In this document: in pieces, positions 1 through 64,000 of the stretch
How positions within the stretch are numbered: the first letter of the stretch is position 1
Layout: the number at the start of each line of letters is the position of its first letter
From: an uncultured Candidatus Rokubacteria bacterium
GTDB taxonomy: Bacteria > Methylomirabilota > Methylomirabilia > Rokubacteriales > CSP1-6
Direction: 5' to 3'
NCBI GenBank assembly: GCA_963758635.1
Contig: CAVWWD010000003.1
Span: forward strand, 1,018,292-1,082,291
Length of the DNA: 64,000 bases
The notes under the pieces: model-generated
Told to the model about the DNA's origin: nothing
What the model saw: the letters and a program-made list of their open reading frames with translations, nothing else
The model's database searches: none
Translations under genes and position numbers: made by a program

Positions 1-106
1 TTTCTACTCCAGGCGGCGGGCGTCGGCAAGCGCCGGGTGCGCTTGGCGCCGCGGAGCGTTCCGCCGTCGGCGGGACCCGGGCTTCCTGCTACTCTACCGT
101 CCGGCA

Positions 107-2050
107 ATGAGCGATCCCGTCGTCTTCCGAGATCTCGCGCTCGTCCTCGCGGCCGCCGTCGGCGGCGGAGCCCTCGCATGGTGGGCGCACCAGCCCCTTA
201 TCCTGGGCTACGTCTTCGGCGGGCTCCTCATCAGCCCGCTGACGCCGGGTGTGTCGATCTCCGACCCGCGAACGTTCGACCTCTTCGCGGAGGTCGGTGT
301 GGTGCTCCTCATGTTCTCGGTGGGCATCGAGTTCTCGGTGCGGGACCTCCTCCGCGTCCGCACGGTGGCGCTCCTCGGGGGCCCGCTGGGGATGATCGCG
401 TGCGCGGGGCTTGGCCTCGGCACCGCCTTCGTGCTCGGCTGGCCACCCCTGCAGGGCGTGATCGTCGGGCTCGTCACCTCGGTGGCGAGCACCATGGTGC
501 TGACGCGGCTGCTCCTCGACCGGGGCGAGCTGCACTCCCGCCACGGGCGGGTGATGATGGGCATCAGCCTCGTCGAGGACCTCGGCGTCGTGGTCCTGAT
601 CGTGCTGATCCCCGCCCTCGGCGCCCTCGAGCCCGGCCGCCTCCTCGCGATCGGCCTCGCCCTCGGCAAGGCCCTGGTGATCCTCGCGCCGTTCGCGTTC
701 CTCGTCGCCAAGGGCATCCCGCCGCTGATGTCGCGGATCGCGCGCACGCACAACGAGGAGCTGTTCCTGCTCGTGGCCCTGGCCATCGCGCTCGGCACCG
801 CGGCGCTCACCCAGGCCGTCGGGCTGTCCCTGGCCCTGGGCGCGTTCCTCGCCGGCCTCATCATCAGCGAGTCCGACTACGCTCACGAGACGCTCGCGCG
901 CATGCTCCCGCTCCGCGAACTGTTCGGCGCGCTGTTCTTCGTGACCGTGGGCGCCCTCATCGACCCGCGGGTCCTCGTCCACAGCCTCCCCACGCTGGTG
1001 GCGATCGTCTTCCTCGTGGTGGTCGGCAAGGCGCTGGTGCGCACGGCGATCGTGCGCGTCTTCGGCGAGTCCTGGGCCAACGCGGTGCTGGTGGGGATCG
1101 GGCTCGCCCAGATCGGCGAGTTCTCATTCGTGCTCGTGCAGGTGGCCCGGACGGCCGGGCACGTGGGCGACGAGATCTACAACGCCACCCTCGCCGCGTC
1201 GCTGTTCACCATCCTCCTGAACGCGCTCCTCACCCGCGAGGCCCCTCGCTGGCTCCTGCGCGCCCAGGTGGCGGCGGCCGAGCCCCAGGGCCTGGCGCGC
1301 CCCACCGAGTGGGTGCGCGGCCACGTCGTCCTGTGCGGGTTCGGGCGAGTGGGCAGCGCGGTCGGCGAGGCGCTCGAGACGTTCAACATTCGGTTCGTGG
1401 TCATCGAGCTGGACCCGGACATCGTCAAGGGGCTCAACGCGCGCAGGGTGCCGTGCATGTTCGGCGACGCCGCCAACCGGCGGCTGCTCGAGCGCGCGGG
1501 CGTCGATCGCGCGGACCTGGTCGTGGTGACGCTGCCCGAGTTCGATCGGACGCGCCGGGTGGTGCGCGAGGTCCGCCAGCTGAACGCGACGGCGCCGCTC
1601 CTGGTCCGCGCCCACCACGCCTCCGCGATCGAGGACCTCGTGCAAGGCGGGGCGAGCGAGGTCATCCAGCCGGAGATGGAGGCGGCGGCCACGCTGATCC
1701 GTCACGCGCTGCGGCGGCTGTCGCTGCCCCACGACCCCGTGATCGCCTACCTCGAGCGGTTCCGCGCCACCCTCGAGCCATCGCGGCCGCCGACCGCCGC
1801 CGCCGGCGACGACCTGCCCCGCGTCGCCGAGGTGCGCGTCGAGCGTGGCGCGCTCGCCGACCAGTCACTGCGGGAGGGGCGCATCCGCGAACGGCTCGGC
1901 GTCACCGTGGTGGCGATCGTCCATCCGGACGGCGACCTGGTCGTGAATCCTGACGCCGAGGCGATCATGCGGCCGGGTGACGTGGTCCGCGTGTTCGGCC
2001 TGCCCGCGCAGATCGAGGCCTTCCGCCGCGAGGCTGCGACTGCAGTGTGA
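107..2050 (+). CDS. CPA2-family cation:proton antiporter (YbaL/KefC-like) with TrkA-N and TrkA-C domains
   Basis: 647-aa ORF. Multi-TM N-terminus (AEVGVVLLMFSVGIEFS, LAQIGEFSFVL), TrkA-N GFGRVG motif, C-terminal TrkA-C-like region. Confidence 0.9.
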   Translation: MSDPVVFRDLALVLAAAVGGGALAWWAHQPLILGYVFGGLLISPLTPGVSISDPRTFDLFAEVGVVLLMFSVGIEFSVRDLLRVRTVALLGGPLGMIACAGLGLGTAFVLGWPPLQGVIVGLVTSVASTMVLTRLLLDRGELHSRHGRVMMGISLVEDLGVVVLIVLIPALGALEPGRLLAIGLALGKALVILAPFAFLVAKGIPPLMSRIARTHNEELFLLVALAIALGTAALTQAVGLSLALGAFLAGLIISESDYAHETLARMLPLRELFGALFFVTVGALIDPRVLVHSLPTLVAIVFLVVVGKALVRTAIVRVFGESWANAVLVGIGLAQIGEFSFVLVQVARTAGHVGDEIYNATLAASLFTILLNALLTREAPRWLLRAQVAAAEPQGLARPTEWVRGHVVLCGFGRVGSAVGEALETFNIRFVVIELDPDIVKGLNARRVPCMFGDAANRRLLERAGVDRADLVVVTLPEFDRTRRVVREVRQLNATAPLLVRAHHASAIEDLVQGGASEVIQPEMEAAATLIRHALRRLSLPHDPVIAYLERFRATLEPSRPPTAAAGDDLPRVAEVRVERGALADQSLREGRIRERLGVTVVAIVHPDGDLVVNPDAEAIMRPGDVVRVFGLPAQIEAFRREAATAV

Positions 2051-2058
2051 GCCGAGCC

Positions 2059-2190
2059 AAAGGCGAGGCGAACGTATATGGAAATGCAGTGGAAACGACC
2101 GCAGCGGCGCTAGAGAGCAGACGCAAAGGCAAGGCGAGCGTACATGCGAATGCAGTGGAAACAACCGCAGCGATCCTGGAGCGCAGACGC
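2059..2190 (+). repeat. Repeat family A, two tandem 66-bp units (2059-2124, 2125-2190)
   Basis: Unit 1 AAAGGCGAGGCGAACGTATATGGAAATGCAGTGGAAACGACCGCAGCG matches unit 2 AAAGGCAAGGCGAGCGTACATGCGAATGCAGTGGAAACAACCGCAGCG. Confidence 0.85.
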
Positions 2191-2194
2191 GCTC

Positions 2195-3037
2195 CTACAG
2201 CCGACCCGCCACTGACGCGACCGTCGTCCAGACCGCCAGCCCGAACGCCACCACGGTGACCAGCACGGTGAGCGCGGCGAGGACCCGGTCCGCGCCGCCC
2301 TCGCTCCGCCGCTCCGAGTAGCCGAGCGCGAAGCCGGCGGCGAACCCGCCCGCGAAGCCGCCGGCGTGGGCGAGGTTGTTCACGCCGGGCATCAGGAAGC
2401 CCATCACGAGCAGGATCAGGGTCCACTGCCAGTACTGGCGGAACACCGCCATCCCGTAGAGTCCCGCCGCGCCGCTGGCCGTACGCGACCATGGCGCCGA
2501 GCAGGCCGAACACCGCGCCCGACGCCCCGATCGTCGGCGCGCCGCTGGCCCAGTTCGAGAGCAGGAAGCCGCCGACCCCGCCCGCCGTGAAGATCACGAC
2601 GGCGCGCGCCCGCCCGTAGAGCTCCTCCACCGGCGGCGCGAGGTCGCGGATCCACAGCAGGTTGAAGGCGATGTGGAGCAGGCTCCCGTGGAGATAGATC
2701 GCGGTGAGAAGCGTCCACCACCGGCCCGTCTCGATGGCGTCGGCGCCCGTCATGCCGAGGGCGTAGAGGGCGCGGCCGCTCGGGGCCAGGATGTTGAAGA
2801 CGCCGCGGGCCTGGAAGATCGCCCCGGGATCGAGGGCGAGCGACGCCACGTAGGCGACGACGCAGACCAGGGTGACGACGCGCGCGAGGTCGACGCCGCC
2901 GACCAGGCGCCCGAGGGTGGGCCCGAAGCCCCACAGCCCGGGGTTGCGGCGCCCGCAGTAGAAGCACACCGCGGCGTCCACGCGGTTCAGCTTGCCGCAC
3001 GCGTAGCAGAGGCTCGAGCCCGACGTCTCCGGAACAT
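2195..3037 (-). CDS. Rhomboid intramembrane serine protease with N-terminal zinc ribbon (frameshifted)
   Basis: CYACG..CFYCG, HGSLLHIAFN, catalytic GASG and NNLAHAGG motifs, spread over ORFs 1965-3122 and 2195-2452. Confidence 0.85.
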
Positions 3038-3060
3038 CGCTCAGGGACGTCGTGCGAGGT

Positions 3061-3110
3061 GAGCCGAAGGCGAGCCGAGCGTACATGGAAATGCAGTGGA
3101 AACACCGCCG
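3061..3110 (+). repeat. Repeat family A copy
   Basis: GAGCCGAAGGCGAGCCGAGCGTACATGGAAATGCAGTGGAAAC matches the 2059-2190 units. Confidence 0.8.
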
Positions 3111-3122
3111 CCTCGGGGCCAC

Positions 3123-4356
3123 TCAAGACCCGTCGGGACGGGTGGGCAGCGGGCGCGTCGCGCTCGAGCCGCCGCGTCAGCTCGTCGAGATGGGCCACGA
3201 AGGCGCGGCGGCGCTCCGGCGGGATCGGCGCGCCGGGAACGTAGCGCTCGTCCAGGGGATTCACGAACTGGCCGTTGCGGCTCACGCGGTAGTCCAGGTG
3301 CGGGCCGGTCGCCAGGCCGGTGGCCCCGACGCGCCCGATCACGTCGCGCTGCCGCACGCGCTGGCCGCGGCTCACGTGCGCCGCGGAGAGGTGGTTGTAC
3401 ATGGTCTCGTAGCCGCGCGCGTGGCGGAGCGTCACGCTGATCCCGTTGCCGCCCGCCCACCCCGCGGCGACGACCGCGCCGTCGGCCACTGCCCGCACCG
3501 GCGTGCCGGAGGGGGCGCCGTAGTCGATCGCGAAGTGCGGCCGGACGCCGCCCAGGATCGGGTGCTGGCGCGCGTGGGAGAAGCCGGAGGTGATCCGCGT
3601 GAAGTCGAGCGGCGCGCGCAGGAACATCTTCCGCACCGACCGGCCGCCCGCGTCGAAGTACGCGGTCCGTCCCCCCTCGTCGCCGAAGGCCACGCCGGTC
3701 AGGGCCTCGCGCCCTGCCGGCACGAACTGCGCGATGTGGACGTCGCCGTAGCCCACGAACTGGCCGTTCGCGTAGCGCTTGTCCACGAGGAGCCGGAAGC
3801 CGTCGCCGGGCAGGGCGTCGGCCGCGAAGTCGAAGTCGAACTCGAACATCCGGACGAACGCCGCGGTGAGCCACGCGCCCTCGCCCTGCCGCTCCATGCT
3901 CGCGAACAGCGAGTCCTCGAGGCGCCCCGCCACCGCGGCCACGCGCGTCTCCACCGGGGTCAGCGTCGTCTCGGCCACCCATCGCTCGCCGTCCTTCGTG
4001 AGCTCGTGACGCTCGAGCGGCGAGCGCCAGTACGTGACGCTCTCGAGCCCCCCGTTGCCGCCGCGCGCGACGAAGAGCCGCTCGCCCGGGCGGAGTCGTC
4101 GCATGTCCACCGCGCCGCGGAGCGCGTCGACCATCTCACGCGCCTCGGCGCGCTCGACGCCGCCGCGGACCAGCGCCTGGTGGAGGGTCTCGCGCGGCGC
4201 CACGACCGTCTCCGTGACCGCGGGAAGGGCCGCCGCCGTCGCGGGCGGCTCGGGCATCCCGGGGGACGCTCCGGGATCGATGATTGGCGTGACGTGACCG
4301 CCCACGCTCACGAGCAGCAGCATCAGCACGCCCAGGGCCGTGTGCACGCGCCACAT
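3123..4356 (-). CDS. M23-family peptidoglycan DD-metalloendopeptidase (MepM-like)
   Basis: HFAIDYGAP (HxxxD), YNHLS and TGPHLDY motifs plus an N-terminal TM. The 3' end is approximate because the ORF reads through at a probable indel. Confidence 0.85.
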
Positions 4357-4498
4357 TCTCCGCACGATACCCCGAGATGCGACCTCGGCCAAGCGCGTCC
4401 GCGGGCGGCCGGCTCATGAGCCCCGCGCATCAGGTCGCGTCGCCGGCGGGCTCGGCGGCGGCTTGCTCGTCGCCTCCGCATCTGGTACGACGGACGGC

Positions 4499-5572
4499 GT
4501 GAGCGGCGAATCCCGGGCCGTCGGCGTGCACCTGGTGGGCAGCGTCCCGCTGGCCGACGCGGAGTCCGTGTTCCGGGCGGTGAGCGACGCCGTGGGTCCC
4601 TACCTGCGCCGGCTTCCCGACGGAGAGACGGGCGAGCGGCGGCGCTGGATCTTCTTCCAGAGCGTGATGCTCGCGCGCCATCCCGCGATGGAGCCGGACC
4701 CCACGGTGGCGCGGTTCCCGCTGCGCCAGTGGGACGGCAAGCTCCTGCGCGAGATCGAGCTGCTCCGGTTCCGCCCGAGCGCCGACCCGGAGCATGTGAC
4801 GTTCGAGACGGGCTACGCCCCCGCCGCCGCGTCGTCCTACGAGGTCTTCCGCCGGCTCCGGGCGGACGCCGTCATCCCCGCGGGGACACGCCTGCAGGTC
4901 TGCCTGCCCACGCCGATGGCGAGCGCCTACATGTACGTGAGCCCGCACGCGCGCGCCGCGTACATGCCGGCGTACGAGCGCGCCCTCGCCCGCGACGTGC
5001 GGAGCATCGTCGCGACGATCCCCTCGGCCGACCTGGCCATCCAGTGGGACGTGTGTCAGGAGGTCCTCGTGGCGGAGGGATACTTCCCCGACCAGCCCGC
5101 GGATCACCGCGTCCAGATCGCGCGCGAGCTGGCCCGGCTCGGCGACCTCGTGCCCCCGGACGTGGAGATGGGCTATCACCTCTGCTACGGGTCGCCGGCC
5201 GACGAGCACCTGGTGATGCCCCGCGACATGGCGCTCATGGTCGGGATGGCCAACGACCTCGGGGCCGCCCTCGCGCGGCGCATCGACTTCCTCCACATGC
5301 CGGTCCCGCGGGATCGGACGGATGCCGCGTACTTCGCGCCGCTCTCCGGGCTCGCGGGCGCGGGGACGTTCGAGCTGTACCTGGGCCTCGTCCACCACGC
5401 CGACGCCGAGGGCGACCGCGCGCGGATCGCCGCCGCGCGCACCGTCGTGGACGGGTTCGGCGTGTCCTCGGAGTGCGGGTGGGGGCGGACGGATCCGACG
5501 CGGGTGGCCGGGCTCCTGGAGAGCCACCGCCGCGCCGCGGAGATCGTGCGGACCGCCGCCATCCGCGGCTAG
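4499..5572 (+). CDS. Cobalamin-independent methionine synthase II C-terminal-like (Zn barrel) protein
   Basis: HLVGSVP start, GYHLCYG and SECGWG metal-ligand motifs. Start codon uncertain. Confidence 0.65.
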   Translation: MSGESRAVGVHLVGSVPLADAESVFRAVSDAVGPYLRRLPDGETGERRRWIFFQSVMLARHPAMEPDPTVARFPLRQWDGKLLREIELLRFRPSADPEHVTFETGYAPAAASSYEVFRRLRADAVIPAGTRLQVCLPTPMASAYMYVSPHARAAYMPAYERALARDVRSIVATIPSADLAIQWDVCQEVLVAEGYFPDQPADHRVQIARELARLGDLVPPDVEMGYHLCYGSPADEHLVMPRDMALMVGMANDLGAALARRIDFLHMPVPRDRTDAAYFAPLSGLAGAGTFELYLGLVHHADAEGDRARIAAARTVVDGFGVSSECGWGRTDPTRVAGLLESHRRAAEIVRTAAIRG

Positions 5573-6576
5573 CGCTCCGAGGGCTTCGGGCGCTCGTCGC
5601 CGAGCGCGACGCGCCGCTGGACGGGGAAGACGCGCAGGTCCCATCGCTCGGAGACCAGGCCCCACAGCCCCTGCGGATAGCGCATCATGCCGATCACGGC
5701 GAGGGCGCCGAGCAGGATCATGTACCAGGCCCCCTGGTCGGCCAGCGCCTCCCGCACCACGAAGAAGACGGCGGTGCCGATGATCGGTCCCTCGAGCGTG
5801 CCGAGGCCGCCGACGACCACGATGAAGATCGTGTAGGCCGTCCAGCCGATCGAGAAGCCGGCGTCGGGCGAGATCCGCAGCAGGTTGAGGTAGATCAGGG
5901 CGCCGGTCACGCCGGTCCCGAAGGCGGCGATCAGGTAGACGGCGAGCTTGGTGCGGAGCACGGCGACCCCCAGGCTCTCCGACGCCGGCTCGCTGTCGCG
6001 GATCGCCATGAGGCCCAGGCCGAGACGCGAGCGGAGGCAGAGGTACACGGCGAGCACGGCGCCCACGCCGATCGCCACCGCGAGCCCGTACGTCACGATC
6101 TCGCGGGTCTCGCGGGCCAGCCCGAACACCGCCTTCAGCGTGCGCCCCGTGCCGCGCCCGAGGAGGTCGGTGTTCGCGACGAGGAGCCGGCACACCTCGG
6201 CCACCGCCCACGTCCCCACGGCGAAGGAGGCGCCGCGGAAGCGGAAGACCAGCGCGGCGATGGGGAGCGCGAGCCCCGCCGCGACCACGCCGGCCAGGGG
6301 CACGGCGAGGAACGGGTTCACGCCCAGGTCGTCGGCGAGCACGACGAGGGCGTACCCGCCGATCCCGACGTAGGCCTGCTGGCCGATCGACACCAGCCCG
6401 GCGTAGCCGGCGAGCAGGTTCCACATCTGCGCGAGGACCAGGAGCGAGATGAACTCCACGATCACGCGCATGAGCCCCGCGTCGCCCGCCCACGGGACGG
6501 CGACGAGGCCGGCGACGGCGAGGACGAGGACGGCCGCGCCGAGACGGCTCGCGCGCGCGAACCGAGACGAGATCAA
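5569..6576 (-). CDS. Branched-chain amino acid-type ABC permease (LivM-like)
   Basis: WNLLAGYAGLVSIGQQAY, AIRDSEPASESLGV, VVVGGLGTLEGP. Confidence 0.88.
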   Translation of the reverse strand: MISSRFARASRLGAAVLVLAVAGLVAVPWAGDAGLMRVIVEFISLLVLAQMWNLLAGYAGLVSIGQQAYVGIGGYALVVLADDLGVNPFLAVPLAGVVAAGLALPIAALVFRFRGASFAVGTWAVAEVCRLLVANTDLLGRGTGRTLKAVFGLARETREIVTYGLAVAIGVGAVLAVYLCLRSRLGLGLMAIRDSEPASESLGVAVLRTKLAVYLIAAFGTGVTGALIYLNLLRISPDAGFSIGWTAYTIFIVVVGGLGTLEGPIIGTAVFFVVREALADQGAWYMILLGALAVIGMMRYPQGLWGLVSERWDLRVFPVQRRVALGDERPKPSER

Positions 6577-7447
6577 TCGACCCGCCGGGACGGCGCGAAG
6601 ATGCCGGAGGGCCGCAGGAGCAGCACGCCGAGGAACACCAGGTGCCCGGTGAGGACGCCCCAGCCCGGCGACAGCTTCGCGCCCACCGTCTGCGCCACGC
6701 CGAGCACGACGCCCCCCACCAGCGTTCCCCAGAGCGAGCCGAGCCCGCCGATGATGACGGCCTCGAAGGCGAAGAGCAGCCGGTCGGGGCCGCTCGCGAA
6801 CGTGAACGTCGTCCGGATCCCGAGGAAGATCCCCGCGACGGCCACGATGCCGAGCGACAGCGCCATCGCGAGCGCGTAGAGCTGACGGGTGTCGATGCCC
6901 ATGAGCTGGGCCGTCTCGCCGTCGTCGGACGCGGCCCGGAACGCGCGGCCGATGGCCGACCTGTCCGATCAGGAGCTGCAGGCCCACGAGCAGGAGCACC
7001 GCCACCGCGAAGGTCAGCAGCGAGAACCAGCCCACCGCGAGCCCGCCGCCGAGCGGCAGGCTCGCCGTCTCCAGCCCGCCCGGGTTGAGCCGCCGCGAGT
7101 CGGCCGAGAACGCCTCGAGGAGGCCGTTCTGGATGATGATCGACAGCCCGAACGTGACGAGCACGGCGGGAAGGATGCCCCGGCCGAGGAGGCGGTTCAG
7201 GACGACGCGCTGGAGCCCGTAGCCGGCCGCGGCCATGACCGGCGCCACGAGCAGCGAGGGCGACGAGGGGATGCAGGCGGAGCGTCTCCACCGCGAGCAC
7301 GGCGAGGAACGCGGCGAGGATGCTGAAGTCGCCGTGGGCCAGGTTCACCAGCCGCATCACGCCGAACGTCAGCGACAGCCCGGTGGCGAAGAGCGCGTAG
7401 AGGCCGCCCAGGAGCACGCCCTGCACGACCGTGTCGAGCCAGGCCAT
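6573..7447 (-). CDS. Branched-chain amino acid-type ABC permease (LivH-like), frameshifted
   Basis: GLSLTFGVMRLVNLAHGDF and IIGGLGSLWG, found in successive frames. Confidence 0.85.
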
Positions 7448-7451
7448 CTCG

Positions 7452-7526
7452 TGAGCCGCGCGGATCAGACCAAGCCGAGCGGTGTGATTCAGAGGCCGAT
7501 GGCGGTGAGCGCATTTTGCGGGGTCA
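7452..7526 (+). repeat. Repeat family B copy (diverged)
   Basis: TGAGCCGCGCGGATCAGACCAAGCCGAGCGGTGTGA... matches the other B copies. Confidence 0.7.
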
Positions 7527-8225
7527 TCAGGCCCCGAGGTACGCCGCGGAGACCTGCGCGCGGTCGAGCCGGTCCGGCGTGCCCTCCAGGGAGACCGCGC
7601 CCTTCCGGAAGCAGTACACGCGTCCCGCGACGGCCAGGGCCTGGCCCACGTCCTGCTCGACGACCAGGAGCGTCGTCCCTTCCGCGGCCACCGCGGTCAG
7701 CGTCTCGTAGAGATGCTTCACCATCAGGGGCGCGAGGCCGAGCGAGATCTCGTCGACCAGCAGCAGGCGAGGGTTCGCCATGAGGCCGCGGCCGATGGCG
7801 AGCATCTGCTGCTCGCCGCCGGAGAGGTTCGTGCCCGGCTGGTCCCGCCGCTCGCGCAGGACGGGAAACAGGCGGTAGACGCGCTCGAGCGTCCACGGGC
7901 CGGGTCGGCCGCGGTAGCCGCCGACCTCGAGGTTCTCGCGCACGGAGAGGCTCGGGAAGATCTTCCGCCCCTCGGGCACGAGGACGACGCCGAGCGCCAC
8001 GAGCGCGTGGGGCGGCAGGCCGCCCACCGGCCGGCCCGCGAAGGTCACGCGGTCGCGCGGCACGGGCAGCGCGCCGGCCACCGCGCGGAGGAACGTGCTC
8101 TTGCCCGCGCCGTTGGCGCCGATCACCGCCACCGTCTCCCCCTCGGCCACCCGGAGGGAGATGCCGAAGAGCGCCTGGAAGTCGCCGTAGAACGCCGAGA
8201 GGTCGGAGACGGCGAGGAGGGTCAC
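7527..8225 (-). CDS. ABC ATPase (LivF-like)
   Basis: GANGAGKS Walker A, LSGGEQQM signature, LLVDE. Confidence 0.92.
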   Translation of the reverse strand: MTLLAVSDLSAFYGDFQALFGISLRVAEGETVAVIGANGAGKSTFLRAVAGALPVPRDRVTFAGRPVGGLPPHALVALGVVLVPEGRKIFPSLSVRENLEVGGYRGRPGPWTLERVYRLFPVLRERRDQPGTNLSGGEQQMLAIGRGLMANPRLLLVDEISLGLAPLMVKHLYETLTAVAAEGTTLLVVEQDVGQALAVAGRVYCFRKGAVSLEGTPDRLDRAQVSAAYLGA

Positions 8226-8947
8226 GGCACGTCGATGCCGAGGTAGACGCGCCGGACCTCCGGGTCCGCCATCACCGCGTCCGGCGGGCCGTCCACCAGG
8301 TTCCGCCCGAAGCTGATGGCCACGAGCCGGTCCACGGCCGCGCGCAGCGCATGCACGACGTGCTCGATCCACACGATGGCGATGCCCTCGCTCCGGACCT
8401 GGCGGATCACGCCGACCAGCGTCACCACCTCGGGCTCGGTCAACCCGCCCGCGATCTCGTCGAGCAGCAGCACGCGCGGCCTCGTGGCGAGCGCGCGGGC
8501 CAGCTCCAGGCGCTTGCGCTCGAGCAGGGTGAGGGCGCCGGCGCGCGCGTTCGCGCGGGCGGCGAGCCCGGTCAGCTCGAGGGCGGCCAGGCACGGGGCG
8601 CGGGCCGCGCGCTCGCGCCGCCCGCCGCCGTGGGTGGCGCCGACGAGGACGTTCTCGAACACGGTCATCGCCTCGAAGGGGTGGGGGATCTGGTGGGTGA
8701 GGGCGATGCCGGCGCGGCAGCGCGCGTGCGCGGGCAGGGCCGTGACGTCGCGCCCGTCGAAGACCACGGCCCCGCGGTCCGGCGCGAGCCGGCCCGCCAT
8801 GACGTTGAGCGCGGTCGTCTTGCCCGCGCCGTTCGGGCCGATCACGCCCACCGCCTCGCGCTCATCGACCGCGAGGTCGAGCCGGTCCAGCACCTGGAGG
8901 GACCCGAACGCCCGCGAGACCTCCCGGAGCGCGAGGAGCGAGGGCAC
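8222..8947 (-). CDS. ABC ATPase (LivG-like)
   Basis: GPNGAGKT, LLLDEIAGGL, IEH. Confidence 0.92.
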   Translation of the reverse strand: MPSLLALREVSRAFGSLQVLDRLDLAVDEREAVGVIGPNGAGKTTALNVMAGRLAPDRGAVVFDGRDVTALPAHARCRAGIALTHQIPHPFEAMTVFENVLVGATHGGGRRERAARAPCLAALELTGLAARANARAGALTLLERKRLELARALATRPRVLLLDEIAGGLTEPEVVTLVGVIRQVRSEGIAIVWIEHVVHALRAAVDRLVAISFGRNLVDGPPDAVMADPEVRRVYLGIDVP

Positions 8948-8974
8948 CGGCGCGCGGTCCGCCCGCCCGGCCGG

Positions 8975-10271
8975 CTACGCGGGCCGGAGCGGCCGGAGCT
9001 TGCCCCCCACCGGGATGCTGGTCGCGGCCCGGTTGCTGACGATCGTCATGTCGAAGCGCACGTCCTTGCCGCGGCCCCACTGGCCGCCGACCAGCGGCGT
9101 CTTCGTGACGTTCGGCACCGGGCCCTTGCCCCAGCTGATCGGCCCGACCAGCGTGTTGAGGTTGGTGGCCTTGATCGCGGACACGATCGCCGCCTTGTCG
9201 TCGGGGTTGCCCGCGCGCTTGAGGGCGTCGAGGCCGACCTCGAAGAGCGCGTGGATGAAGCCGAGCGGCTGCGTCCACTGCTTCCTGGTCTCCCGCGTGT
9301 ACTCCGCGGCGAACGCGCCCGCGGTGGCGCCGGTGAGGGACGACTTGAACGGGTGCTGGGGCGTCCACCACACCTCGGTGGACATGCCGTCGCCCAGGTC
9401 GCCCAGCGCCTCGACCGACCGCGGGAAGAGCAGCGCCTTGCCGATCGACGCCACCTTGGGGCGGAAGCCCTGCTGCGCGGCCTGCTTCCAGAACGTCGTC
9501 CAGTCGGGCGGGATGGGGACGCCCGTGACGATCTCGACCTTCTCGTTCTTGAACGCCGAGATCTGGGCCGAGAAATCGTCGGACATGTTCGGGTAGCGCC
9601 CGAGATCGACCACCTTGTACCCGGCCTTGGCGAGGGCAGCCGGGAAGCCGCGCTCCTTGTCGCTCCAGGCATTGCCGTCGCCGTCGTTGGGCCAGAGGGC
9701 GCCGACCACCTTGTTCGTCTCGATCGAGTTCCACATGTCGATGAAGACGCCGATGATGTCCTCCAGGCCCCAGAAGAAGTGATACGTGGACTTGAAGCCG
9801 ACGTCCGGCTTGCCGCCGCGCGCGAAGAACCACGGCTGCCACGGGCAGACCGAGGAGATGGCCGGCGTGCCGTTCACCTCGCACTGGTCGGACACCGGAT
9901 TGGTCGTCTCCGGCGTGCTCGCGACCAGCATCAGGTCGACCTTGTCGGAGAGGATCAGCCGCGAGGCGACCTCGCCGGCCCGGTTCGGGTCGGACTGGCT
10001 GTCGCGCACGAGGATCTCGACCGGATGCGTGCGGCCGCCGATCGTGAGGCCCTTGCCGACGGCCTTCCGCACGCCGCCGATCACGAAGCCGTCCGCCTCC
10101 CCGAACCCGGCGAGGGGGCCGGTCTGCGGGCTCACGTACCCGATCTTGATCGGACGCGGCGCCCGCTGGGCGCGGGCGCGCGCGGGCCAGAGCGCCGAGA
10201 GCCCGCCGGCGGCGGTGGCGCCCGAGGCGAGGCGGAGGAGGCTGCCGGCGGGGGACGTTGGTCTCGGCCAT
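8975..10271 (-). CDS. ABC substrate-binding protein (PBP1/Liv-type), frameshifted N-terminus
   Basis: KIGYVSPQTGPLAGFG and RDSQSDPNRA. ATG at 10271 follows the RBS AGGAGG. Confidence 0.88.
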
Positions 10272-10284
10272 GAGAGCCTCCTGG

Positions 10285-10362
10285 TGAGCCCCGCGCATCA
10301 GACTAATGCCCAGCGGTGGGATTGTAGAGGCCCGTGGCGGTTACCGCAGTCTGAGAGAGTCA
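10285..10362 (+). repeat. Repeat family B copy
   Basis: TGAGCCCCGCGCATCAGACTAATGCCCAGCGGTGGGATTGTAGAGGCCCGTGGCGGTTACCG. Confidence 0.85.
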
Positions 10363-11356
10363 CTAGAACTTCACCGGGGCGGGCGGCATCTTGCCGCTCG
10401 CGTAGAGGGCGGGCAACTCGGGCGAGGCGTTCTCCCACACGAGCAGCATCGAGCGCTTCGGCGAGAAGCCACGGTGGCGAATGTCCGCGGGCATCGCCGC
10501 GACGTCGCCCGCCTTCATGGTCACCCGGGCGCGCATGGCGCCCGTCTCCCGGTCCTCCACCTCCCACTGGATCTCGTCGGAGAGCTGCACGAACCACTCG
10601 ACGCGGTCGTTGCCGTGGATGACGGGCAGGATGTACTCCTCCGTGGTCGGGCAGTAGAGGCTCGCCTTGCACACGGAGACCACCGACGGGTTCCACGTCA
10701 CGTCCGAGCGCGAGAGGTAGGCGAAGAGGTTGAAGGACACCACCTCGTCCTCGAAGCCGGGCTCGGGGCGCACGTCCGGCGCGTCCTGCGGCACGTCCGT
10801 GAAGTGGCGGTTGACGGGGAAGCCGTTGTCGTCGGTGCGGACCGGCTCGTCGCCGGGCGCGTTCACCATGCGCCGCGCCGTGACGCGGTGGCGGTTGATC
10901 GCCGCCTTGTTGCTGCCGTTCTTGGGGCCGAAGGCGCTGCCCGTCTCCTGCGGGCTCGCGAACGGATCGAAGGCGGCGTTCGTCCAGTCCTCCAGGATGG
11001 CCTCGAAGGTGCGCTGGATGAGCGGGGTGGTGAAGCGCTCGGTGTGGTCGAGGCCGGCCTTGCGGTAGTGCTCGTTGAACCGGCCGGCGAAGAGGTCGAC
11101 CGAGCCGTAGTGGTTCACCGTGCCCACCACCGCGTCGAAGTTCACGACGCCGTAGAAGAAGCCCCACGCGATGTCGCGCTGGAGCGCGCGCAGGAAGGCG
11201 TCGACGGGCACGAGGTGGTGGCCCTTCGGCCATCGCACCTCGGCGAAGTACTCGTCGCGGCTGAACGCGAAGCTCGCCGAGCGTGAAGCCGCGGTAGCCG
11301 TGGCGGTTGGGCTCGATGGACCCGATCTCGGGAAGATCGCTCGTCGTCTCGCTCAT
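10363..11356 (-). CDS. Hydroquinone 1,2-dioxygenase large subunit (HapD/PnpC2/HqdB-like), frameshifted near 5' end
   Basis: FLRALQRDIAWGFFYGVVNFD, LSRSDVTWNPSV, CPTTEEYILPVIHGNDRVEWF, MPADIRH. Confidence 0.85.
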
Positions 11357-11375
11357 GTGGTTCCTCCTCGCCCGC

Positions 11376-11888
11376 TCAGGCGCCCGGCTGCGGCGACGTC
11401 TGGCAGATCTCGCCCCAGCGCTCGACGGTGTCGGTCCCCGCGAGCGTCTGCAGGAGCACCACGCCCGGCGCGGCGGCGTGGAACTGGTAGGCCGCGCCCA
11501 CGGGCAGGAGCGTCATGTGCCCTCGCCGCGCGCGCACCACGCCCATCCGGCGGCCGGCCGGCGTCCCGGGGAGGCCGATCGACCCCGTGGCGCCCGCGGG
11601 CACGACGCCCGGGTCGGCGAGCTTCAGGAGCCGGATCTCCACCTCGCCGTCCATGACGAGGGCGAACTCGTCCTGGGCCGGCGCGCGCCACCCCGAGGTG
11701 CCCTCCGCGCGGATGGCCTCGATCACGTACTCGATGTTCTTGCCGACGGCGACCTTCTCGTAGGGCCGGGACTTCGACGCCACCTCGAAGATGTTCGAGA
11801 AGACGTAGTTCCGGGCGTCGTCGTTGACGACCTCGACGCCGCCCTTCTCGAAGTGGCGGAGCGAGCCGAACCGCGTGACCTGCTCCAT
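11376..11888 (-). CDS. Hydroquinone 1,2-dioxygenase small subunit (HapC/PnpC1/HqdA-like)
   Basis: FGSLRHFEKGGVEV, YVFSNIFEVA, PYEKVAVGKNIEYVIEA. Lies immediately upstream of the large subunit. Confidence 0.85.
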   Translation of the reverse strand: MEQVTRFGSLRHFEKGGVEVVNDDARNYVFSNIFEVASKSRPYEKVAVGKNIEYVIEAIRAEGTSGWRAPAQDEFALVMDGEVEIRLLKLADPGVVPAGATGSIGLPGTPAGRRMGVVRARRGHMTLLPVGAAYQFHAAAPGVVLLQTLAGTDTVERWGEICQTSPQPGA

Positions 11889-11989
11889 GTGGGCGCCTCC
11901 TGCTTTCGCCGTCGGGGCGCCTTCGCAAGGCTCCGGCGCCCGACGGTCGGGCATGTCAACCGTAGTGCGGTTTGCGGGACATCGCGCAG

Positions 11990-12901
11990 TCAGGCGACTT
12001 CCTTGTTCTCCGCGAAGTCCGCGGGGAGGGGCGGGCCCCAGAGGTAGAGGGCGTCCTCCAGCGCGAAGTCGCGCGGGGCCCAGGCGCAGTCCTCGGGGAT
12101 GTAGTCGAGGTCGTGGAAGTACTCGGCGAAGCCTCCCCACGGATCGCGGATGTAGTAGAAGAAGTTCGAGCCGATGACGTGGCGGCCGAGCCCCCAGCCC
12201 GGTTGCCAGCCGCGGTCCGCCATGTGCGCGGCGCCCGTCGCGATCTCGTCGATGCTCCCGACCTCGAACGACCCGTGATGGAACCCCGGAGCGCTCGAGG
12301 CGAGAAGCGCCAGGTTGTGGTGGTCGGTGTTGCACCTGATGAACGCGATGACGTCGCGCGAGCGGTCGGACAGACGGAGGCCGAGCACGCGCGTGTAGAA
12401 GTCGATCTGACGCTCGAGGTGGGGGGTGAACAGGAGCACGTGGCCGAGCCGCCGGGGCGTCGGCGTCTGGCCGCGCTCCGGGCAGCCGCGCACCGCCTGG
12501 CGCGGCGCGTGCCCCGGCCCGTTGAGCTGCACGGGCGGGTCGGAGGGCACCGCCTCCGCCGCGTCGTCGCGGACGTTGACGAGATGCCCGTCAGGATCGC
12601 GCACCCAGATGCCCCCCTCGGGCGCGCCGCGCGGCGGGTCGATCTCGGAGATGCCGGCGCCGCGCAGGGCCGCGCGCACCGCCGCGAACTCCTCCCCCGG
12701 CGCCCCGAACGCGAGATGGTGCAGGCGCTTGCGCGGCCCGCCGTACAGGAGCACGGTCGCGCGCTCCTGGCGAGACGTGCGAAGCCGGACGGCGTCGCTC
12801 GATCCCGTCGCGTCCACGAGGCCGAAGTCCTGGTAGTAGCGCTGGCCCGTGGTCTGGTCGGGAACCTCCAGCGCGTAGTGGAGCACTGACTTCACGGGCA
12901 T
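11990..12901 (-). CDS. Two-domain VOC-family protein (extradiol dioxygenase/glyoxalase-like)
   Basis: LGHVLL, DHHNLA, FHHGSFEV, GLGRHVIGSNFFYYIRDPWG..E. Confidence 0.85.
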   Translation of the reverse strand: MPVKSVLHYALEVPDQTTGQRYYQDFGLVDATGSSDAVRLRTSRQERATVLLYGGPRKRLHHLAFGAPGEEFAAVRAALRGAGISEIDPPRGAPEGGIWVRDPDGHLVNVRDDAAEAVPSDPPVQLNGPGHAPRQAVRGCPERGQTPTPRRLGHVLLFTPHLERQIDFYTRVLGLRLSDRSRDVIAFIRCNTDHHNLALLASSAPGFHHGSFEVGSIDEIATGAAHMADRGWQPGWGLGRHVIGSNFFYYIRDPWGGFAEYFHDLDYIPEDCAWAPRDFALEDALYLWGPPLPADFAENKEVA

Positions 12902-12920
12902 GCTCAGCTCCTTCGCTTCA

Positions 12921-13017
12921 GTTGTGAAAGAAGACGGATGTCGACGTCAGCGAGCGGGCTGACACCGCGGTTCTGCGAACACGCGCCCGTGCCGTCTCGC
13001 CGCCCATTCACGATCCC
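12921..13017 (-). repeat. Repeat family C copy
   Basis: Reverse complement GATCGTGAATGGGCGGCGAGA...GCAGAACCGCGGTGTCAGCCCGCTCGCTGA...TTCACAAC matches 27441 and 62121. Confidence 0.75.
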
Positions 13018-13018
13018 C

Positions 13019-13948
13019 TCAGGCGTCCTTGATCGTGTTCTCGAGCGTTCCGAGGCCGGTGATCTCGAGGCGGACGGTGTCGCCCGGCTGCAGCGTGACC
13101 TGCGGCTTGCGCGAGAACCCCACGCCGGCGGGCGTACCCGTCGCGATCAAGTCGCCGGGCTCGAGCGTCATGATGCCGGAGAGGTACTCGATGATGTAGC
13201 GCACGTCGAAGATGAAGTTCCGCGTGTTGCCGTTCTGCATGAGGGCGCCGTTGACCCAGGTCTTGAGGTCCAGCACGTGCGGGTCCGGGATCTCCGTGCG
13301 GTCGGCGATGTAGGGGCCCACCGGGGCCAGCGTGTCGCCGATCTTGCCCGCGCCCCACTGCGTGGTGTGGAACTGAAAGTCGCGCGCGCTCACGTCGTTG
13401 ACGATCGTGTAGCCGTAGACGTGGTCGAGGGCCTGCTCGCGCTTCACGTGGCGCGCCGTCCGGCCCATCACCACGCCCAGCTCCACCTCCCAGTCGAGCG
13501 TCTTCTCGCCGCGCGGCCGCAGCACCGGCTCGCCGGGATCCACGATCGTGTTGGCCCACTTGGGGAACACGGGCGGCTGCTTGGGCGCGGGATTGCCGGT
13601 CTCCGCCGCGTGGTCCTTGTAGTTGAGCCCGATGCAGATGAACTTGCCGGGATCCGCGATGGGGGCGTGGAGCCGGACCGAGCCCAGCGCGTGCGTCACG
13701 GCCTCGAAGCGCCCCGCGCGCGACGCGTCCATCATCTGGGCCAGGGCCTCCTGGCTCGCCACGCCGCCTTCCAGGAACCCGCGCGTGCTCGTCGGGAAGA
13801 GCGCGGCGGCGATGGACGCGGCCCGCACCACGTCGCGGCTGGCCAGGTGGGCGGCGTAGCTCGCCGCGAGGTCCATCACGCGGTCGGGGGCGGTGAGGGC
13901 CCCCAGCCGCGGGGCATGACCGTTCTGGGAGAACCTGACGATCTTCAT
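13019..13948 (-). CDS. Fumarylacetoacetate hydrolase family protein
   Basis: ICIGLNYKDHAAE, DWEVELGVV, NDVSARD, TGTPAGVG. RBS AGGAGG upstream. Confidence 0.92.
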   Translation of the reverse strand: MKIVRFSQNGHAPRLGALTAPDRVMDLAASYAAHLASRDVVRAASIAAALFPTSTRGFLEGGVASQEALAQMMDASRAGRFEAVTHALGSVRLHAPIADPGKFICIGLNYKDHAAETGNPAPKQPPVFPKWANTIVDPGEPVLRPRGEKTLDWEVELGVVMGRTARHVKREQALDHVYGYTIVNDVSARDFQFHTTQWGAGKIGDTLAPVGPYIADRTEIPDPHVLDLKTWVNGALMQNGNTRNFIFDVRYIIEYLSGIMTLEPGDLIATGTPAGVGFSRKPQVTLQPGDTVRLEITGLGTLENTIKDA

Positions 13949-14234
13949 GGCGATGACCTCCTGGGGTTCGGGTGACCTCGGGGGCGGATGCGCGAAGGAT
14001 GATAGCACCGCCCCGGGGCCCGGGCCACGGGCCGACGGGCCCGCGGGACCTCCGGCCGGGCTCGGAAGAGGGGGCTTTCCCCGGCGCCCCATCCCCTTGG
14101 TGACCCCCTGGGGTGCTGGTATAGTCACCGGTACTCCAGCGATCGTCCCTCGGTGGGGAGTGGAGTCGGCGGGTGGTGGCGGCTGGGGCGGGAGCGCCCC
14201 GAGACGGAAAAAGGAGCTGAGGAGGAGGCGTCCC

Positions 14235-14615
14235 ATGACGAAGCGACCTCGTTGGCTATGCGCGGTGCTCGCGGTGGTCCTGGCCCTGACGGGCACCCTG
14301 GCCACGTTCCCGGCGGCGGCCGGCGCTCAGATGCCGACCGTGCAGGAGCCGGCGCCGACGAACCTGGAGCCGACGGATGGCGATCGCGCCGGTGCGGTCG
14401 CCATGAACTTCGTGTACGCGCCCGGAAAGGTCATCACGTGCACGGTGGGGACACTCGCCACGACGGTCCTCCTCCTGCTCACGTTCGGCACCGCCTACTC
14501 GGCGGCCAAGAACGTGTTCAACGAGGGCTGCGGCGGCCCCTGGCTGCTCACCGCCGAGGACCTGAGCGGAAAGAATCCCCCGCGCGAGCTGCCCACCAGC
14601 CCGCGCACCCCGTAG
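14235..14615 (+). CDS. Hypothetical exported/membrane protein
   Basis: Strong RBS GGAGGAGG, signal-peptide-like N-terminus, coding-like codon usage. Confidence 0.6.
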   Translation: MTKRPRWLCAVLAVVLALTGTLATFPAAAGAQMPTVQEPAPTNLEPTDGDRAGAVAMNFVYAPGKVITCTVGTLATTVLLLLTFGTAYSAAKNVFNEGCGGPWLLTAEDLSGKNPPRELPTSPRTP

Positions 14616-14653
14616 CCGCGCGAGCAGGCCGCTCGCCCGCGGGAGAGGTTCCC

Positions 14654-15001
14654 TTGCCCCCGCGGCAGGGGCGGGGCAAGCCATGGCTGGTCCCGGCACT
14701 CTATGTGCTGCTTCTCGTCACCTTCGCTGCCGGGATCTGGGGGAGCTATCGCGCCGTCTTCCCGGGGCGCAACCTCTATCGGGCGACCGGGGTGCTGGTC
14801 GCCCGGCCCGGCGACACGATGATCCTGGTCCGCCACGAGGAGGTCTCCGGCCTCATGGACCAGATGCAGTCGATGCTCTTCTTCACCGAGTCCCGTGAGG
14901 TCATCGACCGCGCAAAGCTCAGTCCCGGCGACCGTTTGCGCTTCACCATCAAGACCACCCCCGACAAGCTCCTGGTCGTCGATATCCAGAAGATCCAGTG
15001 A
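14654..15001 (+). CDS. CusF-like copper-binding OB-fold protein (start uncertain)
   Basis: N-terminal TM, then ATGVLV..ILVRHEEVSGLMDQMQSMLF..LSPGDRLRFTI with a His/Met pattern. Confidence 0.55.
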   Translation: MPPRQGRGKPWLVPALYVLLLVTFAAGIWGSYRAVFPGRNLYRATGVLVARPGDTMILVRHEEVSGLMDQMQSMLFFTESREVIDRAKLSPGDRLRFTIKTTPDKLLVVDIQKIQ

Positions 15002-15188
15002 AGATGCGGGGGCGGGAGTCGAAAAGCTTGACGTACCCCGGTCGGAACCGCCGTACCCGCCACGTAACGTCCTGAACTAGCTGCCTCCAGCCGGTTGGCA
15101 CGCCGGCCGCAAGAGATTCGCCCCAGAAGGCCGGGTCTCCGGCGTGGCGTGGCCGGGTCCCACTCCATCTGGCGAGGCGACTTCAGCG

Positions 15189-15578
15189 ATGACAGCATCG
15201 GCCCTGCTCGCGGACCTCTGTGACCGCGGTGTCCGGCTGCGGCTCAGCGAGGACCGGCTCCGCATCCTCATCCCCAAGGCGGTGCTCACGCCCGACCTTC
15301 GCGCCTCGCTCTTGTCGGTCAAGCCCCAGCTCATCCGGATGATCGAGCTGGCCGAGCAGTACCGCCAGCTCCTCCGCGACGGTGTCGCCGCCGAGAACGG
15401 GGACGAAGCCCGGCGACGCTTCGCCGTCCATCAAGCGCGGCTGGTGGACGAGCTTGGCCCGAAGCTCGCGGGCGCCATCGGCGCCATGGAGTCGCGGCGC
15501 GAGGAAGAAGACGGCGCCTGCCCGCGCTGCGAAGGACGCGGGCAGTGCCAGGAGTGCGGCAACACCCCCGAGAGCTAG
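15189..15578 (+). CDS. Hypothetical protein with TubC_N-like N-terminus and C-terminal CxxCxGxGxCxxC zinc knuckle
   Basis: LLADLCDRGVRLRLSEDRLRI..P..LTPDLR..L...K and CPRCEGRGQCQEC. Confidence 0.5.
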   Translation: MTASALLADLCDRGVRLRLSEDRLRILIPKAVLTPDLRASLLSVKPQLIRMIELAEQYRQLLRDGVAAENGDEARRRFAVHQARLVDELGPKLAGAIGAMESRREEEDGACPRCEGRGQCQECGNTPES

Positions 15579-15585
15579 CGCTAGA

Positions 15586-15704
15586 GCGGCTGAAAAGGGC
15601 CCATCTGCTTCGTTGGCGCCCTCGGTCGCACGCTCAACGTAGAGAGACTACGCCTCGCGTGCGCCCATCGGGCGCCGCCTCGCATCTGGACCCTTTTGAG
15701 CCGC
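15586..15704. repeat. ~119-bp nested palindromic MITE/REP-like element
   Basis: Terminal IR GCGGCTGAAAAGGGCCC / GGACCCTTTTGAGCCGC. Inner stems GGCGCCC/GGGCGCC, CGCACGC/GCGTGCG, CGTAG/CTACG. Confidence 0.7.
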
Positions 15705-15723
15705 CTGCGTCGCTGCGGCTCCG

Positions 15724-16101
15724 TCAGCGGCGCGAGAAGGTTCGGATGTAGGCGATCAGGGCGCGGATCTCCGCGTCGGACAGGTGGTAGCCGAACGCGG
15801 GCATTCCCGGCTTTCCGTAGGTCGCGCCCCCATTCTTGACGAGCCCCATCAGATAGTCCTCGCTCGCTCCCGACAGCGACCGCGGGTCGGTGAAATCTCC
15901 GGGTCGCATGAGGAACAGCGTGGCCCGCCATCCGCCGCGGCCGTCGGCGCCGTGGCAGGCCGCGCAGTTCACGAGGTACGCGCGCTGCGTCGGCGTGGCC
16001 GTCCTCGGCACGGGATGGGGCATGAACAGGATCATCGCGACGCTCGCCAGGATCAGGAGAAGGCTGGGACCGATCAGGATGAGGATCCAGGCGCGCCGCA
16101 C
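15724..16101 (-). CDS. Membrane-anchored monoheme cytochrome c
   Basis: CAACHG heme motif, MPAF axial Met, LSDAEIRALIAYIR. Confidence 0.88.
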   Translation of the reverse strand: MRRAWILILIGPSLLLILASVAMILFMPHPVPRTATPTQRAYLVNCAACHGADGRGGWRATLFLMRPGDFTDPRSLSGASEDYLMGLVKNGGATYGKPGMPAFGYHLSDAEIRALIAYIRTFSRR

Positions 16102-16224
16102 GGGCGGGAGGATACCACGCGATGCGCGCGCCTCCCGGCGCCGCGCCGCGCGCGGGGCGCGAATTGACAGCCGCGTCCGGCGGATAGTAGCGTCGAAACG
16201 AGCGCGAGGGCCGCGCTCGACCGC

Positions 16225-17139
16225 ATGCCAAGACTCTTCCTCGCCACCCTCGGCCGCGGGCTCCTCCGCAGCGACGACCTGGGACGGAGCTGGAGCACGG
16301 AGCCCGGGCTTCCCGAAGACAGCCGCCTGCATGCGCTGAGCGCCGGCCCCGGCGAGCTGCTCGTGGGCGGTGACGGCCGCGTCTATCGCTACTCCGAGCG
16401 GACGTGGAGCGAGATGCCGCTGCCTCCCGGCAGCGGCGAGGTCTCGGCCCTCGCCGTGCTGGACAGCGCGATCCTCGCCGGCACGACGCCGCTCGGATTG
16501 CTGCGCTCGGCGGACGGCGGCCGGACGTGGGAGCGCCTCGACTTTCCGCCGGTGCCCTCCACGCCGGAGCGGCGCCCGCGCTTCACCGCGCTCCTGCCCA
16601 GCGCGGCGGTGGCCCAGGAGGTGTGGGCCGCGGCCGAGGTCGGCGGCGTCTTCGCGAGCAGCGACGCGGGCCGCACGTGGACGCCGGCAAGCGACGGCAT
16701 GGCCTCGCTCGACGTTCACGCGCTGGCGTGGTCCTCCGGCGGCGTGCTCGTGGCGTCGACGCCCGCGGGCGTGGTGATCTGGCGGAGCGCGCGGTGGGTC
16801 GCCGGGCAGTTCGAGGGGTCCGACCGCTACTGTCGCGGCCTCGCCGTGCGGCCCGACCATCCCGGCACGCTCTTCTGCGGCTTCGGCGACCGGCCCGCCG
16901 GCGCCCGCGGCGGGATCGCGGTCTCCACGGACGGCGGACGCTCGTGGCGGGCCGCCGCGCTGGCTCCCGCGTCCGGCGAGCCCATCTGGTCGATCGCGGT
17001 CTCGGCGGATGCGCCGGCGTTCGTCTTCGCCTGCTCGCTGGCCGGGCAGTCGTACGTCAGTGACGACGGCGTCGAGAGCTGGCGCGCGGCGGCGGGGGTG
17101 AGGGCGGAGGTCCGCGCCATCGCCTGCATGCCGGAGTGA
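16225..17139 (+). CDS. BNR/Asp-box beta-propeller protein (YCF48/WD40-like)
   Basis: Repeated SxDxGxxW boxes: SDDLGRSW, SADGGRTW, SSDAGRTW, STDGGRSW, SDDGVESW. Confidence 0.8.
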   Translation: MPRLFLATLGRGLLRSDDLGRSWSTEPGLPEDSRLHALSAGPGELLVGGDGRVYRYSERTWSEMPLPPGSGEVSALAVLDSAILAGTTPLGLLRSADGGRTWERLDFPPVPSTPERRPRFTALLPSAAVAQEVWAAAEVGGVFASSDAGRTWTPASDGMASLDVHALAWSSGGVLVASTPAGVVIWRSARWVAGQFEGSDRYCRGLAVRPDHPGTLFCGFGDRPAGARGGIAVSTDGGRSWRAAALAPASGEPIWSIAVSADAPAFVFACSLAGQSYVSDDGVESWRAAAGVRAEVRAIACMPE

Positions 17140-17150
17140 GGAGAGACTCG

Positions 17151-17666
17151 TTGCGCATCATCCTGATGCGGCACGGCGAGGCCGGCCACAGCGATCCGCG
17201 GCGCTGGCCGGACGACCGGGACCGGCCGCTCACCGAGGCCGGTCACGCCGAGCACGGTGCGGTGGCCGACGCCCTCCGGCGCATGGGCCTCACGTTCGAC
17301 CGGCTGCTGTCGAGCCCGCTCGTGCGCGCCCGCCAGACCGCCCGGATCACCGCCGATGCGTACGGCGGGCGGGAGGTCGAGCTGACCGAGGCCCTCGGCG
17401 ACCGCGCCACGCCCGAGGCGTTCCTGGCCCAGCTCCGCCCCCTCGCGGGTGATCACGACGCCGTGCTCTGCGTCGGCCACGAGCCGTTCCTGTCCCGGAT
17501 CGCCGCGTTGCTGATCGCGGGGAGCGACCGCGCGCGTATCGAGATGCCGAAGAGCGGCGTGATCGCGGTCGAGTGCGAGGGCGCGCCCGCGCCCGGGACG
17601 TGCACGCTCCTGTTCCACTTCCGCCCCGGCGACCTCACCCGCCTCAGCCGGCCCACTCGATCCTGA
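17151..17666 (+). CDS. sixA: Phosphohistidine phosphatase SixA-like
   Basis: MRHGEA, DRPLTEAG, SSPLVRARQTA, VGHEPFL. Confidence 0.85.
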   Translation: MRIILMRHGEAGHSDPRRWPDDRDRPLTEAGHAEHGAVADALRRMGLTFDRLLSSPLVRARQTARITADAYGGREVELTEALGDRATPEAFLAQLRPLAGDHDAVLCVGHEPFLSRIAALLIAGSDRARIEMPKSGVIAVECEGAPAPGTCTLLFHFRPGDLTRLSRPTRS

Positions 17667-19230
17667 CGCAGCCCGTGGCGACGGTCGTGGCCGGCGCTCC
17701 GCCGGGGGCCATGCCGGCCGCGACGAGCGCGTCCACGGCCTGTCGGTGCCGGAGGTTCCACTCGAACCACCGGCACGAGGCGACGCGCGAGCGGGCCGCG
17801 TAGCGCTCGCGGAGCCCCTCGCGAAGGGCGGGAACCGCGTCGGCCGCGCGCGTGAGGGTGGGCACGCCGTTCGGCGACAGCGACCAGACCAGGGACGGAG
17901 CGTCGAGCCGGCCCGTGGCGGCGTGGCGGGCGAGGTTCGCCCGCGCGATCCACGCCTCGTGGTTCCAGTAGGACAGGAGGACGACGCGGCTCATGCGCTC
18001 ACCGCCTCGGGCAGGCCGGCGGCCCTCCGGGACTCAGCCCTTCACGCTCGCGGTCGGCGGGAGTGGGAGGGGAGGAGGGCGACGAAGGCGAGGGCGCCCA
18101 GCGCCAGCACCCGCCGCACGAGCCGGGCGGCGTCGACGCCGCGGCGCCAGCCTCCGCGGCGAGGAGCGCCACGCCGAGCGCCATGACGACCATGTAGGCC
18201 TGGGCGTGGAGCCGCGTCGTCGTGAAGCCGTAGGCCGCCTCGTAGAGGCTCGCGCGGCGGAAGGCGGACGCGAGGAGCAGCGTCATCTCCGCCACGAGGA
18301 CGAGCGAGACGGCGCGCACCGACGGCCTCCCGCGCGCCGCGCGCGGCGTGCCGCTCGAGGCCCAGGAGGAGCAGCGTGCCGAGGGTCACGACGACGTGAG
18401 CTCCGCGAACCCGCGGCGCGCGTACTCCGCGAACGTGATGCCGCTGCCCGCGACGGCGGCGGGATTGCCGAAGAGGTACGCGAGCTGGAGCGCGAAGAAC
18501 GTGGTGAAGAGCGCCACCACGGAGGCGACCACGATGAGGCGCTCGACGTTGCGCGAAGCGGGCGGCGGGAGCGGGCGGGCCCGCGGGCGGCGCCGGCGCG
18601 GCGCGCAGGACGGCGCCGAGCGCGCCGAGGGCAAGGACGAGGACGCAGAGGAAGAACGTCGTGCGGGGGAGGAAGGCGAGGCGCTCGAGCGCGTGGGCGA
18701 TGCCGTCGCGCAGGTCGCCGAGCACGGGGTCGGCGCCGCCGAGGATGCTGCCGAGGGTCCCGACCACGACGAGGGCGGCGGCGCCGCCCCGGACCACGGG
18801 CCGCCAGCGGGTGCCGCCGAGGGCGTCGGCGAGAGCGCCGATGCGGCGGCTGCGCCTCGCCCACCGCCCGGATCGCGGTGACGGGCGCGGCGGTGAGGAG
18901 GCGCGGCGGCGTGATCCGCTCGGGCCGCGGGTCGCTCGGTGAGGCGCACCGCGGCGCCCAGCAGGACGACGACGCCGACGCCGGCCCAGAAGTGGAAGCT
19001 GCGATCGGCGGTCACCGCGACGCTGACGGCAGGAGGCACGCGAGGACGCCGAGCGCGCTCCGGACGCCCGGCCGGTGATCCGACGACGCTGGCCGAACGT
19101 CACGCCCGCGGCCACGGCGCCGACGGTCCAGAGTCCCCAGCTCAGCCCGGCCGTCGCGTCGTAGAGGGTCCAGGCGGCGAGGGCGGCGAGCCCGACGGCG
19201 GTCAGCCAGAGACGCGACGACGCGGCTCAT
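17644..19230 (-). CDS. DUF4173/DUF4153-like multi-pass membrane protein, heavily frameshifted
   Basis: Fragments [25 protein letters not shown] and [14 protein letters not shown] in different frames. Confidence 0.6.
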
Positions 19231-19973
19231 GCGCTCACCGTCGCGGGCAGGCCGCCGAAGCGACGCTGCCGCTTCCTGAACCGGGCCACCGCCGCGGCGA
19301 GGTCGCGCGCGCCCGAAGTCCGGCCACGGGCGCGCCACGAACAGGAGCTCCGCGTACGCGCTCTCCCACAGCAGGAAGTCGCTGAGGCGCTGCTCGCCGC
19401 CGGTGCGGATCAAGAGGTCCACGTCGGGCGCTCGGCCGGCGCGCGCGCCCTCGGCGAGGCGGCGCGCGAAGGCCTCGCGCGTGGCGCGCGGTCGCGGCCC
19501 GAGGCGCCGCGCGGCGTCGAGGATCGCGTCGCGCCCCGAGTAGTCGATGGCCAGGCGCAGGCGCGAGCGCCCGGCCACGGGCGGTCAGCGCTTCCGCGCG
19601 CTCCATGGCCGCGCCGGAGCGTCGCGGGCAGCCGGTCCCGGCGCCCGATGACGGACAGGCGGATGTCCCGCTCGGCGAGGGCGCGGTCGTGAGCGGCGAG
19701 GAACCGCGCGGAAGATCGCGAGGAGCGCTCTGCACCTCGGCCCGCGGCCGCTTCCAGTTGTCGGCGGAGAAGGCGAAGAGGGTGAGGGTACCGATGCCGA
19801 GGGCAGGCGCGCGCTCGACGACGCCTCGCACCGCCGCCGCGCCCGCGCCGGTGGCCGGCCGACGCGCGGGAGCCCCGCGCCGTCGCCCAGCGGCCGTTGC
19901 CGTCCATGATGATCGCCACGTGCAGGCCGTGCGGCGCGATGCGGCGAGAGCGGATGCAAGAAGAACTTTTCAT
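19227..19973 (-). CDS. uppS: cis-prenyltransferase / undecaprenyl diphosphate synthase, frameshifted
   Basis: [49 protein letters not shown]. Confidence 0.85.
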
Positions 19974-19981
19974 TACAAAGT
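19965..19981. promoter_or_regulatory. Palindromic operator candidate ACTTT-N7-AAAGT overlapping the uppS start
   Basis: AT-rich ACTTTTCATTACAAAGT in a GC-rich context. A related site lies at 21069-21086. Confidence 0.5.
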
Positions 19982-20007
19982 ATCTCCTCAAAAAAAGGGT
20001 GCCGGGG

Positions 20008-20412
20008 TCAGCGCGTCAGGGTGTCGCGAGTCGCGCGGATGAGGGCCTCCATGTGGTCCAGGTAGCGCGCGAGCTCGCGCCGGCCGCGCGGCGGTGATCC
20101 GGTACTCCGTCTTCGGCCGCCGGCCCTCGAAGCTCTTGGTGCACGTGATGTACTGGGCGTCCTCGAGCTTGCGCGCGTGGACCGACAGGTTGCCGTCGGT
20201 GGTGTCCATCAGCGCCTTGAGCGCGTTGAAGGTGAGCGACTCGGCGGCGGCGAGCGCGCTCACGATCCCGAGGCGCAGCCGGTGGTGGACGAGGCTGTCG
20301 AGCGTCGCGGGGCTCGGCGTCGGCGCGCGCGGCCGCGCCACCGCCGCGGAGCGGCGGGCGGCCGCGGCTCGCGCCGCTCCGTCCGCTTGCGCGCGGCTGC
20401 GCCCTCAGCCAC
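20008..20412 (-). CDS. Winged-helix transcriptional regulator (MarR/ArsR-like, HTH_34 type), frameshifted
   Basis: LDSLVHHRLRLGIVSAL, TDGNLSVHARKLEDAQYI, KTEYRIT. Confidence 0.85.
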
Positions 20413-21038
20413 CGTGGCGCGCTCCGATGGTGAGGCCGAGGGCCAGGTGGAGGACGCCGAAGCCGCCCACCAGGAGCCCGTCGCCCCACGCGGCGGGACC
20501 GAGCAGGGCCAGCGCGCCCAGCGCCATGAACCCGACGCCCGTGGCGGGCACCACGCGGACGGAGAACGCGCCGCCGGTGACGAGGCCGGCGCCGTAGAGG
20601 ACCAGCCAGGCGCCCGGCAGGAGGTCCCAGGCCCTGCCCGACCAGGACCAGGCTGAGCAGCGCGCCGGCCACGAGGGGCGGGGCCAGGCTCAGGGCGAAG
20701 CGCCGGCCCGGGCCGCCGAGCGGCGACTCCTCCGTCCGGCGGGCCTTCCACCACGTGGAGACGGCCGCGCCACCGCCACGGACACCGCCGCGAGCGCGAG
20801 CCAGACCATGAGCCAGCCTTCGCGCGTCGGCTGCCGTGCGGCGAGCCAGCCGCCGGGCACGGCAAGGGCGCCGATGGCGCGCCAGGCCCCAGCCCGAGAA
20901 GGCGGTGAAGGCCGACGCGCCCTCCATGGTCTGCGCGGATGTAGCGGAGGTCGGCGAGGGCCCGGTCGTGGAGGGCGGCGGGGGCTCCGCCAGCGCCTGC
21001 CGGACCGGCCCGCGCGGCATCGCCATGCGCTCCATCAC
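20405..21038 (-). CDS. Hypothetical integral membrane protein, frameshifted
   Basis: TMEGASAFTAFSGWG and RRFALSLAPPLVAGALLS, hydrophobic fragments. Overlaps the regulator start. Confidence 0.6.
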
Positions 21039-21060
21039 TAGCCGAGCGGGCCAGCGATCA

Positions 21061-21086
21061 TGTCAAGAACTTTGTGATAGCAGAGT
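21061..21086 (-). promoter_or_regulatory. TTGACA -35 box (21061-21066) next to operator-like ACTTTG-N6-CAGAGT
   Basis: Plus strand reads TGTCAAGAACTTTGTGATAGCAGAGT, upstream of the membrane-protein/HTH/uppS cassette. No clear -10 box at canonical spacing. Confidence 0.4.
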
Positions 21087-21123
21087 AAAGCGGAGTCGCG
21101 GCGTGAGCGATCTCTGTGCGAAC

Positions 21124-21985
21124 TCAGCCCTTCACCGCTCCCGCGGTCAGGCCGGACACGTAGTAATCGAGGAAGAAGACGTAGATGGCCACGATGGGGA
21201 CGGAGGCGAGCACGGCGCCGGCCATCAGGGAGCCCCAGTAGTAGATGTCGCCCCGGATCAGGTCGGCGGTGACGCCCACGACCGCCGTCTTGTTCTGGGT
21301 CTGGGAGATGAAGGTGAGCGCGTACGTGAACTCGTTCCAGGTGAGCGTGAAGCCGAAGAGGATGACGCAGACGATGCCCGGGATGGCCATGGGCAGCACG
21401 ATGCGGGTGAGCGTCTGCATGCGGCTGGCGCCGTCGACCAGCGCGCACTCCTCGACCTCGCGCGGGATCGTCCGGAAGTAGCCCATCAAGAGCCACGTCG
21501 AGAACGGCACCAGGAAGGTCGGGTAGGTCACGATCAGCGCCCAGATCGTGTCGGAGATCCCGAGCCACACCACCACCTGCGACAGCGGCAGGAACAGCAG
21601 CGTCGGTGGCACCAGGTAGGTGATGAACACGGCGGTGCCGAAGGAGTTCACGCCGGGGAACCGCAGCCGGGCCAGGCTGTAGCCGGCGAAGGTGGCGATG
21701 ACGAGCGAGATCGCCGTCGAGACCACGCTGATGATGAAGCTGTTCTTGATCCACGTCCAGAACTCGGTCTTGAAGAACAGGTAGTGGTAGTGCTCGGTCA
21801 CGACCCCGGTCTGGATGAGGAACGGCACCGCCTTGAGGTCGTAGAGCTCCGCGTCCTGCTTGAGCGACGTGATCACCATGAAGTAGAACGGGAACACCGC
21901 GAAGGCGACGAAGGGGATGATGTTCGTGTACCCCCACGCCGCCGACAGGGCCGTTCGCGCGCCGACTGCGGACCCCGACGTGCAC
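21124..21985 (-). CDS. Carbohydrate ABC permease (MalG-like)
   Basis: EEC-type EAA loop IPREVEECALVDGAS and WNEFTYA. Confidence 0.9.
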
Positions 21986-21987
21986 GG

Positions 21988-22925
21988 TCAGTCCTTGCGG
22001 ATGTAGCGCAGCTGGATGAAGACGACGGCGGCCAGCACGGGGAACAGGAAGAGCGAGATGGCCGCGCCCTGCCCGAGGTTGCCCCCCACCAGGCCCTGCT
22101 GGTAGGCGAGGGTGGCGAACAGATGCGTGGTGTTGACGGGGCCGACCGCGCGTGAGCACCTGGACGATGTTGAAGTCGGCGAACGTGAAGATCGTGGAGA
22201 ACAGGATCACCACCGCGAGCACCGGCTTGAGGAGCGGGACGGTCACGCGCCAGAACCGGCCCCACGCGCCGGCGCCGTCCACCTCCGCCGCCTCGTAGTA
22301 CTCGCGCGGGATCGAGACCAGCCCGGCGAGGACGACGATGGCGAAGAACGGCAGCCCCCGCCAGACGTTGACGGCGATGATCGCGACCATCGCGTACTCC
22401 GTCATGCCGAGCCAGTTGGGCCCGGGGGCGGTGATGAGGCCGAGCCGGATGCCCGTCCAGTTCACGACGCTGTAGAGCGAGTCGAACATCCACCACCACG
22501 CGAGCATGGACAGCGCCGTGGGCAGCACCCACGGCAGGAGGACCGCGCCCGGATGAGGCGCTTGAACTTGAAGTTGCGGTGGAGCAGCATCGCCAGCCAC
22601 ACGCCGAGCACGGTCTTGAGGACCACCGCCCAGAAGGTGAAGAAGAACGAGTTCCAGACCGTGCGCTGGAACACCTCGCACCGGAGCACGTCCTGGAAGT
22701 TCTTGAGGCCGATGAACTCACCGGGAGAGCCCACCCAGTAGTCCGACAGGCTGAAGTAGATGGCCATGCCGAACGGATAGGCGACGAGGCACACGATGAG
22801 CAGGAGCGCGGGGAGGATCAGGCCGTAGCCGAAGACCTCCTCGCGCTCCCACCAATCGCGCAGGCGCGCGAGACCGCCGGGGAGGGCACCCCGGCGGCCT
22901 CGAGCGCGCGCGGCCCGACGGCCAT
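21988..22925 (-). CDS. Carbohydrate ABC permease (MalF-like), frameshifted
   Basis: WRGLPFFAIVVLAGLVSIPREYYEAAEVDGA. Confidence 0.88.
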
Positions 22926-22928
22926 GAG

Positions 22929-24246
22929 CTAGGCCTTGCCCTTTGTTTCGAGCTTGCCCTGCGTGGCGAGCTTGATCTGGTCTTCCGCCCAGGCCATGGC
23001 GCGCTTGGTCGGCATGCCGCTGATGGCCTTGGCGAGCATGTCGGGCAGCACGTAGTTGATGTCGATCGAGCTGGACGGCGGCGTTGGGCTTGGCCGGCCA
23101 GCCGGGGCGTGCGCGTGCTCGGCCTCCGCCGGCAGCATGGCGAACTTCGGGTTCTTCGCCCAGATCGGGTGATCGGCGAAGTGCCGGAGCGGCGGGTGGT
23201 TGAACGCGTTGGCCGATACGATCCACGCGTCGAAGTTTTCCTTCTGGAAGAGGTACTTGATGAAGTCCTTGGCGAGCTGGTGGTTCTTGGAGAACTTCCA
23301 GATGCCGATGGCGTTGATGGGCGGCGCCGAGTGCGCGCCCGCCGGACCCTTTGGGCTCGGATGGTGATTGATCTCGTCGGCGATCGGCATCTTCTTGGCG
23401 AGCGCCGCGTTGTACGGGCTGATGGGGTTGTGGATCCACGACCCCTTGCCGGACAGGATGAAGCGATTGTTGGAGGCGTCGTCCCAGGAGAGCACCTCCG
23501 GCTCCATCGCGTCCTTGTACAGCTCCTTGTACCACTCGATCACCTGCGCGGTCTTGTCGGTGTTGATGGCGGAGGTCTTGCCGTCGGCTTCCAGCACCTT
23601 GCCGCCGTAGCACCAGTTGACCGCCCAGAACGTCGTGTTCGCGTCGGCGCAGTGGCTGATGGGGATGCCCACGGGATTGCCCTGCTTCTTGAGGACCTTG
23701 CCGTGCTTGAGCAGCTCGTCCCACGTCTTCGGGTACTGCCAGCCCGGCCTTCTTGAAGTGGACCTCGTTGTACGTCGCCGGGAAGGAGATCCAGAACCAC
23801 GGGACGGCCTTCCAGCCCGAGGGTGTCCGCGCGACCTCCTCCGAGAAGGGATACCATCCGCCGTACTTCTTGCCGAGCTCGTCGATGATGTCGCCCACGT
23901 CCACGAGGTTTTGCTCGAAGAGGAACGGGTAGGACCCGCCGGCGAGGATCATGTCGTGCCCGGACTGGGACTGGACCTCCGCGGCGTACTTGGCGGGCAG
24001 CTGCAGGTGGGCGATCGTGTCCACCCGCACGGTGACGCCGGCCTTCTTGCTGAACTCCTCGGCCTGCCGGCGGAGCTCGTCGTCGGCGGCGGGCACGAAG
24101 TGGTTCCAGGACAGGAAGGTCAGCTCTCGCTTCTGGGCGAAGGCGGGCGGCTTGCCAAGGGCCAGCCAGGAGGCCATCCCGGCCCCGGTGGCGGCGGTGG
24201 CGGTCAGGAATCGGCGTCGATCGGTGCGGGCTGTCGGTCGCTCCAT
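22929..24246 (-). CDS. Extracellular solute-binding protein with Tat signal, frameshifted
   Basis: DRRRFL Tat motif, WNHFVPAADDE, SWDDASNNR. Confidence 0.88.
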
Positions 24247-24380
24247 AGAGAACCTCCATTCGTTCGTTGAAGGGTATCTCCGGCGTACGCGAGCGAGCGA
24301 ACCTGATGCGGGGCGTCAGCCTTCTACGGCGTCGTCTCCTTCCTGGGCCCGTGGCGCAGGGCGGTCAAGGCAGGGACGGC

Positions 24381-25485
<1,105 letters not shown>

Positions 25486-25576
25486 GGCGACCTCGCTGTC
25501 TCGTTGAAGTTTCGCCCCCGCGGAGGATCCCCGGAAGGGCGGCCAGATACTAGCACACTCGCCGCGGGTCGGGCGC

Positions 25577-26453
25577 CTACCCCTTCACGGAGCCCGTGAG
25601 CCCGGCCACGTAGTACTCGACGAAGAACGAGTACATGAGGGCGATGGGCACCGAGCCGAGCAGCGCCCCCGCCATGAGCGGCCCCCAGTAGAAGACGTCG
25701 CCCCGGATCAGCTCGGACACCACGCCCACCGGCACCGTCTTCTGCTGGGGCGAGGAGAGGAACACGAGCGCGTACAGGAACTCGTTCCACGACAGCGTGA
25801 AGGCGAAGATCCCCGCGGAGAGGATCCCCGGCGTGGCGATGGGGAAGATCACCTGGACCATGGCGCGGATCCGCGTGGCCCCGTCGATGCGGGCGCACTC
25901 CTCGAGCTCGCGCGGGATGGTCTTGAAGTACCCCATGAGGAGCCACGTGCAGAACGGGATCAGGAACGTCGGGTACGTGAGGATGAGCGACCACGCGCTG
26001 TCGCCCAGCCTGAAGTTCCGGATGATGTCGGCGAGGGGGATGAAGAGCAGGGTGGGCGGCACGAGGTACGTCACGAAGATGCTGGTGCCGAGGCCCCCCG
26101 CCATCGGGAACTTGAGGCGGGCGAGGGCGTAGCCGGCGAGGAGCCCGCAGAACAGCGAGATCAGCGTGGAGACGAGGGCGATGAACATCGTGTTCCACAG
26201 CCACGTGGCGAACATCGTCTGGCCGAACAGGTTCTGGACGTGCTCGAGCGTGGGGTTCGTCGTCCAGAAGGGCGTGTTGTTGGCGGCGCGCCACGGCCGG
26301 TAGAGCTCCCCGTCGGGACGGAAGGCGGTGACGAGCATCCAGTAGAAGGGGAACAGGGTTCCGACGATGAAGAACGCGCATGGGCACGTAGAAGTACACC
26401 CAGCGGCGCCACAGGGCCCCTTCGACCATGCTCGAGCCCGCGCGCTCCGCCAT
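25577..26453 (-). CDS. Carbohydrate ABC permease (MalG-like), 5' frameshift
   Basis: [21 protein letters not shown]. Confidence 0.9.
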
Positions 26454-27430
26454 CAGCGTCCCTCGACCCGCCGGATGTACCAGAGCTGGATGACCACGAT
26501 CACGAAGAGCAGCGGGAACATGGCGAGCGACGCCGCCGCGCCCTCGCCGAGGAGGCCGGTGATGATCCCGATCTGGTACGCGTAGGTGGCGAACAGGTGC
26601 GTGGAGTTGGCGGGGCCGCCGCCGGTCAGCACGTACACGAGCTGGAAGTCGGCGAAGGTCTGGATCACGGAGAAGAGCGTCACCACCATGGTCACGGGCA
26701 GCAGCAGCGGCCACGTGATCCGCCAGAAGCGCTGCCACGCCGTGGCGCCGTCGATGGCCGCCGCCTCGTGGAGCTCGGGATTCACGGTCTGCAGCCCGGC
26801 GAGGAGCGAGATGGCGTAGAACGGCATGCCGCGCCACACGTTCACCGCGATGACCGAGAGAAGGGCCAGGGTCGGATCGGTCAGCCAGCCGACGCGGACC
26901 TGGATGAGCCCGAGCTGGTAGAGCGTCCAGTTGAGCACGCTGAACGTGGGATCGAACATCCACTTCCAGGCGAAGGTCGAGAGCACGGTGGGGACGATGA
27001 AGGGCAGCAGCATGGCCGCCCGGACCAGCCGCTTGCCGCGGAAGTGGCGGTTCAGCAGGATGGCCAGCCACATGCCGAGGGCGAGCTTGGCCACGGTGGC
27101 GATGCCGGTGTAGACGAACGTGTTGTACGCCGCGCGCTGGAAGATCGAGTCGTTCCAGATCTTGACGAAGTTCTTGAACAGGACGAACTCGCCGACCTGG
27201 CCCACCGACGCGCTCGTCAGCGAGATCCAGATGCCCTTGACGAACGGATACGCGATGAACAGCGTGAGCAGGATGACGGTGGGGAGCAGGAGCAGGACGC
27301 CGAGGACGCGCTCGTCCTCGAGGAGCCGGTGCACCAGGCTCCCGCGCGCCTGGGCGCGGGGCACGGTGGCGAGGCGGGCCGCGACCTGGCCCGCCTCCCC
27401 CGCGCCGCCCCTGATCGGGTTCACCGCCAT
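26453..27430 (-). CDS. Carbohydrate ABC permease (MalF-like)
   Basis: WRGMPFYAISLLAGLQTVNPELHEAAAIDGA. Confidence 0.9.
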   Translation of the reverse strand: MAVNPIRGGAGEAGQVAARLATVPRAQARGSLVHRLLEDERVLGVLLLLPTVILLTLFIAYPFVKGIWISLTSASVGQVGEFVLFKNFVKIWNDSIFQRAAYNTFVYTGIATVAKLALGMWLAILLNRHFRGKRLVRAAMLLPFIVPTVLSTFAWKWMFDPTFSVLNWTLYQLGLIQVRVGWLTDPTLALLSVIAVNVWRGMPFYAISLLAGLQTVNPELHEAAAIDGATAWQRFWRITWPLLLPVTMVVTLFSVIQTFADFQLVYVLTGGGPANSTHLFATYAYQIGIITGLLGEGAAASLAMFPLLFVIVVIQLWYIRRVEGR

Positions 27431-27440
27431 CGGCGGATCA

Positions 27441-27541
27441 GAGATCGTGGATGGATGGCGAGAGGGCGCGCCGCGAGTCCGCGGAATCGCGGTGTTGAGC
27501 CCGCTCGCTGAAGCCGAAAGCCGCATCCGGTCACAAGCCTC
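27441..27541 (+). repeat. Repeat family C copy
   Basis: GAGATCGTGGATGGATGGCGAGA...GCGGAATCGCGGTGTTGAGCCCGCTCGCTGA...TCACAAGCCTC. Confidence 0.75.
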
Positions 27542-28886
27542 TAGACGTAGATCTTCTTCAGCTCGGTCTCCGCCCAGGCTCACGGCCTCTTCCGGCTTCA
27601 TGCCCTGGATGGCCTTCGCGAACAGGTCCACGATGATGTACTTCGAGTAGACCTCGGTGGCCTTGGCCGACGGCGGGCCCGCGAAGCCGAAGAACCGGAA
27701 CGAGAGCGCCGACGTCTTGTACGGCAGCATGACCGGGTCCTGGTCCCACATCTTGTGCTTCTGCCAGGCGTTCGTCGCGCCCACGCTGAAGCCGCGCTGG
27801 GGCACGAACCACGGCCTCGTAGTTCTCCGTCTTGTGGATGAAGCGGATGAGGTCCTTGGCGAGCTTCTGGTTCTTGCCGTAGCCCATCACCGCGTGGTGG
27901 AAGCCCGCGTGGTAGTGGAAGCGTCCGGCGGGGCCGGCGGGCATCGGCGCGTGCTGGATGTCCGTGTGCATCAGCGCGCCCTTGTCCGTCTTGTACTTGT
28001 CCTTGTTGCGAAGGGACTCGACGTAGATCGACGCGCCGTTCAGCGTGGCCGAGATGGTCCCGGACAGGAACGCGCGGTTGTTGTTGCTGTCGTCCCAGGC
28101 GAGCCCGCCCTCGTCGCAGGCCTCCTTCCAGAAGGCCACGGCGAACTTCACCGCCTCCAGCGTCTCCTTGGAGTTGATCGCGACCTTGCCGTCCTTCGTG
28201 AGCTCCTGCCCGCCCCACGACCAGAGGAAGGCGTACCAGAAGCCGGGCGCGTCGCCGAAGGTGTGGCCGGCGGTCTGCCCGACGGGAAAGCCCTTGGCCT
28301 TGAGCTTCTTGCCGACCTCACGGTACTCCTGCCACGTCTTCGGGAACTCCTTCGCGCCGACTTCGTCGAAGAGCGACTTCCGGTATGCGATCTGGCCGGG
28401 CACGATCGTATGAGGCACGGCCCGCCACGTGGTGCCGACCTTGCACGCGGCCTGGCACGCCTCGTAGTAGCCGCCCTCCGCCTTGCCGATTGGCTCCGCC
28501 ACGTCGCCCACGTCCACGAGGCTCGTCGCGTAGAGGTGCGGCCAGTTGTGGAGCATGTGGATGATGTCGGGCCCGGTGCCGGACTGGATGGCCGCGGTGA
28601 TGCGGGGCTGGAGATCGTTGGCGTTGATGCGCTCGAGGGTGATCTGGGCGCCCAGCGCCTTGTTCGCGTCGGTCACGATCTTGGCCAGCGCCTCGTCGGC
28701 GGCGGGCACGAAGTCGTTCCAGCGCAGGAGGTGGAGCTTCGTGCCCTGCGCGTACGCCGGAGCCCGGCGCGATCCGAGGATGCCCTCGATGCCCGCCGCC
28801 GCTCCCGCCGCGCCGGCCGCCTTGATGAAGGTCCGGCGATCGACGGCGCTCGGGGCGACGGCGTCCTGCTGCTTCGGCGTGTCCAT
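27541..28886 (-). CDS. Extracellular solute-binding protein with Tat signal, 3' frameshifts
   Basis: DRRTFIK, RWNDFVPAAD, AWDDSNNNRAF. Confidence 0.88.
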
Positions 28887-29228
28887 GGTCACAGTCCTCC
28901 TTGACGTGATGGGTGGCTTCGCATTCCGAACCGGGCCGGGGCGGGGCTTGTTCCCGGGCACGTGCGCGCGCGGGCTACCGATGGCGCGGCCGGGGAAGGA
29001 GCCGCCGCCGGCGTCACTCGCTGGAGATCATCACAACCTCGGGAAATCTTGAGGGTTCCTTCCGGTGAGACGTGGCGCATTGTTGACCGGAAGTGGCGGA
29101 CCTGTCAACGGGAAAACGGGACGCCGGCCCGCGGGCCGCGCTCACGTGGACGCTGGCGAATCGCGACGGTCCTGGCATACTCTGGTGCGCCGTGAGCCCG
29201 CTGTGACGAGAAGGAGAGGGAGAAGCCC

Positions 29229-30174
29229 ATGGAAGCGACCGCCGTCGTGACCACGCGCGCCGCCGGGCGGCCGGCGGCGCCGGCCCGCGCGCTCGCCCGG
29301 CGCCGGCGGGAGGTGCGGCTCGCGTACCTCCTGCTGGCGCCGACGGTGATCCTGCTCGCCGGCGCCCTCGGCTATCCCCTGGGCTGGGAGATCTGGACCA
29401 GCTTCACCAGCCTGTCGCCGCTGCAGGCCGGCGCCACCGCGTTCGTCGGCCTCGACAACTACCGGAGCCAGTTCGCGGACGCCGAGTTCTGGCGCGCCGC
29501 CGTCGTCACCCTCGTCTACAGTGCGGTGACGAGCGTGGCCAAGCTCGTCATCGGCCTCGGCTTCGCGCTCCTGCTCGCCCGCCCCTTCCGCGGCCGCGCG
29601 CTCGTGTTCCTCGCCATCTTCCTGCCGTGGGCGTACCCCGCGAGCGTCAGCGTGATCGGCTGGTTCTGGACGCTTGAACCCGCCCATCACCACCTCGTAC
29701 GCCGTCTTCATGGGCACGATCAAGTACTCGGTGGACTCGACGTTCGGAGGCGGGGCATGGGCCTTCACGAGCGTGACGCTGTTCAACATCTGGCGGGGCA
29801 GCTCGTTCATCGGCGTCCTGCTCCTCGCCGGCATCAACGCCATCCCGCCCGAGCTGTTCGAGTACGCCACGCTCGAGTCGCGGAGCGCCTGGCGGCGGTT
29901 CTGGCTGGTGACCGTCCCGCTCCTCAAGCCCTTCCTCGCCCTCGCCGTGTTCCTCTCCCTCACGAGCGCCTTCACGGACCTCGCCAACGTGTGGATGCTC
30001 ACGGCGGGGCGCATCGTGTTCCCGGTCATCGGCACCCACGCCTACTTCCTCGCCATCAAGGGCGGGATGTTCGGGCCGGCCTCCGCGCTGTCCCTCATGC
30101 TCGTGCCGTTCCTCCTCGTCGTCCTCGTGATCCTGTTCCGGCTGTTCGATCCGCCGGAGGAGGTGGAGGCGTGA
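29229..30174 (+). CDS. Carbohydrate ABC permease (MalF-like, divergent), frameshifted
   Basis: YLLLAPT, FVGLDNY, WRGSSFIGVLLLAGINAIPPELFEYA. Confidence 0.8.
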
Positions 30175-31043
30175 ACCCGCGGAGCTGGCGGGCCCGGCTC
30201 GGCCACCGGGCGCTGGTGGTCATCGCCCTCGTGTACTGCCTGTTCCCCATCTACTTCATGCTCGTGCAGTCGCTGAAGACCGCGCAGGAGGACGTGTTCG
30301 GGTACCCGCTCATCGTGATGAACCCGACCTTCGAGAACTTCGAGGAGCTGTTCACTCAGCGGGGCGAGCCGAGGGGCTTCGTGGGCAGCGCGCTGCGCCG
30401 GTCGTATCCGTTCTTCATCTGGCTGGAGAACACGGTGGTGGTCTTCACGGGCACGCTCGTGCTCACGCTCGCGGCGAGCGTGGCCGCGGGGTACGCGATC
30501 GGCCGCCTGCGCCCGCCCGGCTATCGCTGGTGGCGGCGCGTCATCTTCGCGACGTACGTCATCCCGCAGACCATCCTGTTCGTCCCGCTGTACCAGGTCG
30601 TGCACGCGATCGGGCTGGACGACAGCCTCCTCGCCCTCGTGCTGATCTACCCCACGATGGCCTTGCCCTTCTGCGTGTGGATGCTGTCGGCGTACTTCCA
30701 GCACCTGCCGCGCGAGGTCGAGGAGGCCGCGTTCATCGAGGGGGCGAGCCGCGCCACCGCCTTTTTCCGGATCGTCCTGCCGCTCAGCCGGCCCGTGGTG
30801 GTGGCCGCCGGCATCTTCACCCTGGGCACGATCGCGAGCGACTTCATGCTCGCGTCGATCTTCCTCCTGAGCGACATCAACCAGACCATCCCCGCCGGCC
30901 TCGGCACCATGGAGGTGGCCCTCGACGAGCTGCTCGCCGTGGCCGGCATCAACCTGATGGCGCTTCCCGTGGTGGTGATCTCCGCGTTCTTCGCGCGGGG
31001 CTACGTGCGTGGGCTCACCGCGGCCATGCTCGAGGGCTCCTGA
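30171..31043 (+). CDS. Carbohydrate ABC permease (MalG-like)
   Basis: LPREVEEAAFIEGAS. GTGA overlap with the upstream gene. Confidence 0.85.
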   Translation: MNPRSWRARLGHRALVVIALVYCLFPIYFMLVQSLKTAQEDVFGYPLIVMNPTFENFEELFTQRGEPRGFVGSALRRSYPFFIWLENTVVVFTGTLVLTLAASVAAGYAIGRLRPPGYRWWRRVIFATYVIPQTILFVPLYQVVHAIGLDDSLLALVLIYPTMALPFCVWMLSAYFQHLPREVEEAAFIEGASRATAFFRIVLPLSRPVVVAAGIFTLGTIASDFMLASIFLLSDINQTIPAGLGTMEVALDELLAVAGINLMALPVVVISAFFARGYVRGLTAAMLEGS

Positions 31044-31048
31044 GGCAA

Positions 31049-31125
31049 TGAGCCCCGCGTATCAGACTGATGCCGAGCGGTGGGACTGTAGAGGCCCGTG
31101 GCGTTACCGGATGCTGCGCGGGTCA
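31049..31125 (+). repeat. Repeat family B copy
   Basis: TGAGCCCCGCGTATCAGACTGATGCCGAGCGGTGGGACTGTAGAGGCCCGTGGCGTTACCG. Confidence 0.85.
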
Positions 31126-31130
31126 CTCGC

Positions 31131-32126
31131 TCAGGGGGCGGGGACGATGCGGATGATGCGGTGGAGGGCGCCCTCGGCGACGTAGAGAAGCCCGGCGGCG
31201 TCGACGGCGATGCCGCCCGGGTCTCCCAGCTCGCGCGCCACCGTCGTGACGACGCCCGCCGGCGTGACCCGGTAGAGACGGCGGATGTGGAACCCGCTGT
31301 TCACGTACACGCTGCCGTCGGGGCCCACGGTCATGTGCGTCCGGTGGTAGTGCCCGGACGGCAGGCGGACCCGGCGCCGCGCCACGCCGTCGGACCCCAG
31401 CACGAGGATCTCGCCCACGGAGGTCAGGAAGACCAGGGCGCCGTCCGGCGCCACGGCCACCGACACGAAGCGGAACAGCGGCTCGATCCCCATGCGCCGC
31501 GCCGGAGCGCGCGGGAAGATCGGCGAGACGAGGTCCAGCCGCCGCGGCAGGGCCAGGTCGTCGCGTGGGTCGAGGCGGATCACGATGGGCCCGTGGTAGG
31601 CCTCGCCGGCCAGCCATTCGAGGCCCGGCGGCGGAGGGCGTTCGGAGCGGAGCTGCGCGTCGGGGCTGGCGTAGTCGATGGCCACGAGGCGTCCGGCCGG
31701 GTCGAAGGCGAGCGCGGAGCCCCCGACGAGATGGTTGAGGCCGGCGCCGAACAGCGTCAGCTTCGCGGGCGGGGTCAGACGGTACACGCGGTTTCCGTTC
31801 TCCTCGCCGAGGAAGAGGTCGCCGGACAGGGGGTCGATGGCGAAGCTCCCGAAGGCGACCTTCCGGGGCTCCTCGAACGGCACCACCACGCGTGGGACGC
31901 GGGAAGCGTCGATGGGCAGCCCGCGCGGATCGAGCCGGACGATCTCGGCGGCGGCGTCTCCACGCCAGCCGTGGCTCAGGACGACGATCCGTCCCGCCAC
32001 GTCCACGTCCAGGTGCACCGGCCGCGGGAGGCCGGTGGCCACCACCTCGACCCGGAACCCGGAGGCCACCTCGACCTCCGCGCCGGCCGCCGCGGCGGCG
32101 AGCGCCAGCGTGACGCCCAGCGCCAC
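31131..32126 (-). CDS. Secreted NHL/beta-propeller protein (start uncertain)
   Basis: Signal peptide, VATGLPRP, ALAFDPAG, PGGIAVDAAGLLYVAE. Confidence 0.7.
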   Translation of the reverse strand: MALGVTLALAAAAAGAEVEVASGFRVEVVATGLPRPVHLDVDVAGRIVVLSHGWRGDAAAEIVRLDPRGLPIDASRVPRVVVPFEEPRKVAFGSFAIDPLSGDLFLGEENGNRVYRLTPPAKLTLFGAGLNHLVGGSALAFDPAGRLVAIDYASPDAQLRSERPPPPGLEWLAGEAYHGPIVIRLDPRDDLALPRRLDLVSPIFPRAPARRMGIEPLFRFVSVAVAPDGALVFLTSVGEILVLGSDGVARRRVRLPSGHYHRTHMTVGPDGSVYVNSGFHIRRLYRVTPAGVVTTVARELGDPGGIAVDAAGLLYVAEGALHRIIRIVPAP

Positions 32127-32300
32127 GACCGCGGCCCGACAGCCGCTCGGGACGAAGCTCGACCTTGACAGGCGAAACCGCCGGATGCTAGTCTCCGGCC
32201 GCCGAAATCGCCCGCCGAGCGGCGGCGGCGGTCCGCCGGCTGAGCGTCGCGCTCCCGGGGTCTCCTCGATCACCGCGATCACTGCACGGGAGGTGCACCG

Positions 32301-32750
32301 ATGACTGTCAGACTGATGGCTCCGATCCTCGTCGCGCTCCTCGCCGGCCTCGTCCCGGCGCCGGCTCTCGCCCAGGACGCGAAGAAGCCCCAGGGGATCA
32401 CGACGCGCAATCTCGTCACGTCGCTGGGCGGCTTCAGCGCGACGGTGTCGGCCCCGGTGTTCCTCAACGGCGCCACGGTCGAGCTCGCGCCGAACGGGCA
32501 GACGGGGCGTCAGCAGTTCCGGGTGCCCACGTACATCTACGTCATCGAGGGCATCCTCACCACCGAGTACGAGGCGGGGCCCGTGGGCATCATGGGCGCG
32601 CAGTACCACGCGGCGGGTCAGTCGTTCATGGACAACGGGGGTTGGTGGCACAATCACGTCAACCGCGGGGCCAAGCCGGTGAAGTACCTGATGCTTCACG
32701 TCGGCTACCCCGGCCGGCCCGATCCGATCCTGAAGCCCGAAGCCGAGTAG
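32301..32750 (+). CDS. Exported cupin-domain protein
   Basis: RBS GGAGG, signal peptide, YIYVIEG, WWHNHVNRG. Confidence 0.75.
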   Translation: MTVRLMAPILVALLAGLVPAPALAQDAKKPQGITTRNLVTSLGGFSATVSAPVFLNGATVELAPNGQTGRQQFRVPTYIYVIEGILTTEYEAGPVGIMGAQYHAAGQSFMDNGGWWHNHVNRGAKPVKYLMLHVGYPGRPDPILKPEAE

Positions 32751-32756
32751 GCGTCA

Positions 32757-32795
32757 CGCCCGGCGCGGCCCCCGCACACCAGGCCGCGCCGGGCG
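32757..32795. terminator. 14-bp GC hairpin between convergent genes
   Basis: CGCCCGGCGCGGCC / GGCCGCGCCGGGCG. Confidence 0.55.
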
Positions 32796-32796
32796 C

Positions 32797-33657
32797 TTAC
32801 TTTCCGACCCCGCCCGTGATGCCCTGGATGAACCGGTCCAGGAAGAAGTTGTAGAGCAGCGCCACCGGCAGGCCCACCAGCAGCGCCGCCCCCATCAGCG
32901 ATCCCCAGAAGTACACGTCGCCGCGGATCAGCTCCGTCGGCACCCCGACGGGCACCGGCTTCTGGTCGCCGGGGGCGACGAAGGCGAGCCCGTAGAGGAA
33001 GTCCTGCATGGACAGCGTGAAGGCGAAGATGACCAACGTCAGCACGCCAGGCACGCTGACCGGGAGCACCACGCGGAGGAAGGCGCCCAGGTAGCCGCAG
33101 CCGTCCACGCGCGCCGCCTCCTCCATCTCCATCGGGACCGTCTTGAAGAAGCCCATCATGAGCCACGTACAGAAGGGGATCGTGAACGTCGGGTAGACGA
33201 CCACCAGCGCCCACCACGAGTCCTGGAGGCCCAGCTCCGCCACCACCCGCGAGAGCGGCAGGAACAGGATGATCGGAGGCACCAGGTACGTCATGAACAC
33301 CGTGATCCCGGTGTTCTCGGCGCCGGGCAGCCGGAGCCGGGCGAGCGCGTAGCCGGCGGGCACGGCGCAGAGCAGGGTGATCACCGCCACCCACGCGGCG
33401 ATCGTCATGGTGTTCACGATCCAGGCCCCATAGTTCGTCTGAAAGAACAGCGTCTTGAAGTGCTTGAGGGTGGGGGCCATGTTGAACCAGAACGGGATGT
33501 TCTCCATCCGGTACAGGTCCGGATCCTGCTTGAAGGCGGTGATCGCCATCCAGTAGATGGGGAACACCGCGATCAGGACGTACGGCGTCAGCGCCGCGTA
33601 GACGAGGAGATGCCGCTTGCGCTCCTTCTGCCTGAACGTGGCCTCGGTGGTGGCCAC
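32797..33657 (-). CDS. Carbohydrate ABC permease (MalG-like)
   Basis: VPMEMEEAARVDGC, ELIRGDVYFWG. Confidence 0.9.
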   Translation of the reverse strand: MATTEATFRQKERKRHLLVYAALTPYVLIAVFPIYWMAITAFKQDPDLYRMENIPFWFNMAPTLKHFKTLFFQTNYGAWIVNTMTIAAWVAVITLLCAVPAGYALARLRLPGAENTGITVFMTYLVPPIILFLPLSRVVAELGLQDSWWALVVVYPTFTIPFCTWLMMGFFKTVPMEMEEAARVDGCGYLGAFLRVVLPVSVPGVLTLVIFAFTLSMQDFLYGLAFVAPGDQKPVPVGVPTELIRGDVYFWGSLMGAALLVGLPVALLYNFFLDRFIQGITGGVGK

Positions 33658-33660
33658 GTC

Positions 33661-34596
33661 CTAGTACTCCCGCCGCTTGAGGTTGCGGAGGAACAGGAAC
33701 ATCACGGGGGCGAGGAGCGGCACCAGGAACAGCGCGATGGCCGCGCCCCGGCCGAGGCTGCCCGCCTGGATGCCGATCTGATAGGCGAGCACGGGCAGGA
33801 TCTTCGTCGCGTTGGCCGGCCCCCCCTGGGTGAGCAGGTACACCACGGACAGGTCGGAGAGCGTGAACACCGTGTCGAAGAGGAAGCCGATCATCAGGAT
33901 GGGGAAGATCATCGGCGCGACCACGTGGCGGAACCGCTGGAAGAAGCTGCAGCCGTCCACCTTGGCCGCGTCGAGCACCTCGGGCGGCACCGACGTGAAG
34001 CCGGCGAGGAGGACGATGGCCGAGAACGGAAAGCTCCGCCACACGTTCACCGCGATGCACGCCATGAGGGCGAGCGTGGGGTCGCCGAGCCACACCGGCC
34101 ACGACGCGCTGCCGTAGGCGCCGATCAGCCCCATCCGGCTGAGCACCCAGTTGATCACGCTGAACTGGGAGTCGTACATCCACTTCCAGGCGAGCACGCT
34201 GATCGCCACGGGGAGCGTGAAGGGGATCACCACGAGGCCGCGCACGAGCTTCTTGCCGGGGAACTCCTGGAGGAGCAGGAAGGCCAGCGATGTCCCGAGG
34301 AGGCTTTTGAAGATGGCGGCGACCACGAGGAAGATGATGCTGTTCTTGACGGCGATCCAGAACGTCTCCATCTCCCACGCGGCGCGGAAGTTCTCGAGCC
34401 CGACGAAGCTCGCCGCGGGGTCGCCGACGCTGGCGTCCGAGACGGCCAGCCAGAGGGAGAAGAGGAACGGCACGCCAACGAGCAGGAGCACGTAGACGAC
34501 GGCGGGCGCGAGCAGGAGGTAGCCGAACGCGAGGCGTCGAGACGTTCTGGCTGCGGGGCCAGCCGCGCCGCCCGGCGCGCGGGAGCGTAGAGACAA
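33661..34596 (-). CDS. Carbohydrate ABC permease (MalF-like)
   Basis: WRSFPFSAIVLLAGFTSVPPEVLDAAKVDG. Confidence 0.9.
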   Translation of the reverse strand: MSLRSRAPGGAAGPAARTSRRLAFGYLLLAPAVVYVLLLVGVPFLFSLWLAVSDASVGDPAASFVGLENFRAAWEMETFWIAVKNSIIFLVVAAIFKSLLGTSLAFLLLQEFPGKKLVRGLVVIPFTLPVAISVLAWKWMYDSQFSVINWVLSRMGLIGAYGSASWPVWLGDPTLALMACIAVNVWRSFPFSAIVLLAGFTSVPPEVLDAAKVDGCSFFQRFRHVVAPMIFPILMIGFLFDTVFTLSDLSVVYLLTQGGPANATKILPVLAYQIGIQAGSLGRGAAIALFLVPLLAPVMFLFLRNLKRREY

Positions 34597-34647
34597 CAGC
34601 GGCCCGGGCGCCTGCCGCGTCCGGGCCGCCGCGCTGCGACGGAAGGG

Positions 34648-35974
34648 TCATGCGCGCTTGTGCTTCGCGAAGATCCGCCGGTACTCGCCCATGCACCACT
34701 TCATGGCGTTGTCGATGCTCTCGCCGCGGGCGACACGGGTGAAGGTGTCGGGCACCACGAAGAGGTTGACGACCTCCTGAATGGGCGTGACGAACGGGCC
34801 GGGGTAGCCGTAGAAGGCGACGATGGGCGGGAAGTCCTGGAGGATCTGCATCTTGGGATCGGTGCCGATCACGGGCATCGGCTTCTTGGCGAAGCCGTTC
34901 AGGTACGGCATGTTGTAGCCGCGGCTGGCCACCATGCCCTCGCTGAACGTGTCGACCATGTGGGTCGAGGAAGTCCTTGGCGCCCTGCTGGTTCTTGGAG
35001 AACTTCCACACCATCCAGACGTTGGCCGCGCACGTGTTGATCCGCTTGCCTCCGGGCCCGGCCGGCTCCATGGCCACCACGGTGTTCTTGAACACGTCGG
35101 GGTTGGTGTCTTCCGTGGTCCGGTACGCGGAGATCGCGTCGTGGATCCAGCACGCGACGCCGGAGGCGAGGTACCGGTTGTCGGAGGCGTCGTCCCACGA
35201 GAACACCTCGGGGGTCATGCCCTCGTCGAAGAGCGCCTTGGCGAAGCGGAGCGCCTCGCGCGTCTCCTTGGAGTCGATCAGGACGTTCTCGCCGGAGGCA
35301 TCGAGCTCGGCCCCGCCGAAGCTGAACAGGAGCGACCGCCAGTTCAGGTTGGCGTCGGCGCACTGCGAGAACTGGATGCCCGTGGGATGGCCCTTGGGCT
35401 TCAGCGTCCGGGCGGCCACGCGCGCCAGCTCCCAGGTGTCGGGCGCCTTGAGGTTGTTGGCGTCGAACAGGTCCTTCCGGTACAGCATGGGCAGGAGGAT
35501 GTAGAAGAGCGGGATGCCGTACGTCCGGCCCTCGGCCTCGACGAGGGCCTTGGCCGTGGGGATCCACCCGCCGTGCTTCTTGCCCGCCGCCTCGTAAACG
35601 TCGGTGAGGTCGTACAGGCTCTTGTAGTAGAGCCGCGTCAGGATCGACGAGCCGTTCATGATGATGTCGTGGCCCGCCCCCGCCGCGTACTCCGCGGCCA
35701 TGCGCGCCGGGATCTCGAGATGGGGGATGTGGTCCACGCGGACCTTGACGTTGTTCTTCTGGCCCCACGCCTCGGCCAGCTTGTCGAACCGAACGTCGTA
35801 GGCCGGGATGAAATGGCTCCACTGGAGGATGCGCAGCGTCGTGCCCCGCGTCTGGGCGGGCGCCTGGCGCGCGGCCAGCATGGTCGGGATCGTCGCGCCC
35901 GCCACTCCGAGCCCAGCGGTCTTGACGAAATCGCGCCGGCTAACCGTGGGGTGGTCCTGGTTGTCTGGGGTCAT
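34648..35974 (-). CDS. Extracellular solute-binding protein with Tat signal, frameshift near 34960
   Basis: SRRDFVK, QWSHFIPAYD, SWDDASDNR. RBS AGGAGG. Confidence 0.88.
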
Positions 35975-36257
35975 GCCGCACCTCCTGTGTGAGGTTCGTT
36001 CCGGTGAACGACGGCGTACCTGCCGGATGTCCAATGGCTACGGGAAGTCTTCGGGCGGGCCGCCTTCCCGCCAGACCCTGCTCGGCTGCTGGACCGTGCC
36101 CCGGCTGGATGTGTCCGAGGGGCGCTTACCTTCGGAGCCGGATTAGCAGGGCAAATACCATCCGTGGCGGCGATTGTCAAGGTCGGGGCATTCGCCGCGT
36201 CATCGCCGGGCCTCGTTCCGCCTCCTGGGGTGGCCACCTGGCCCCGATCCAGGTATC

Positions 36258-36337
36258 GAGCCTCGCGCATCAGACTAATGCCGAGCGGTGGGACTATAGG
36301 GGGCCCGTGGCGTTACCGTATTCTGCGAAGGCATTAG
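36258..36337 (+). repeat. Repeat family B copy
   Basis: GAGCCTCGCGCATCAGACTAATGCCGAGCGGTGGGACTATAGGGGGCCCGTGGCGTTACCGTATTCTGCG. Confidence 0.85.
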
Positions 36338-36352
36338 CCGGATGGCCGAGGG

Positions 36353-36783
36353 TCAGCCGAGGAGGCCCCGGCGGACGGCCTCGACTGCGGCGCGCGTCCG
36401 GTCCGGCACCTCCAGCTTGGCGAGTACCCGCTGGACGTACTTCTTCACGGTGGCCGGGCTCCACCGGAGGCGCGCGCCGATCTGCCGGTTCGTGAGCCCA
36501 TCGGCCATGAGCGGGTCCAGCTCCACCCGAGGGCCTCCTGGCGGGTGCGCTCCCGCCAGGCCCGCACCGCGAGGGCGGTGATGCCGGCCACGAGCAGCAC
36601 CTGCATGGAATGCAGCGCGAGGGTGAGCGGGCCGACGGGGCCGTGCGGGGCCTCGAGCGCGACGAACTCCACCAGCTCCCAGCCCGCCATGGCCACGAAG
36701 ACCGCGGCGAGGCCGAGCTCGCGGTGCCGCGCGAGCGCCGCGCGCCACGGGCCAGCGCTCGGGTCCGCGGCGTCCGGCGTCAT
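36353..36783 (-). pseudogene. Chimeric remnant: two-TM N-terminus joined out of frame to a LuxR-type HTH
   Basis: TM segments followed, after about 36530, by LMADGLTNRQIGARLRWSPATVKKYVQRVLAKLEVPDRTRAAVEA. Confidence 0.6.
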
Positions 36784-38000
36784 GCCGCGCGGGCCAGGAC
36801 GCGGGCGGGCGGCCGCAGCCCGAGGCCGGTGACGATGCCGGCGGCGCCCAGCGCGAACGAGACGAGGAACAGGCCCTGGTAGGAGCCGAACGTGTCGTGG
36901 ATGGCGCCGCCCGCCCACGAGCCCAGGCCCATGCCCGTGCACGAGATCACGAACACCGCCCCGTACACCGTGCCCATGACCCGCTCGCCGAAGTACTCGC
37001 GGGTGAGGAGCGCGTAGAGCGGCATGGCCGCGCCGTACGCGATGCCGAACAGCACGCCGAGCGCGTAGAGCCCGCCGGTCGTCTGCACGAACAGGTACGT
37101 CGACACCATCAGGGCCTGGAAGACGAGCGCGACCACCAGCGTCTGCTTGGCGCCCCATCGGTCGGCCACGACGCCCGTCACGACGCGGCCCCCGATCGAC
37201 GCGAGCCCCGACGCGCCGAGGATGCCGGCTGCCGTCATGCTTGCCACACCCTGGTCGATGGCGTGCGACACCATGTGGAAGATGGGGCCGGAGTGGGCGG
37301 CGCAGCACGCGAAGTGGGTGAGCGCGATGGCCCAGAACGGCCACGTGCGCACGGCGGCGGCGCCGGCGTTGGCGATGGAGGGCGGGGCGGCGCCGCCGCG
37401 GGCGAGCGGTGCGCGCGCCGGCCGCGCCTCGCCCGGCGCGGGCCGGAGCAGCAGCGCGGCGGGGATGACCACGAGCCAGGCGAGGTCGCCCAGCATCCAG
37501 AACGTCGTCCGCCAGTCGAAGGTGTCGATGAGCCAGCGGGTGAGCGGTGAGAGGACGAGGATGCCGAAGCCGTTCCCGGAGGACACGACCGCCGCGGCCA
37601 TGCCGCGCCGATCGTCGAACCACTTCACCGCCGTCACCGTCAGGGGCACGTAAAAGCAGCTCACGCCGCCGCCCACGAGGACCCCGAACGTGATGTAGAA
37701 GTGCCACGGCTCCGTGACGCGGCTCGAGAGCACCAGGCCGAGGCCGAGCAGCACCCCACCCGCGAGCACGACCGCCCGGGTCCCGATGCGATCCGAGAGG
37801 TAGCCGGCGATGAGCCCGCCCACGCCCATCACGAACCAGTTCAGGAAGCTGATGGCGCCGATGCTCGAGCGGCTCCAGCCGAGCGCGTCCTCGATGGGCT
37901 TCAGGAACACGCCGAGCGTGAACAGCGTGCCGATCGACATCGTGATGATGACGAATGCGGCGGCGAGGACGATCCAGGCGTGGACGGGACGGTTGGCCAT
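36780..38000 (-). CDS. MFS transporter (OFA/MCT-like)
   Basis: GYLSDRIGTR and GVVADRWGAK motif A, 12-TM pattern. Confidence 0.9.
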   Translation of the reverse strand: MANRPVHAWIVLAAAFVIITMSIGTLFTLGVFLKPIEDALGWSRSSIGAISFLNWFVMGVGGLIAGYLSDRIGTRAVVLAGGVLLGLGLVLSSRVTEPWHFYITFGVLVGGGVSCFYVPLTVTAVKWFDDRRGMAAAVVSSGNGFGILVLSPLTRWLIDTFDWRTTFWMLGDLAWLVVIPAALLLRPAPGEARPARAPLARGGAAPPSIANAGAAAVRTWPFWAIALTHFACCAAHSGPIFHMVSHAIDQGVASMTAAGILGASGLASIGGRVVTGVVADRWGAKQTLVVALVFQALMVSTYLFVQTTGGLYALGVLFGIAYGAAMPLYALLTREYFGERVMGTVYGAVFVISCTGMGLGSWAGGAIHDTFGSYQGLFLVSFALGAAGIVTGLGLRPPARVLARAA

Positions 38001-38134
38001 GGGCGCCATTCTACCCGCGGTCAGCCGCGGGCCGACGCGATCAGCGCCCGGACCGTCCGCGGGGCCTCCGCGGGGACCACGCCGACGATGGGCCCGGCGG
38101 TCCCGACGCGGGACAGGGCCCGGCACGCGGAGAG

Positions 38135-38166
38135 TCGAGGAGCCCGGCCATGCCCGGGCTCCTCGA
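38135..38166 (-). terminator. 13-bp hairpin downstream of the TRAP operon
   Basis: TCGAGGAGCCCGG / CCGGGCTCCTCGA. Confidence 0.5.
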
Positions 38167-38189
38167 GATCTGCCGGGGTCCGCGCGCGC

Positions 38190-39251
38190 CTACTTCAGAT
38201 AGCCGTGCTCCTTCCAGATCGCATACTGCTTGCGGAAGGCGGCGAGGCTATCGTGCGCGCGCTTGAAGTCCGGGTCCTTGGCGGACTCCTCGGCGATCAC
38301 CTCTTCCCACGCCGAGCGCATCCGCGCCAGGATCGCGTCGGACCAGAAGTGGATCTTGACGCCGTGCTTGTCCACCAACTCGCGCATGGCCCCGAACTGC
38401 CGGGCCTCGCTGTTGACGAAGGTCCACGTGATGTTGGCGTCGCAGGCGACCTCGATCATCCTCTTGTGTTCCTCGGACAGCTCGTTCCACTTCTTGTTGT
38501 TGACCAGGAGCTCGCCCACCGACGTTTGCTGATGCCAGCCCGGGAAGTAGTAGTGCTTGGCGACCTGGTGGAAGCCCTGCTTGAGGTCGATGGACGGGAA
38601 GGCCAGCTCGGTGGCGTCGATGAGCCCGCGCTCCAGGGCCGGGAAGATGTCGCCGGGGGGAATGAGCTGCGTCTGGACGCCGAGCTTCTGCATCACCCGC
38701 GCCCCCAGCCCGAAGAACCGCATCTTCAGGCCCTTGAGGTCGTCGAGCGACTTGATCTCCTTGCGAAACCACCCGGACGCCTCGGGCGCGATCGTGATGC
38801 AGCTGATGCCCCTGACGCCGTGGCGCGCGTAGATCTCGTCCTTCAGCTTGTGGCCACCGCCGTACTTGAGCCACGCGAGATACTCGCCGGTGTTGGGCCC
38901 GAACGGCACCGTGGTGAACCAGGGCGCGGCCGGGATGGTCGCCACGTGGAAGCCGGGCGTGGTCCACCCCACCTCCGCCGTCCCCTTGGCCACGGCGTTG
39001 AAGACCTCGAACGCCGGGACGAGGGCGCCCGGCTCGAAGAACTTGAGGTCGAGCGCGCCGCCCGACATCTTCCGGAGGTTCTCCGAGAAGACCGGGCCGC
39101 TCTCGCCCACGACGTCGAGGGTGCTCTGGAAGGCGCTCGGCATCTTCCAGCGGACCCGCTGCTGGGCCGCGGCGTCCCCGGGCAGGACGAGCGGGACGGT
39201 CAGCGCACTCACGAGGGCCAGGAGCGAGACACGCGCGATGAAGGATCGCAT
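38190..39251 (-). CDS. dctP: TRAP transporter substrate-binding protein (DctP/TakP-like)
   Basis: WKMPSAF, GWFRKEI..DLKGLKMR, YYFPGWHQ. Confidence 0.9.
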   Translation of the reverse strand: MRSFIARVSLLALVSALTVPLVLPGDAAAQQRVRWKMPSAFQSTLDVVGESGPVFSENLRKMSGGALDLKFFEPGALVPAFEVFNAVAKGTAEVGWTTPGFHVATIPAAPWFTTVPFGPNTGEYLAWLKYGGGHKLKDEIYARHGVRGISCITIAPEASGWFRKEIKSLDDLKGLKMRFFGLGARVMQKLGVQTQLIPPGDIFPALERGLIDATELAFPSIDLKQGFHQVAKHYYFPGWHQQTSVGELLVNNKKWNELSEEHKRMIEVACDANITWTFVNSEARQFGAMRELVDKHGVKIHFWSDAILARMRSAWEEVIAEESAKDPDFKRAHDSLAAFRKQYAIWKEHGYLK

Positions 39252-39321
39252 GGTCACACCTCCGTGTTCGGGGTCTGGGCCTGGGCGTGGTCGCGATGGA
39301 CGACCAGAGGGCGGGTGATCG

Positions 39322-40704
39322 TCATTCGAGAAAACCCGCCACTCGCGGGAGCCACAAGATGATGCTCGGGTAGTAGATGCAGAGCCCCAGTCCGACGAGC
39401 TGGAGCACCACGAACGGGTACATGCCCCGGTACACGTCGCTCATGGTCACACCGGGGGGCGCCGTGCCCTTCATGTAGAACAGCGTCGCGCCGAAGGGCG
39501 GGGTCATGAACGCGGTCTGGAGGTTCACGGCGACGAGCCCGCCGAACCACGTCATCAGGGCGGCCTTGCTCACGCCGTGCTCGGCGAAGTCGTAGCGCGC
39601 GAGGATCGGCCCGAACACGGGCAGCACGATCAGGCAGATCTCGATCCACTCGAACGGGAAGCCGAGGAGGAAGATCAGTACCATCACGAAGCCGAGCATC
39701 TCCCACTTCGTGTCGATGCCGAGGTTCGTCAGCGTCGAGAGCATCAGCTCGTCGCCGCCCAGCACGCGGAACACGTACGAGAACCCCGTGGCCCCGAGGA
39801 AGATCAGGAACACCAGGCCATTCGACTTGGCCGCCGACACGATGGCCTCGTGCATCATCCGCACGGTCAGGCGCCGGTTGATCGCGGCGATGGCCATGGC
39901 GCCGAGGACGCCGACGGCCCCGCTCTCGGTCGGTGTGGCCCAACCGGCGAAGATCGAGCCGATGACGATCACCATCAGCGCCGTCATCGGGAAGAGGCCC
40001 CGCCACACCGCCAGCCAGAACTCGCCGCGGGTCTGGGGGCCGTACTCCGGCGGAAGCCTGGGCGCCTTGTCGGGCTTCACGATGGCGACGGCGATGATGT
40101 AGATCAAGTACAGCCCCGAGAGCACGAAGCCGGGCACGGTGGCGGCCAGGAACAGCGAGCCCGCCAACGTCGCCAGCATCTCCGCCATCACCACGAGCAT
40201 GATGGCGGGCGGGATGAGGATGCCGAGCGTGCCGGCCGAGCCGATGGTGCCGATGGCCAGCCGCTTGTCGTAGCCCGACGCGAGCATCTGCGGCAGCGCG
40301 ATCACCGAGAGCGTGACCACCGCGGCGCCGACCACGCCGATCGGCGCGGCGAGGATGGTGCCCATGACCATGACGGCGACGGCCAGCGCGCCGGGGACGC
40401 GCTTGAGCAGCACCTCCGTCGCCTTCAGCATGTCCATCGCCGAGCCCGACCGCTCGAGGATCGTGCCCATGAAGATGAACATGGGGATGGAGGCCAGCAC
40501 CGCGTCGGCGGCCACGCCGCCCCACATGCGCAGCAGCACGTCGTAGAGCCCCACGAGGTTGAAGACGCCCAGGAACGAGCCGACCAGGGCGAAGACCAGC
40601 GCCATTCCGCCCATGAGAAAGGCCACGGGGTAGCCCATGAAGATCACGAAGAACATCGCCACGAACATGATCAGCGCGAGGTTGTCGGCGAGCCAGTCGA
40701 GCAC
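39322..40704 (-). CDS. dctM: TRAP transporter large permease
   Basis: GTLGILIPPAI, TPTESGAVG, QTAFMTPPFG. Confidence 0.92.
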   Translation of the reverse strand: MLDWLADNLALIMFVAMFFVIFMGYPVAFLMGGMALVFALVGSFLGVFNLVGLYDVLLRMWGGVAADAVLASIPMFIFMGTILERSGSAMDMLKATEVLLKRVPGALAVAVMVMGTILAAPIGVVGAAVVTLSVIALPQMLASGYDKRLAIGTIGSAGTLGILIPPAIMLVVMAEMLATLAGSLFLAATVPGFVLSGLYLIYIIAVAIVKPDKAPRLPPEYGPQTRGEFWLAVWRGLFPMTALMVIVIGSIFAGWATPTESGAVGVLGAMAIAAINRRLTVRMMHEAIVSAAKSNGLVFLIFLGATGFSYVFRVLGGDELMLSTLTNLGIDTKWEMLGFVMVLIFLLGFPFEWIEICLIVLPVFGPILARYDFAEHGVSKAALMTWFGGLVAVNLQTAFMTPPFGATLFYMKGTAPPGVTMSDVYRGMYPFVVLQLVGLGLCIYYPSIILWLPRVAGFLE

Positions 40705-41265
40705 CTAGACCTCCAGGGTCGTGTGGCCGATCTGAAGGTTGACCTCCGCCTCGGGCCGCCGGCCGAACAGGAACACGATCACGCGAGCCAGCACGCTGAG
40801 GATCCCGAGCAGCACCAGCCAGATCCCGACGGCGTAGACCGCCTTGATGATCCAGCGATGGGTGAGGCCGAACGGGCTCTCGGACTGCTCGGCGACCCGG
40901 TAGGACGTGGCGACGAAGTCCAGGCTGTGGTAGCAGACGAGCGCCACGTACGGCAACGCGAACACCACGCAGCCGATGAGCTCGAGCCACGCCTTGCGCC
41001 GGAAGGTCAGCTTCTCGGTGAAGGAGTCGACCCGGGGATGGGCGTTGATCACGTAGCCGTAGCCCATCCACATCGAGAAGATCACGGCGTGAAAGTGCCA
41101 CTCGAGCTCTTGCAGCTTCGTGAGGGGCACGGGGAGGCCCGTCTTGCGCGCGAGGACGTCGAAGCAGGTCACGAGGGCCATGACGACGAGCAGCCAGCCG
41201 GACGCGAGCGCTACCCGCTCGAGCAACCGTCGGGTGCCGTCGGCGAACCCCAGAAGGGCCTTCAC
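40705..41265 (-). CDS. dctQ: TRAP transporter small permease
   Basis: QELEWHF, HPRVD, 4 TM. Directly upstream of dctM. Confidence 0.88.
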   Translation of the reverse strand: MKALLGFADGTRRLLERVALASGWLLVVMALVTCFDVLARKTGLPVPLTKLQELEWHFHAVIFSMWMGYGYVINAHPRVDSFTEKLTFRRKAWLELIGCVVFALPYVALVCYHSLDFVATSYRVAEQSESPFGLTHRWIIKAVYAVGIWLVLLGILSVLARVIVFLFGRRPEAEVNLQIGHTTLEV

Positions 41266-41506
41266 GCGCCTCGCGGCCTGGTTGTCATGCTCATCGCGAT
41301 GGCGCCCCCTAACTGCCACATACGCCCGCTCTCGTCAAGAGCCGTGGCCAGCGGGCGCGGCGCGCCAGGGTGGTCGTCGGGCGGGGCGGGCTCGGTCCTG
41401 CCCGCCGCCGCGTCGGCCCGCCCGGGGTCGCCAGCGGCTGTCGGAGGCCTCCGTTCGGAGCAGCCGACGGAGCCGCTCGTGGAAGATGGACGGCCGGGGA
41501 CGGCCC

Positions 41507-42238
41507 TCAGCCGGCGGAAGGGCCGAGCAGCAGCGCCTCCACGGCCCGCAGGTCCTCCTCGGTATCCACGCCGATGGTCGGCTCGTCGGTCTCGACGACG
41601 CGGATCGGGATGCCGTTTTCCAGCAGCCGGAGCTGCTCCAGGTTCTCCGCGCGCTCGAGCGGCGAGCGGGGCAGGGCGTGGAACGCCTCGAGGACGGCGC
41701 GCCGGTAAGCGTAGAGGCCCACGTGCTTCCAGTAGACGACCTCGCCGTGGCCGTCGCGGTCGAACGGGATTGGCAGGCGCGAGAAGTAGAGGGCGTTGCC
41801 GCGGGCATCGGTGACGACCTTGTTGGCGGTGCGGGTCGCCACCTCCTCGGGGGTGGCGCGGATCTTGAGCGTGGTCACCTGCACGGCGGAGTCGGCGAAC
41901 GGGCCGACGAGCCCGGCGATGTGCCCGGGCGACACCAGCGGCTCGTCGCCCTGGATGTTCACGTACACGTCGGCGACGCGGGATCGCGACACCTCCCAGA
42001 GGCGGTCGGTGCCGGAGGCGTGATCGGCGGCCGTCATCATCGCGGGCACGTCGTGGTCGCGGCACATGGAGAGCACCTCTTCGGAGTCCGTCGCGACGAC
42101 CAGGTCCGAGAGCGCGGGCGCGCGTCGCGCGCTCCGGAACACGCGCACCACGAGGGGCAGCCCGGCGACCTCGCGGAGCACCTTGCGGGGCAGGCGCGTC
42201 GACGCGAGGCGGGCGGGGATGACCCCGAGGACTACCAT
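41507..42238 (-). CDS. kdsB: 3-deoxy-manno-octulosonate cytidylyltransferase
   Basis: IPARLASTRLPRK, SGTDR, NIQGDEP, ALYFSR, ENLEQLRLLE, GVDTEEDL. Confidence 0.93.
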   Translation of the reverse strand: MVVLGVIPARLASTRLPRKVLREVAGLPLVVRVFRSARRAPALSDLVVATDSEEVLSMCRDHDVPAMMTAADHASGTDRLWEVSRSRVADVYVNIQGDEPLVSPGHIAGLVGPFADSAVQVTTLKIRATPEEVATRTANKVVTDARGNALYFSRLPIPFDRDGHGEVVYWKHVGLYAYRRAVLEAFHALPRSPLERAENLEQLRLLENGIPIRVVETDEPTIGVDTEEDLRAVEALLLGPSAG

Positions 42239-42241
42239 GGC

Positions 42242-42390
42242 ACGGGCACCCGGGCTGGCGCCCGCCCGTGCCGGCGGCTCGCTCCGCTCGGTCGGCGGCG
42301 TGCGACGGGCACCCGGGCTGGCGCCCGCCCGTGCCGGCGGCTCGCTCCGCTCGGTCGGCGGCGTGCGACGGGCACCCGGGCTGCGCCCGC
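42242..42390. repeat. 63-bp tandem repeat (2 identical units plus a partial third)
   Basis: ACGGGCACCCGGGCTGGCGCCCGCCCGTGCCGGCGGCTCGCTCCGCTCGGTCGGCGGCGTGCG at 42242 and 42305, partial at 42368. Confidence 0.9.
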
Positions 42391-43434
42391 TCACTTCGGG
42401 TCGGCGCCGAACGCGCGGACGGTGCGGAGGAGGCTCGCGTGTGGGTCGGTGGCGCCGGCGGAGAAGGGCATCACGACGGGCTGGGTCAGGCCCGCCTTGG
42501 CGTATTGCGCGATGCGGTCGCGGCAGAAGTCCTCGGGGCCGACCACGCCGAGGCCGTCCAGGAAGCGGCCGGAGACCTCGCGCACGGCCTGCGCGCGGTC
42601 CCCCGCCGTCCACGCGGCGTTCAGCCGGTCCACCTCGGGAGCGAAGCCCGAATCGCGGAAGAAGCTCGCGTACGAGTCGACGATCGCGTAGGAGGTGATG
42701 TCGCGGGCCAGGGCCTGGCGCACCGGCTCCGTCTCGTCGGTCACGCAGGTGCGGATGAACGCGGCGAGCTCGAAGTCGGCGAGGCTCCGTCCCGCCCTCT
42801 TCGCCCCCGCCTCGATGCGACGGATCGACGCGGGCACCGCCTCGGGCGGCAGCCAGTTCAGCAGCACGCCGTCGGCCACCTCGCCGGCCAGCTCGAGCAT
42901 CCGCGGGCCGAGGGCGGCCAGGTAGATGCGCACCGGGGCGGGCGGCGGCGGCACGGCGAGCTTGAAGTTCCGCGCCTGGTAGTGGCGGCCCTCGAAGTTC
43001 ACGCGCTCGCCGGAGAGCACCAGGCGGATGAGCCGGACCGCCTCGCGGAGCTGCGCGAGCGGCCGCTCGAAGGGCAGCCCGTGCCACTGGCTCACGATGA
43101 TGCGGCTCGAGATGCCGAGGCCGAGACAGATCCGTCCCGGCGCGAGGTGGCCGAGCGTGGTCGCGGTCATGCCGAGGGTCTGCGGCGTCCGGATCTGCAC
43201 GGGGATCACGCCGGAGGCGATCGACACGCGCCGGGTGTGCGTGGCGAGCACCGTCATCGTGGTGATGGCGTCCCCGCCCGCGGACTCGCCCGTCCAGATG
43301 GTGTCGTAGCCGCGCGCCTCCGCCTCGCGGGCGAGCGCCACGAAGTCGTCGAGGCCGAGCGGGCGCAGCAGCGAGAGCGACACGCCGAGTCGGGTGCCGG
43401 TCCGGTCGCCGCGGTCGAAATCGACACGTTCCAT
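42391..43434 (-). CDS. LLM-class flavin/F420-dependent oxidoreductase
   Basis: AEARGYDTIWTGE, RICLGLG, IYLAALGPRMLELAGEVADG. Confidence 0.88.
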   Translation of the reverse strand: MERVDFDRGDRTGTRLGVSLSLLRPLGLDDFVALAREAEARGYDTIWTGESAGGDAITTMTVLATHTRRVSIASGVIPVQIRTPQTLGMTATTLGHLAPGRICLGLGISSRIIVSQWHGLPFERPLAQLREAVRLIRLVLSGERVNFEGRHYQARNFKLAVPPPPAPVRIYLAALGPRMLELAGEVADGVLLNWLPPEAVPASIRRIEAGAKRAGRSLADFELAAFIRTCVTDETEPVRQALARDITSYAIVDSYASFFRDSGFAPEVDRLNAAWTAGDRAQAVREVSGRFLDGLGVVGPEDFCRDRIAQYAKAGLTQPVVMPFSAGATDPHASLLRTVRAFGADPK

Positions 43435-43518
43435 GGCGGCATCCTAGCATGCCGTCCCGGCACGCTCCGGCGGCGCCCGGCGCGTGTCTTCGCCCCGACG
43501 GAGCCACGGGCCGTTCGC

Positions 43519-43547
43519 TTGACACGCCCCGGGGCATGCGCTACTCA
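43519..43547 (+). promoter_or_regulatory. Candidate sigma70 promoter
   Basis: TTGACA-17 nt-TACTCA upstream of the binding-protein gene. The -10 box is imperfect. Confidence 0.4.
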
Positions 43548-43605
43548 GTGGCGCACGTATCTCCACGTTGGACGACGTGATCGAAGCCCGCACAGGAGGT
43601 CCTGC

Positions 43606-44823
43606 ATGCCGACGCGCCGGGTGGTCTCGTTCCTCTTCGTGCTCGCCGCCGGGCTCGCGCTCGCCGCGGCGCCGCTCGCCGCCCAGACCATCAAGATCGG
43701 CGAGATCAACACGTACAGCGGCATCGCCGCGCCCTTCACCGGGCCGTACCGTCAGGGCGTCGAGCTCGCCCTCGAGGAGGTCAACGCGCGCGGCGGCCTC
43801 CTCGGCGGCCGGAAAGTGGAGATCATCTTCCGCGACGACAAGGGCCAGCCCGCGGAGGCGGTGAAGCACGCGCAGGAGCTCGTCGAGTCCGAGAAGGTCG
43901 CGCTCATCGCGGGCACGTTCCTCTCCAACGTGGGCCTTGCCGTGTCCGACTGGGCGAAGCAGAACAAGACGCTGTTCGTGGCCGCGGAGCCCCTCACCGA
44001 GGCCATCACGTGGTCGAAGGGGCACCGGCACGTCGTGCGCGTGCGGCCGAACACGTACGAGCAGGGGCGGATGCTCGCCGAGGAGGCCGGCCGCCTGCCC
44101 CACAAGAAGTGGGCGACGATCGGGCCGAACTACGAATACGGCAAGCGCGCGTGGGAGACCTTCTGGGAGCGCCTCAAGCAGCTCAAGCCCGACGCGCAGA
44201 ACGTGGGCGAGCACTGGCCCACCCTCGGCAAGCTCGAGCCCGGCGCCTTCGTGGCCGCGATCATGAGCCAGCAGCCCGAGGCCCTCTACGTGTCCCTCTT
44301 CGGGTCGGACTGGATCGCGTTCGCGCGCGAGGCCACCAAGCGCGGCCTCTTCGAGAAGATGTTCGTGGTCGGCATCCTCCTCGGCGAGCCCGAGTACATC
44401 GATCCCCTGAAGACCGAGGCGCCGGAGAAGATGCTCGTCACCGGCTACCCCTGGTACGACATCAGCATGGCCGCCCACACCGACTACGTCGGGCGGTACC
44501 AGAAGCGCTTCGACAAGCCCCCCGTGCTGGGCTCGCTCGTCGGCTACGTCACGTACCTCTCGGTGTTCGAGGCCATCCGCAAGGCGGGCAGCGCCGACAC
44601 CGAGAAGCTGATCGCCGCGTTCCAGAACCTGAAGGTGGAGACGCCGATCGGCCCCATCACCTTCCGCGCCTCCGACGGCCAGTCCACGATGGGCGCGTGG
44701 GTCGGCTACACGAAGGTCGACCCGAAGCGGGGCGTCGGCGTCATGATCAACCACAAGTACGTGCCGGGCGAGAAGGTCCTGCCGTCCGACGAGGAGGTCC
44801 GGAAGCTCCGCCCCGCGAACTGA
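43606..44823 (+). CDS. Orphan branched-chain-type ABC substrate-binding protein
   Basis: RBS AGGAGG, signal peptide, IKIGEINTYS, EEVNARGG, RDDKGQP. Confidence 0.9.
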   Translation: MPTRRVVSFLFVLAAGLALAAAPLAAQTIKIGEINTYSGIAAPFTGPYRQGVELALEEVNARGGLLGGRKVEIIFRDDKGQPAEAVKHAQELVESEKVALIAGTFLSNVGLAVSDWAKQNKTLFVAAEPLTEAITWSKGHRHVVRVRPNTYEQGRMLAEEAGRLPHKKWATIGPNYEYGKRAWETFWERLKQLKPDAQNVGEHWPTLGKLEPGAFVAAIMSQQPEALYVSLFGSDWIAFAREATKRGLFEKMFVVGILLGEPEYIDPLKTEAPEKMLVTGYPWYDISMAAHTDYVGRYQKRFDKPPVLGSLVGYVTYLSVFEAIRKAGSADTEKLIAAFQNLKVETPIGPITFRASDGQSTMGAWVGYTKVDPKRGVGVMINHKYVPGEKVLPSDEEVRKLRPAN

Positions 44824-44847
44824 GCGCGGCGAGCGCGGGAGGGCGGG

Positions 44848-45693
44848 TCAGCGCCCCTCGCGCCCGACCTGCTCGGCGTACGCGGTCCGGTAGCCGTCGT
44901 AGGACCGCGCGTAGGCGGCCCGGGCCGCCTCGTCCAGGTCGGCGGCCGGCGCCGGCTCGAGGTCGAAGTGGCCGAACGCGTCCACGCCGCGGACAAGCAT
45001 GGCAGGGGGCCGGTGCGCGCCGAGGTGGCGCACGTGGGTCGGGATGTAGCTGATCGCCAGGCCGATGCGACGCCCGTGCGAGCGGTTCGGCTGCGACCGG
45101 TGCAGGCACAGCGTGTGGTGGAGCGAGAACTCTCCTGGGCGCAGGGGTGCGTGGACGGCAGGCGCGTCGTCCACCTCTCCGACGATGGCCTGACCCGCCC
45201 GGTTCACGCTGTCGGTGACCACTCCCGCCCGATGAGGCCGCTGCCCGCCGGCGTGGCTGCCCGGCAAGAACTCCATGCACCCGTTCGTGGCCGTCGCATC
45301 GGTGAAGGCGAGCCATGCCGTCACGTGCGCATACGGACGCAGGCCGAAGTAGGTGGCGTCCTGATGCCAGGCGGCGATAGCCGCCGTGTCCGGCTCCTTG
45401 ATGAACCAGGTCGAGGTGTACACGAGGATGTCGGGACCGATCAGGTCCTCGACGGCATCCAGGATGGCGGGGTGCCGAGCGAGGCCGTACACCCACGCCA
45501 GGAGGACGTGCGTCCGTGAACGGTAACGCGGATCCGTCGCGTCGGACGTGAGCGGCCCGCCCACGGCCCGCTCGAACGCTTCGAGCTTTCCTCGGTACTC
45601 CGCGGCCTCTTCACTCGTGAGCGCCACGACGGGCGACACGAAACCATCGCGCTCGTAGCTGGCCACCTGGGCCGACGACAGCTTCCGCGGCAT
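44848..45693 (-). CDS. Phytanoyl-CoA dioxygenase (PhyH)-family Fe(II)/2OG oxygenase
   Basis: YERDGF, WHQD, NGCM..PGSH, LHRSQPN.S..RR. Confidence 0.9.
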   Translation of the reverse strand: MPRKLSSAQVASYERDGFVSPVVALTSEEAAEYRGKLEAFERAVGGPLTSDATDPRYRSRTHVLLAWVYGLARHPAILDAVEDLIGPDILVYTSTWFIKEPDTAAIAAWHQDATYFGLRPYAHVTAWLAFTDATATNGCMEFLPGSHAGGQRPHRAGVVTDSVNRAGQAIVGEVDDAPAVHAPLRPGEFSLHHTLCLHRSQPNRSHGRRIGLAISYIPTHVRHLGAHRPPAMLVRGVDAFGHFDLEPAPAADLDEAARAAYARSYDGYRTAYAEQVGREGR

Positions 45694-46490
45694 GGTCAGG
45701 TCACTCTCGCGTCGGGATCGAACCGGTGCGCCGATTCTGCGTTACCGGCACGTGCCCTGGCAAGGGACGCCTCCGGTCCCGAGGCAAGCGCGTCGGATGA
45801 CCGCGCCCCGCCTCTGGCGGCCGTGCGCTACACCGCAGCGGCCGCAGGCCAACGGGTGGAGGCCGAGCGGGTCAGGCCGGCCAATGGGCACGAACGGGCG
45901 GTTGGAATGCTCGATAGCCCTGAGCTATGATGCAGCAGCCCGGGAACCCGCATGGATAGCGGGGTTCCGCGTGTCCCGCTCCCAGGTAGCGCTACCACGG
46001 CCCAAAACCGGCCCCGATGGCAGGGGCAGCCATCATCCCCGCTACGCGCGTCAATGGTCCGGGTCACCTGCTCCCGGACCATGTGTCCGCGTGACCGGTG
46101 GGTGGACGTGGTCTGGTTCACCTGCGGCTCCCTGCCATTCTGTTGACGGGATTCCTTACATCTGGCGACCCTAGTCTGCCGGCCACAATTTGGCTGGACT
46201 GCCGATGCCACATAACTGTAGGCCCTGCTGGTAGTTCACCTGGTTTGGCCACTTTTGTCATCAGTGGCACGTCGGCTGCACCTGGGACGGCGGCCCTGTG
46301 CGGGCAATCACGCCAGGGGTGGGGCGCGGAAACTCTGGAGAGCCTGGGGCACAGGCGGAAGGCGGGCTGGGGGTGAAGTGGACTTGTCTGCGGTGTGGGG
46401 AGCAACGGCTATGACCTGGGCTGGGTGGTTTGCCATCCTCCCTCACCGGCACGAGCAGGGTGCAGCGTAGTCTTCAATGGAGGAAGAGCC

Positions 46491-49400
46491 ATGGACATGC
46501 CCACTTTGCCTTCCGTCTTGACGGAAGCCGAGCGTAGCCGGCTCCTGGTCGAGTGGAACGAGACCAGCACCCCGTATCCCCGGGACAAGAGCATCGCGGC
46601 CCTGTTCGAGGCCCAGGTGGAACGGACCCCCGACGCTGTCGCCGTCGTCAGCAGGGAGGCGTCGATCAGCTATCGGGAGATGGAACGGCGGGCCAACCAA
46701 CTCGCCCGCCACCTGCGGGGACTCGGCGTAGACCGGGGCACGTTTGTCGGCGTCTGCCTCGACCGATCCGCAGACCTGGTCGTGGCGTTCCTCGCGACCC
46801 TGAAGGCCGGGGGCGCCTATGTCCCGTTGGATCCCTCCTATCCGGCGGAGCGCCTGGCGTTCATGCTGCAGGATACCCGCGCGCGAGTCCTCCTGACCGA
46901 GGAGCGCCTCCGCGCGACGTTCCCTGCCGGCGCGGCCCGCGTTGTCTGCCTCGACAGTGACTGGCCTACGATCGCGCGCGAACCCGAAGGGCCGCCCGAG
47001 GGCAGCGCGCGCGCAGACGACCTCGCCTATGTCATCTATACCTCCGGCTCCACGGGGACTCCCAAAGGGGTCGCGGTACCCCACCGCGCCATCGCCCGCC
47101 TTGTCCTCGGTGCCGACTACGTGCAGCTCGCGCCGGACGATGTGGTCGCCCAGGCCTCCAATGCCGCCTTCGATGCCGCCACATTTGAAATCTGGGGGGC
47201 GCTGCTCAACGGTGCCCGCCTCACGATCGTGCCCCACGACGTGGTGCTCTCACCGCCCGATCTGGCCGCCCACCTGGCGCGGCACCGGGTCACCACGTTG
47301 TTCCTGACGACGGCACTCTTCAACCAGTGTGCCCATCAGGTGCCGACAGCCTTCCGGTCGCTGCGCCACCTGCTGTTCGGCGGCGAGGCCGTCGAACCGC
47401 GGTGGGTGGCGGAGGTCCTCCGGAACGGACCTCCCGAGCGCCTGCTCCACGTCTACGGTCCCACGGAGACGACCACCTTCGCCACGTGGTACCGGGTCGA
47501 GAGCGTGCCGGAACAGGCCGCCACCATCCCCATCGGCCGACCCATCGCCAACACGCAATGTTACGTGCTCGATGAGCGGGGCAACCCGGTGGCCATCGGC
47601 ATGCCGGGGGAACTGTACATCGGGGGCGACGGGCTGGCGCGCGGTTACCTGCACCGTCCCGAACTGACGGCCGAACGGTTCGTCGCGCACCCGTTCAGCG
47701 CCCACCCGCCGGCGCGGCTCTACCGGACAGGGGACCGCGTCCGCTACCGGGCCGACGGGGCCATCGAGTTCCTCGGCCGATTCGACGACCAGGTGAAGAT
47801 CCGCGGCTTCCGTGTGGAACCGGGCGAGATCGAAGCGGCGCTGGCGGCCCTGCCGGCGGTACGCGAGGCCGTCGTGATGGCCCGCGAGGACCCGGCGGGG
47901 GAGCGGCGCCTCGTGGCCTATGTGGTTCCCCGCGATCCGTCGGCCGGCGGCGCGGCCGAGCTGCGTGCTTCCCTCAGGGAGAGGCTACCGGAGTACATGG
48001 TGCCGGCGGTGTTCGTGTTCCTTGATGCGTTGCCCTTGAATCCCAACGGCAAGGTGGATCGATCTGCGCTTCCGGTGCCTGAAGCCCTTCCGCCGGACGC
48101 GGGGGAGGCTTTCGTGGCGCCCCGCACTCCGTCGGAGGAACTGCTGGCGGGGATCTGGGCCGAGGTTCTCGGAATCGCGCACGTCGGCGCCCACGACAAC
48201 TTCTTCGACCTCGGCGGTCATTCCCTCAAGGCCGGACAGATCGGCGCCCGCGTGCGGGACCTCTTCCAGGTCGAACTCCCCCTGCGCAGCCTCTTCGAGA
48301 ATCCCACCGTGGCTGGGCTCGCAGGGATCCTCGAGCAGATCGGACGCGAAGGACACCCGCCCGAGCCGCCCATCGTGCCCAGGCCGCGGGAGGGCCGGCT
48401 TCCCCTGTCCTTCTCGCAGGAGCGGGTGTGGTTCATCCAGCAGTTGGCGCCCGACAACATTGCATACAATTTCCAGACCGCGCCCCGGATCATGGGACCG
48501 CTCGATGCGGCGGTCCTGGAGCGATGCCTCAGTGAGATCGTCCGGCGGCATGAAAGTTTCCGCACCACCTTCCCTGCGGTGGATGGCGCGCCGACCCAGG
48601 TGATCCATCCGGCCCGACAGGTGAAGCTGCCGGTGGTGGACTTGTCGTCGGTGCCTGCGCCCGAGCGTGACGCGGCCGCCGAGCGCATCATCCACGAGGA
48701 ATTCCGAAAGTCTTTCGATCTCACGCAGCTCCCGCTGATCCGGTGGACCCTGGTCCGGCTGGACCCTCGGGAGCACCTCCTCCTCCACGTGGAGCATCAC
48801 GTCGTCCACGACGGGTGGTCCTTCAATGTCTTCCTCCGCGAGCTGGTGGACCTCTACACAGCCTTTTCTCAGGGGCACCCCTCGCCCCTGCCCGAGTTGC
48901 CGGTTCAGTTCGTGGACTTCGCCTGTTGGCAGCGGGAGTGGATGCAGGGCCAGGTGGCGGAGGACCAACTCGCGTACTGGCGACAGAAGCTGACGGGAAG
49001 CGCCCCGGTCCTGGAGCTGCCTACCGATCGACCGCGCCCGCCGGTGCGGCGGTTTCAAGGTGCAGCGCCGCGGTTCGAGCTGCCGCCGGACCTTTGCGAG
49101 AGCTTGCGGGCCCTCAGCCGACAGGAGGGCGTCACGCTCTTCATGACGATGCTCGCGGGCTTCGTGACGCTGCTGCACCGGTACACCGGGCAGACGGACA
49201 TCCCCGTGGGGTCCGGCATCGCCAATCGCCGCTGGCGCGAGACCGAAGGGCTCATCGGGATGATCATCAATAACGTCGTCCTGCGGGCCGATCTCTCCGG
49301 CGACCCCTCGGTGCGGGAGCTGTTGCCGCGTGTGCGCGAGGTGGTCCTGGAGGCCAGCGCCAACCAGGACGTGCCGTTCGACCGAGTGGTGGAAGCCCTT

Positions 49401-52400
49401 CAGCCCAAGCGCGATCTCAGCCACAACCCGCTCTTCCAGGTGATGTTCAGCTTCCACGACGAGCCGATGCCCAACCGGCACCTGCCGGGGCTCACCGTGC
49501 GGGACCTCATGGTCCGGAGCAACGGCTCGGCCAAGTTCGACATGGGCCTGGTCGTGGCTCCCCATTCGGCCCAGTGCATCGCGGAAGGCAAGGGGGGGGG
49601 CCGCGACGGGTTGACCGTTGTCTGGGAGTACGATACGGACCTTTTCGGCGAGGCGACGGTCGGTCGCATGATGGGGCACTACCAGACGATCCTCGAGGCG
49701 ATGGTGCGGGACCCTGCCCGGCCGCTCTCGGCTATCGACCTCCTGTCCGAGAGCGAACGGCATCGGCTCTGCGTCGAATGGAACGCCACCGCGAGGGACT
49801 ATCCGAAGGACGCCAGCCTCGCCGCCCTCTTCGAGGTGCAGGCGGCGCGAACGCCTGACGCGCTGGCGGTAGCCTCTGGAGAGAACCGCCTAACGTACCG
49901 GGACTTGAACCGGCGGGCCAACCAGTTGGCCCACTACCTACGTGCCTTGGGCGTGGGACCGGAGGTGTTGGTAGCAATCTGTATGGACCGCTCCCCGGAG
50001 ATGGTCATCGGGCTCCTGGGCATCCTGAAGGCGGGTGGGGCGTACGTGCCATTGGATCCGGATTATCCGAGGGAGCGGCTCGGGTACATCTTGGAGGACT
50101 CCAACGCTTTGATCGTATTGACGCAGCAATCGCTCACACACCAACTGCCGAGCTTTGCCGGAAGATCTATTTGTCTTGACGCGAACTGGAACGAAATAGC
50201 CGCTGCACCCGTGGAGAATCCCGTCACACAGGTAAAGACAGAACACCTGGCGTACGTGCTGTTCACATCAGGATCAACCGGCAGGCCCAAAGGCGTAGCC
50301 ATTGAGCATCGCAGGGCCGTAAACTTCGTCCAGTGGGCACAGGAGGTCTTCTCCGCAGCGGAACTCGAGGGCGTATTGTTTTCTACATCGGTGTGCTTCG
50401 ACTTGTCCATCTTCGAGATGTTTGTCACTTTGAACGCAGGCGGTACCGTCATCCTGGCGCCGAATGCGCTCCACCTGCCCACGCTGCCATGCAAGAACGA
50501 CGTGACCTTGATCAACACTGTCCCGTCCGCCATCGCCGAATTGGTGCGGATGGGAGCGATTCCACCTTCGGTCAAGACAGTGAATCTTGCCGGTGAGGCT
50601 CTGCCTGATGCGCTGGTGGAGCAGATCTACGCAACGACAAATGTCAGCAGCGTCTACAACCTTTACGGACCGACCGAGACGACTACATACTCCACGTACA
50701 CACGGGTTCCTCGCGGCGGCCCGGTCACCATTGGCCGGCCCATCGCCAACACCCAGGTATACATTCTGGACGGGAATTATCAGCCGGTGCCGGTGGGGAT
50801 CGTGGGAGAACTGTTCATCGGGGGCGATGGGGTGGCCCGAGGTTATCTCAATCGACCCGAATTGACTGGTGAGCGGTTTATCTCCAACCCCTTCGACCCA
50901 ACGGGAGACGGCAGGCTCTACCGAACCGGCGATCGGGCTCGCTTTCGCGTGGACGGCACAATTGAGTTCCTGGGGCGGGCCGACAACCTGGTGAAACTCC
51001 GGGGCTTCCGGATCGAGCTGGGCGAAATCGAGACTGTCCTGGGCCAACACGCCCAGGTGCAGGCGGCAGTCGTGGTGGTCGGCCAGGCGTCCCCCGGGGA
51101 CCCTCGCGTGATGGCCTACGTCGTACCGCGCCCCGGAATCGTCCCGACCGGCGGAGACCTGCGACGTTTCCTCGAGGAGAAGCTCCCCGAGTACATGGTG
51201 CCCTCCGCGTATCGTGTGGTGGAAGCGCTGCCGTTGCTGCCCAATGGCAAAGTCGATCGCCAAGCGCTGGCGGCGCTGGAGCCGATGCCCTCCGAGCGGG
51301 AAACGGCCTACGTCGCGCCCCGCACGCCGGTAGAGGAGGGCTTGGCACAGATCTGGGCCGAGCTCTTGCACGTGGAGCGGGTGGGTGTTCACGACGACCT
51401 CTTCGAGCTGGGCGGCCACTCCCTGCTGGCCGCCCGGGTCATGGCCCGCGTGTGCGACGTTTTTCAGGTGCAGGTGCCACTCCGACGCCTCTTCGAGAAG
51501 CCCACCGTGGCGGACCTGGCTGAAGGCATCGAAATGGCCCGCGCTGTGGTGCATGGCGAGGAAGCTGTGCCGATCCGGCCCGTCCCCCGAGAGGGTCCAT
51601 TTCCCCTGTCCGTTACCCAGATGCGGTTCTGGCTCCTCGATCAGTTGCAGCCTGCCAGCGTCAATAATCTCCCCTACTTCTTCCGCATCACGGGCCCGCT
51701 GGACGTGGCGGCGCTCAGGCACAGCCTCCAGGCGGTGGTGAATCGGCACGAAGTCTTGCGCACGATATTCCCCAGCCAGAATGGCCAGCCGCGGCAAGTC
51801 ATTGTCCCCGAACTGACCGTGGCGATCCCAGTCATCGATCTGCAAAATATCCCGGAGGGAGAACGGGAGGAACGGGCACGGCAGACGTGCGCCGAGGAGG
51901 AACGTCGGCCCTTCGACCTCGGGGGCGGTCCGCTGGTCCGGGCCCTGCTGTTGCGGCTGGGCGAGTGCGACCACATATTTCACCTGAACCTGCACCACAT
52001 CGTCAGCGACGCGTGGTCAATGAGCGTTCTGAAACGCGAGATCGCAGTCGAGTACGGAGCGATCCGGGCCGGGGAGCCCTCGCCGGTGCGGCCGCTCCCC
52101 ATCCAATATGCGGATTTCACTGTGTGGCACCTGAAGCGTCTGCAAGGGAAAATGGGGGAAGCACAGCTTGCCTATTGGAAGCGCCAGCTTGCCGGGGACC
52201 TTCCAGTTCTCGAGCTACCGACCGACCGTCCGCGGCCGCCCGTCCAGACCTTCCGGGGTACGCAGGAACCCCTCACCCTCTCCCAGCCCCTCTGCCGGGG
52301 GCTCGCGGCGCTGAGCCAACGGGAGGGGGCCAGCATATTCATGACGCTCCTGGCGGCCTTCCAGCTCCTCCTGCATCGCTACACGGGGGCCGACGATGTC

Positions 52401-54755
52401 GTCGTGGGCGCGCCGGTGGCGGGCCGCGACCGGGTCGAGGTCGAAGGACTCCTCGGCTGTTTTCTCAATACCCTGGTCCTCCGCACCGACCTCTCCGGCA
52501 ACCCCACGTTCCGGGAGCTGCTGGGACGGGTCCGCGAGGTTGCCCTGGGCGCGTACACCCACCAGGACGTGCCCTTCGAGAAACTGGTGGATGAATTGCG
52601 CCCGGTGTGGGACCCAAGTCGAACGCCTCTCGTCCAAGTGATGCTCAACATGCATAACTTCTCGGATGGCGAGTTCCCGTTGCCCGGACTCACCGTGACA
52701 CGACTCCCCAACTTCCAGATCGAACCGATGTACGACCTGAGCTTGTTGTACCGGGAATCGGAGGAAGGCATCACCGGCCATTTCGAGTACAACACTGACC
52801 TCTTCGACCGGGCCACGATTCGCCGGTTGCTCGGGCACTATCAGACCCTCTTGGAAGGCATCGTGGCCACGCCGGACCGCCCTATTGGCGAACTCCCGCT
52901 CCTGACGGACGCCGAGCGGCACCAGCTCCTGGTCGCCTGGAACGCGACGGCGACGGCCTACCCCCGGGACGCCTGCATTCATACCTTGTTCGAGGCGCAA
53001 GTTGCGCGGACCCGCGACGCCGTCGCCCTCGCCTGGGACGGCGGGACACTGACCTATGCCGCGCTCAATGCCCGCGCTAACCAACTTGCTCATCGCCTGC
53101 GGGCCCTCGGCGTCGGCCCCGACACCCTGGTCGGCGTCGCCCTGGACCGCTCCCCCGACCTTATCGTCGCCCTCCTGGGGATCCTCAAGGCCGGGGGGGC
53201 CTATTGTCCCCTCGACCCCGAGTACCCCCCGGACCGACTGGCATTCATGTGCCAGGACGCCGCCCCGGCCGTGATCCTCACCACCACGGCCCTGGGCGCC
53301 CGACTCCCCGCGACGGCCGTCCTCCTCCGTCTCGACGCCGAGGCGGCGGCCCTCGCCCAGGAGGCCACGGCCAATCCCCCTTGTCCGGCCACCGGCGACA
53401 GCCTCGCCTACGTCATGTACACCTCGGGTTCCACCGGCATGCCGAAGGGCACGGCCATCCCCCAGCGCGGCGTCGTCCGCCTCGTGCAGGGGACGGACTA
53501 TGTCCACTTCGGGCCCGACGAGGTGTTCCTCCAGTTCGCGCCGATCTCCTTCGATGCCTCCACCTTCGAGATCTGGGGAGCCCTGTTGAACGGGGCCCGG
53601 CTGGTTCTTGCCCCCCCCGACCGCACGGCCCTGGCGGACCTGGGAGCTCTCTTGCGGCGCCACCGCGTCACCACGCTGTGGCTCACGGCGGGCCTCTTCC
53701 ACCACATGGTGGATCACCACCTGGAAGATCTCGCCGCCGTCCCCCAGGTCCTGGCCGGAGGCGACGTCCTCTCGCCGCCGCACGTCCAGCGGGCCCTCGC
53801 CGCCGGCGTCCGCTGTCTCATCAACGGCTATGGGCCCACCGAGAACACAACCTTCACCTGTACCCACACCCTCACCGACCCCGCCCAGGTGAACGGACCC
53901 ATCCCCATCGGCCGACCCATCGCCAACACGCAATGTTACGTGCTCGATGAGCGGGGCAACCCGGTGGCCATCGGCATGCCGGGGGAACTGTACATCGGGG
54001 GCGACGGGCTGGCGCGCGGTTACCTGCACCGTCCCGAACTGACGGCCGAACGGTTCGTCGCGCACCCGTTCAGCGCCCACCCGCAGGCGCGGCTCTACCG
54101 GACAGGGGACCGCGTCCGGTACCGGGCCGACGGGGCCATCGAGTTCCTCGGCCGATTCGACGACCAGGTGAAGATCCGCGGCTTCCGTGTGGAACCGGGC
54201 GAGATCGAAGCGGCGCTGGCGGCCCTGCCGGCGGTACGCGAGGCCGTCGTGATGGCCCGCGAGGACCCGGCGGGGGAGCGGCGCCTCGTGGCCTATGTGG
54301 TTCCCCGCGATCCGTCGGCCGGCGGCGCGGCCGAGCTGCGTGCTTCCCTCAGGGAGAAGCTACCGGAGTACATGGTGCCCTCCGCGTATCGTGTGGTGGA
54401 AGCGCTGCCGTTGCTGCCCAATGGCAAAGTCGATCGCCAAGCGCTGGCGGCGCTGGAGCCGATCCCTTCCGAGCGGGAGACCGCCTATGCCGCTCCTGAA
54501 ACTCCGGTGGAACAGAGCCTGGCTCAGATCTGGGCCGATCTCTTAGGCGTGGAGCGGGTAGGTATTCACGACAACTTCTTCGAATTGGGGGGCCATTCCT
54601 TACTTGCGACCCGCGTTCTCGCGCGGGTGTGGGACCGGCTTGGGGTGAACGTTCCTCTCGCGTCGTTGTTTGAGAACCCGACGGTCGCGGGGCTGGCCGT
54701 TGCCATCACCCAGCGAATATTGGGCGATGTCCCGCCGGCGGTTGAACGTGGATGA
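46491..54755 (+). CDS. Trimodular NRPS A1-T1-C1-A2-T2-C2-A3-T3 with no terminal TE/R domain
   Basis: Three A domains ((Y/F)TSGSTG.PKG, YGPTE, YRTGD, NGKVDR), three GGHSL carrier sites, and C motifs EHHVVHDG and HHIVSDA. ATG at 46491 follows GGAGG. Confidence 0.95.
53899..54379 (+). repeat. 481-bp near-identical intragenic repeat of 47524-48004
   Basis: Direct comparison of the two segments; about 3 mismatches seen by eye. Confidence 0.9.
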
Positions 54756-54935
54756 GCACGACGGCTCGGGTGCCGAGCATATCGCGCGCGACGCTCGTGA
54801 AGCCGCGCCAATCATTGGTGGGATGATGGAAAACAGGGGCGGCAATCGTACGCCCTGATCATCCCCCCAATTGGGGTGTGTCTTGAACCTCCCCATGAAT
54901 CGGCACGTGTCTCCAACGCCCCGGCTTGTCGTTTG

Positions 54936-55685
54936 ATGAGATCGCCGTCGAATCGCTGGATTGCATGGCGCGTCGGGGAACCATCTGCCCGGATCCGACT
55001 CTTTTGCAGTCCCTATGGGGGAGCAGGTGCGTCCATCTTTCAAGGTTGGTCGACGATGCTTCCACCTCAGATCGAGCTGTGCGCGCTCCTGCCGCCCGGG
55101 CGGGAGCGTCGGATGCACGAGCCTCCCTTTGAGCATATCGACTCGCTCATCGATAGTTTGGGCAAGGCCATCGAACCGTTCTTGGATCGTCCCATCGCTC
55201 TCTTTGGCCACAGCATGGGTGCGCTGATCAGCTTCGAGCTCGCACATCATCTCAAGAGTCGCCTCCGTGCGCAGCCGATTCACCTCTTTGCTTCGGGTAT
55301 GAGCGCGCCACAGCTCCCGAGGAAGCAGCTCTATCATCTTCCCGAAGACGAGTTCGTCTGCGAGCTCCGCAAGTTGAATGGGATGCCCAAGGAAATTCTC
55401 GATAATCCAGAGCTCATGTCTGTTCTCCTCCCTCGCCTCCGCGCTGACTTCAAGCTATGCGACACGTACGCATACTCGGCCCGGGACCCTCTGGACTGCC
55501 CAATCACGGCCCTCGGCGGAATCGACGATTCAGATGTTCCCCAAAGTGATCTCCTTGCGTGGCGCTCGATGACGCGTGGCCGCTTTGAGATGCAGCGTTT
55601 TCCGGGGGATCATTTCTTCATAGATTCAGCGCGTGAGTCGCTGCTCGCGCTCCTTTCCACCGAGCTCTCGCGATATTTGCAGTAA
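54936..55685 (+). CDS. Stand-alone type II-like thioesterase (GrsT/RifR family)
   Basis: LFCSPYGGAGAS, PGRERR, FGHSMG, LRADF, FPGDHFF. Confidence 0.93.
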   Translation: MRSPSNRWIAWRVGEPSARIRLFCSPYGGAGASIFQGWSTMLPPQIELCALLPPGRERRMHEPPFEHIDSLIDSLGKAIEPFLDRPIALFGHSMGALISFELAHHLKSRLRAQPIHLFASGMSAPQLPRKQLYHLPEDEFVCELRKLNGMPKEILDNPELMSVLLPRLRADFKLCDTYAYSARDPLDCPITALGGIDDSDVPQSDLLAWRSMTRGRFEMQRFPGDHFFIDSARESLLALLSTELSRYLQ

Positions 55686-55766
55686 CGTTGATTTGGGAGC
55701 ACCGCGGCGTGCCCGAGGCATACGAGCTGGTAAGGACCTCGGAGCGACCGCGAAAGGAAAGCCCGA

Positions 55767-56633
55767 CTACAGCGCGGTGATGAGGTAGACGCCGAACACG
55801 ATCAGGAGCGTGCCCACGACGACGCGCCACGTGAGGCGCTCGACGCCGCGGAGGAACAGGGGGGACAGGACGAGGACGAAGATCGGCGCGGTGGCGGCGA
55901 GCGGCGTGACGACGCTCACCGTGCCGAGGCCCAGCGCGATCAGGATCAGGAACACCCCGAGGTTCTCGGCGATCCCCGCGGCCACGAAGTAGGCCGCGCT
56001 CCGCCACGGGCACGCGATGGCCCGCAGGTTGCCGGACACGGCCAGGAACAGCGTGAACGCCACGAGCGCGGTCGTCACGTTGATCGCGAAGCCCGGTACC
56101 GGGCTCATCGTGGAGAGCCCGAGCTTTCTCAGGATCTGCACCACGCCGAAGCACGTCGCGGAGAGGAGCGGCAGGGCGAGGTGCGCGGGGCGGAAGCCCA
56201 TCTGGCTGCCACTGAGCGAAAGGAGCACGGTCCCGCCCACGATCACCGCGGTGCCGGTGAGGATGGCCGCGGTCACCTGCTCGCCGAGGAGCAGGATGGC
56301 GAGCGCGGTGGAGACGAACGGGAAGAGGTTGTTGAGGGCGGAGGCCACCGACGCGCCGACCTTGTCGATGGCGTAGAAGCGCAGGAGCCGGCCGGCCACC
56401 GTGCCCACGAGACCGGCGAGGACGAAGAAGGCCACGCCCTCGAGGCGGAGCGGCTCGACCTGCCCGCGGAGGAGAAGCACGGACCAGAGGCCGACCGTGC
56501 CCACCGCCACGTTGACCCACACGCCGCCGTAGGGCGTCCCGCCGCGGAGGCCCTGGCGGATCAGGATCGCGGAGGCGGCCGACGCCACGGCGCCCCCGAG
56601 CGCCAGCGCATAGACGGTCGCGGGCACCGGCAT
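55767..56633 (-). CDS. EamA/DMT-family transporter
   Basis: Two EamA repeats, ending ILLLGEQVT and LFLRGVERLT. Confidence 0.85.
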   Translation of the reverse strand: MPVPATVYALALGGAVASAASAILIRQGLRGGTPYGGVWVNVAVGTVGLWSVLLLRGQVEPLRLEGVAFFVLAGLVGTVAGRLLRFYAIDKVGASVASALNNLFPFVSTALAILLLGEQVTAAILTGTAVIVGGTVLLSLSGSQMGFRPAHLALPLLSATCFGVVQILRKLGLSTMSPVPGFAINVTTALVAFTLFLAVSGNLRAIACPWRSAAYFVAAGIAENLGVFLILIALGLGTVSVVTPLAATAPIFVLVLSPLFLRGVERLTWRVVVGTLLIVFGVYLITAL

Positions 56634-56673
56634 GGGCTCGTCGTCGAGCTTCTGGCCCGGCGCGGGTCGCGCG

Positions 56674-57754
56674 TCAGGCGAGCGGGAGGCGGATCGTGCG
56701 CCCCTCGGCGATCGAGCGCGCGACGGCGTCCACGAACTCCATGTACGCGACACCGTCGTCGAACGACGGGTACACCGGCGTGCCCTCGCGGATGGCGCGG
56801 GCGAAGTCGGCCTCCACCGTCCACTCGCCGCGGAGGTCGGCCGGGATCTCCACCGGCTGGGCCACCTGCTTCTCGCCGGGCTGGCCGGGCCGCACGCGCC
56901 GCGACGGGTCGGCCTTGCCCATCCAGATCCGGTGGGTCGGCACCTCGTAGCGGAGCATGCCCTTGGTGCCGTAGAGCTCGATGGTGTCGGCGGGCGCGAA
57001 CGCGCTCACGCCGGAGAAGAGCCACTGGTACTGGGCGCCGGACGCGAGCTCGCCGGAGATGGTCACCGACTCGGGCACCCGGACCTCCTTCATCGTGCCC
57101 GTCTCGGCGTCGCGGCGCTCGCGCGTGAAGATCGAGCCGGTGGCCGTGACCGTGCGGGCGGGGCCGACCCAGCGCTGGAGGATCTCCGTGAACATGCCCA
57201 GCGTGAGCACATTGTGACCGGAGATGTCGCGATCCATGCGCCAGTGGTACGGCGCGTCCGCGGACAGGTTGGCCTCGGACATGTGGTGGAAGCGCACGAG
57301 GCGGAGGTCGCCGAGATCGCCCGCGTCGAGGATCTTCCGCACCACCCGGTCGCCCGCGTCCACGTGGGGGGCCGGGCAGATCATCGTCACCAGGCGCGGG
57401 TAGGCCCGGGCCGCGGCCAGCATGTCGCGCGCCTCGGCGAGGTCGCGCGCCATCCGGGCCTGGCAGAACACGTGCTTGCCCGCGGCGAGGGACTTGAGCG
57501 TCAGCTCCTTGTGCAGGTACGGCGTGGTGCCGATGAGGACGGCGTTGATGTCGGCGCGCCCGTAGACGGCCTCCGCGCTGTCGACCACGTGCGGGATCTT
57601 CCACTCCGCGGCCACCGCCTCGGCGTTGGCGCGGCGGCGATTGTGCACGGCGACGACCTGGCAGTCGTCGACCTTGGCGAGTCCGGGGAGATGTCGCGTC
57701 TTCACGATGCCGCCCGCGCCGATGATGCCGATCCGGATGGGTGTCTGGGCTCAT
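56674..57754 (-). CDS. Gfo/Idh/MocA oxidoreductase (5' frameshift)
   Basis: IGIIGAGGI, INAVLIGTTPYLH, AGKHVFCQARM. Confidence 0.88.
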
Positions 57755-57931
57755 GGCGGCCATACTGGCCCAGGACGGAGGCCGGCGCAATGGCATCCGC
57801 CGAGGGATCAATTGACCGGCCCCCCGCGATTCCGGTACCTTCGGCCGGCGCCGCGGCGGATTGTTGCGCGAGGGTCTGACGCCCGGTCTGACCCCAGTGT
57901 TGCGCGACGCCGCGGCGGGGAGGAGGGACGC

Positions 57932-58390
57932 ATGCCGGTCGACAAGAGCTACATCGGCAAGACGGGCGCGCCCGTCGTGATGCACGTGGAGCGCGGGAAG
58001 ATCCGGGAGTTCGCCGCGGCGATCAAGGAGGACGATCCGGTGTACGTGGACGAGGGGCTGGCCGCGAAGGAGAGCGGCGGGATCATGCCGCCCATCACCT
58101 TCCTCCAGACGGTGACCCACTGGGACGACGGGCGCGGGCGGGTGCGCCTGCCCTTCGACCTCAAGCGCGTGCTCCACGGCGAGCAGGAGTACGAGTTCTT
58201 CGAGCCGATCCGCGTGGGCGACGTGCTCACCGCGGTGAGCCGCGTGCTGGACATCTACGAGAAGCCGGGCAAGCGCGGCGGCTCCATGAACTTCGCCGTC
58301 ACCGAGACGACCTACACCAACCAGCACGGCCGCGTGGCCGCGAAGGCCAAGCACATCACGATCGAGACCGGCCAGGTGGTCAAGGACTAG
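57932..58390 (+). CDS. MaoC-like dehydratase, N-terminal hotdog subunit
   Basis: VERGKIREFAAAI, LHGEQEYEF..PIRVGDVL. RBS GGAGG. Confidence 0.88.
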   Translation: MPVDKSYIGKTGAPVVMHVERGKIREFAAAIKEDDPVYVDEGLAAKESGGIMPPITFLQTVTHWDDGRGRVRLPFDLKRVLHGEQEYEFFEPIRVGDVLTAVSRVLDIYEKPGKRGGSMNFAVTETTYTNQHGRVAAKAKHITIETGQVVKD

Positions 58391-58400
58391 GGATAGCTTT

Positions 58401-58463
58401 GCGAGCCGAGCCGAGAGGCGAGGCGAGCGTATATGGGAACGCCGTGGAAACAACCGGCGACGC
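58401..58463 (+). repeat. Repeat family A copy
   Basis: GAGCCGAGCCGAGAGGCGAGGCGAGCGTATATGGGAACGCCGTGGAAACAACC. Confidence 0.75.
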
Positions 58464-58479
58464 TGAAAGAGAGGACGCC

Positions 58480-59046
58480 ATGCCCGCGAAGCGGTACTTC
58501 GACGACGTGAAGGAAGGCGAGGCGCTTCCCGAGGTCCGTGTGGAGGGCCTGACCCGGACCGATTTCGTCCGCTACGCGGGCGCCTCCGGCGACTTCAACC
58601 CGATCCACCACGACCAGACCTTCGCGGAGGCGTCGGGCAACCCCACCGTGTTCGCCATGGGCATGCTCAACGCGAGCATCCTGAGCCGGGTCGTGACGCG
58701 CTTCGTGGGCCGGCCGGCGGTGCGCCGCTACAAGGTGCGCTTCGCGACCCGCGCGTGGCCAGGCGACCACGTGATCTGCACCGGCAAGGTCACGCGGAAG
58801 TTCGAGGAGGCGGGCGAGAAGCGGATCGAGGGCGAGCTCGCCGCGGTGAACCAGAAGGGCGAGACGCTCATCTCCGGCTCCTTCGTGGCCGCGCTGCCGT
58901 CGCGGACGTTCCTGACGATCGAGCCTCAGCGCATCAGACCAATGCCGAGCGGTAGGACTGTAGGGGCCCGTCGCAGCTACCGCCTTCTGCGAGGCTCATT
59001 AGTGAGCCTCAGCGCATCAGACCAATGCCGAGCGGTGGGACTGTAG
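58480..59046 (+). CDS. MaoC dehydratase catalytic subunit (true end probably near 58915)
   Basis: YAGASGDFNPIHHD hydratase motif. The ORF reads through into repeat B. Confidence 0.88.
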   Translation: MPAKRYFDDVKEGEALPEVRVEGLTRTDFVRYAGASGDFNPIHHDQTFAEASGNPTVFAMGMLNASILSRVVTRFVGRPAVRRYKVRFATRAWPGDHVICTGKVTRKFEEAGEKRIEGELAAVNQKGETLISGSFVAALPSRTFLTIEPQRIRPMPSGRTVGARRSYRLLRGSLVSLSASDQCRAVGL

Positions 59047-59081
59047 GGGCCCGTCGCGGTTACCGTATTCTGCGAGGCTCA
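58921..59081 (+). repeat. Repeat family B, tandem pair (58921-58998, 59003-59081)
   Basis: Two near-identical units GAGCCTCAGCGCATCAGACCAATGCCGAGCGGT...TTCTGCGAGGCTCA separated by TTAG. Confidence 0.9.
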
Positions 59082-59692
59082 TTGGCGCCCCCGCTCACGA
59101 AGGGGTTGCCGCGGACCCAGAAGCGCCAGGGGCGGTCGACCCACTCGTCCGCGTAGTCGATCCCCACCCGCGGTCCTGCCGCCACCGCCGTCCGCGGGAC
59201 CGCGCGCGGTCCCGCCTCGATCCACGCCCGCTCGCCCAGGAGGTCCGCGCCGTCGAGCCGCCGGTCGATGCCGAGGGCGGCGCACAGCTTGCCCGGGCCG
59301 CTCGTGAGCGCGTGGTCGGGGCGCCCGGGCCGGCGCCGGCGCATCAGCTCGACGCCCTCGAGGGGCTCGAGCGCCCGCACCAGGACGGCGTGCGGCACGT
59401 CGGCAGCGTTGGTGACCACGTTGAACTGGTGGTACATGCCGTACACGAAGTACACGTAGGCGGTGCCGCCGATCGCGTACATCGTCTCGGTGCGGCGCGT
59501 GCGCCGGCCGCCCCACGCGTGCGAGGCCCGGTCCTCGGGCCCGCGGTAGGCCTCGGTCTCCACGATCACGCCGGACACGCGCCGCCCGTCGCGCGCCGGC
59601 ACCACCAGCACCCGCCCCAGGAGATCTCGCGCCACGGCGAGGACGCTCGGCCGCGTGTAGAACTCGCGCGGCAGCCTGGGCCGCGGGCCCAC
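59060..59692 (-). CDS. mpg: DNA-3-methyladenine glycosylase (AAG/MPG family)
   Basis: IVETEAY, YVYFVYGMY, AVLVRALEP, SGPGKLC, PRVGI, PWRF. Confidence 0.93.
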   Translation of the reverse strand: MGPRPRLPREFYTRPSVLAVARDLLGRVLVVPARDGRRVSGVIVETEAYRGPEDRASHAWGGRRTRRTETMYAIGGTAYVYFVYGMYHQFNVVTNAADVPHAVLVRALEPLEGVELMRRRRPGRPDHALTSGPGKLCAALGIDRRLDGADLLGERAWIEAGPRAVPRTAVAAGPRVGIDYADEWVDRPWRFWVRGNPFVSGGANEPRRIR

Positions 59693-59699
59693 CGGGGCG

Positions 59700-60086
59700 T
59701 CAGCTCTTCTTGAAGGCGCCTTCCGCCTCGAGCGTCATGAGGGCCGTGACCCCCGCGCTCAGCGTCGGCCCGCCTCCCGGCACCGCCGCCGCCTGCACCG
59801 CCTCCAGCAGCTCGCGCTTCGTCGCGCCGTGGTCGATGGCCCGCCGCATGTGGGCGACGACGCCGTCGGTGCGGCCGCGGAACGCCAGGATGCCGATGAT
59901 GACCATCTCCCGATGGCGGACCGACAGCTCCTTGCCCTCGCTCACCGACATCGTGCTCACCGCCTGGCGCGCCGCCGCGTACTCCGGCGCTTCCCGCGCC
60001 AGCCACTCCGTCCACGCGTAGCCGTAGGGGCTCCGCGCTCCGCCGCCCGCCTTCTTCCGCCCGCTCGCCGGCCGTGCCTTGCCCAT
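59700..60086 (-). CDS. Carboxymuconolactone decarboxylase (CMD)-family protein
   Basis: LSVRHREMVIIG, HMRRAIDHGATKRELLE, PGGGP. Confidence 0.8.
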   Translation of the reverse strand: MGKARPASGRKKAGGGARSPYGYAWTEWLAREAPEYAAARQAVSTMSVSEGKELSVRHREMVIIGILAFRGRTDGVVAHMRRAIDHGATKRELLEAVQAAAVPGGGPTLSAGVTALMTLEAEGAFKKS

Positions 60087-60204
60087 CCGTCCCTCCTGTC
60101 GCGTGCGAGATGTCCGGCCGATCCCGGGATCGCGTCCCACGGGCCGGCGCGAGGAGCGTATCCCGCGCGCCGCGCGGGACGCAACCGCCGCGCCCCGCCG
60201 CGTC

Positions 60205-60800
60205 TCAGCCCGCGGCGGGCGCCCTCGCCTCCGACGCGTCCGCGGAGAGAGCCCCGGCGGCGGGAGAGCCGGGCGCGGACGCGACGACGGTCGATCGACG
60301 AGCCACCGGCGCGCCGGGGGCCACGGCGTCGCCCACGCTCTCGCGCGCCAGCGTGGACCGTGGGCGCGAGATCGAGAAGGCGGCCACGGGGTCGGAGAGC
60401 CCGGCGAGGGGAACGCGCCCCAGCGCCTCGGACTCGACGGCCTCGCCCACTGCGCTCATCACGCGCCAGCAGACGAGCGTCTCGCCGGCGCGCGCGCGGG
60501 CGCACAGCCGCGCGGCGAGGTTGGTCACCAAGCCGATCGCCGCGTAGTCGCAGCGGTCCTCGAAGCCGATGAGCCCGATCGTCGCTGAGCCGTGGCTGAT
60601 GCCGATGCCGAGGCCGAGGCCGCTCGCGCTCTCCGGCCAGCCTCGGGCCAGGGCGACCACCCGGTCGTGCGCGGCGAGCGCCAGGGCCACCGCGCGGCGC
60701 TGCGGGTCCGGGACGGGGGTCGGATCGTTGAAGAAGATCATCATGCCGTCGCCGGTGAAGCGCTCAAGCGTCCCCCCATGGCGGTTCACGGCCTCGACCT
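60205..60800 (-). pseudogene. 5'-truncated class III adenylate/guanylate cyclase
   Basis: HGGTLERFTGDGMMIFFNDP, GIGISHG, DYAAIGLVTNLAARLC. The first catalytic Asp strand and the start are missing. Confidence 0.75.
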
Positions 60801-61326
60801 GTGCCGGGCCAACCGGATCGGGCTCTGGGTGCCCATGCTCGCCTCCGCGCTCGGGCTCGCGATGGTGCGCGCCGGCCGGCACGAGGAGGGACTGCCGCTC
60901 CTCGAGGAGAGCATCACGCGCGCGGCGAGCGACCGCGTCCTCGCCGGACAGTCGCAGCGCTTCTGCTGGCTCGGCGAGGGATACCTCACGGCGGGCCGGA
61001 TGGATGAGGCGCGCGCCACCGCCGCCGAGGCCATGGACGCGGCGACACGCTTCGGCCAGCAGGGGAGCACGGCGTGGGCCCACTGGCTCTCCGGCGAGGT
61101 GCGGCGCCTCGGCGGGGACGACCCGGCGCGCGCGGCCGAGGACTATCGCGCGGCCGCGGCGCAGGCGGCGGCGCTCGGCATGCGGCCGCTCGCCGCGCTG
61201 GCCGACCTGGGGCTCGGGCGCGCGCTACAGGCGCGCGGCGCCCACGGTGATGAGGCCGCGCGGCTCATCGCGTCCGCGCAGGCGGCGTTTCGCGCGCTCG
61301 GGATGACCTACGGATCGACGGGCTGA
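60790..61326 (+). pseudogene. 5'-truncated TPR-repeat C-terminus (cyclase/AAA-ATPase-TPR type)
   Basis: LGLAMVRAGRHEEGLPLLEE, WLGEGYLTAGRMDEA, ALGMRPLAA, FRALGM. Confidence 0.65.
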
Positions 61327-61517
61327 CCGGTCGGGTCGCGGGGGTCGGGCACCGCGCAGCGCTCGGCCTTGACCATCTCGATGTCGAGGCCGAGGGCGCG
61401 CGCCCGCCGCTGCATCTCCAGGAAGAGGGACTCGACCCCGCGACGGTCCGTGGCGCACAGGAACTGGAGCTCCTCGGCGGAGTCGTCGGTGGAGCCGCCG
61501 GCGGGGCGATCCGCCAT
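61308..61517 (-). CDS. Small hypothetical protein (69 aa)
   Basis: ATG 5 nt after the upstream small ORF; coding-like codon usage. Confidence 0.4.
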   Translation of the reverse strand: MADRPAGGSTDDSAEELQFLCATDRRGVESLFLEMQRRARALGLDIEMVKAERCAVPDPRDPTGQPVDP

Positions 61518-61522
61518 GCGGC

Positions 61523-61693
61523 TCAGTCCTGGCGCGGCTGGAGGACGCGGACCTTCCGCTGGATCTCGGCGCCGTGCTCGTCGAGGACCTCCTGGACGGC
61601 CTCGACGTAGTCCTGGATCTGCTGCTTGATGAGGGGTCCCTTCACCTGGATGACCATGATGTGGTACTGATTTTCTCCAAGGTCGTCGGCCAT
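61523..61693 (-). CDS. Small hypothetical protein (56 aa), absent from the ORF track
   Basis: MADDLGENQYHIMVIQVKGPLIKQQIQDYVEAVQEVLDEHGAEIQRKVRVLQPRQD. RBS GGGAGG, mostly G/C third positions. Confidence 0.55.
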   Translation of the reverse strand: MADDLGENQYHIMVIQVKGPLIKQQIQDYVEAVQEVLDEHGAEIQRKVRVLQPRQD

Positions 61694-62120
61694 CGCGTGC
61701 CCTCCCGCTCTCGAGGAACCGCCCTCGACGGCTGGTGATATGACTCGCGATACGGGGCGCGAGCCAGTCTAGGAGGGGGGTCAGCGCGTGTCAATGACGT
61801 TTTTCCGCGCGGGTCCGCGTGTTTCGCGTGTGGCCGCGCGGAGCGTTCCTGCGCTCGACCTTCGGAGAAAGGAGCGCCGAGACCATGGCCAAGCCGCATC
61901 GCCACCCGGAGGTGAGAGCACGGCGGCAGACGCCGCCCCCGAGCGACCCGCGAGCGCGAGAGGGCGCGCCGCCCATCCCCGACACCCGCCTGGCGTGGCC
62001 GTCGCCACGCTCCGCCGTGACGCGCTGGCCCGCGTCGCCGAGGCCGCCGAGGTGCTCGCGATCGAGCCGTCGCGGCCGATGCGGCTCTTGCCCTGACCGC
62101 CTCGATGCCGGCCCGGCGGA

Positions 62121-62217
62121 GAGTCTGTGAATGAATGGGGAGCCGGCTCGCGTGAGTCCGCAGAATCGCGGTGTTTGCCCGCACGGCGACGTTGAAATCC
62201 ACATTTCTTCACAGCCT
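62121..62217 (+). repeat. Repeat family C copy with terminal inverted repeats
   Basis: CTGTGAATGAATG ... CATTTCTTCACAG; core GAGTCCGCAGAATCGCGGTGTT. Confidence 0.75.
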
Positions 62218-62230
62218 GAGAGCTGAGCGG

Positions 62231-63301
62231 ATGCCGTCCGGAGGCCCGCCGGCGCCGCGCTGCGTGCTGGTGCCCGGGGCGGGCACCGGGCAGAGCAACA
62301 ACCTGATTCGCGGGCTCCGCGCCGCCGATCCCGGTCTCCGGATCGTCGGGGTCCACCACGATCGCTTCAGCCTGACCCAGTCGCCGGCCGACCGGAACCA
62401 CCCGGTGCCCGCGCCCGGCAACCCGCGATTGGCCGACGCGCTGTGCCGGCTCGCCGACCATGAGGGCGTCGACCTCCTGATCCCCACGCGCGATCGGGAC
62501 GTGGCGCTCTTCGCGGCCCTCGAGCCGCGGCTGCCCGGGCGGTTCTTCCTCCCGCCGCTGTCCGTGATCGAGCTGTGCCAGGACAAGGCGCGGGTGTCGG
62601 ATGTCCTCGAGGCGCGCGGGCTGCCGGTGCCCCGCACGGTCTCCCTCGGATCGCTGGACGACGTCGACACCGTGTTCCGCCGGTTCCCCGCCGGCGCCAC
62701 GCTCTGGTGCCGGAGCCGCTACGGGTCGGACTCCCGGGCCGCCACGCCGGTGCGCACGCCCGAGCACGCCCGCGGCTGGGTGACCTACTGGCGCGACATG
62801 CGCGGGTTCCCCGAGAGCACCTTCACGCTGGGGGAGTACCTGCCCGGCCGCGACTTCGCCTGCCAGAGCGTGTGGCGCGACGGTCGATTGATCCTGGTGA
62901 AGACGTACGAGCGTCTCGAGTACCTGGGCGGCGCGTCCCGGCCGAGCGGCGTGGCGTCGCAGTCGGCGCTGGCCAAGAACGTCCGCGAGCCGCGGGTGGT
63001 CGAGATCGCCACCGCCGCCGTGCGCGCCGTCGATCCGCGGCCGCACGGCGCCTTCGACGTTGACCTGAAGTGCCGGGCCGACGGCGCGCCCGCCATCACC
63101 GAGATCAACGCGGGGCGGTTCCTGTCCAGCCAGCCGATCTTCGACTTCACGGGCCGGCACAACATGACCGGCGTGTACCTGGCCCTCGCCTTCGGCGATC
63201 CCGTCGACCTCGACGCGGTGTACGACGCGGCGCTCGGCTTCTACCTGGTCCGCGACTTCGACGCCCTGCCCGCCGTGGTGCACCAGGACGACATCCCGTG
63301 A
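62231..63301 (+). CDS. ATP-grasp fold protein (CarB-like small family)
   Basis: GVDLLIPT, CQDK, GLPVPRT, EYLPGRDF, ITEINAGRF. Confidence 0.8.
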   Translation: MPSGGPPAPRCVLVPGAGTGQSNNLIRGLRAADPGLRIVGVHHDRFSLTQSPADRNHPVPAPGNPRLADALCRLADHEGVDLLIPTRDRDVALFAALEPRLPGRFFLPPLSVIELCQDKARVSDVLEARGLPVPRTVSLGSLDDVDTVFRRFPAGATLWCRSRYGSDSRAATPVRTPEHARGWVTYWRDMRGFPESTFTLGEYLPGRDFACQSVWRDGRLILVKTYERLEYLGGASRPSGVASQSALAKNVREPRVVEIATAAVRAVDPRPHGAFDVDLKCRADGAPAITEINAGRFLSSQPIFDFTGRHNMTGVYLALAFGDPVDLDAVYDAALGFYLVRDFDALPAVVHQDDIP

Positions 63302-63405
63302 GCGCGACCGGCGCTTGACGGGCCGGCGCGCCGGCACTACGGTGTCCCGGGCTCGCGGCGGGGCCGCGCAGGGCCAGCGAGGCGACCCCCAGCGAGGAGA
63401 TCCCG

Positions 63406-63941
63406 ATGACCGACGACACGGATGCCCCTCTGCCGTTCCGCCTCCGGAAGATCGGCCACGTGGTGCTCAACGTGACCGACCTCGAGGCGGCGGTGCGCTT
63501 CTACACGGCGCTGCTCGGCCTCGAGGTGAGCGATCGCTACCCGCCGAGCATGGTGCCGGGGGGATGGTGTTCCTCCGGTGCAACACCGACCACCACGGCG
63601 TCGCGCTCGTGGGCGGGGCGCGGCGCGGCGAGACCAGCAGCTTGAACCACTTCGCGTTCGAGGTGGGCTCGCTGGACGAGGTGTTCCGCGCGCGGGCGTG
63701 GCTCTCCGCGCGACGCGTCCCCATCGTGTTCGAGGGGCGGCGCCGGGCCGGCTGCCAGGTCGCGGTGGAGTTCCAGGATCCCGACGGGAACAACCTCGAG
63801 ATCTACTGGAACATCGATCAGATCGGGACCAACGGGGTGGCGCGGCCCGCCGCGGAGTGGCGGCAGGCCCGCACGCTGGAAGACGCGGTGGCCAACCCCG
63901 TGGCGGGCCAGCGGCTTCCTGGGCTCCCGCCCCAGGGCTAG
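63406..63941 (+). CDS. VOC/glyoxalase family protein, frameshift near 63560
   Basis: KIGHVVLNVTDLEAAVRFY, FLRCNTDHH, NHFAFEV, DPDGNNLEIY. Confidence 0.85.
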
Positions 63942-64000
63942 CGCCCGCGGCGCAGGCGGCGACGGCCACCTGCGCCAGGCGGGCTGCTGACGCGCAGCGA

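Follow-up and report, generated by a model that had tools for sequence, protein, structure and literature searches.

A three-module synthetase with a ureido-type condensation domain and an adjoining type II thioesterase in an uncultured Rokubacterium: a predicted Ile-CO-Ala-Val pathway

Introduction

Among the closest described systems is the sna (threopeptin) cluster of Stackebrandtia nassauensis, whose nonribosomal peptide synthetase (NRPS), SnaA, begins A-T-Curea-A-T, carries the motif EHHxxHDG, has no fused thioesterase (TE) and is accompanied by a stand-alone TE gene (PMC11212132). SnaA makes Arg-CO-Arg, which a PKS, a PEARL and a dehydrogenase carry on to an enone warhead; the proposed role of SnaD, the stand-alone TE, is product hydrolysis (PMC11212132). 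EHHXXHDG is reported from every ureido C domain in MIBiG and from none of the other C domains, and SnaA mutants in its E and H fell to the detection limit; this motif rule comes from a limited example set, Curea domains lie close to LCL domains, and how the ureido link forms is unsettled, with alternative routes under discussion (PMC11212132).

A loading A-T and a Curea domain also open the anabaenopeptin synthetases (AptA, ApnA, AnaA), and Ile is among the exocyclic residues of anabaenopeptins (PMC8402340). The NRPSs of pseudovibriamide, pseudobulbiferamide, bulbiferamide and chitinimide are likewise collinear and ureido-capped, with a discrete TE in the mbp cluster as well; these lines differ from the one described here in having at least six modules, a Phe/Tyr-CO-Dhb start (ppp/mbp, chm types), heterocycles and fused TEs. 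Curea chemistry is shared, in other module layouts, by SylC of syringolin and the antipain group. Syringolin has an aliphatic Val-CO-Val end, and the electrophilic warheads of the group are a macrolactam enone and an aldehyde. Type II TEs (TEIIs) are mostly editing enzymes. They are also able to release final products (PMC9730843). Rokubacteria are abundant uncultured soil bacteria of noted biosynthetic potential, but seldom noted for many condensation domains (bioRxiv 818815).

Results and Discussion

We analysed a window (the whole stretch of DNA, 64,000 nucleotides) from an uncultured Rokubacterium, in which an NRPS gene is followed by a stand-alone TE gene (Table 1). The A-T-C-A-T-C-A-T architecture of the original prediction is seen in one intact, unbroken reading frame, with Pfam matches to AMP-binding (three), AMP-binding_C (three), PP-binding (three) and Condensation (two); Pfam gave no TE, E, MT, R or other further domain, and no warhead enzyme was found on the line. 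A ribosome-binding GGAGGA (46479-46484) lies 6 nt upstream of the ATG, and LGGHS is present in all three T domains.

Table 1. Features of the NRPS-TE locus, in window coordinates.
Feature	Position	Strand	Description	Basis
NRPS gene	46491..54755	+	A1-T1-C1(urea)-A2-T2-C2-A3-T3, 2,754 aa	ORF, Pfam
A1	46605..48053	+	loading module, code DAFFLGVTFK (Ile, some Val)	Pfam, HMMER alignment, motif-anchored code
A1 repeat	47524..48004	+	481 bp, 3 mismatches to A3 53899-54379	sequence self-comparison
T1	48138..48335	+	LGGHS at 48210-48224, limits approximate	Pfam, motif
C1	48399..49760	+	ureido-type condensation domain, EHHVVHDG at 48792-48815	motif, trees, PMC11212132
A2	49839..51275	+	code DLFNNALTYK (Ala), limits approximate	HMMER alignment, motif-anchored code, PMC3640908 Table 2
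T2	51339..51524	+	LGGHS at 51408-51422	Pfam, motif
C2	51597..52931	+	amide-type (LCL-like), HHIVSDA at 51993-52013	Pfam, motif, trees
A3	52998..54455	+	code DAFWLGGTFK (Val), mosaic, limits approximate	HMMER alignment, motif-anchored code
A3 copy region	53899..54463	+	53899-54379 matches A1; 54366-54463 (98 bp) identical to A2 51189-51286	
T3	54516..54710	+	LGGHS at 54585-54599, final domain of line, limits approximate	Pfam, motif
Type II thioesterase, stand-alone	54936..55685	+	GHSMG ... GDHFF; alternative start GTG 54876	Pfam, PDB matches

EHHVVHDG in C1 and an ordinary HHIVSDA in C2, as originally predicted, were both located exactly, and the role originally given to EHHxxHDG as a ureido C-domain signature agrees with the published survey (PMC11212132). 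The pattern matches only three places in the genome's 38,787 six-frame ORFs, so its presence in C1 is not due to chance; two of the three lie inside C domains (C1 and C8:1273610-1277140), and the third has no C-domain match. Five further Curea-type motifs are all present in C1 and all absent from C2, and occur 2, 1, 0, 4 and 2 times among 150 other C domains, counts that are biased by the choice of these motifs with C1 in view. Across the fetched loci 41 of 191 C domains carry EHHxxHDG, and the HHxxxDA form of C2 is common to 20 of the 150 non-urea domains, with a bias in these motif counts from loci fetched in part with the pattern HHVVHDGW.

In a tree of 95 rows a single branch (SH-like 100) separates all 41 EHHxxHDG rows from the rest, and IQ-TREE on 29 rows unites all 15 such domains (support 100/99), with C2 outside the group; Curea rows in these trees are defined by motif, and their link to characterised enzymes is the motif and a published alignment read by eye, in which C1 shares long stretches with AptA_Cu and AnaA11_Cu. 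The original prediction would have been undone by C1 grouping with ordinary LCL domains, and C1 instead stands apart from them among the motif bearers. One member of that group is a Calothrix protein with the layout of an anabaenopeptin starter, A-T-C-A(Lys-like)-T-E, and the identity of C1 to an AptA-like Calothrix domain is 58%. C1 is also placed as the first extension C domain after a loading A-T, and both flanking T domains have the active Ser. We conclude that C1 very probably forms a ureido link, and that C2 is, by its sequence, an ordinary amide-type domain.

Motif anchoring gave the three adenylation codes originally proposed, and HMMER alignments with A domains of known structure served as a cross-check. 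A2 is the same as McyA (8JBR) at the nine core pocket positions displayed, A3 departs from PA1221 at one of nine, and A1 differs at two of nine from SrfA-C, whose pocket is specific for Leu. The meanings originally given to these codes (Ile, Ala and Val) are exact matches to published pockets, A1 reading as Ile or Val: DAFFLGVTFK is found in OciB-A5 and OciC-A7 for Ile and Val of cyanopeptolins (PMC2533009) and again for Ile/Val (PMC13122637), DLFNNALTYK stands for Ala (PMC3640908 Table 2), and DAFWLGGTFK is the MlcM code for Val (PMC9113097). McyA2 activates L-Ala in vitro (bioRxiv 2023.11.13.566838). Codes may mislead, as 0 of 3 tools predicted Arg for SnaA (PMC11212132).

The TE gene follows in the same orientation after 180 bp, across a junction bridged in an independent contig. 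It encodes a discrete alpha/beta hydrolase of ~250 aa with GHSxG and conserved, presumably catalytic Asp and His residues, and is thus of type II, closest to RifR, SrfAD and YbtT: its best PDB match is RifR (E 1.9e-51), followed by other discrete TEs, whereas the fused TE of ObiF1 reaches only 4e-8. A tblastn search found no second protein of this type in the genome, and the TE is the only evident partner of the NRPS at the locus. Genes of the PPTase family (C8:208975, C8:1233891) and an MbtH gene (C3:660089) are elsewhere in the genome. Two neighbours were considered and are not supported as parts of the pathway: a PhyH dioxygenase (44848-45693) for tailoring, as its orthologues (81-83%; G013, G014, G020) are without an NRPS in fetched stretches of 20, 4 and 6 kb, and an EamA protein (55767-56636) as an exporter, for which there was no support, the gene being convergent with a host-like GC3 of 0.98. 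The window had no Rfam matches; promoter scans reached at best only 9 of 12 matches and found no terminator.

By analogy with characterised relatives, A1 would load Ile on T1 and A2 would load Ala on T2; C1 would link the two amines via a bicarbonate-derived carbonyl, leaving a free carboxyl on Ile and so reversing the chain, and C2 would add Val through a normal amide. All residues would stay L, because the line has no E domain. The TEII would release the chain hydrolytically as a free diacid, the weakest step of the proposal, and PPTase and MbtH-like proteins would come from the genes elsewhere in the genome. We give an even chance to the proposal that the NRPS makes L-Ile-CO-L-Ala-L-Val, released as the diacid by the adjoining TEII (C15H27N3O6, 345.190 Da, [M+H]+ 346.197); a Val congener is likely.

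Set beside SnaA, this NRPS has a third C-A-T module fused, aliphatic residues and no adjoining tailoring gene, and in contrast to the SylC and antipain group its locus encodes no electrophilic warhead. The suggested likeness to anabaenopeptin starters holds for the A-T-Curea-A-T layout; it does not extend to a Lys code (A2 reads Ala), an E domain, a five-residue ring or a cyclising TE, the line having three modules rather than six, no fused TE and GGHS in T2. The closest relatives of C1 (64%) are in uncharacterised compact Curea lines of a genome from the same order (G040; L033, L034), with Val- or Ala-like codes after Curea; L033 is a three-module line, L034 adjoins a PPTase gene, and the first A domains of both are cut by contig ends. 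Unlike the NRPS here, both have a fused TE at the end, as do all compact relatives checked with Pfam (L033, L035, L036, L089, L104). Among plasmids the best C1 match has 55% identity, a 40-aa motif search gave no match, and no ppp/mbp plasmid was among the best matches listed as a characterised reference.

Four studies of soil or rhizosphere and two further assemblies also contain the locus, which is therefore no assembly artefact; in the two assemblies (91-96% identity) the motif of C1 is retained, as are the codes of A1 and A2. A3 is a mosaic of recent origin, made up in order of its own specificity core, an A1-derived part and an A2-derived part. We rejected an assembly artefact here also, because an independent contig (54158-54601, 2 differences) bridges the mosaic junction and contigs from three runs follow the A1 exit of the repeat, none covering the whole stretch. 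Among the listed coding variants 10 of 16 are synonymous, where 26% would be expected (p=0.002), a count that draws on 40 of the 267 variant rows and applies no mutation model, and none is an indel; the contig comparison covered the locus outside the A1 core and upstream flank. Judged by these variants, the NRPS reading frame is maintained. The lower GC3 of the two-gene NRPS-TE cassette suggests its horizontal acquisition; no empty site was found in relatives. In RNA run X18, near-identical contigs cover parts of the NRPS and almost none fall on the TE; lacking a silent control, the run was not counted as expression.

The missing fused TE also fits a line that hands its ureido tripeptide from T3 to an unlinked partner (an NRPS subunit, amine acceptor or reductase), the TEII only editing and the real product being larger or warheaded. 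The sna and sna-like loci (L055, L081) do pair a Curea NRPS and discrete TE with a further megasynthase (KS-AT-T in L055), and the genome, 87% complete, holds several other NRPS loci. Yet the genome's other NRPS loci have TE matches of their own, PF07993 matches fall on other stretches and are weak, the best at E 6e-15, and no PKS, C-starting NRPS, reductase, PEARL or dehydrogenase gene adjoins the locus (a genome-wide PEARL search gave 0 matches, as did its control); we consider such a hand-over rather unlikely. Less probable still, the line may be a shortened one, left from a longer ureido cluster after loss of a terminal TE subunit, and give low yield or only shunts such as Ile-CO-Ala. Related lines L033 and L035 run on into a C-A-T-TE subunit, A3 is a mosaic, and the NRPS stop codon overlaps an ATG (ATGA) that may be a relic start and opens an ORF of 24 codons; against this, that ORF and the NRPS-TE intergenic stretch match nothing among the proteins compared, the frame is intact with mostly synonymous variants, and an independent study contains the NRPS-TE junction too.

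Two further readings concern the chemistry. The urea link and TEII release could be correct and the main residues other than coded, for instance Val or Leu first, given the dual use of DAFFLGVTFK in cyanopeptolins (PMC2533009) and the two pocket positions separating A1 from SrfA-C; with all three codes matching published pockets exactly, we think this very unlikely. That C1 makes an ordinary amide, giving Ile-Ala-Val or a derivative, draws on the closeness of Curea to LCL domains and the few examples behind the motif rule (PMC11212132), and on identities of up to 50% between C1 and ordinary C domains; the exact motif, the complete set of secondary motifs, the fully supported clade and the typical site after a loading A-T make it highly improbable.

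An unmatched, all-aliphatic ureido tripeptide pathway had been predicted. Motif, clade and codes uphold this, with no matching cluster found in a search that lay outside MIBiG and no Ile-CO-Ala-Val compound in the titles and abstract openings of the literature searched, which lay outside subscription journals; the product itself is less certain, the line having no release domain and its neighbouring TE being of type II. The peptide is apparently undescribed, and of an already known kind. Curea NRPSs, compact ones included, are common in uncultured bacteria, and known chemistry is not extended, as domain class, position and helper genes are all described.

The locus offers a precise and cheap prediction, with two genes, three common amino acids and one exact mass, for a compound that can be synthesised and directly assayed, and the small all-aliphatic line would be a convenient test bed for the mechanism of ureido formation. 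More speculatively, the Ile-urea end may inhibit carboxypeptidase-A-type enzymes. The full proposal, a minimal two-gene ureido pathway in an uncultured Rokubacterium, with the TEII as dedicated release enzyme for a warhead-free Ile-CO-Ala-Val diacid that, like a bare linear anabaenopeptin 'tail', inhibits carboxypeptidase-A-type enzymes, we hold to be doubtful. We know of no structurally defined natural product from this lineage. If true, the two-gene diacid pathway would provide a structurally defined Rokubacterium product that is easy to make, and an unusually small system for Curea chemistry on non-basic substrates.

The first condensation domain of the NRPS is of the ureido type by sequence

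The NRPS gene is a single unbroken ORF of 2,754 amino acids, and a GGAGGA site lies 6 nt ahead of it. Pfam assigned only A (three), T (three) and C (two) domains, bearing out the predicted A-T-C-A-T-C-A-T layout, and all three T domains carry LGGHS. The EHHVVHDG motif of C1 is where the original prediction had it, C2 has the ordinary HHIVSDA motif as described, and motif anchoring reproduced its A-domain codes: DAFFLGVTFK (A1), DLFNNALTYK (A2) and DAFWLGGTFK (A3). Its statement that EHHxxHDG marks ureido-forming condensation (Curea) domains agrees with Yu and van der Donk, who define EHHXXHDG as the signature of these domains, report it absent from all other MIBiG C domains, and find that Glu and His mutants of SnaA, from the Stackebrandtia nassauensis threopeptin (sna) cluster, fall to the detection limit (PMC11212132).

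Our comparison drew 191 full-length C domains from 80 GTDB loci, the window, a single plasmid locus and genome loci L011, L033 and L034. EHHxxHDG occurs in 41, a count biased by loci partly fetched via HHVVHDGW. A FastTree phylogeny of 95 rows (the 41 motif bearers and 54 of the other 150) placed the motif bearers on one side of a branch with support 100, C1 inside and C2 outside, and IQ-TREE recovered the same split at 100/99 from 15 motif-bearing and 14 other rows; C1 thus groups with motif bearers and not with ordinary LCL domains, in trees whose rows include no characterised enzyme such as the AptA/ApnA and SylC proposed for comparison. The closest rows to C1 are two domains from another genome of the phylum, G040 (64% identity), followed by a second Curea copy in the source genome (61%) and proteobacterial domains (55-60%); 58% identity is shared with the C domain of a Calothrix protein whose A-T-C-A-T-E build resembles that of anabaenopeptin starters. 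Five extra motifs from a published Curea alignment, picked with C1 in view, are all present in C1 (5/5) and absent from C2 (0/5), and occur in 27, 30, 30, 18 and 14 of the 41 motif bearers versus 2, 1, 0, 4 and 2 of the 150 other domains. By every sequence feature tested the NRPS is Curea-initiated, and its line very probably forms a ureido link.

Table. Locations of features in the window (bare coordinates), the source genome (contigs C8 and C11) and fetched NRPS loci (L-numbers)
Feature	Location	Strand
PhyH dioxygenase-family gene	44848-45693	
190-bp non-coding stretch	46169-46356	
NRPS ORF	46491-54755	+
C1 sequence motif EHHVVHDG	48792-48815	+
C2 sequence motif HHIVSDA	51993-52013	+
24-codon ORF	54752-54826	
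Type II thioesterase (TEII) gene	54936-55685	+
High-depth element	about 59012-59083	
Relative of 190-bp stretch	C11:74681-74861	
Second Curea NRPS (L011)	C8:1261500-1277140	-
A-T-Curea-A-T family (L036, L039-L046, L058)	about 8000-13950; L039 981-6806; L044 3719-9511	+
Mid-line EHHLVHDG lines	L050:5960-12952; L059:3-11795	
Tandem A-T-Curea-A-T pair	L102:2-13171	
Four-module A-T-Curea-A(Val)-T line	L153, L162, L167, L169-L171, L173, L174, L179	

An intact and probably maintained locus

The stretch, or part of it, is contained in 20 of 24 listed sequencing runs, from 10 studies. Four runs from four studies yielded contigs near-identical to 47990-60000, covering it piecemeal: single contigs cover the C1 motif (48188-49211, 2 differences), join the NRPS end to the TEII start (54487-55018) and join the A3 mosaic junction (54158-54601). 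This mosaic consists of 481 bp that differ from A1 at 3 positions, followed by a 98-bp segment identical to A2, a pattern consistent with intermodule gene conversion of the kind described for microcystin synthetases. The one indel listed between the NRPS and the TEII end, an extra C after 54862 in a C-run in two independent studies, falls outside both ORFs and probably reflects homopolymer slippage when the window was assembled. Coding variants were synonymous in 10 of 16 cases against 26% expected (p=0.002, among 40 of 267 variant rows), and four fragments from two other assemblies in the NRPS 90% cluster, 91-96% identical, retain EHH(I/V)VHDG, the A1 and A2 codes and the C2 motif. Separately, in each of the four runs a short element close to the end of the MPG gene stood out by its very high summed depth and its many loose ends; it is probably a common repeat.

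Predicted product and release

Among solved structures, A2 is closest to McyA (8JBR), identical at the pocket positions shown in the alignment, and A3 to PA1221, which we take to be Val-specific. The predicted Ile, Ala and Val assignments match published pockets: DAFFLGVTFK is found in cyanopeptolin modules giving Ile and some Val (PMC2533009) and in Ile modules of the suomilide and aeruginosin pathways (PMC13122637), DLFNNALTYK is the Ala pocket of McyA2 (PMC3640908 Table 2), which activates L-Ala in vitro (bioRxiv 2023.11.13.566838), and DAFWLGGTFK is given as Val for MlcM (PMC9113097). In ureido lines the terminal residue comes from the loading A domain and the internal one from the module after it (PMC11212132). 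As the line has no E domain, its product should contain L residues throughout. We give Ile-CO-Ala-Val (C15H27N3O6, 345.190 Da) an even chance of being the full product.

The line terminates at T3, and the next gene resembles stand-alone type II thioesterases (RifR, E 1.9e-51; fused TE just 4e-8), with no paralogue of the same type found in the source genome. TEIIs chiefly edit but are able to set a finished product free (PMC9730843), a role proposed for SnaD in the sna cluster (PMC11212132); all five compact relatives checked (L033, L035, L036, L089, L104) terminate in a fused TE, which counts against final release by TEII. No PKS, reductase, PEARL or further NRPS lies beside the locus; a genome-wide PEARL search gave 0 matches, as did its control. 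PPTase-family genes lie on contig C8, and an MbtH gene on contig C3, 400 kb from the locus.

GC3 is 0.71-0.88 in NRPS segments and 0.67 in TEII; four flanking genes have 0.96-0.98 and PhyH 0.88, a contrast suggesting that the two genes were acquired as a cassette. Orthologues of the divergent PhyH gene (81-83%) occur in 3 of 60 relatives, with no NRPS beside them in the stretches fetched. The NRPS stop overlaps an ATG (as ATGA) that starts a 24-codon ORF without a match among the proteins compared, possibly a relic of a lost subunit. The 190-bp stretch 5' of the NRPS shares 78% identity with a sequence on contig C11 that precedes a small gene; it was not found in 60 relatives, has no Rfam match, and its RNA fold is not unusual (z -0.07).

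Spread of Curea lines

Matches to C1 at E<=1e-135 occur in 4 of 251 phylum genomes (at most 6 candidates scored per genome), and EHHxxHDG only in two of these, the source genome (6.17 Mb, 12 contigs, 87% complete) and G040; those in G051 and G015 are ordinary C domains. Beyond this phylum, Curea lines occur widely, with 12 further lines among 80 metagenome loci; the best plasmid match, among the matches listed, is 55% identical. None of the Curea lines read has the Ile/Ala/Val order.

The second Curea NRPS of the source genome (EHHMTHDG) has about five modules, a fused TE at its end and many frameshifts after its first C domain, which may reflect sequencing error or decay. A tight family of roughly 1,940-aa A-T-Curea-A-T proteins in Nitrosomonas, Rhodoferax, Pelagibius and other proteobacteria has a tail of about 260 aa (a TE by Pfam in L036); both A codes are presumably Gly-like, and the family would make a Gly-CO-Gly-type compound, although we know of no product. 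In two Thermoanaerobaculia loci EHHLVHDG domains sit mid-line after a C-A-T module, the preceding A code in L050 looking Lys/Orn-like. A Streptomyces genome holds a tandem gene pair, and a four-module line with two C-A-T subunits recurs in soil metagenomes.

The pathway is neither the anabaenopeptin nor the threopeptin pathway, and no matching cluster or compound was found in titles and abstract openings of the openly accessible literature, MIBiG lying outside this search. The linear part of anabaenopeptins imitates a C-terminus, and their best carboxypeptidase A inhibitors have Ile or Tyr adjoining the urea (PMC8402340). Because of its free Ile-urea end, the most reasonable candidate target of the predicted product would be a metallocarboxypeptidase; it would lack the anabaenopeptin ring, which blocks the channel, and its potency may therefore be low. 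The Curea NRPS class is already known, and this locus adds a member.
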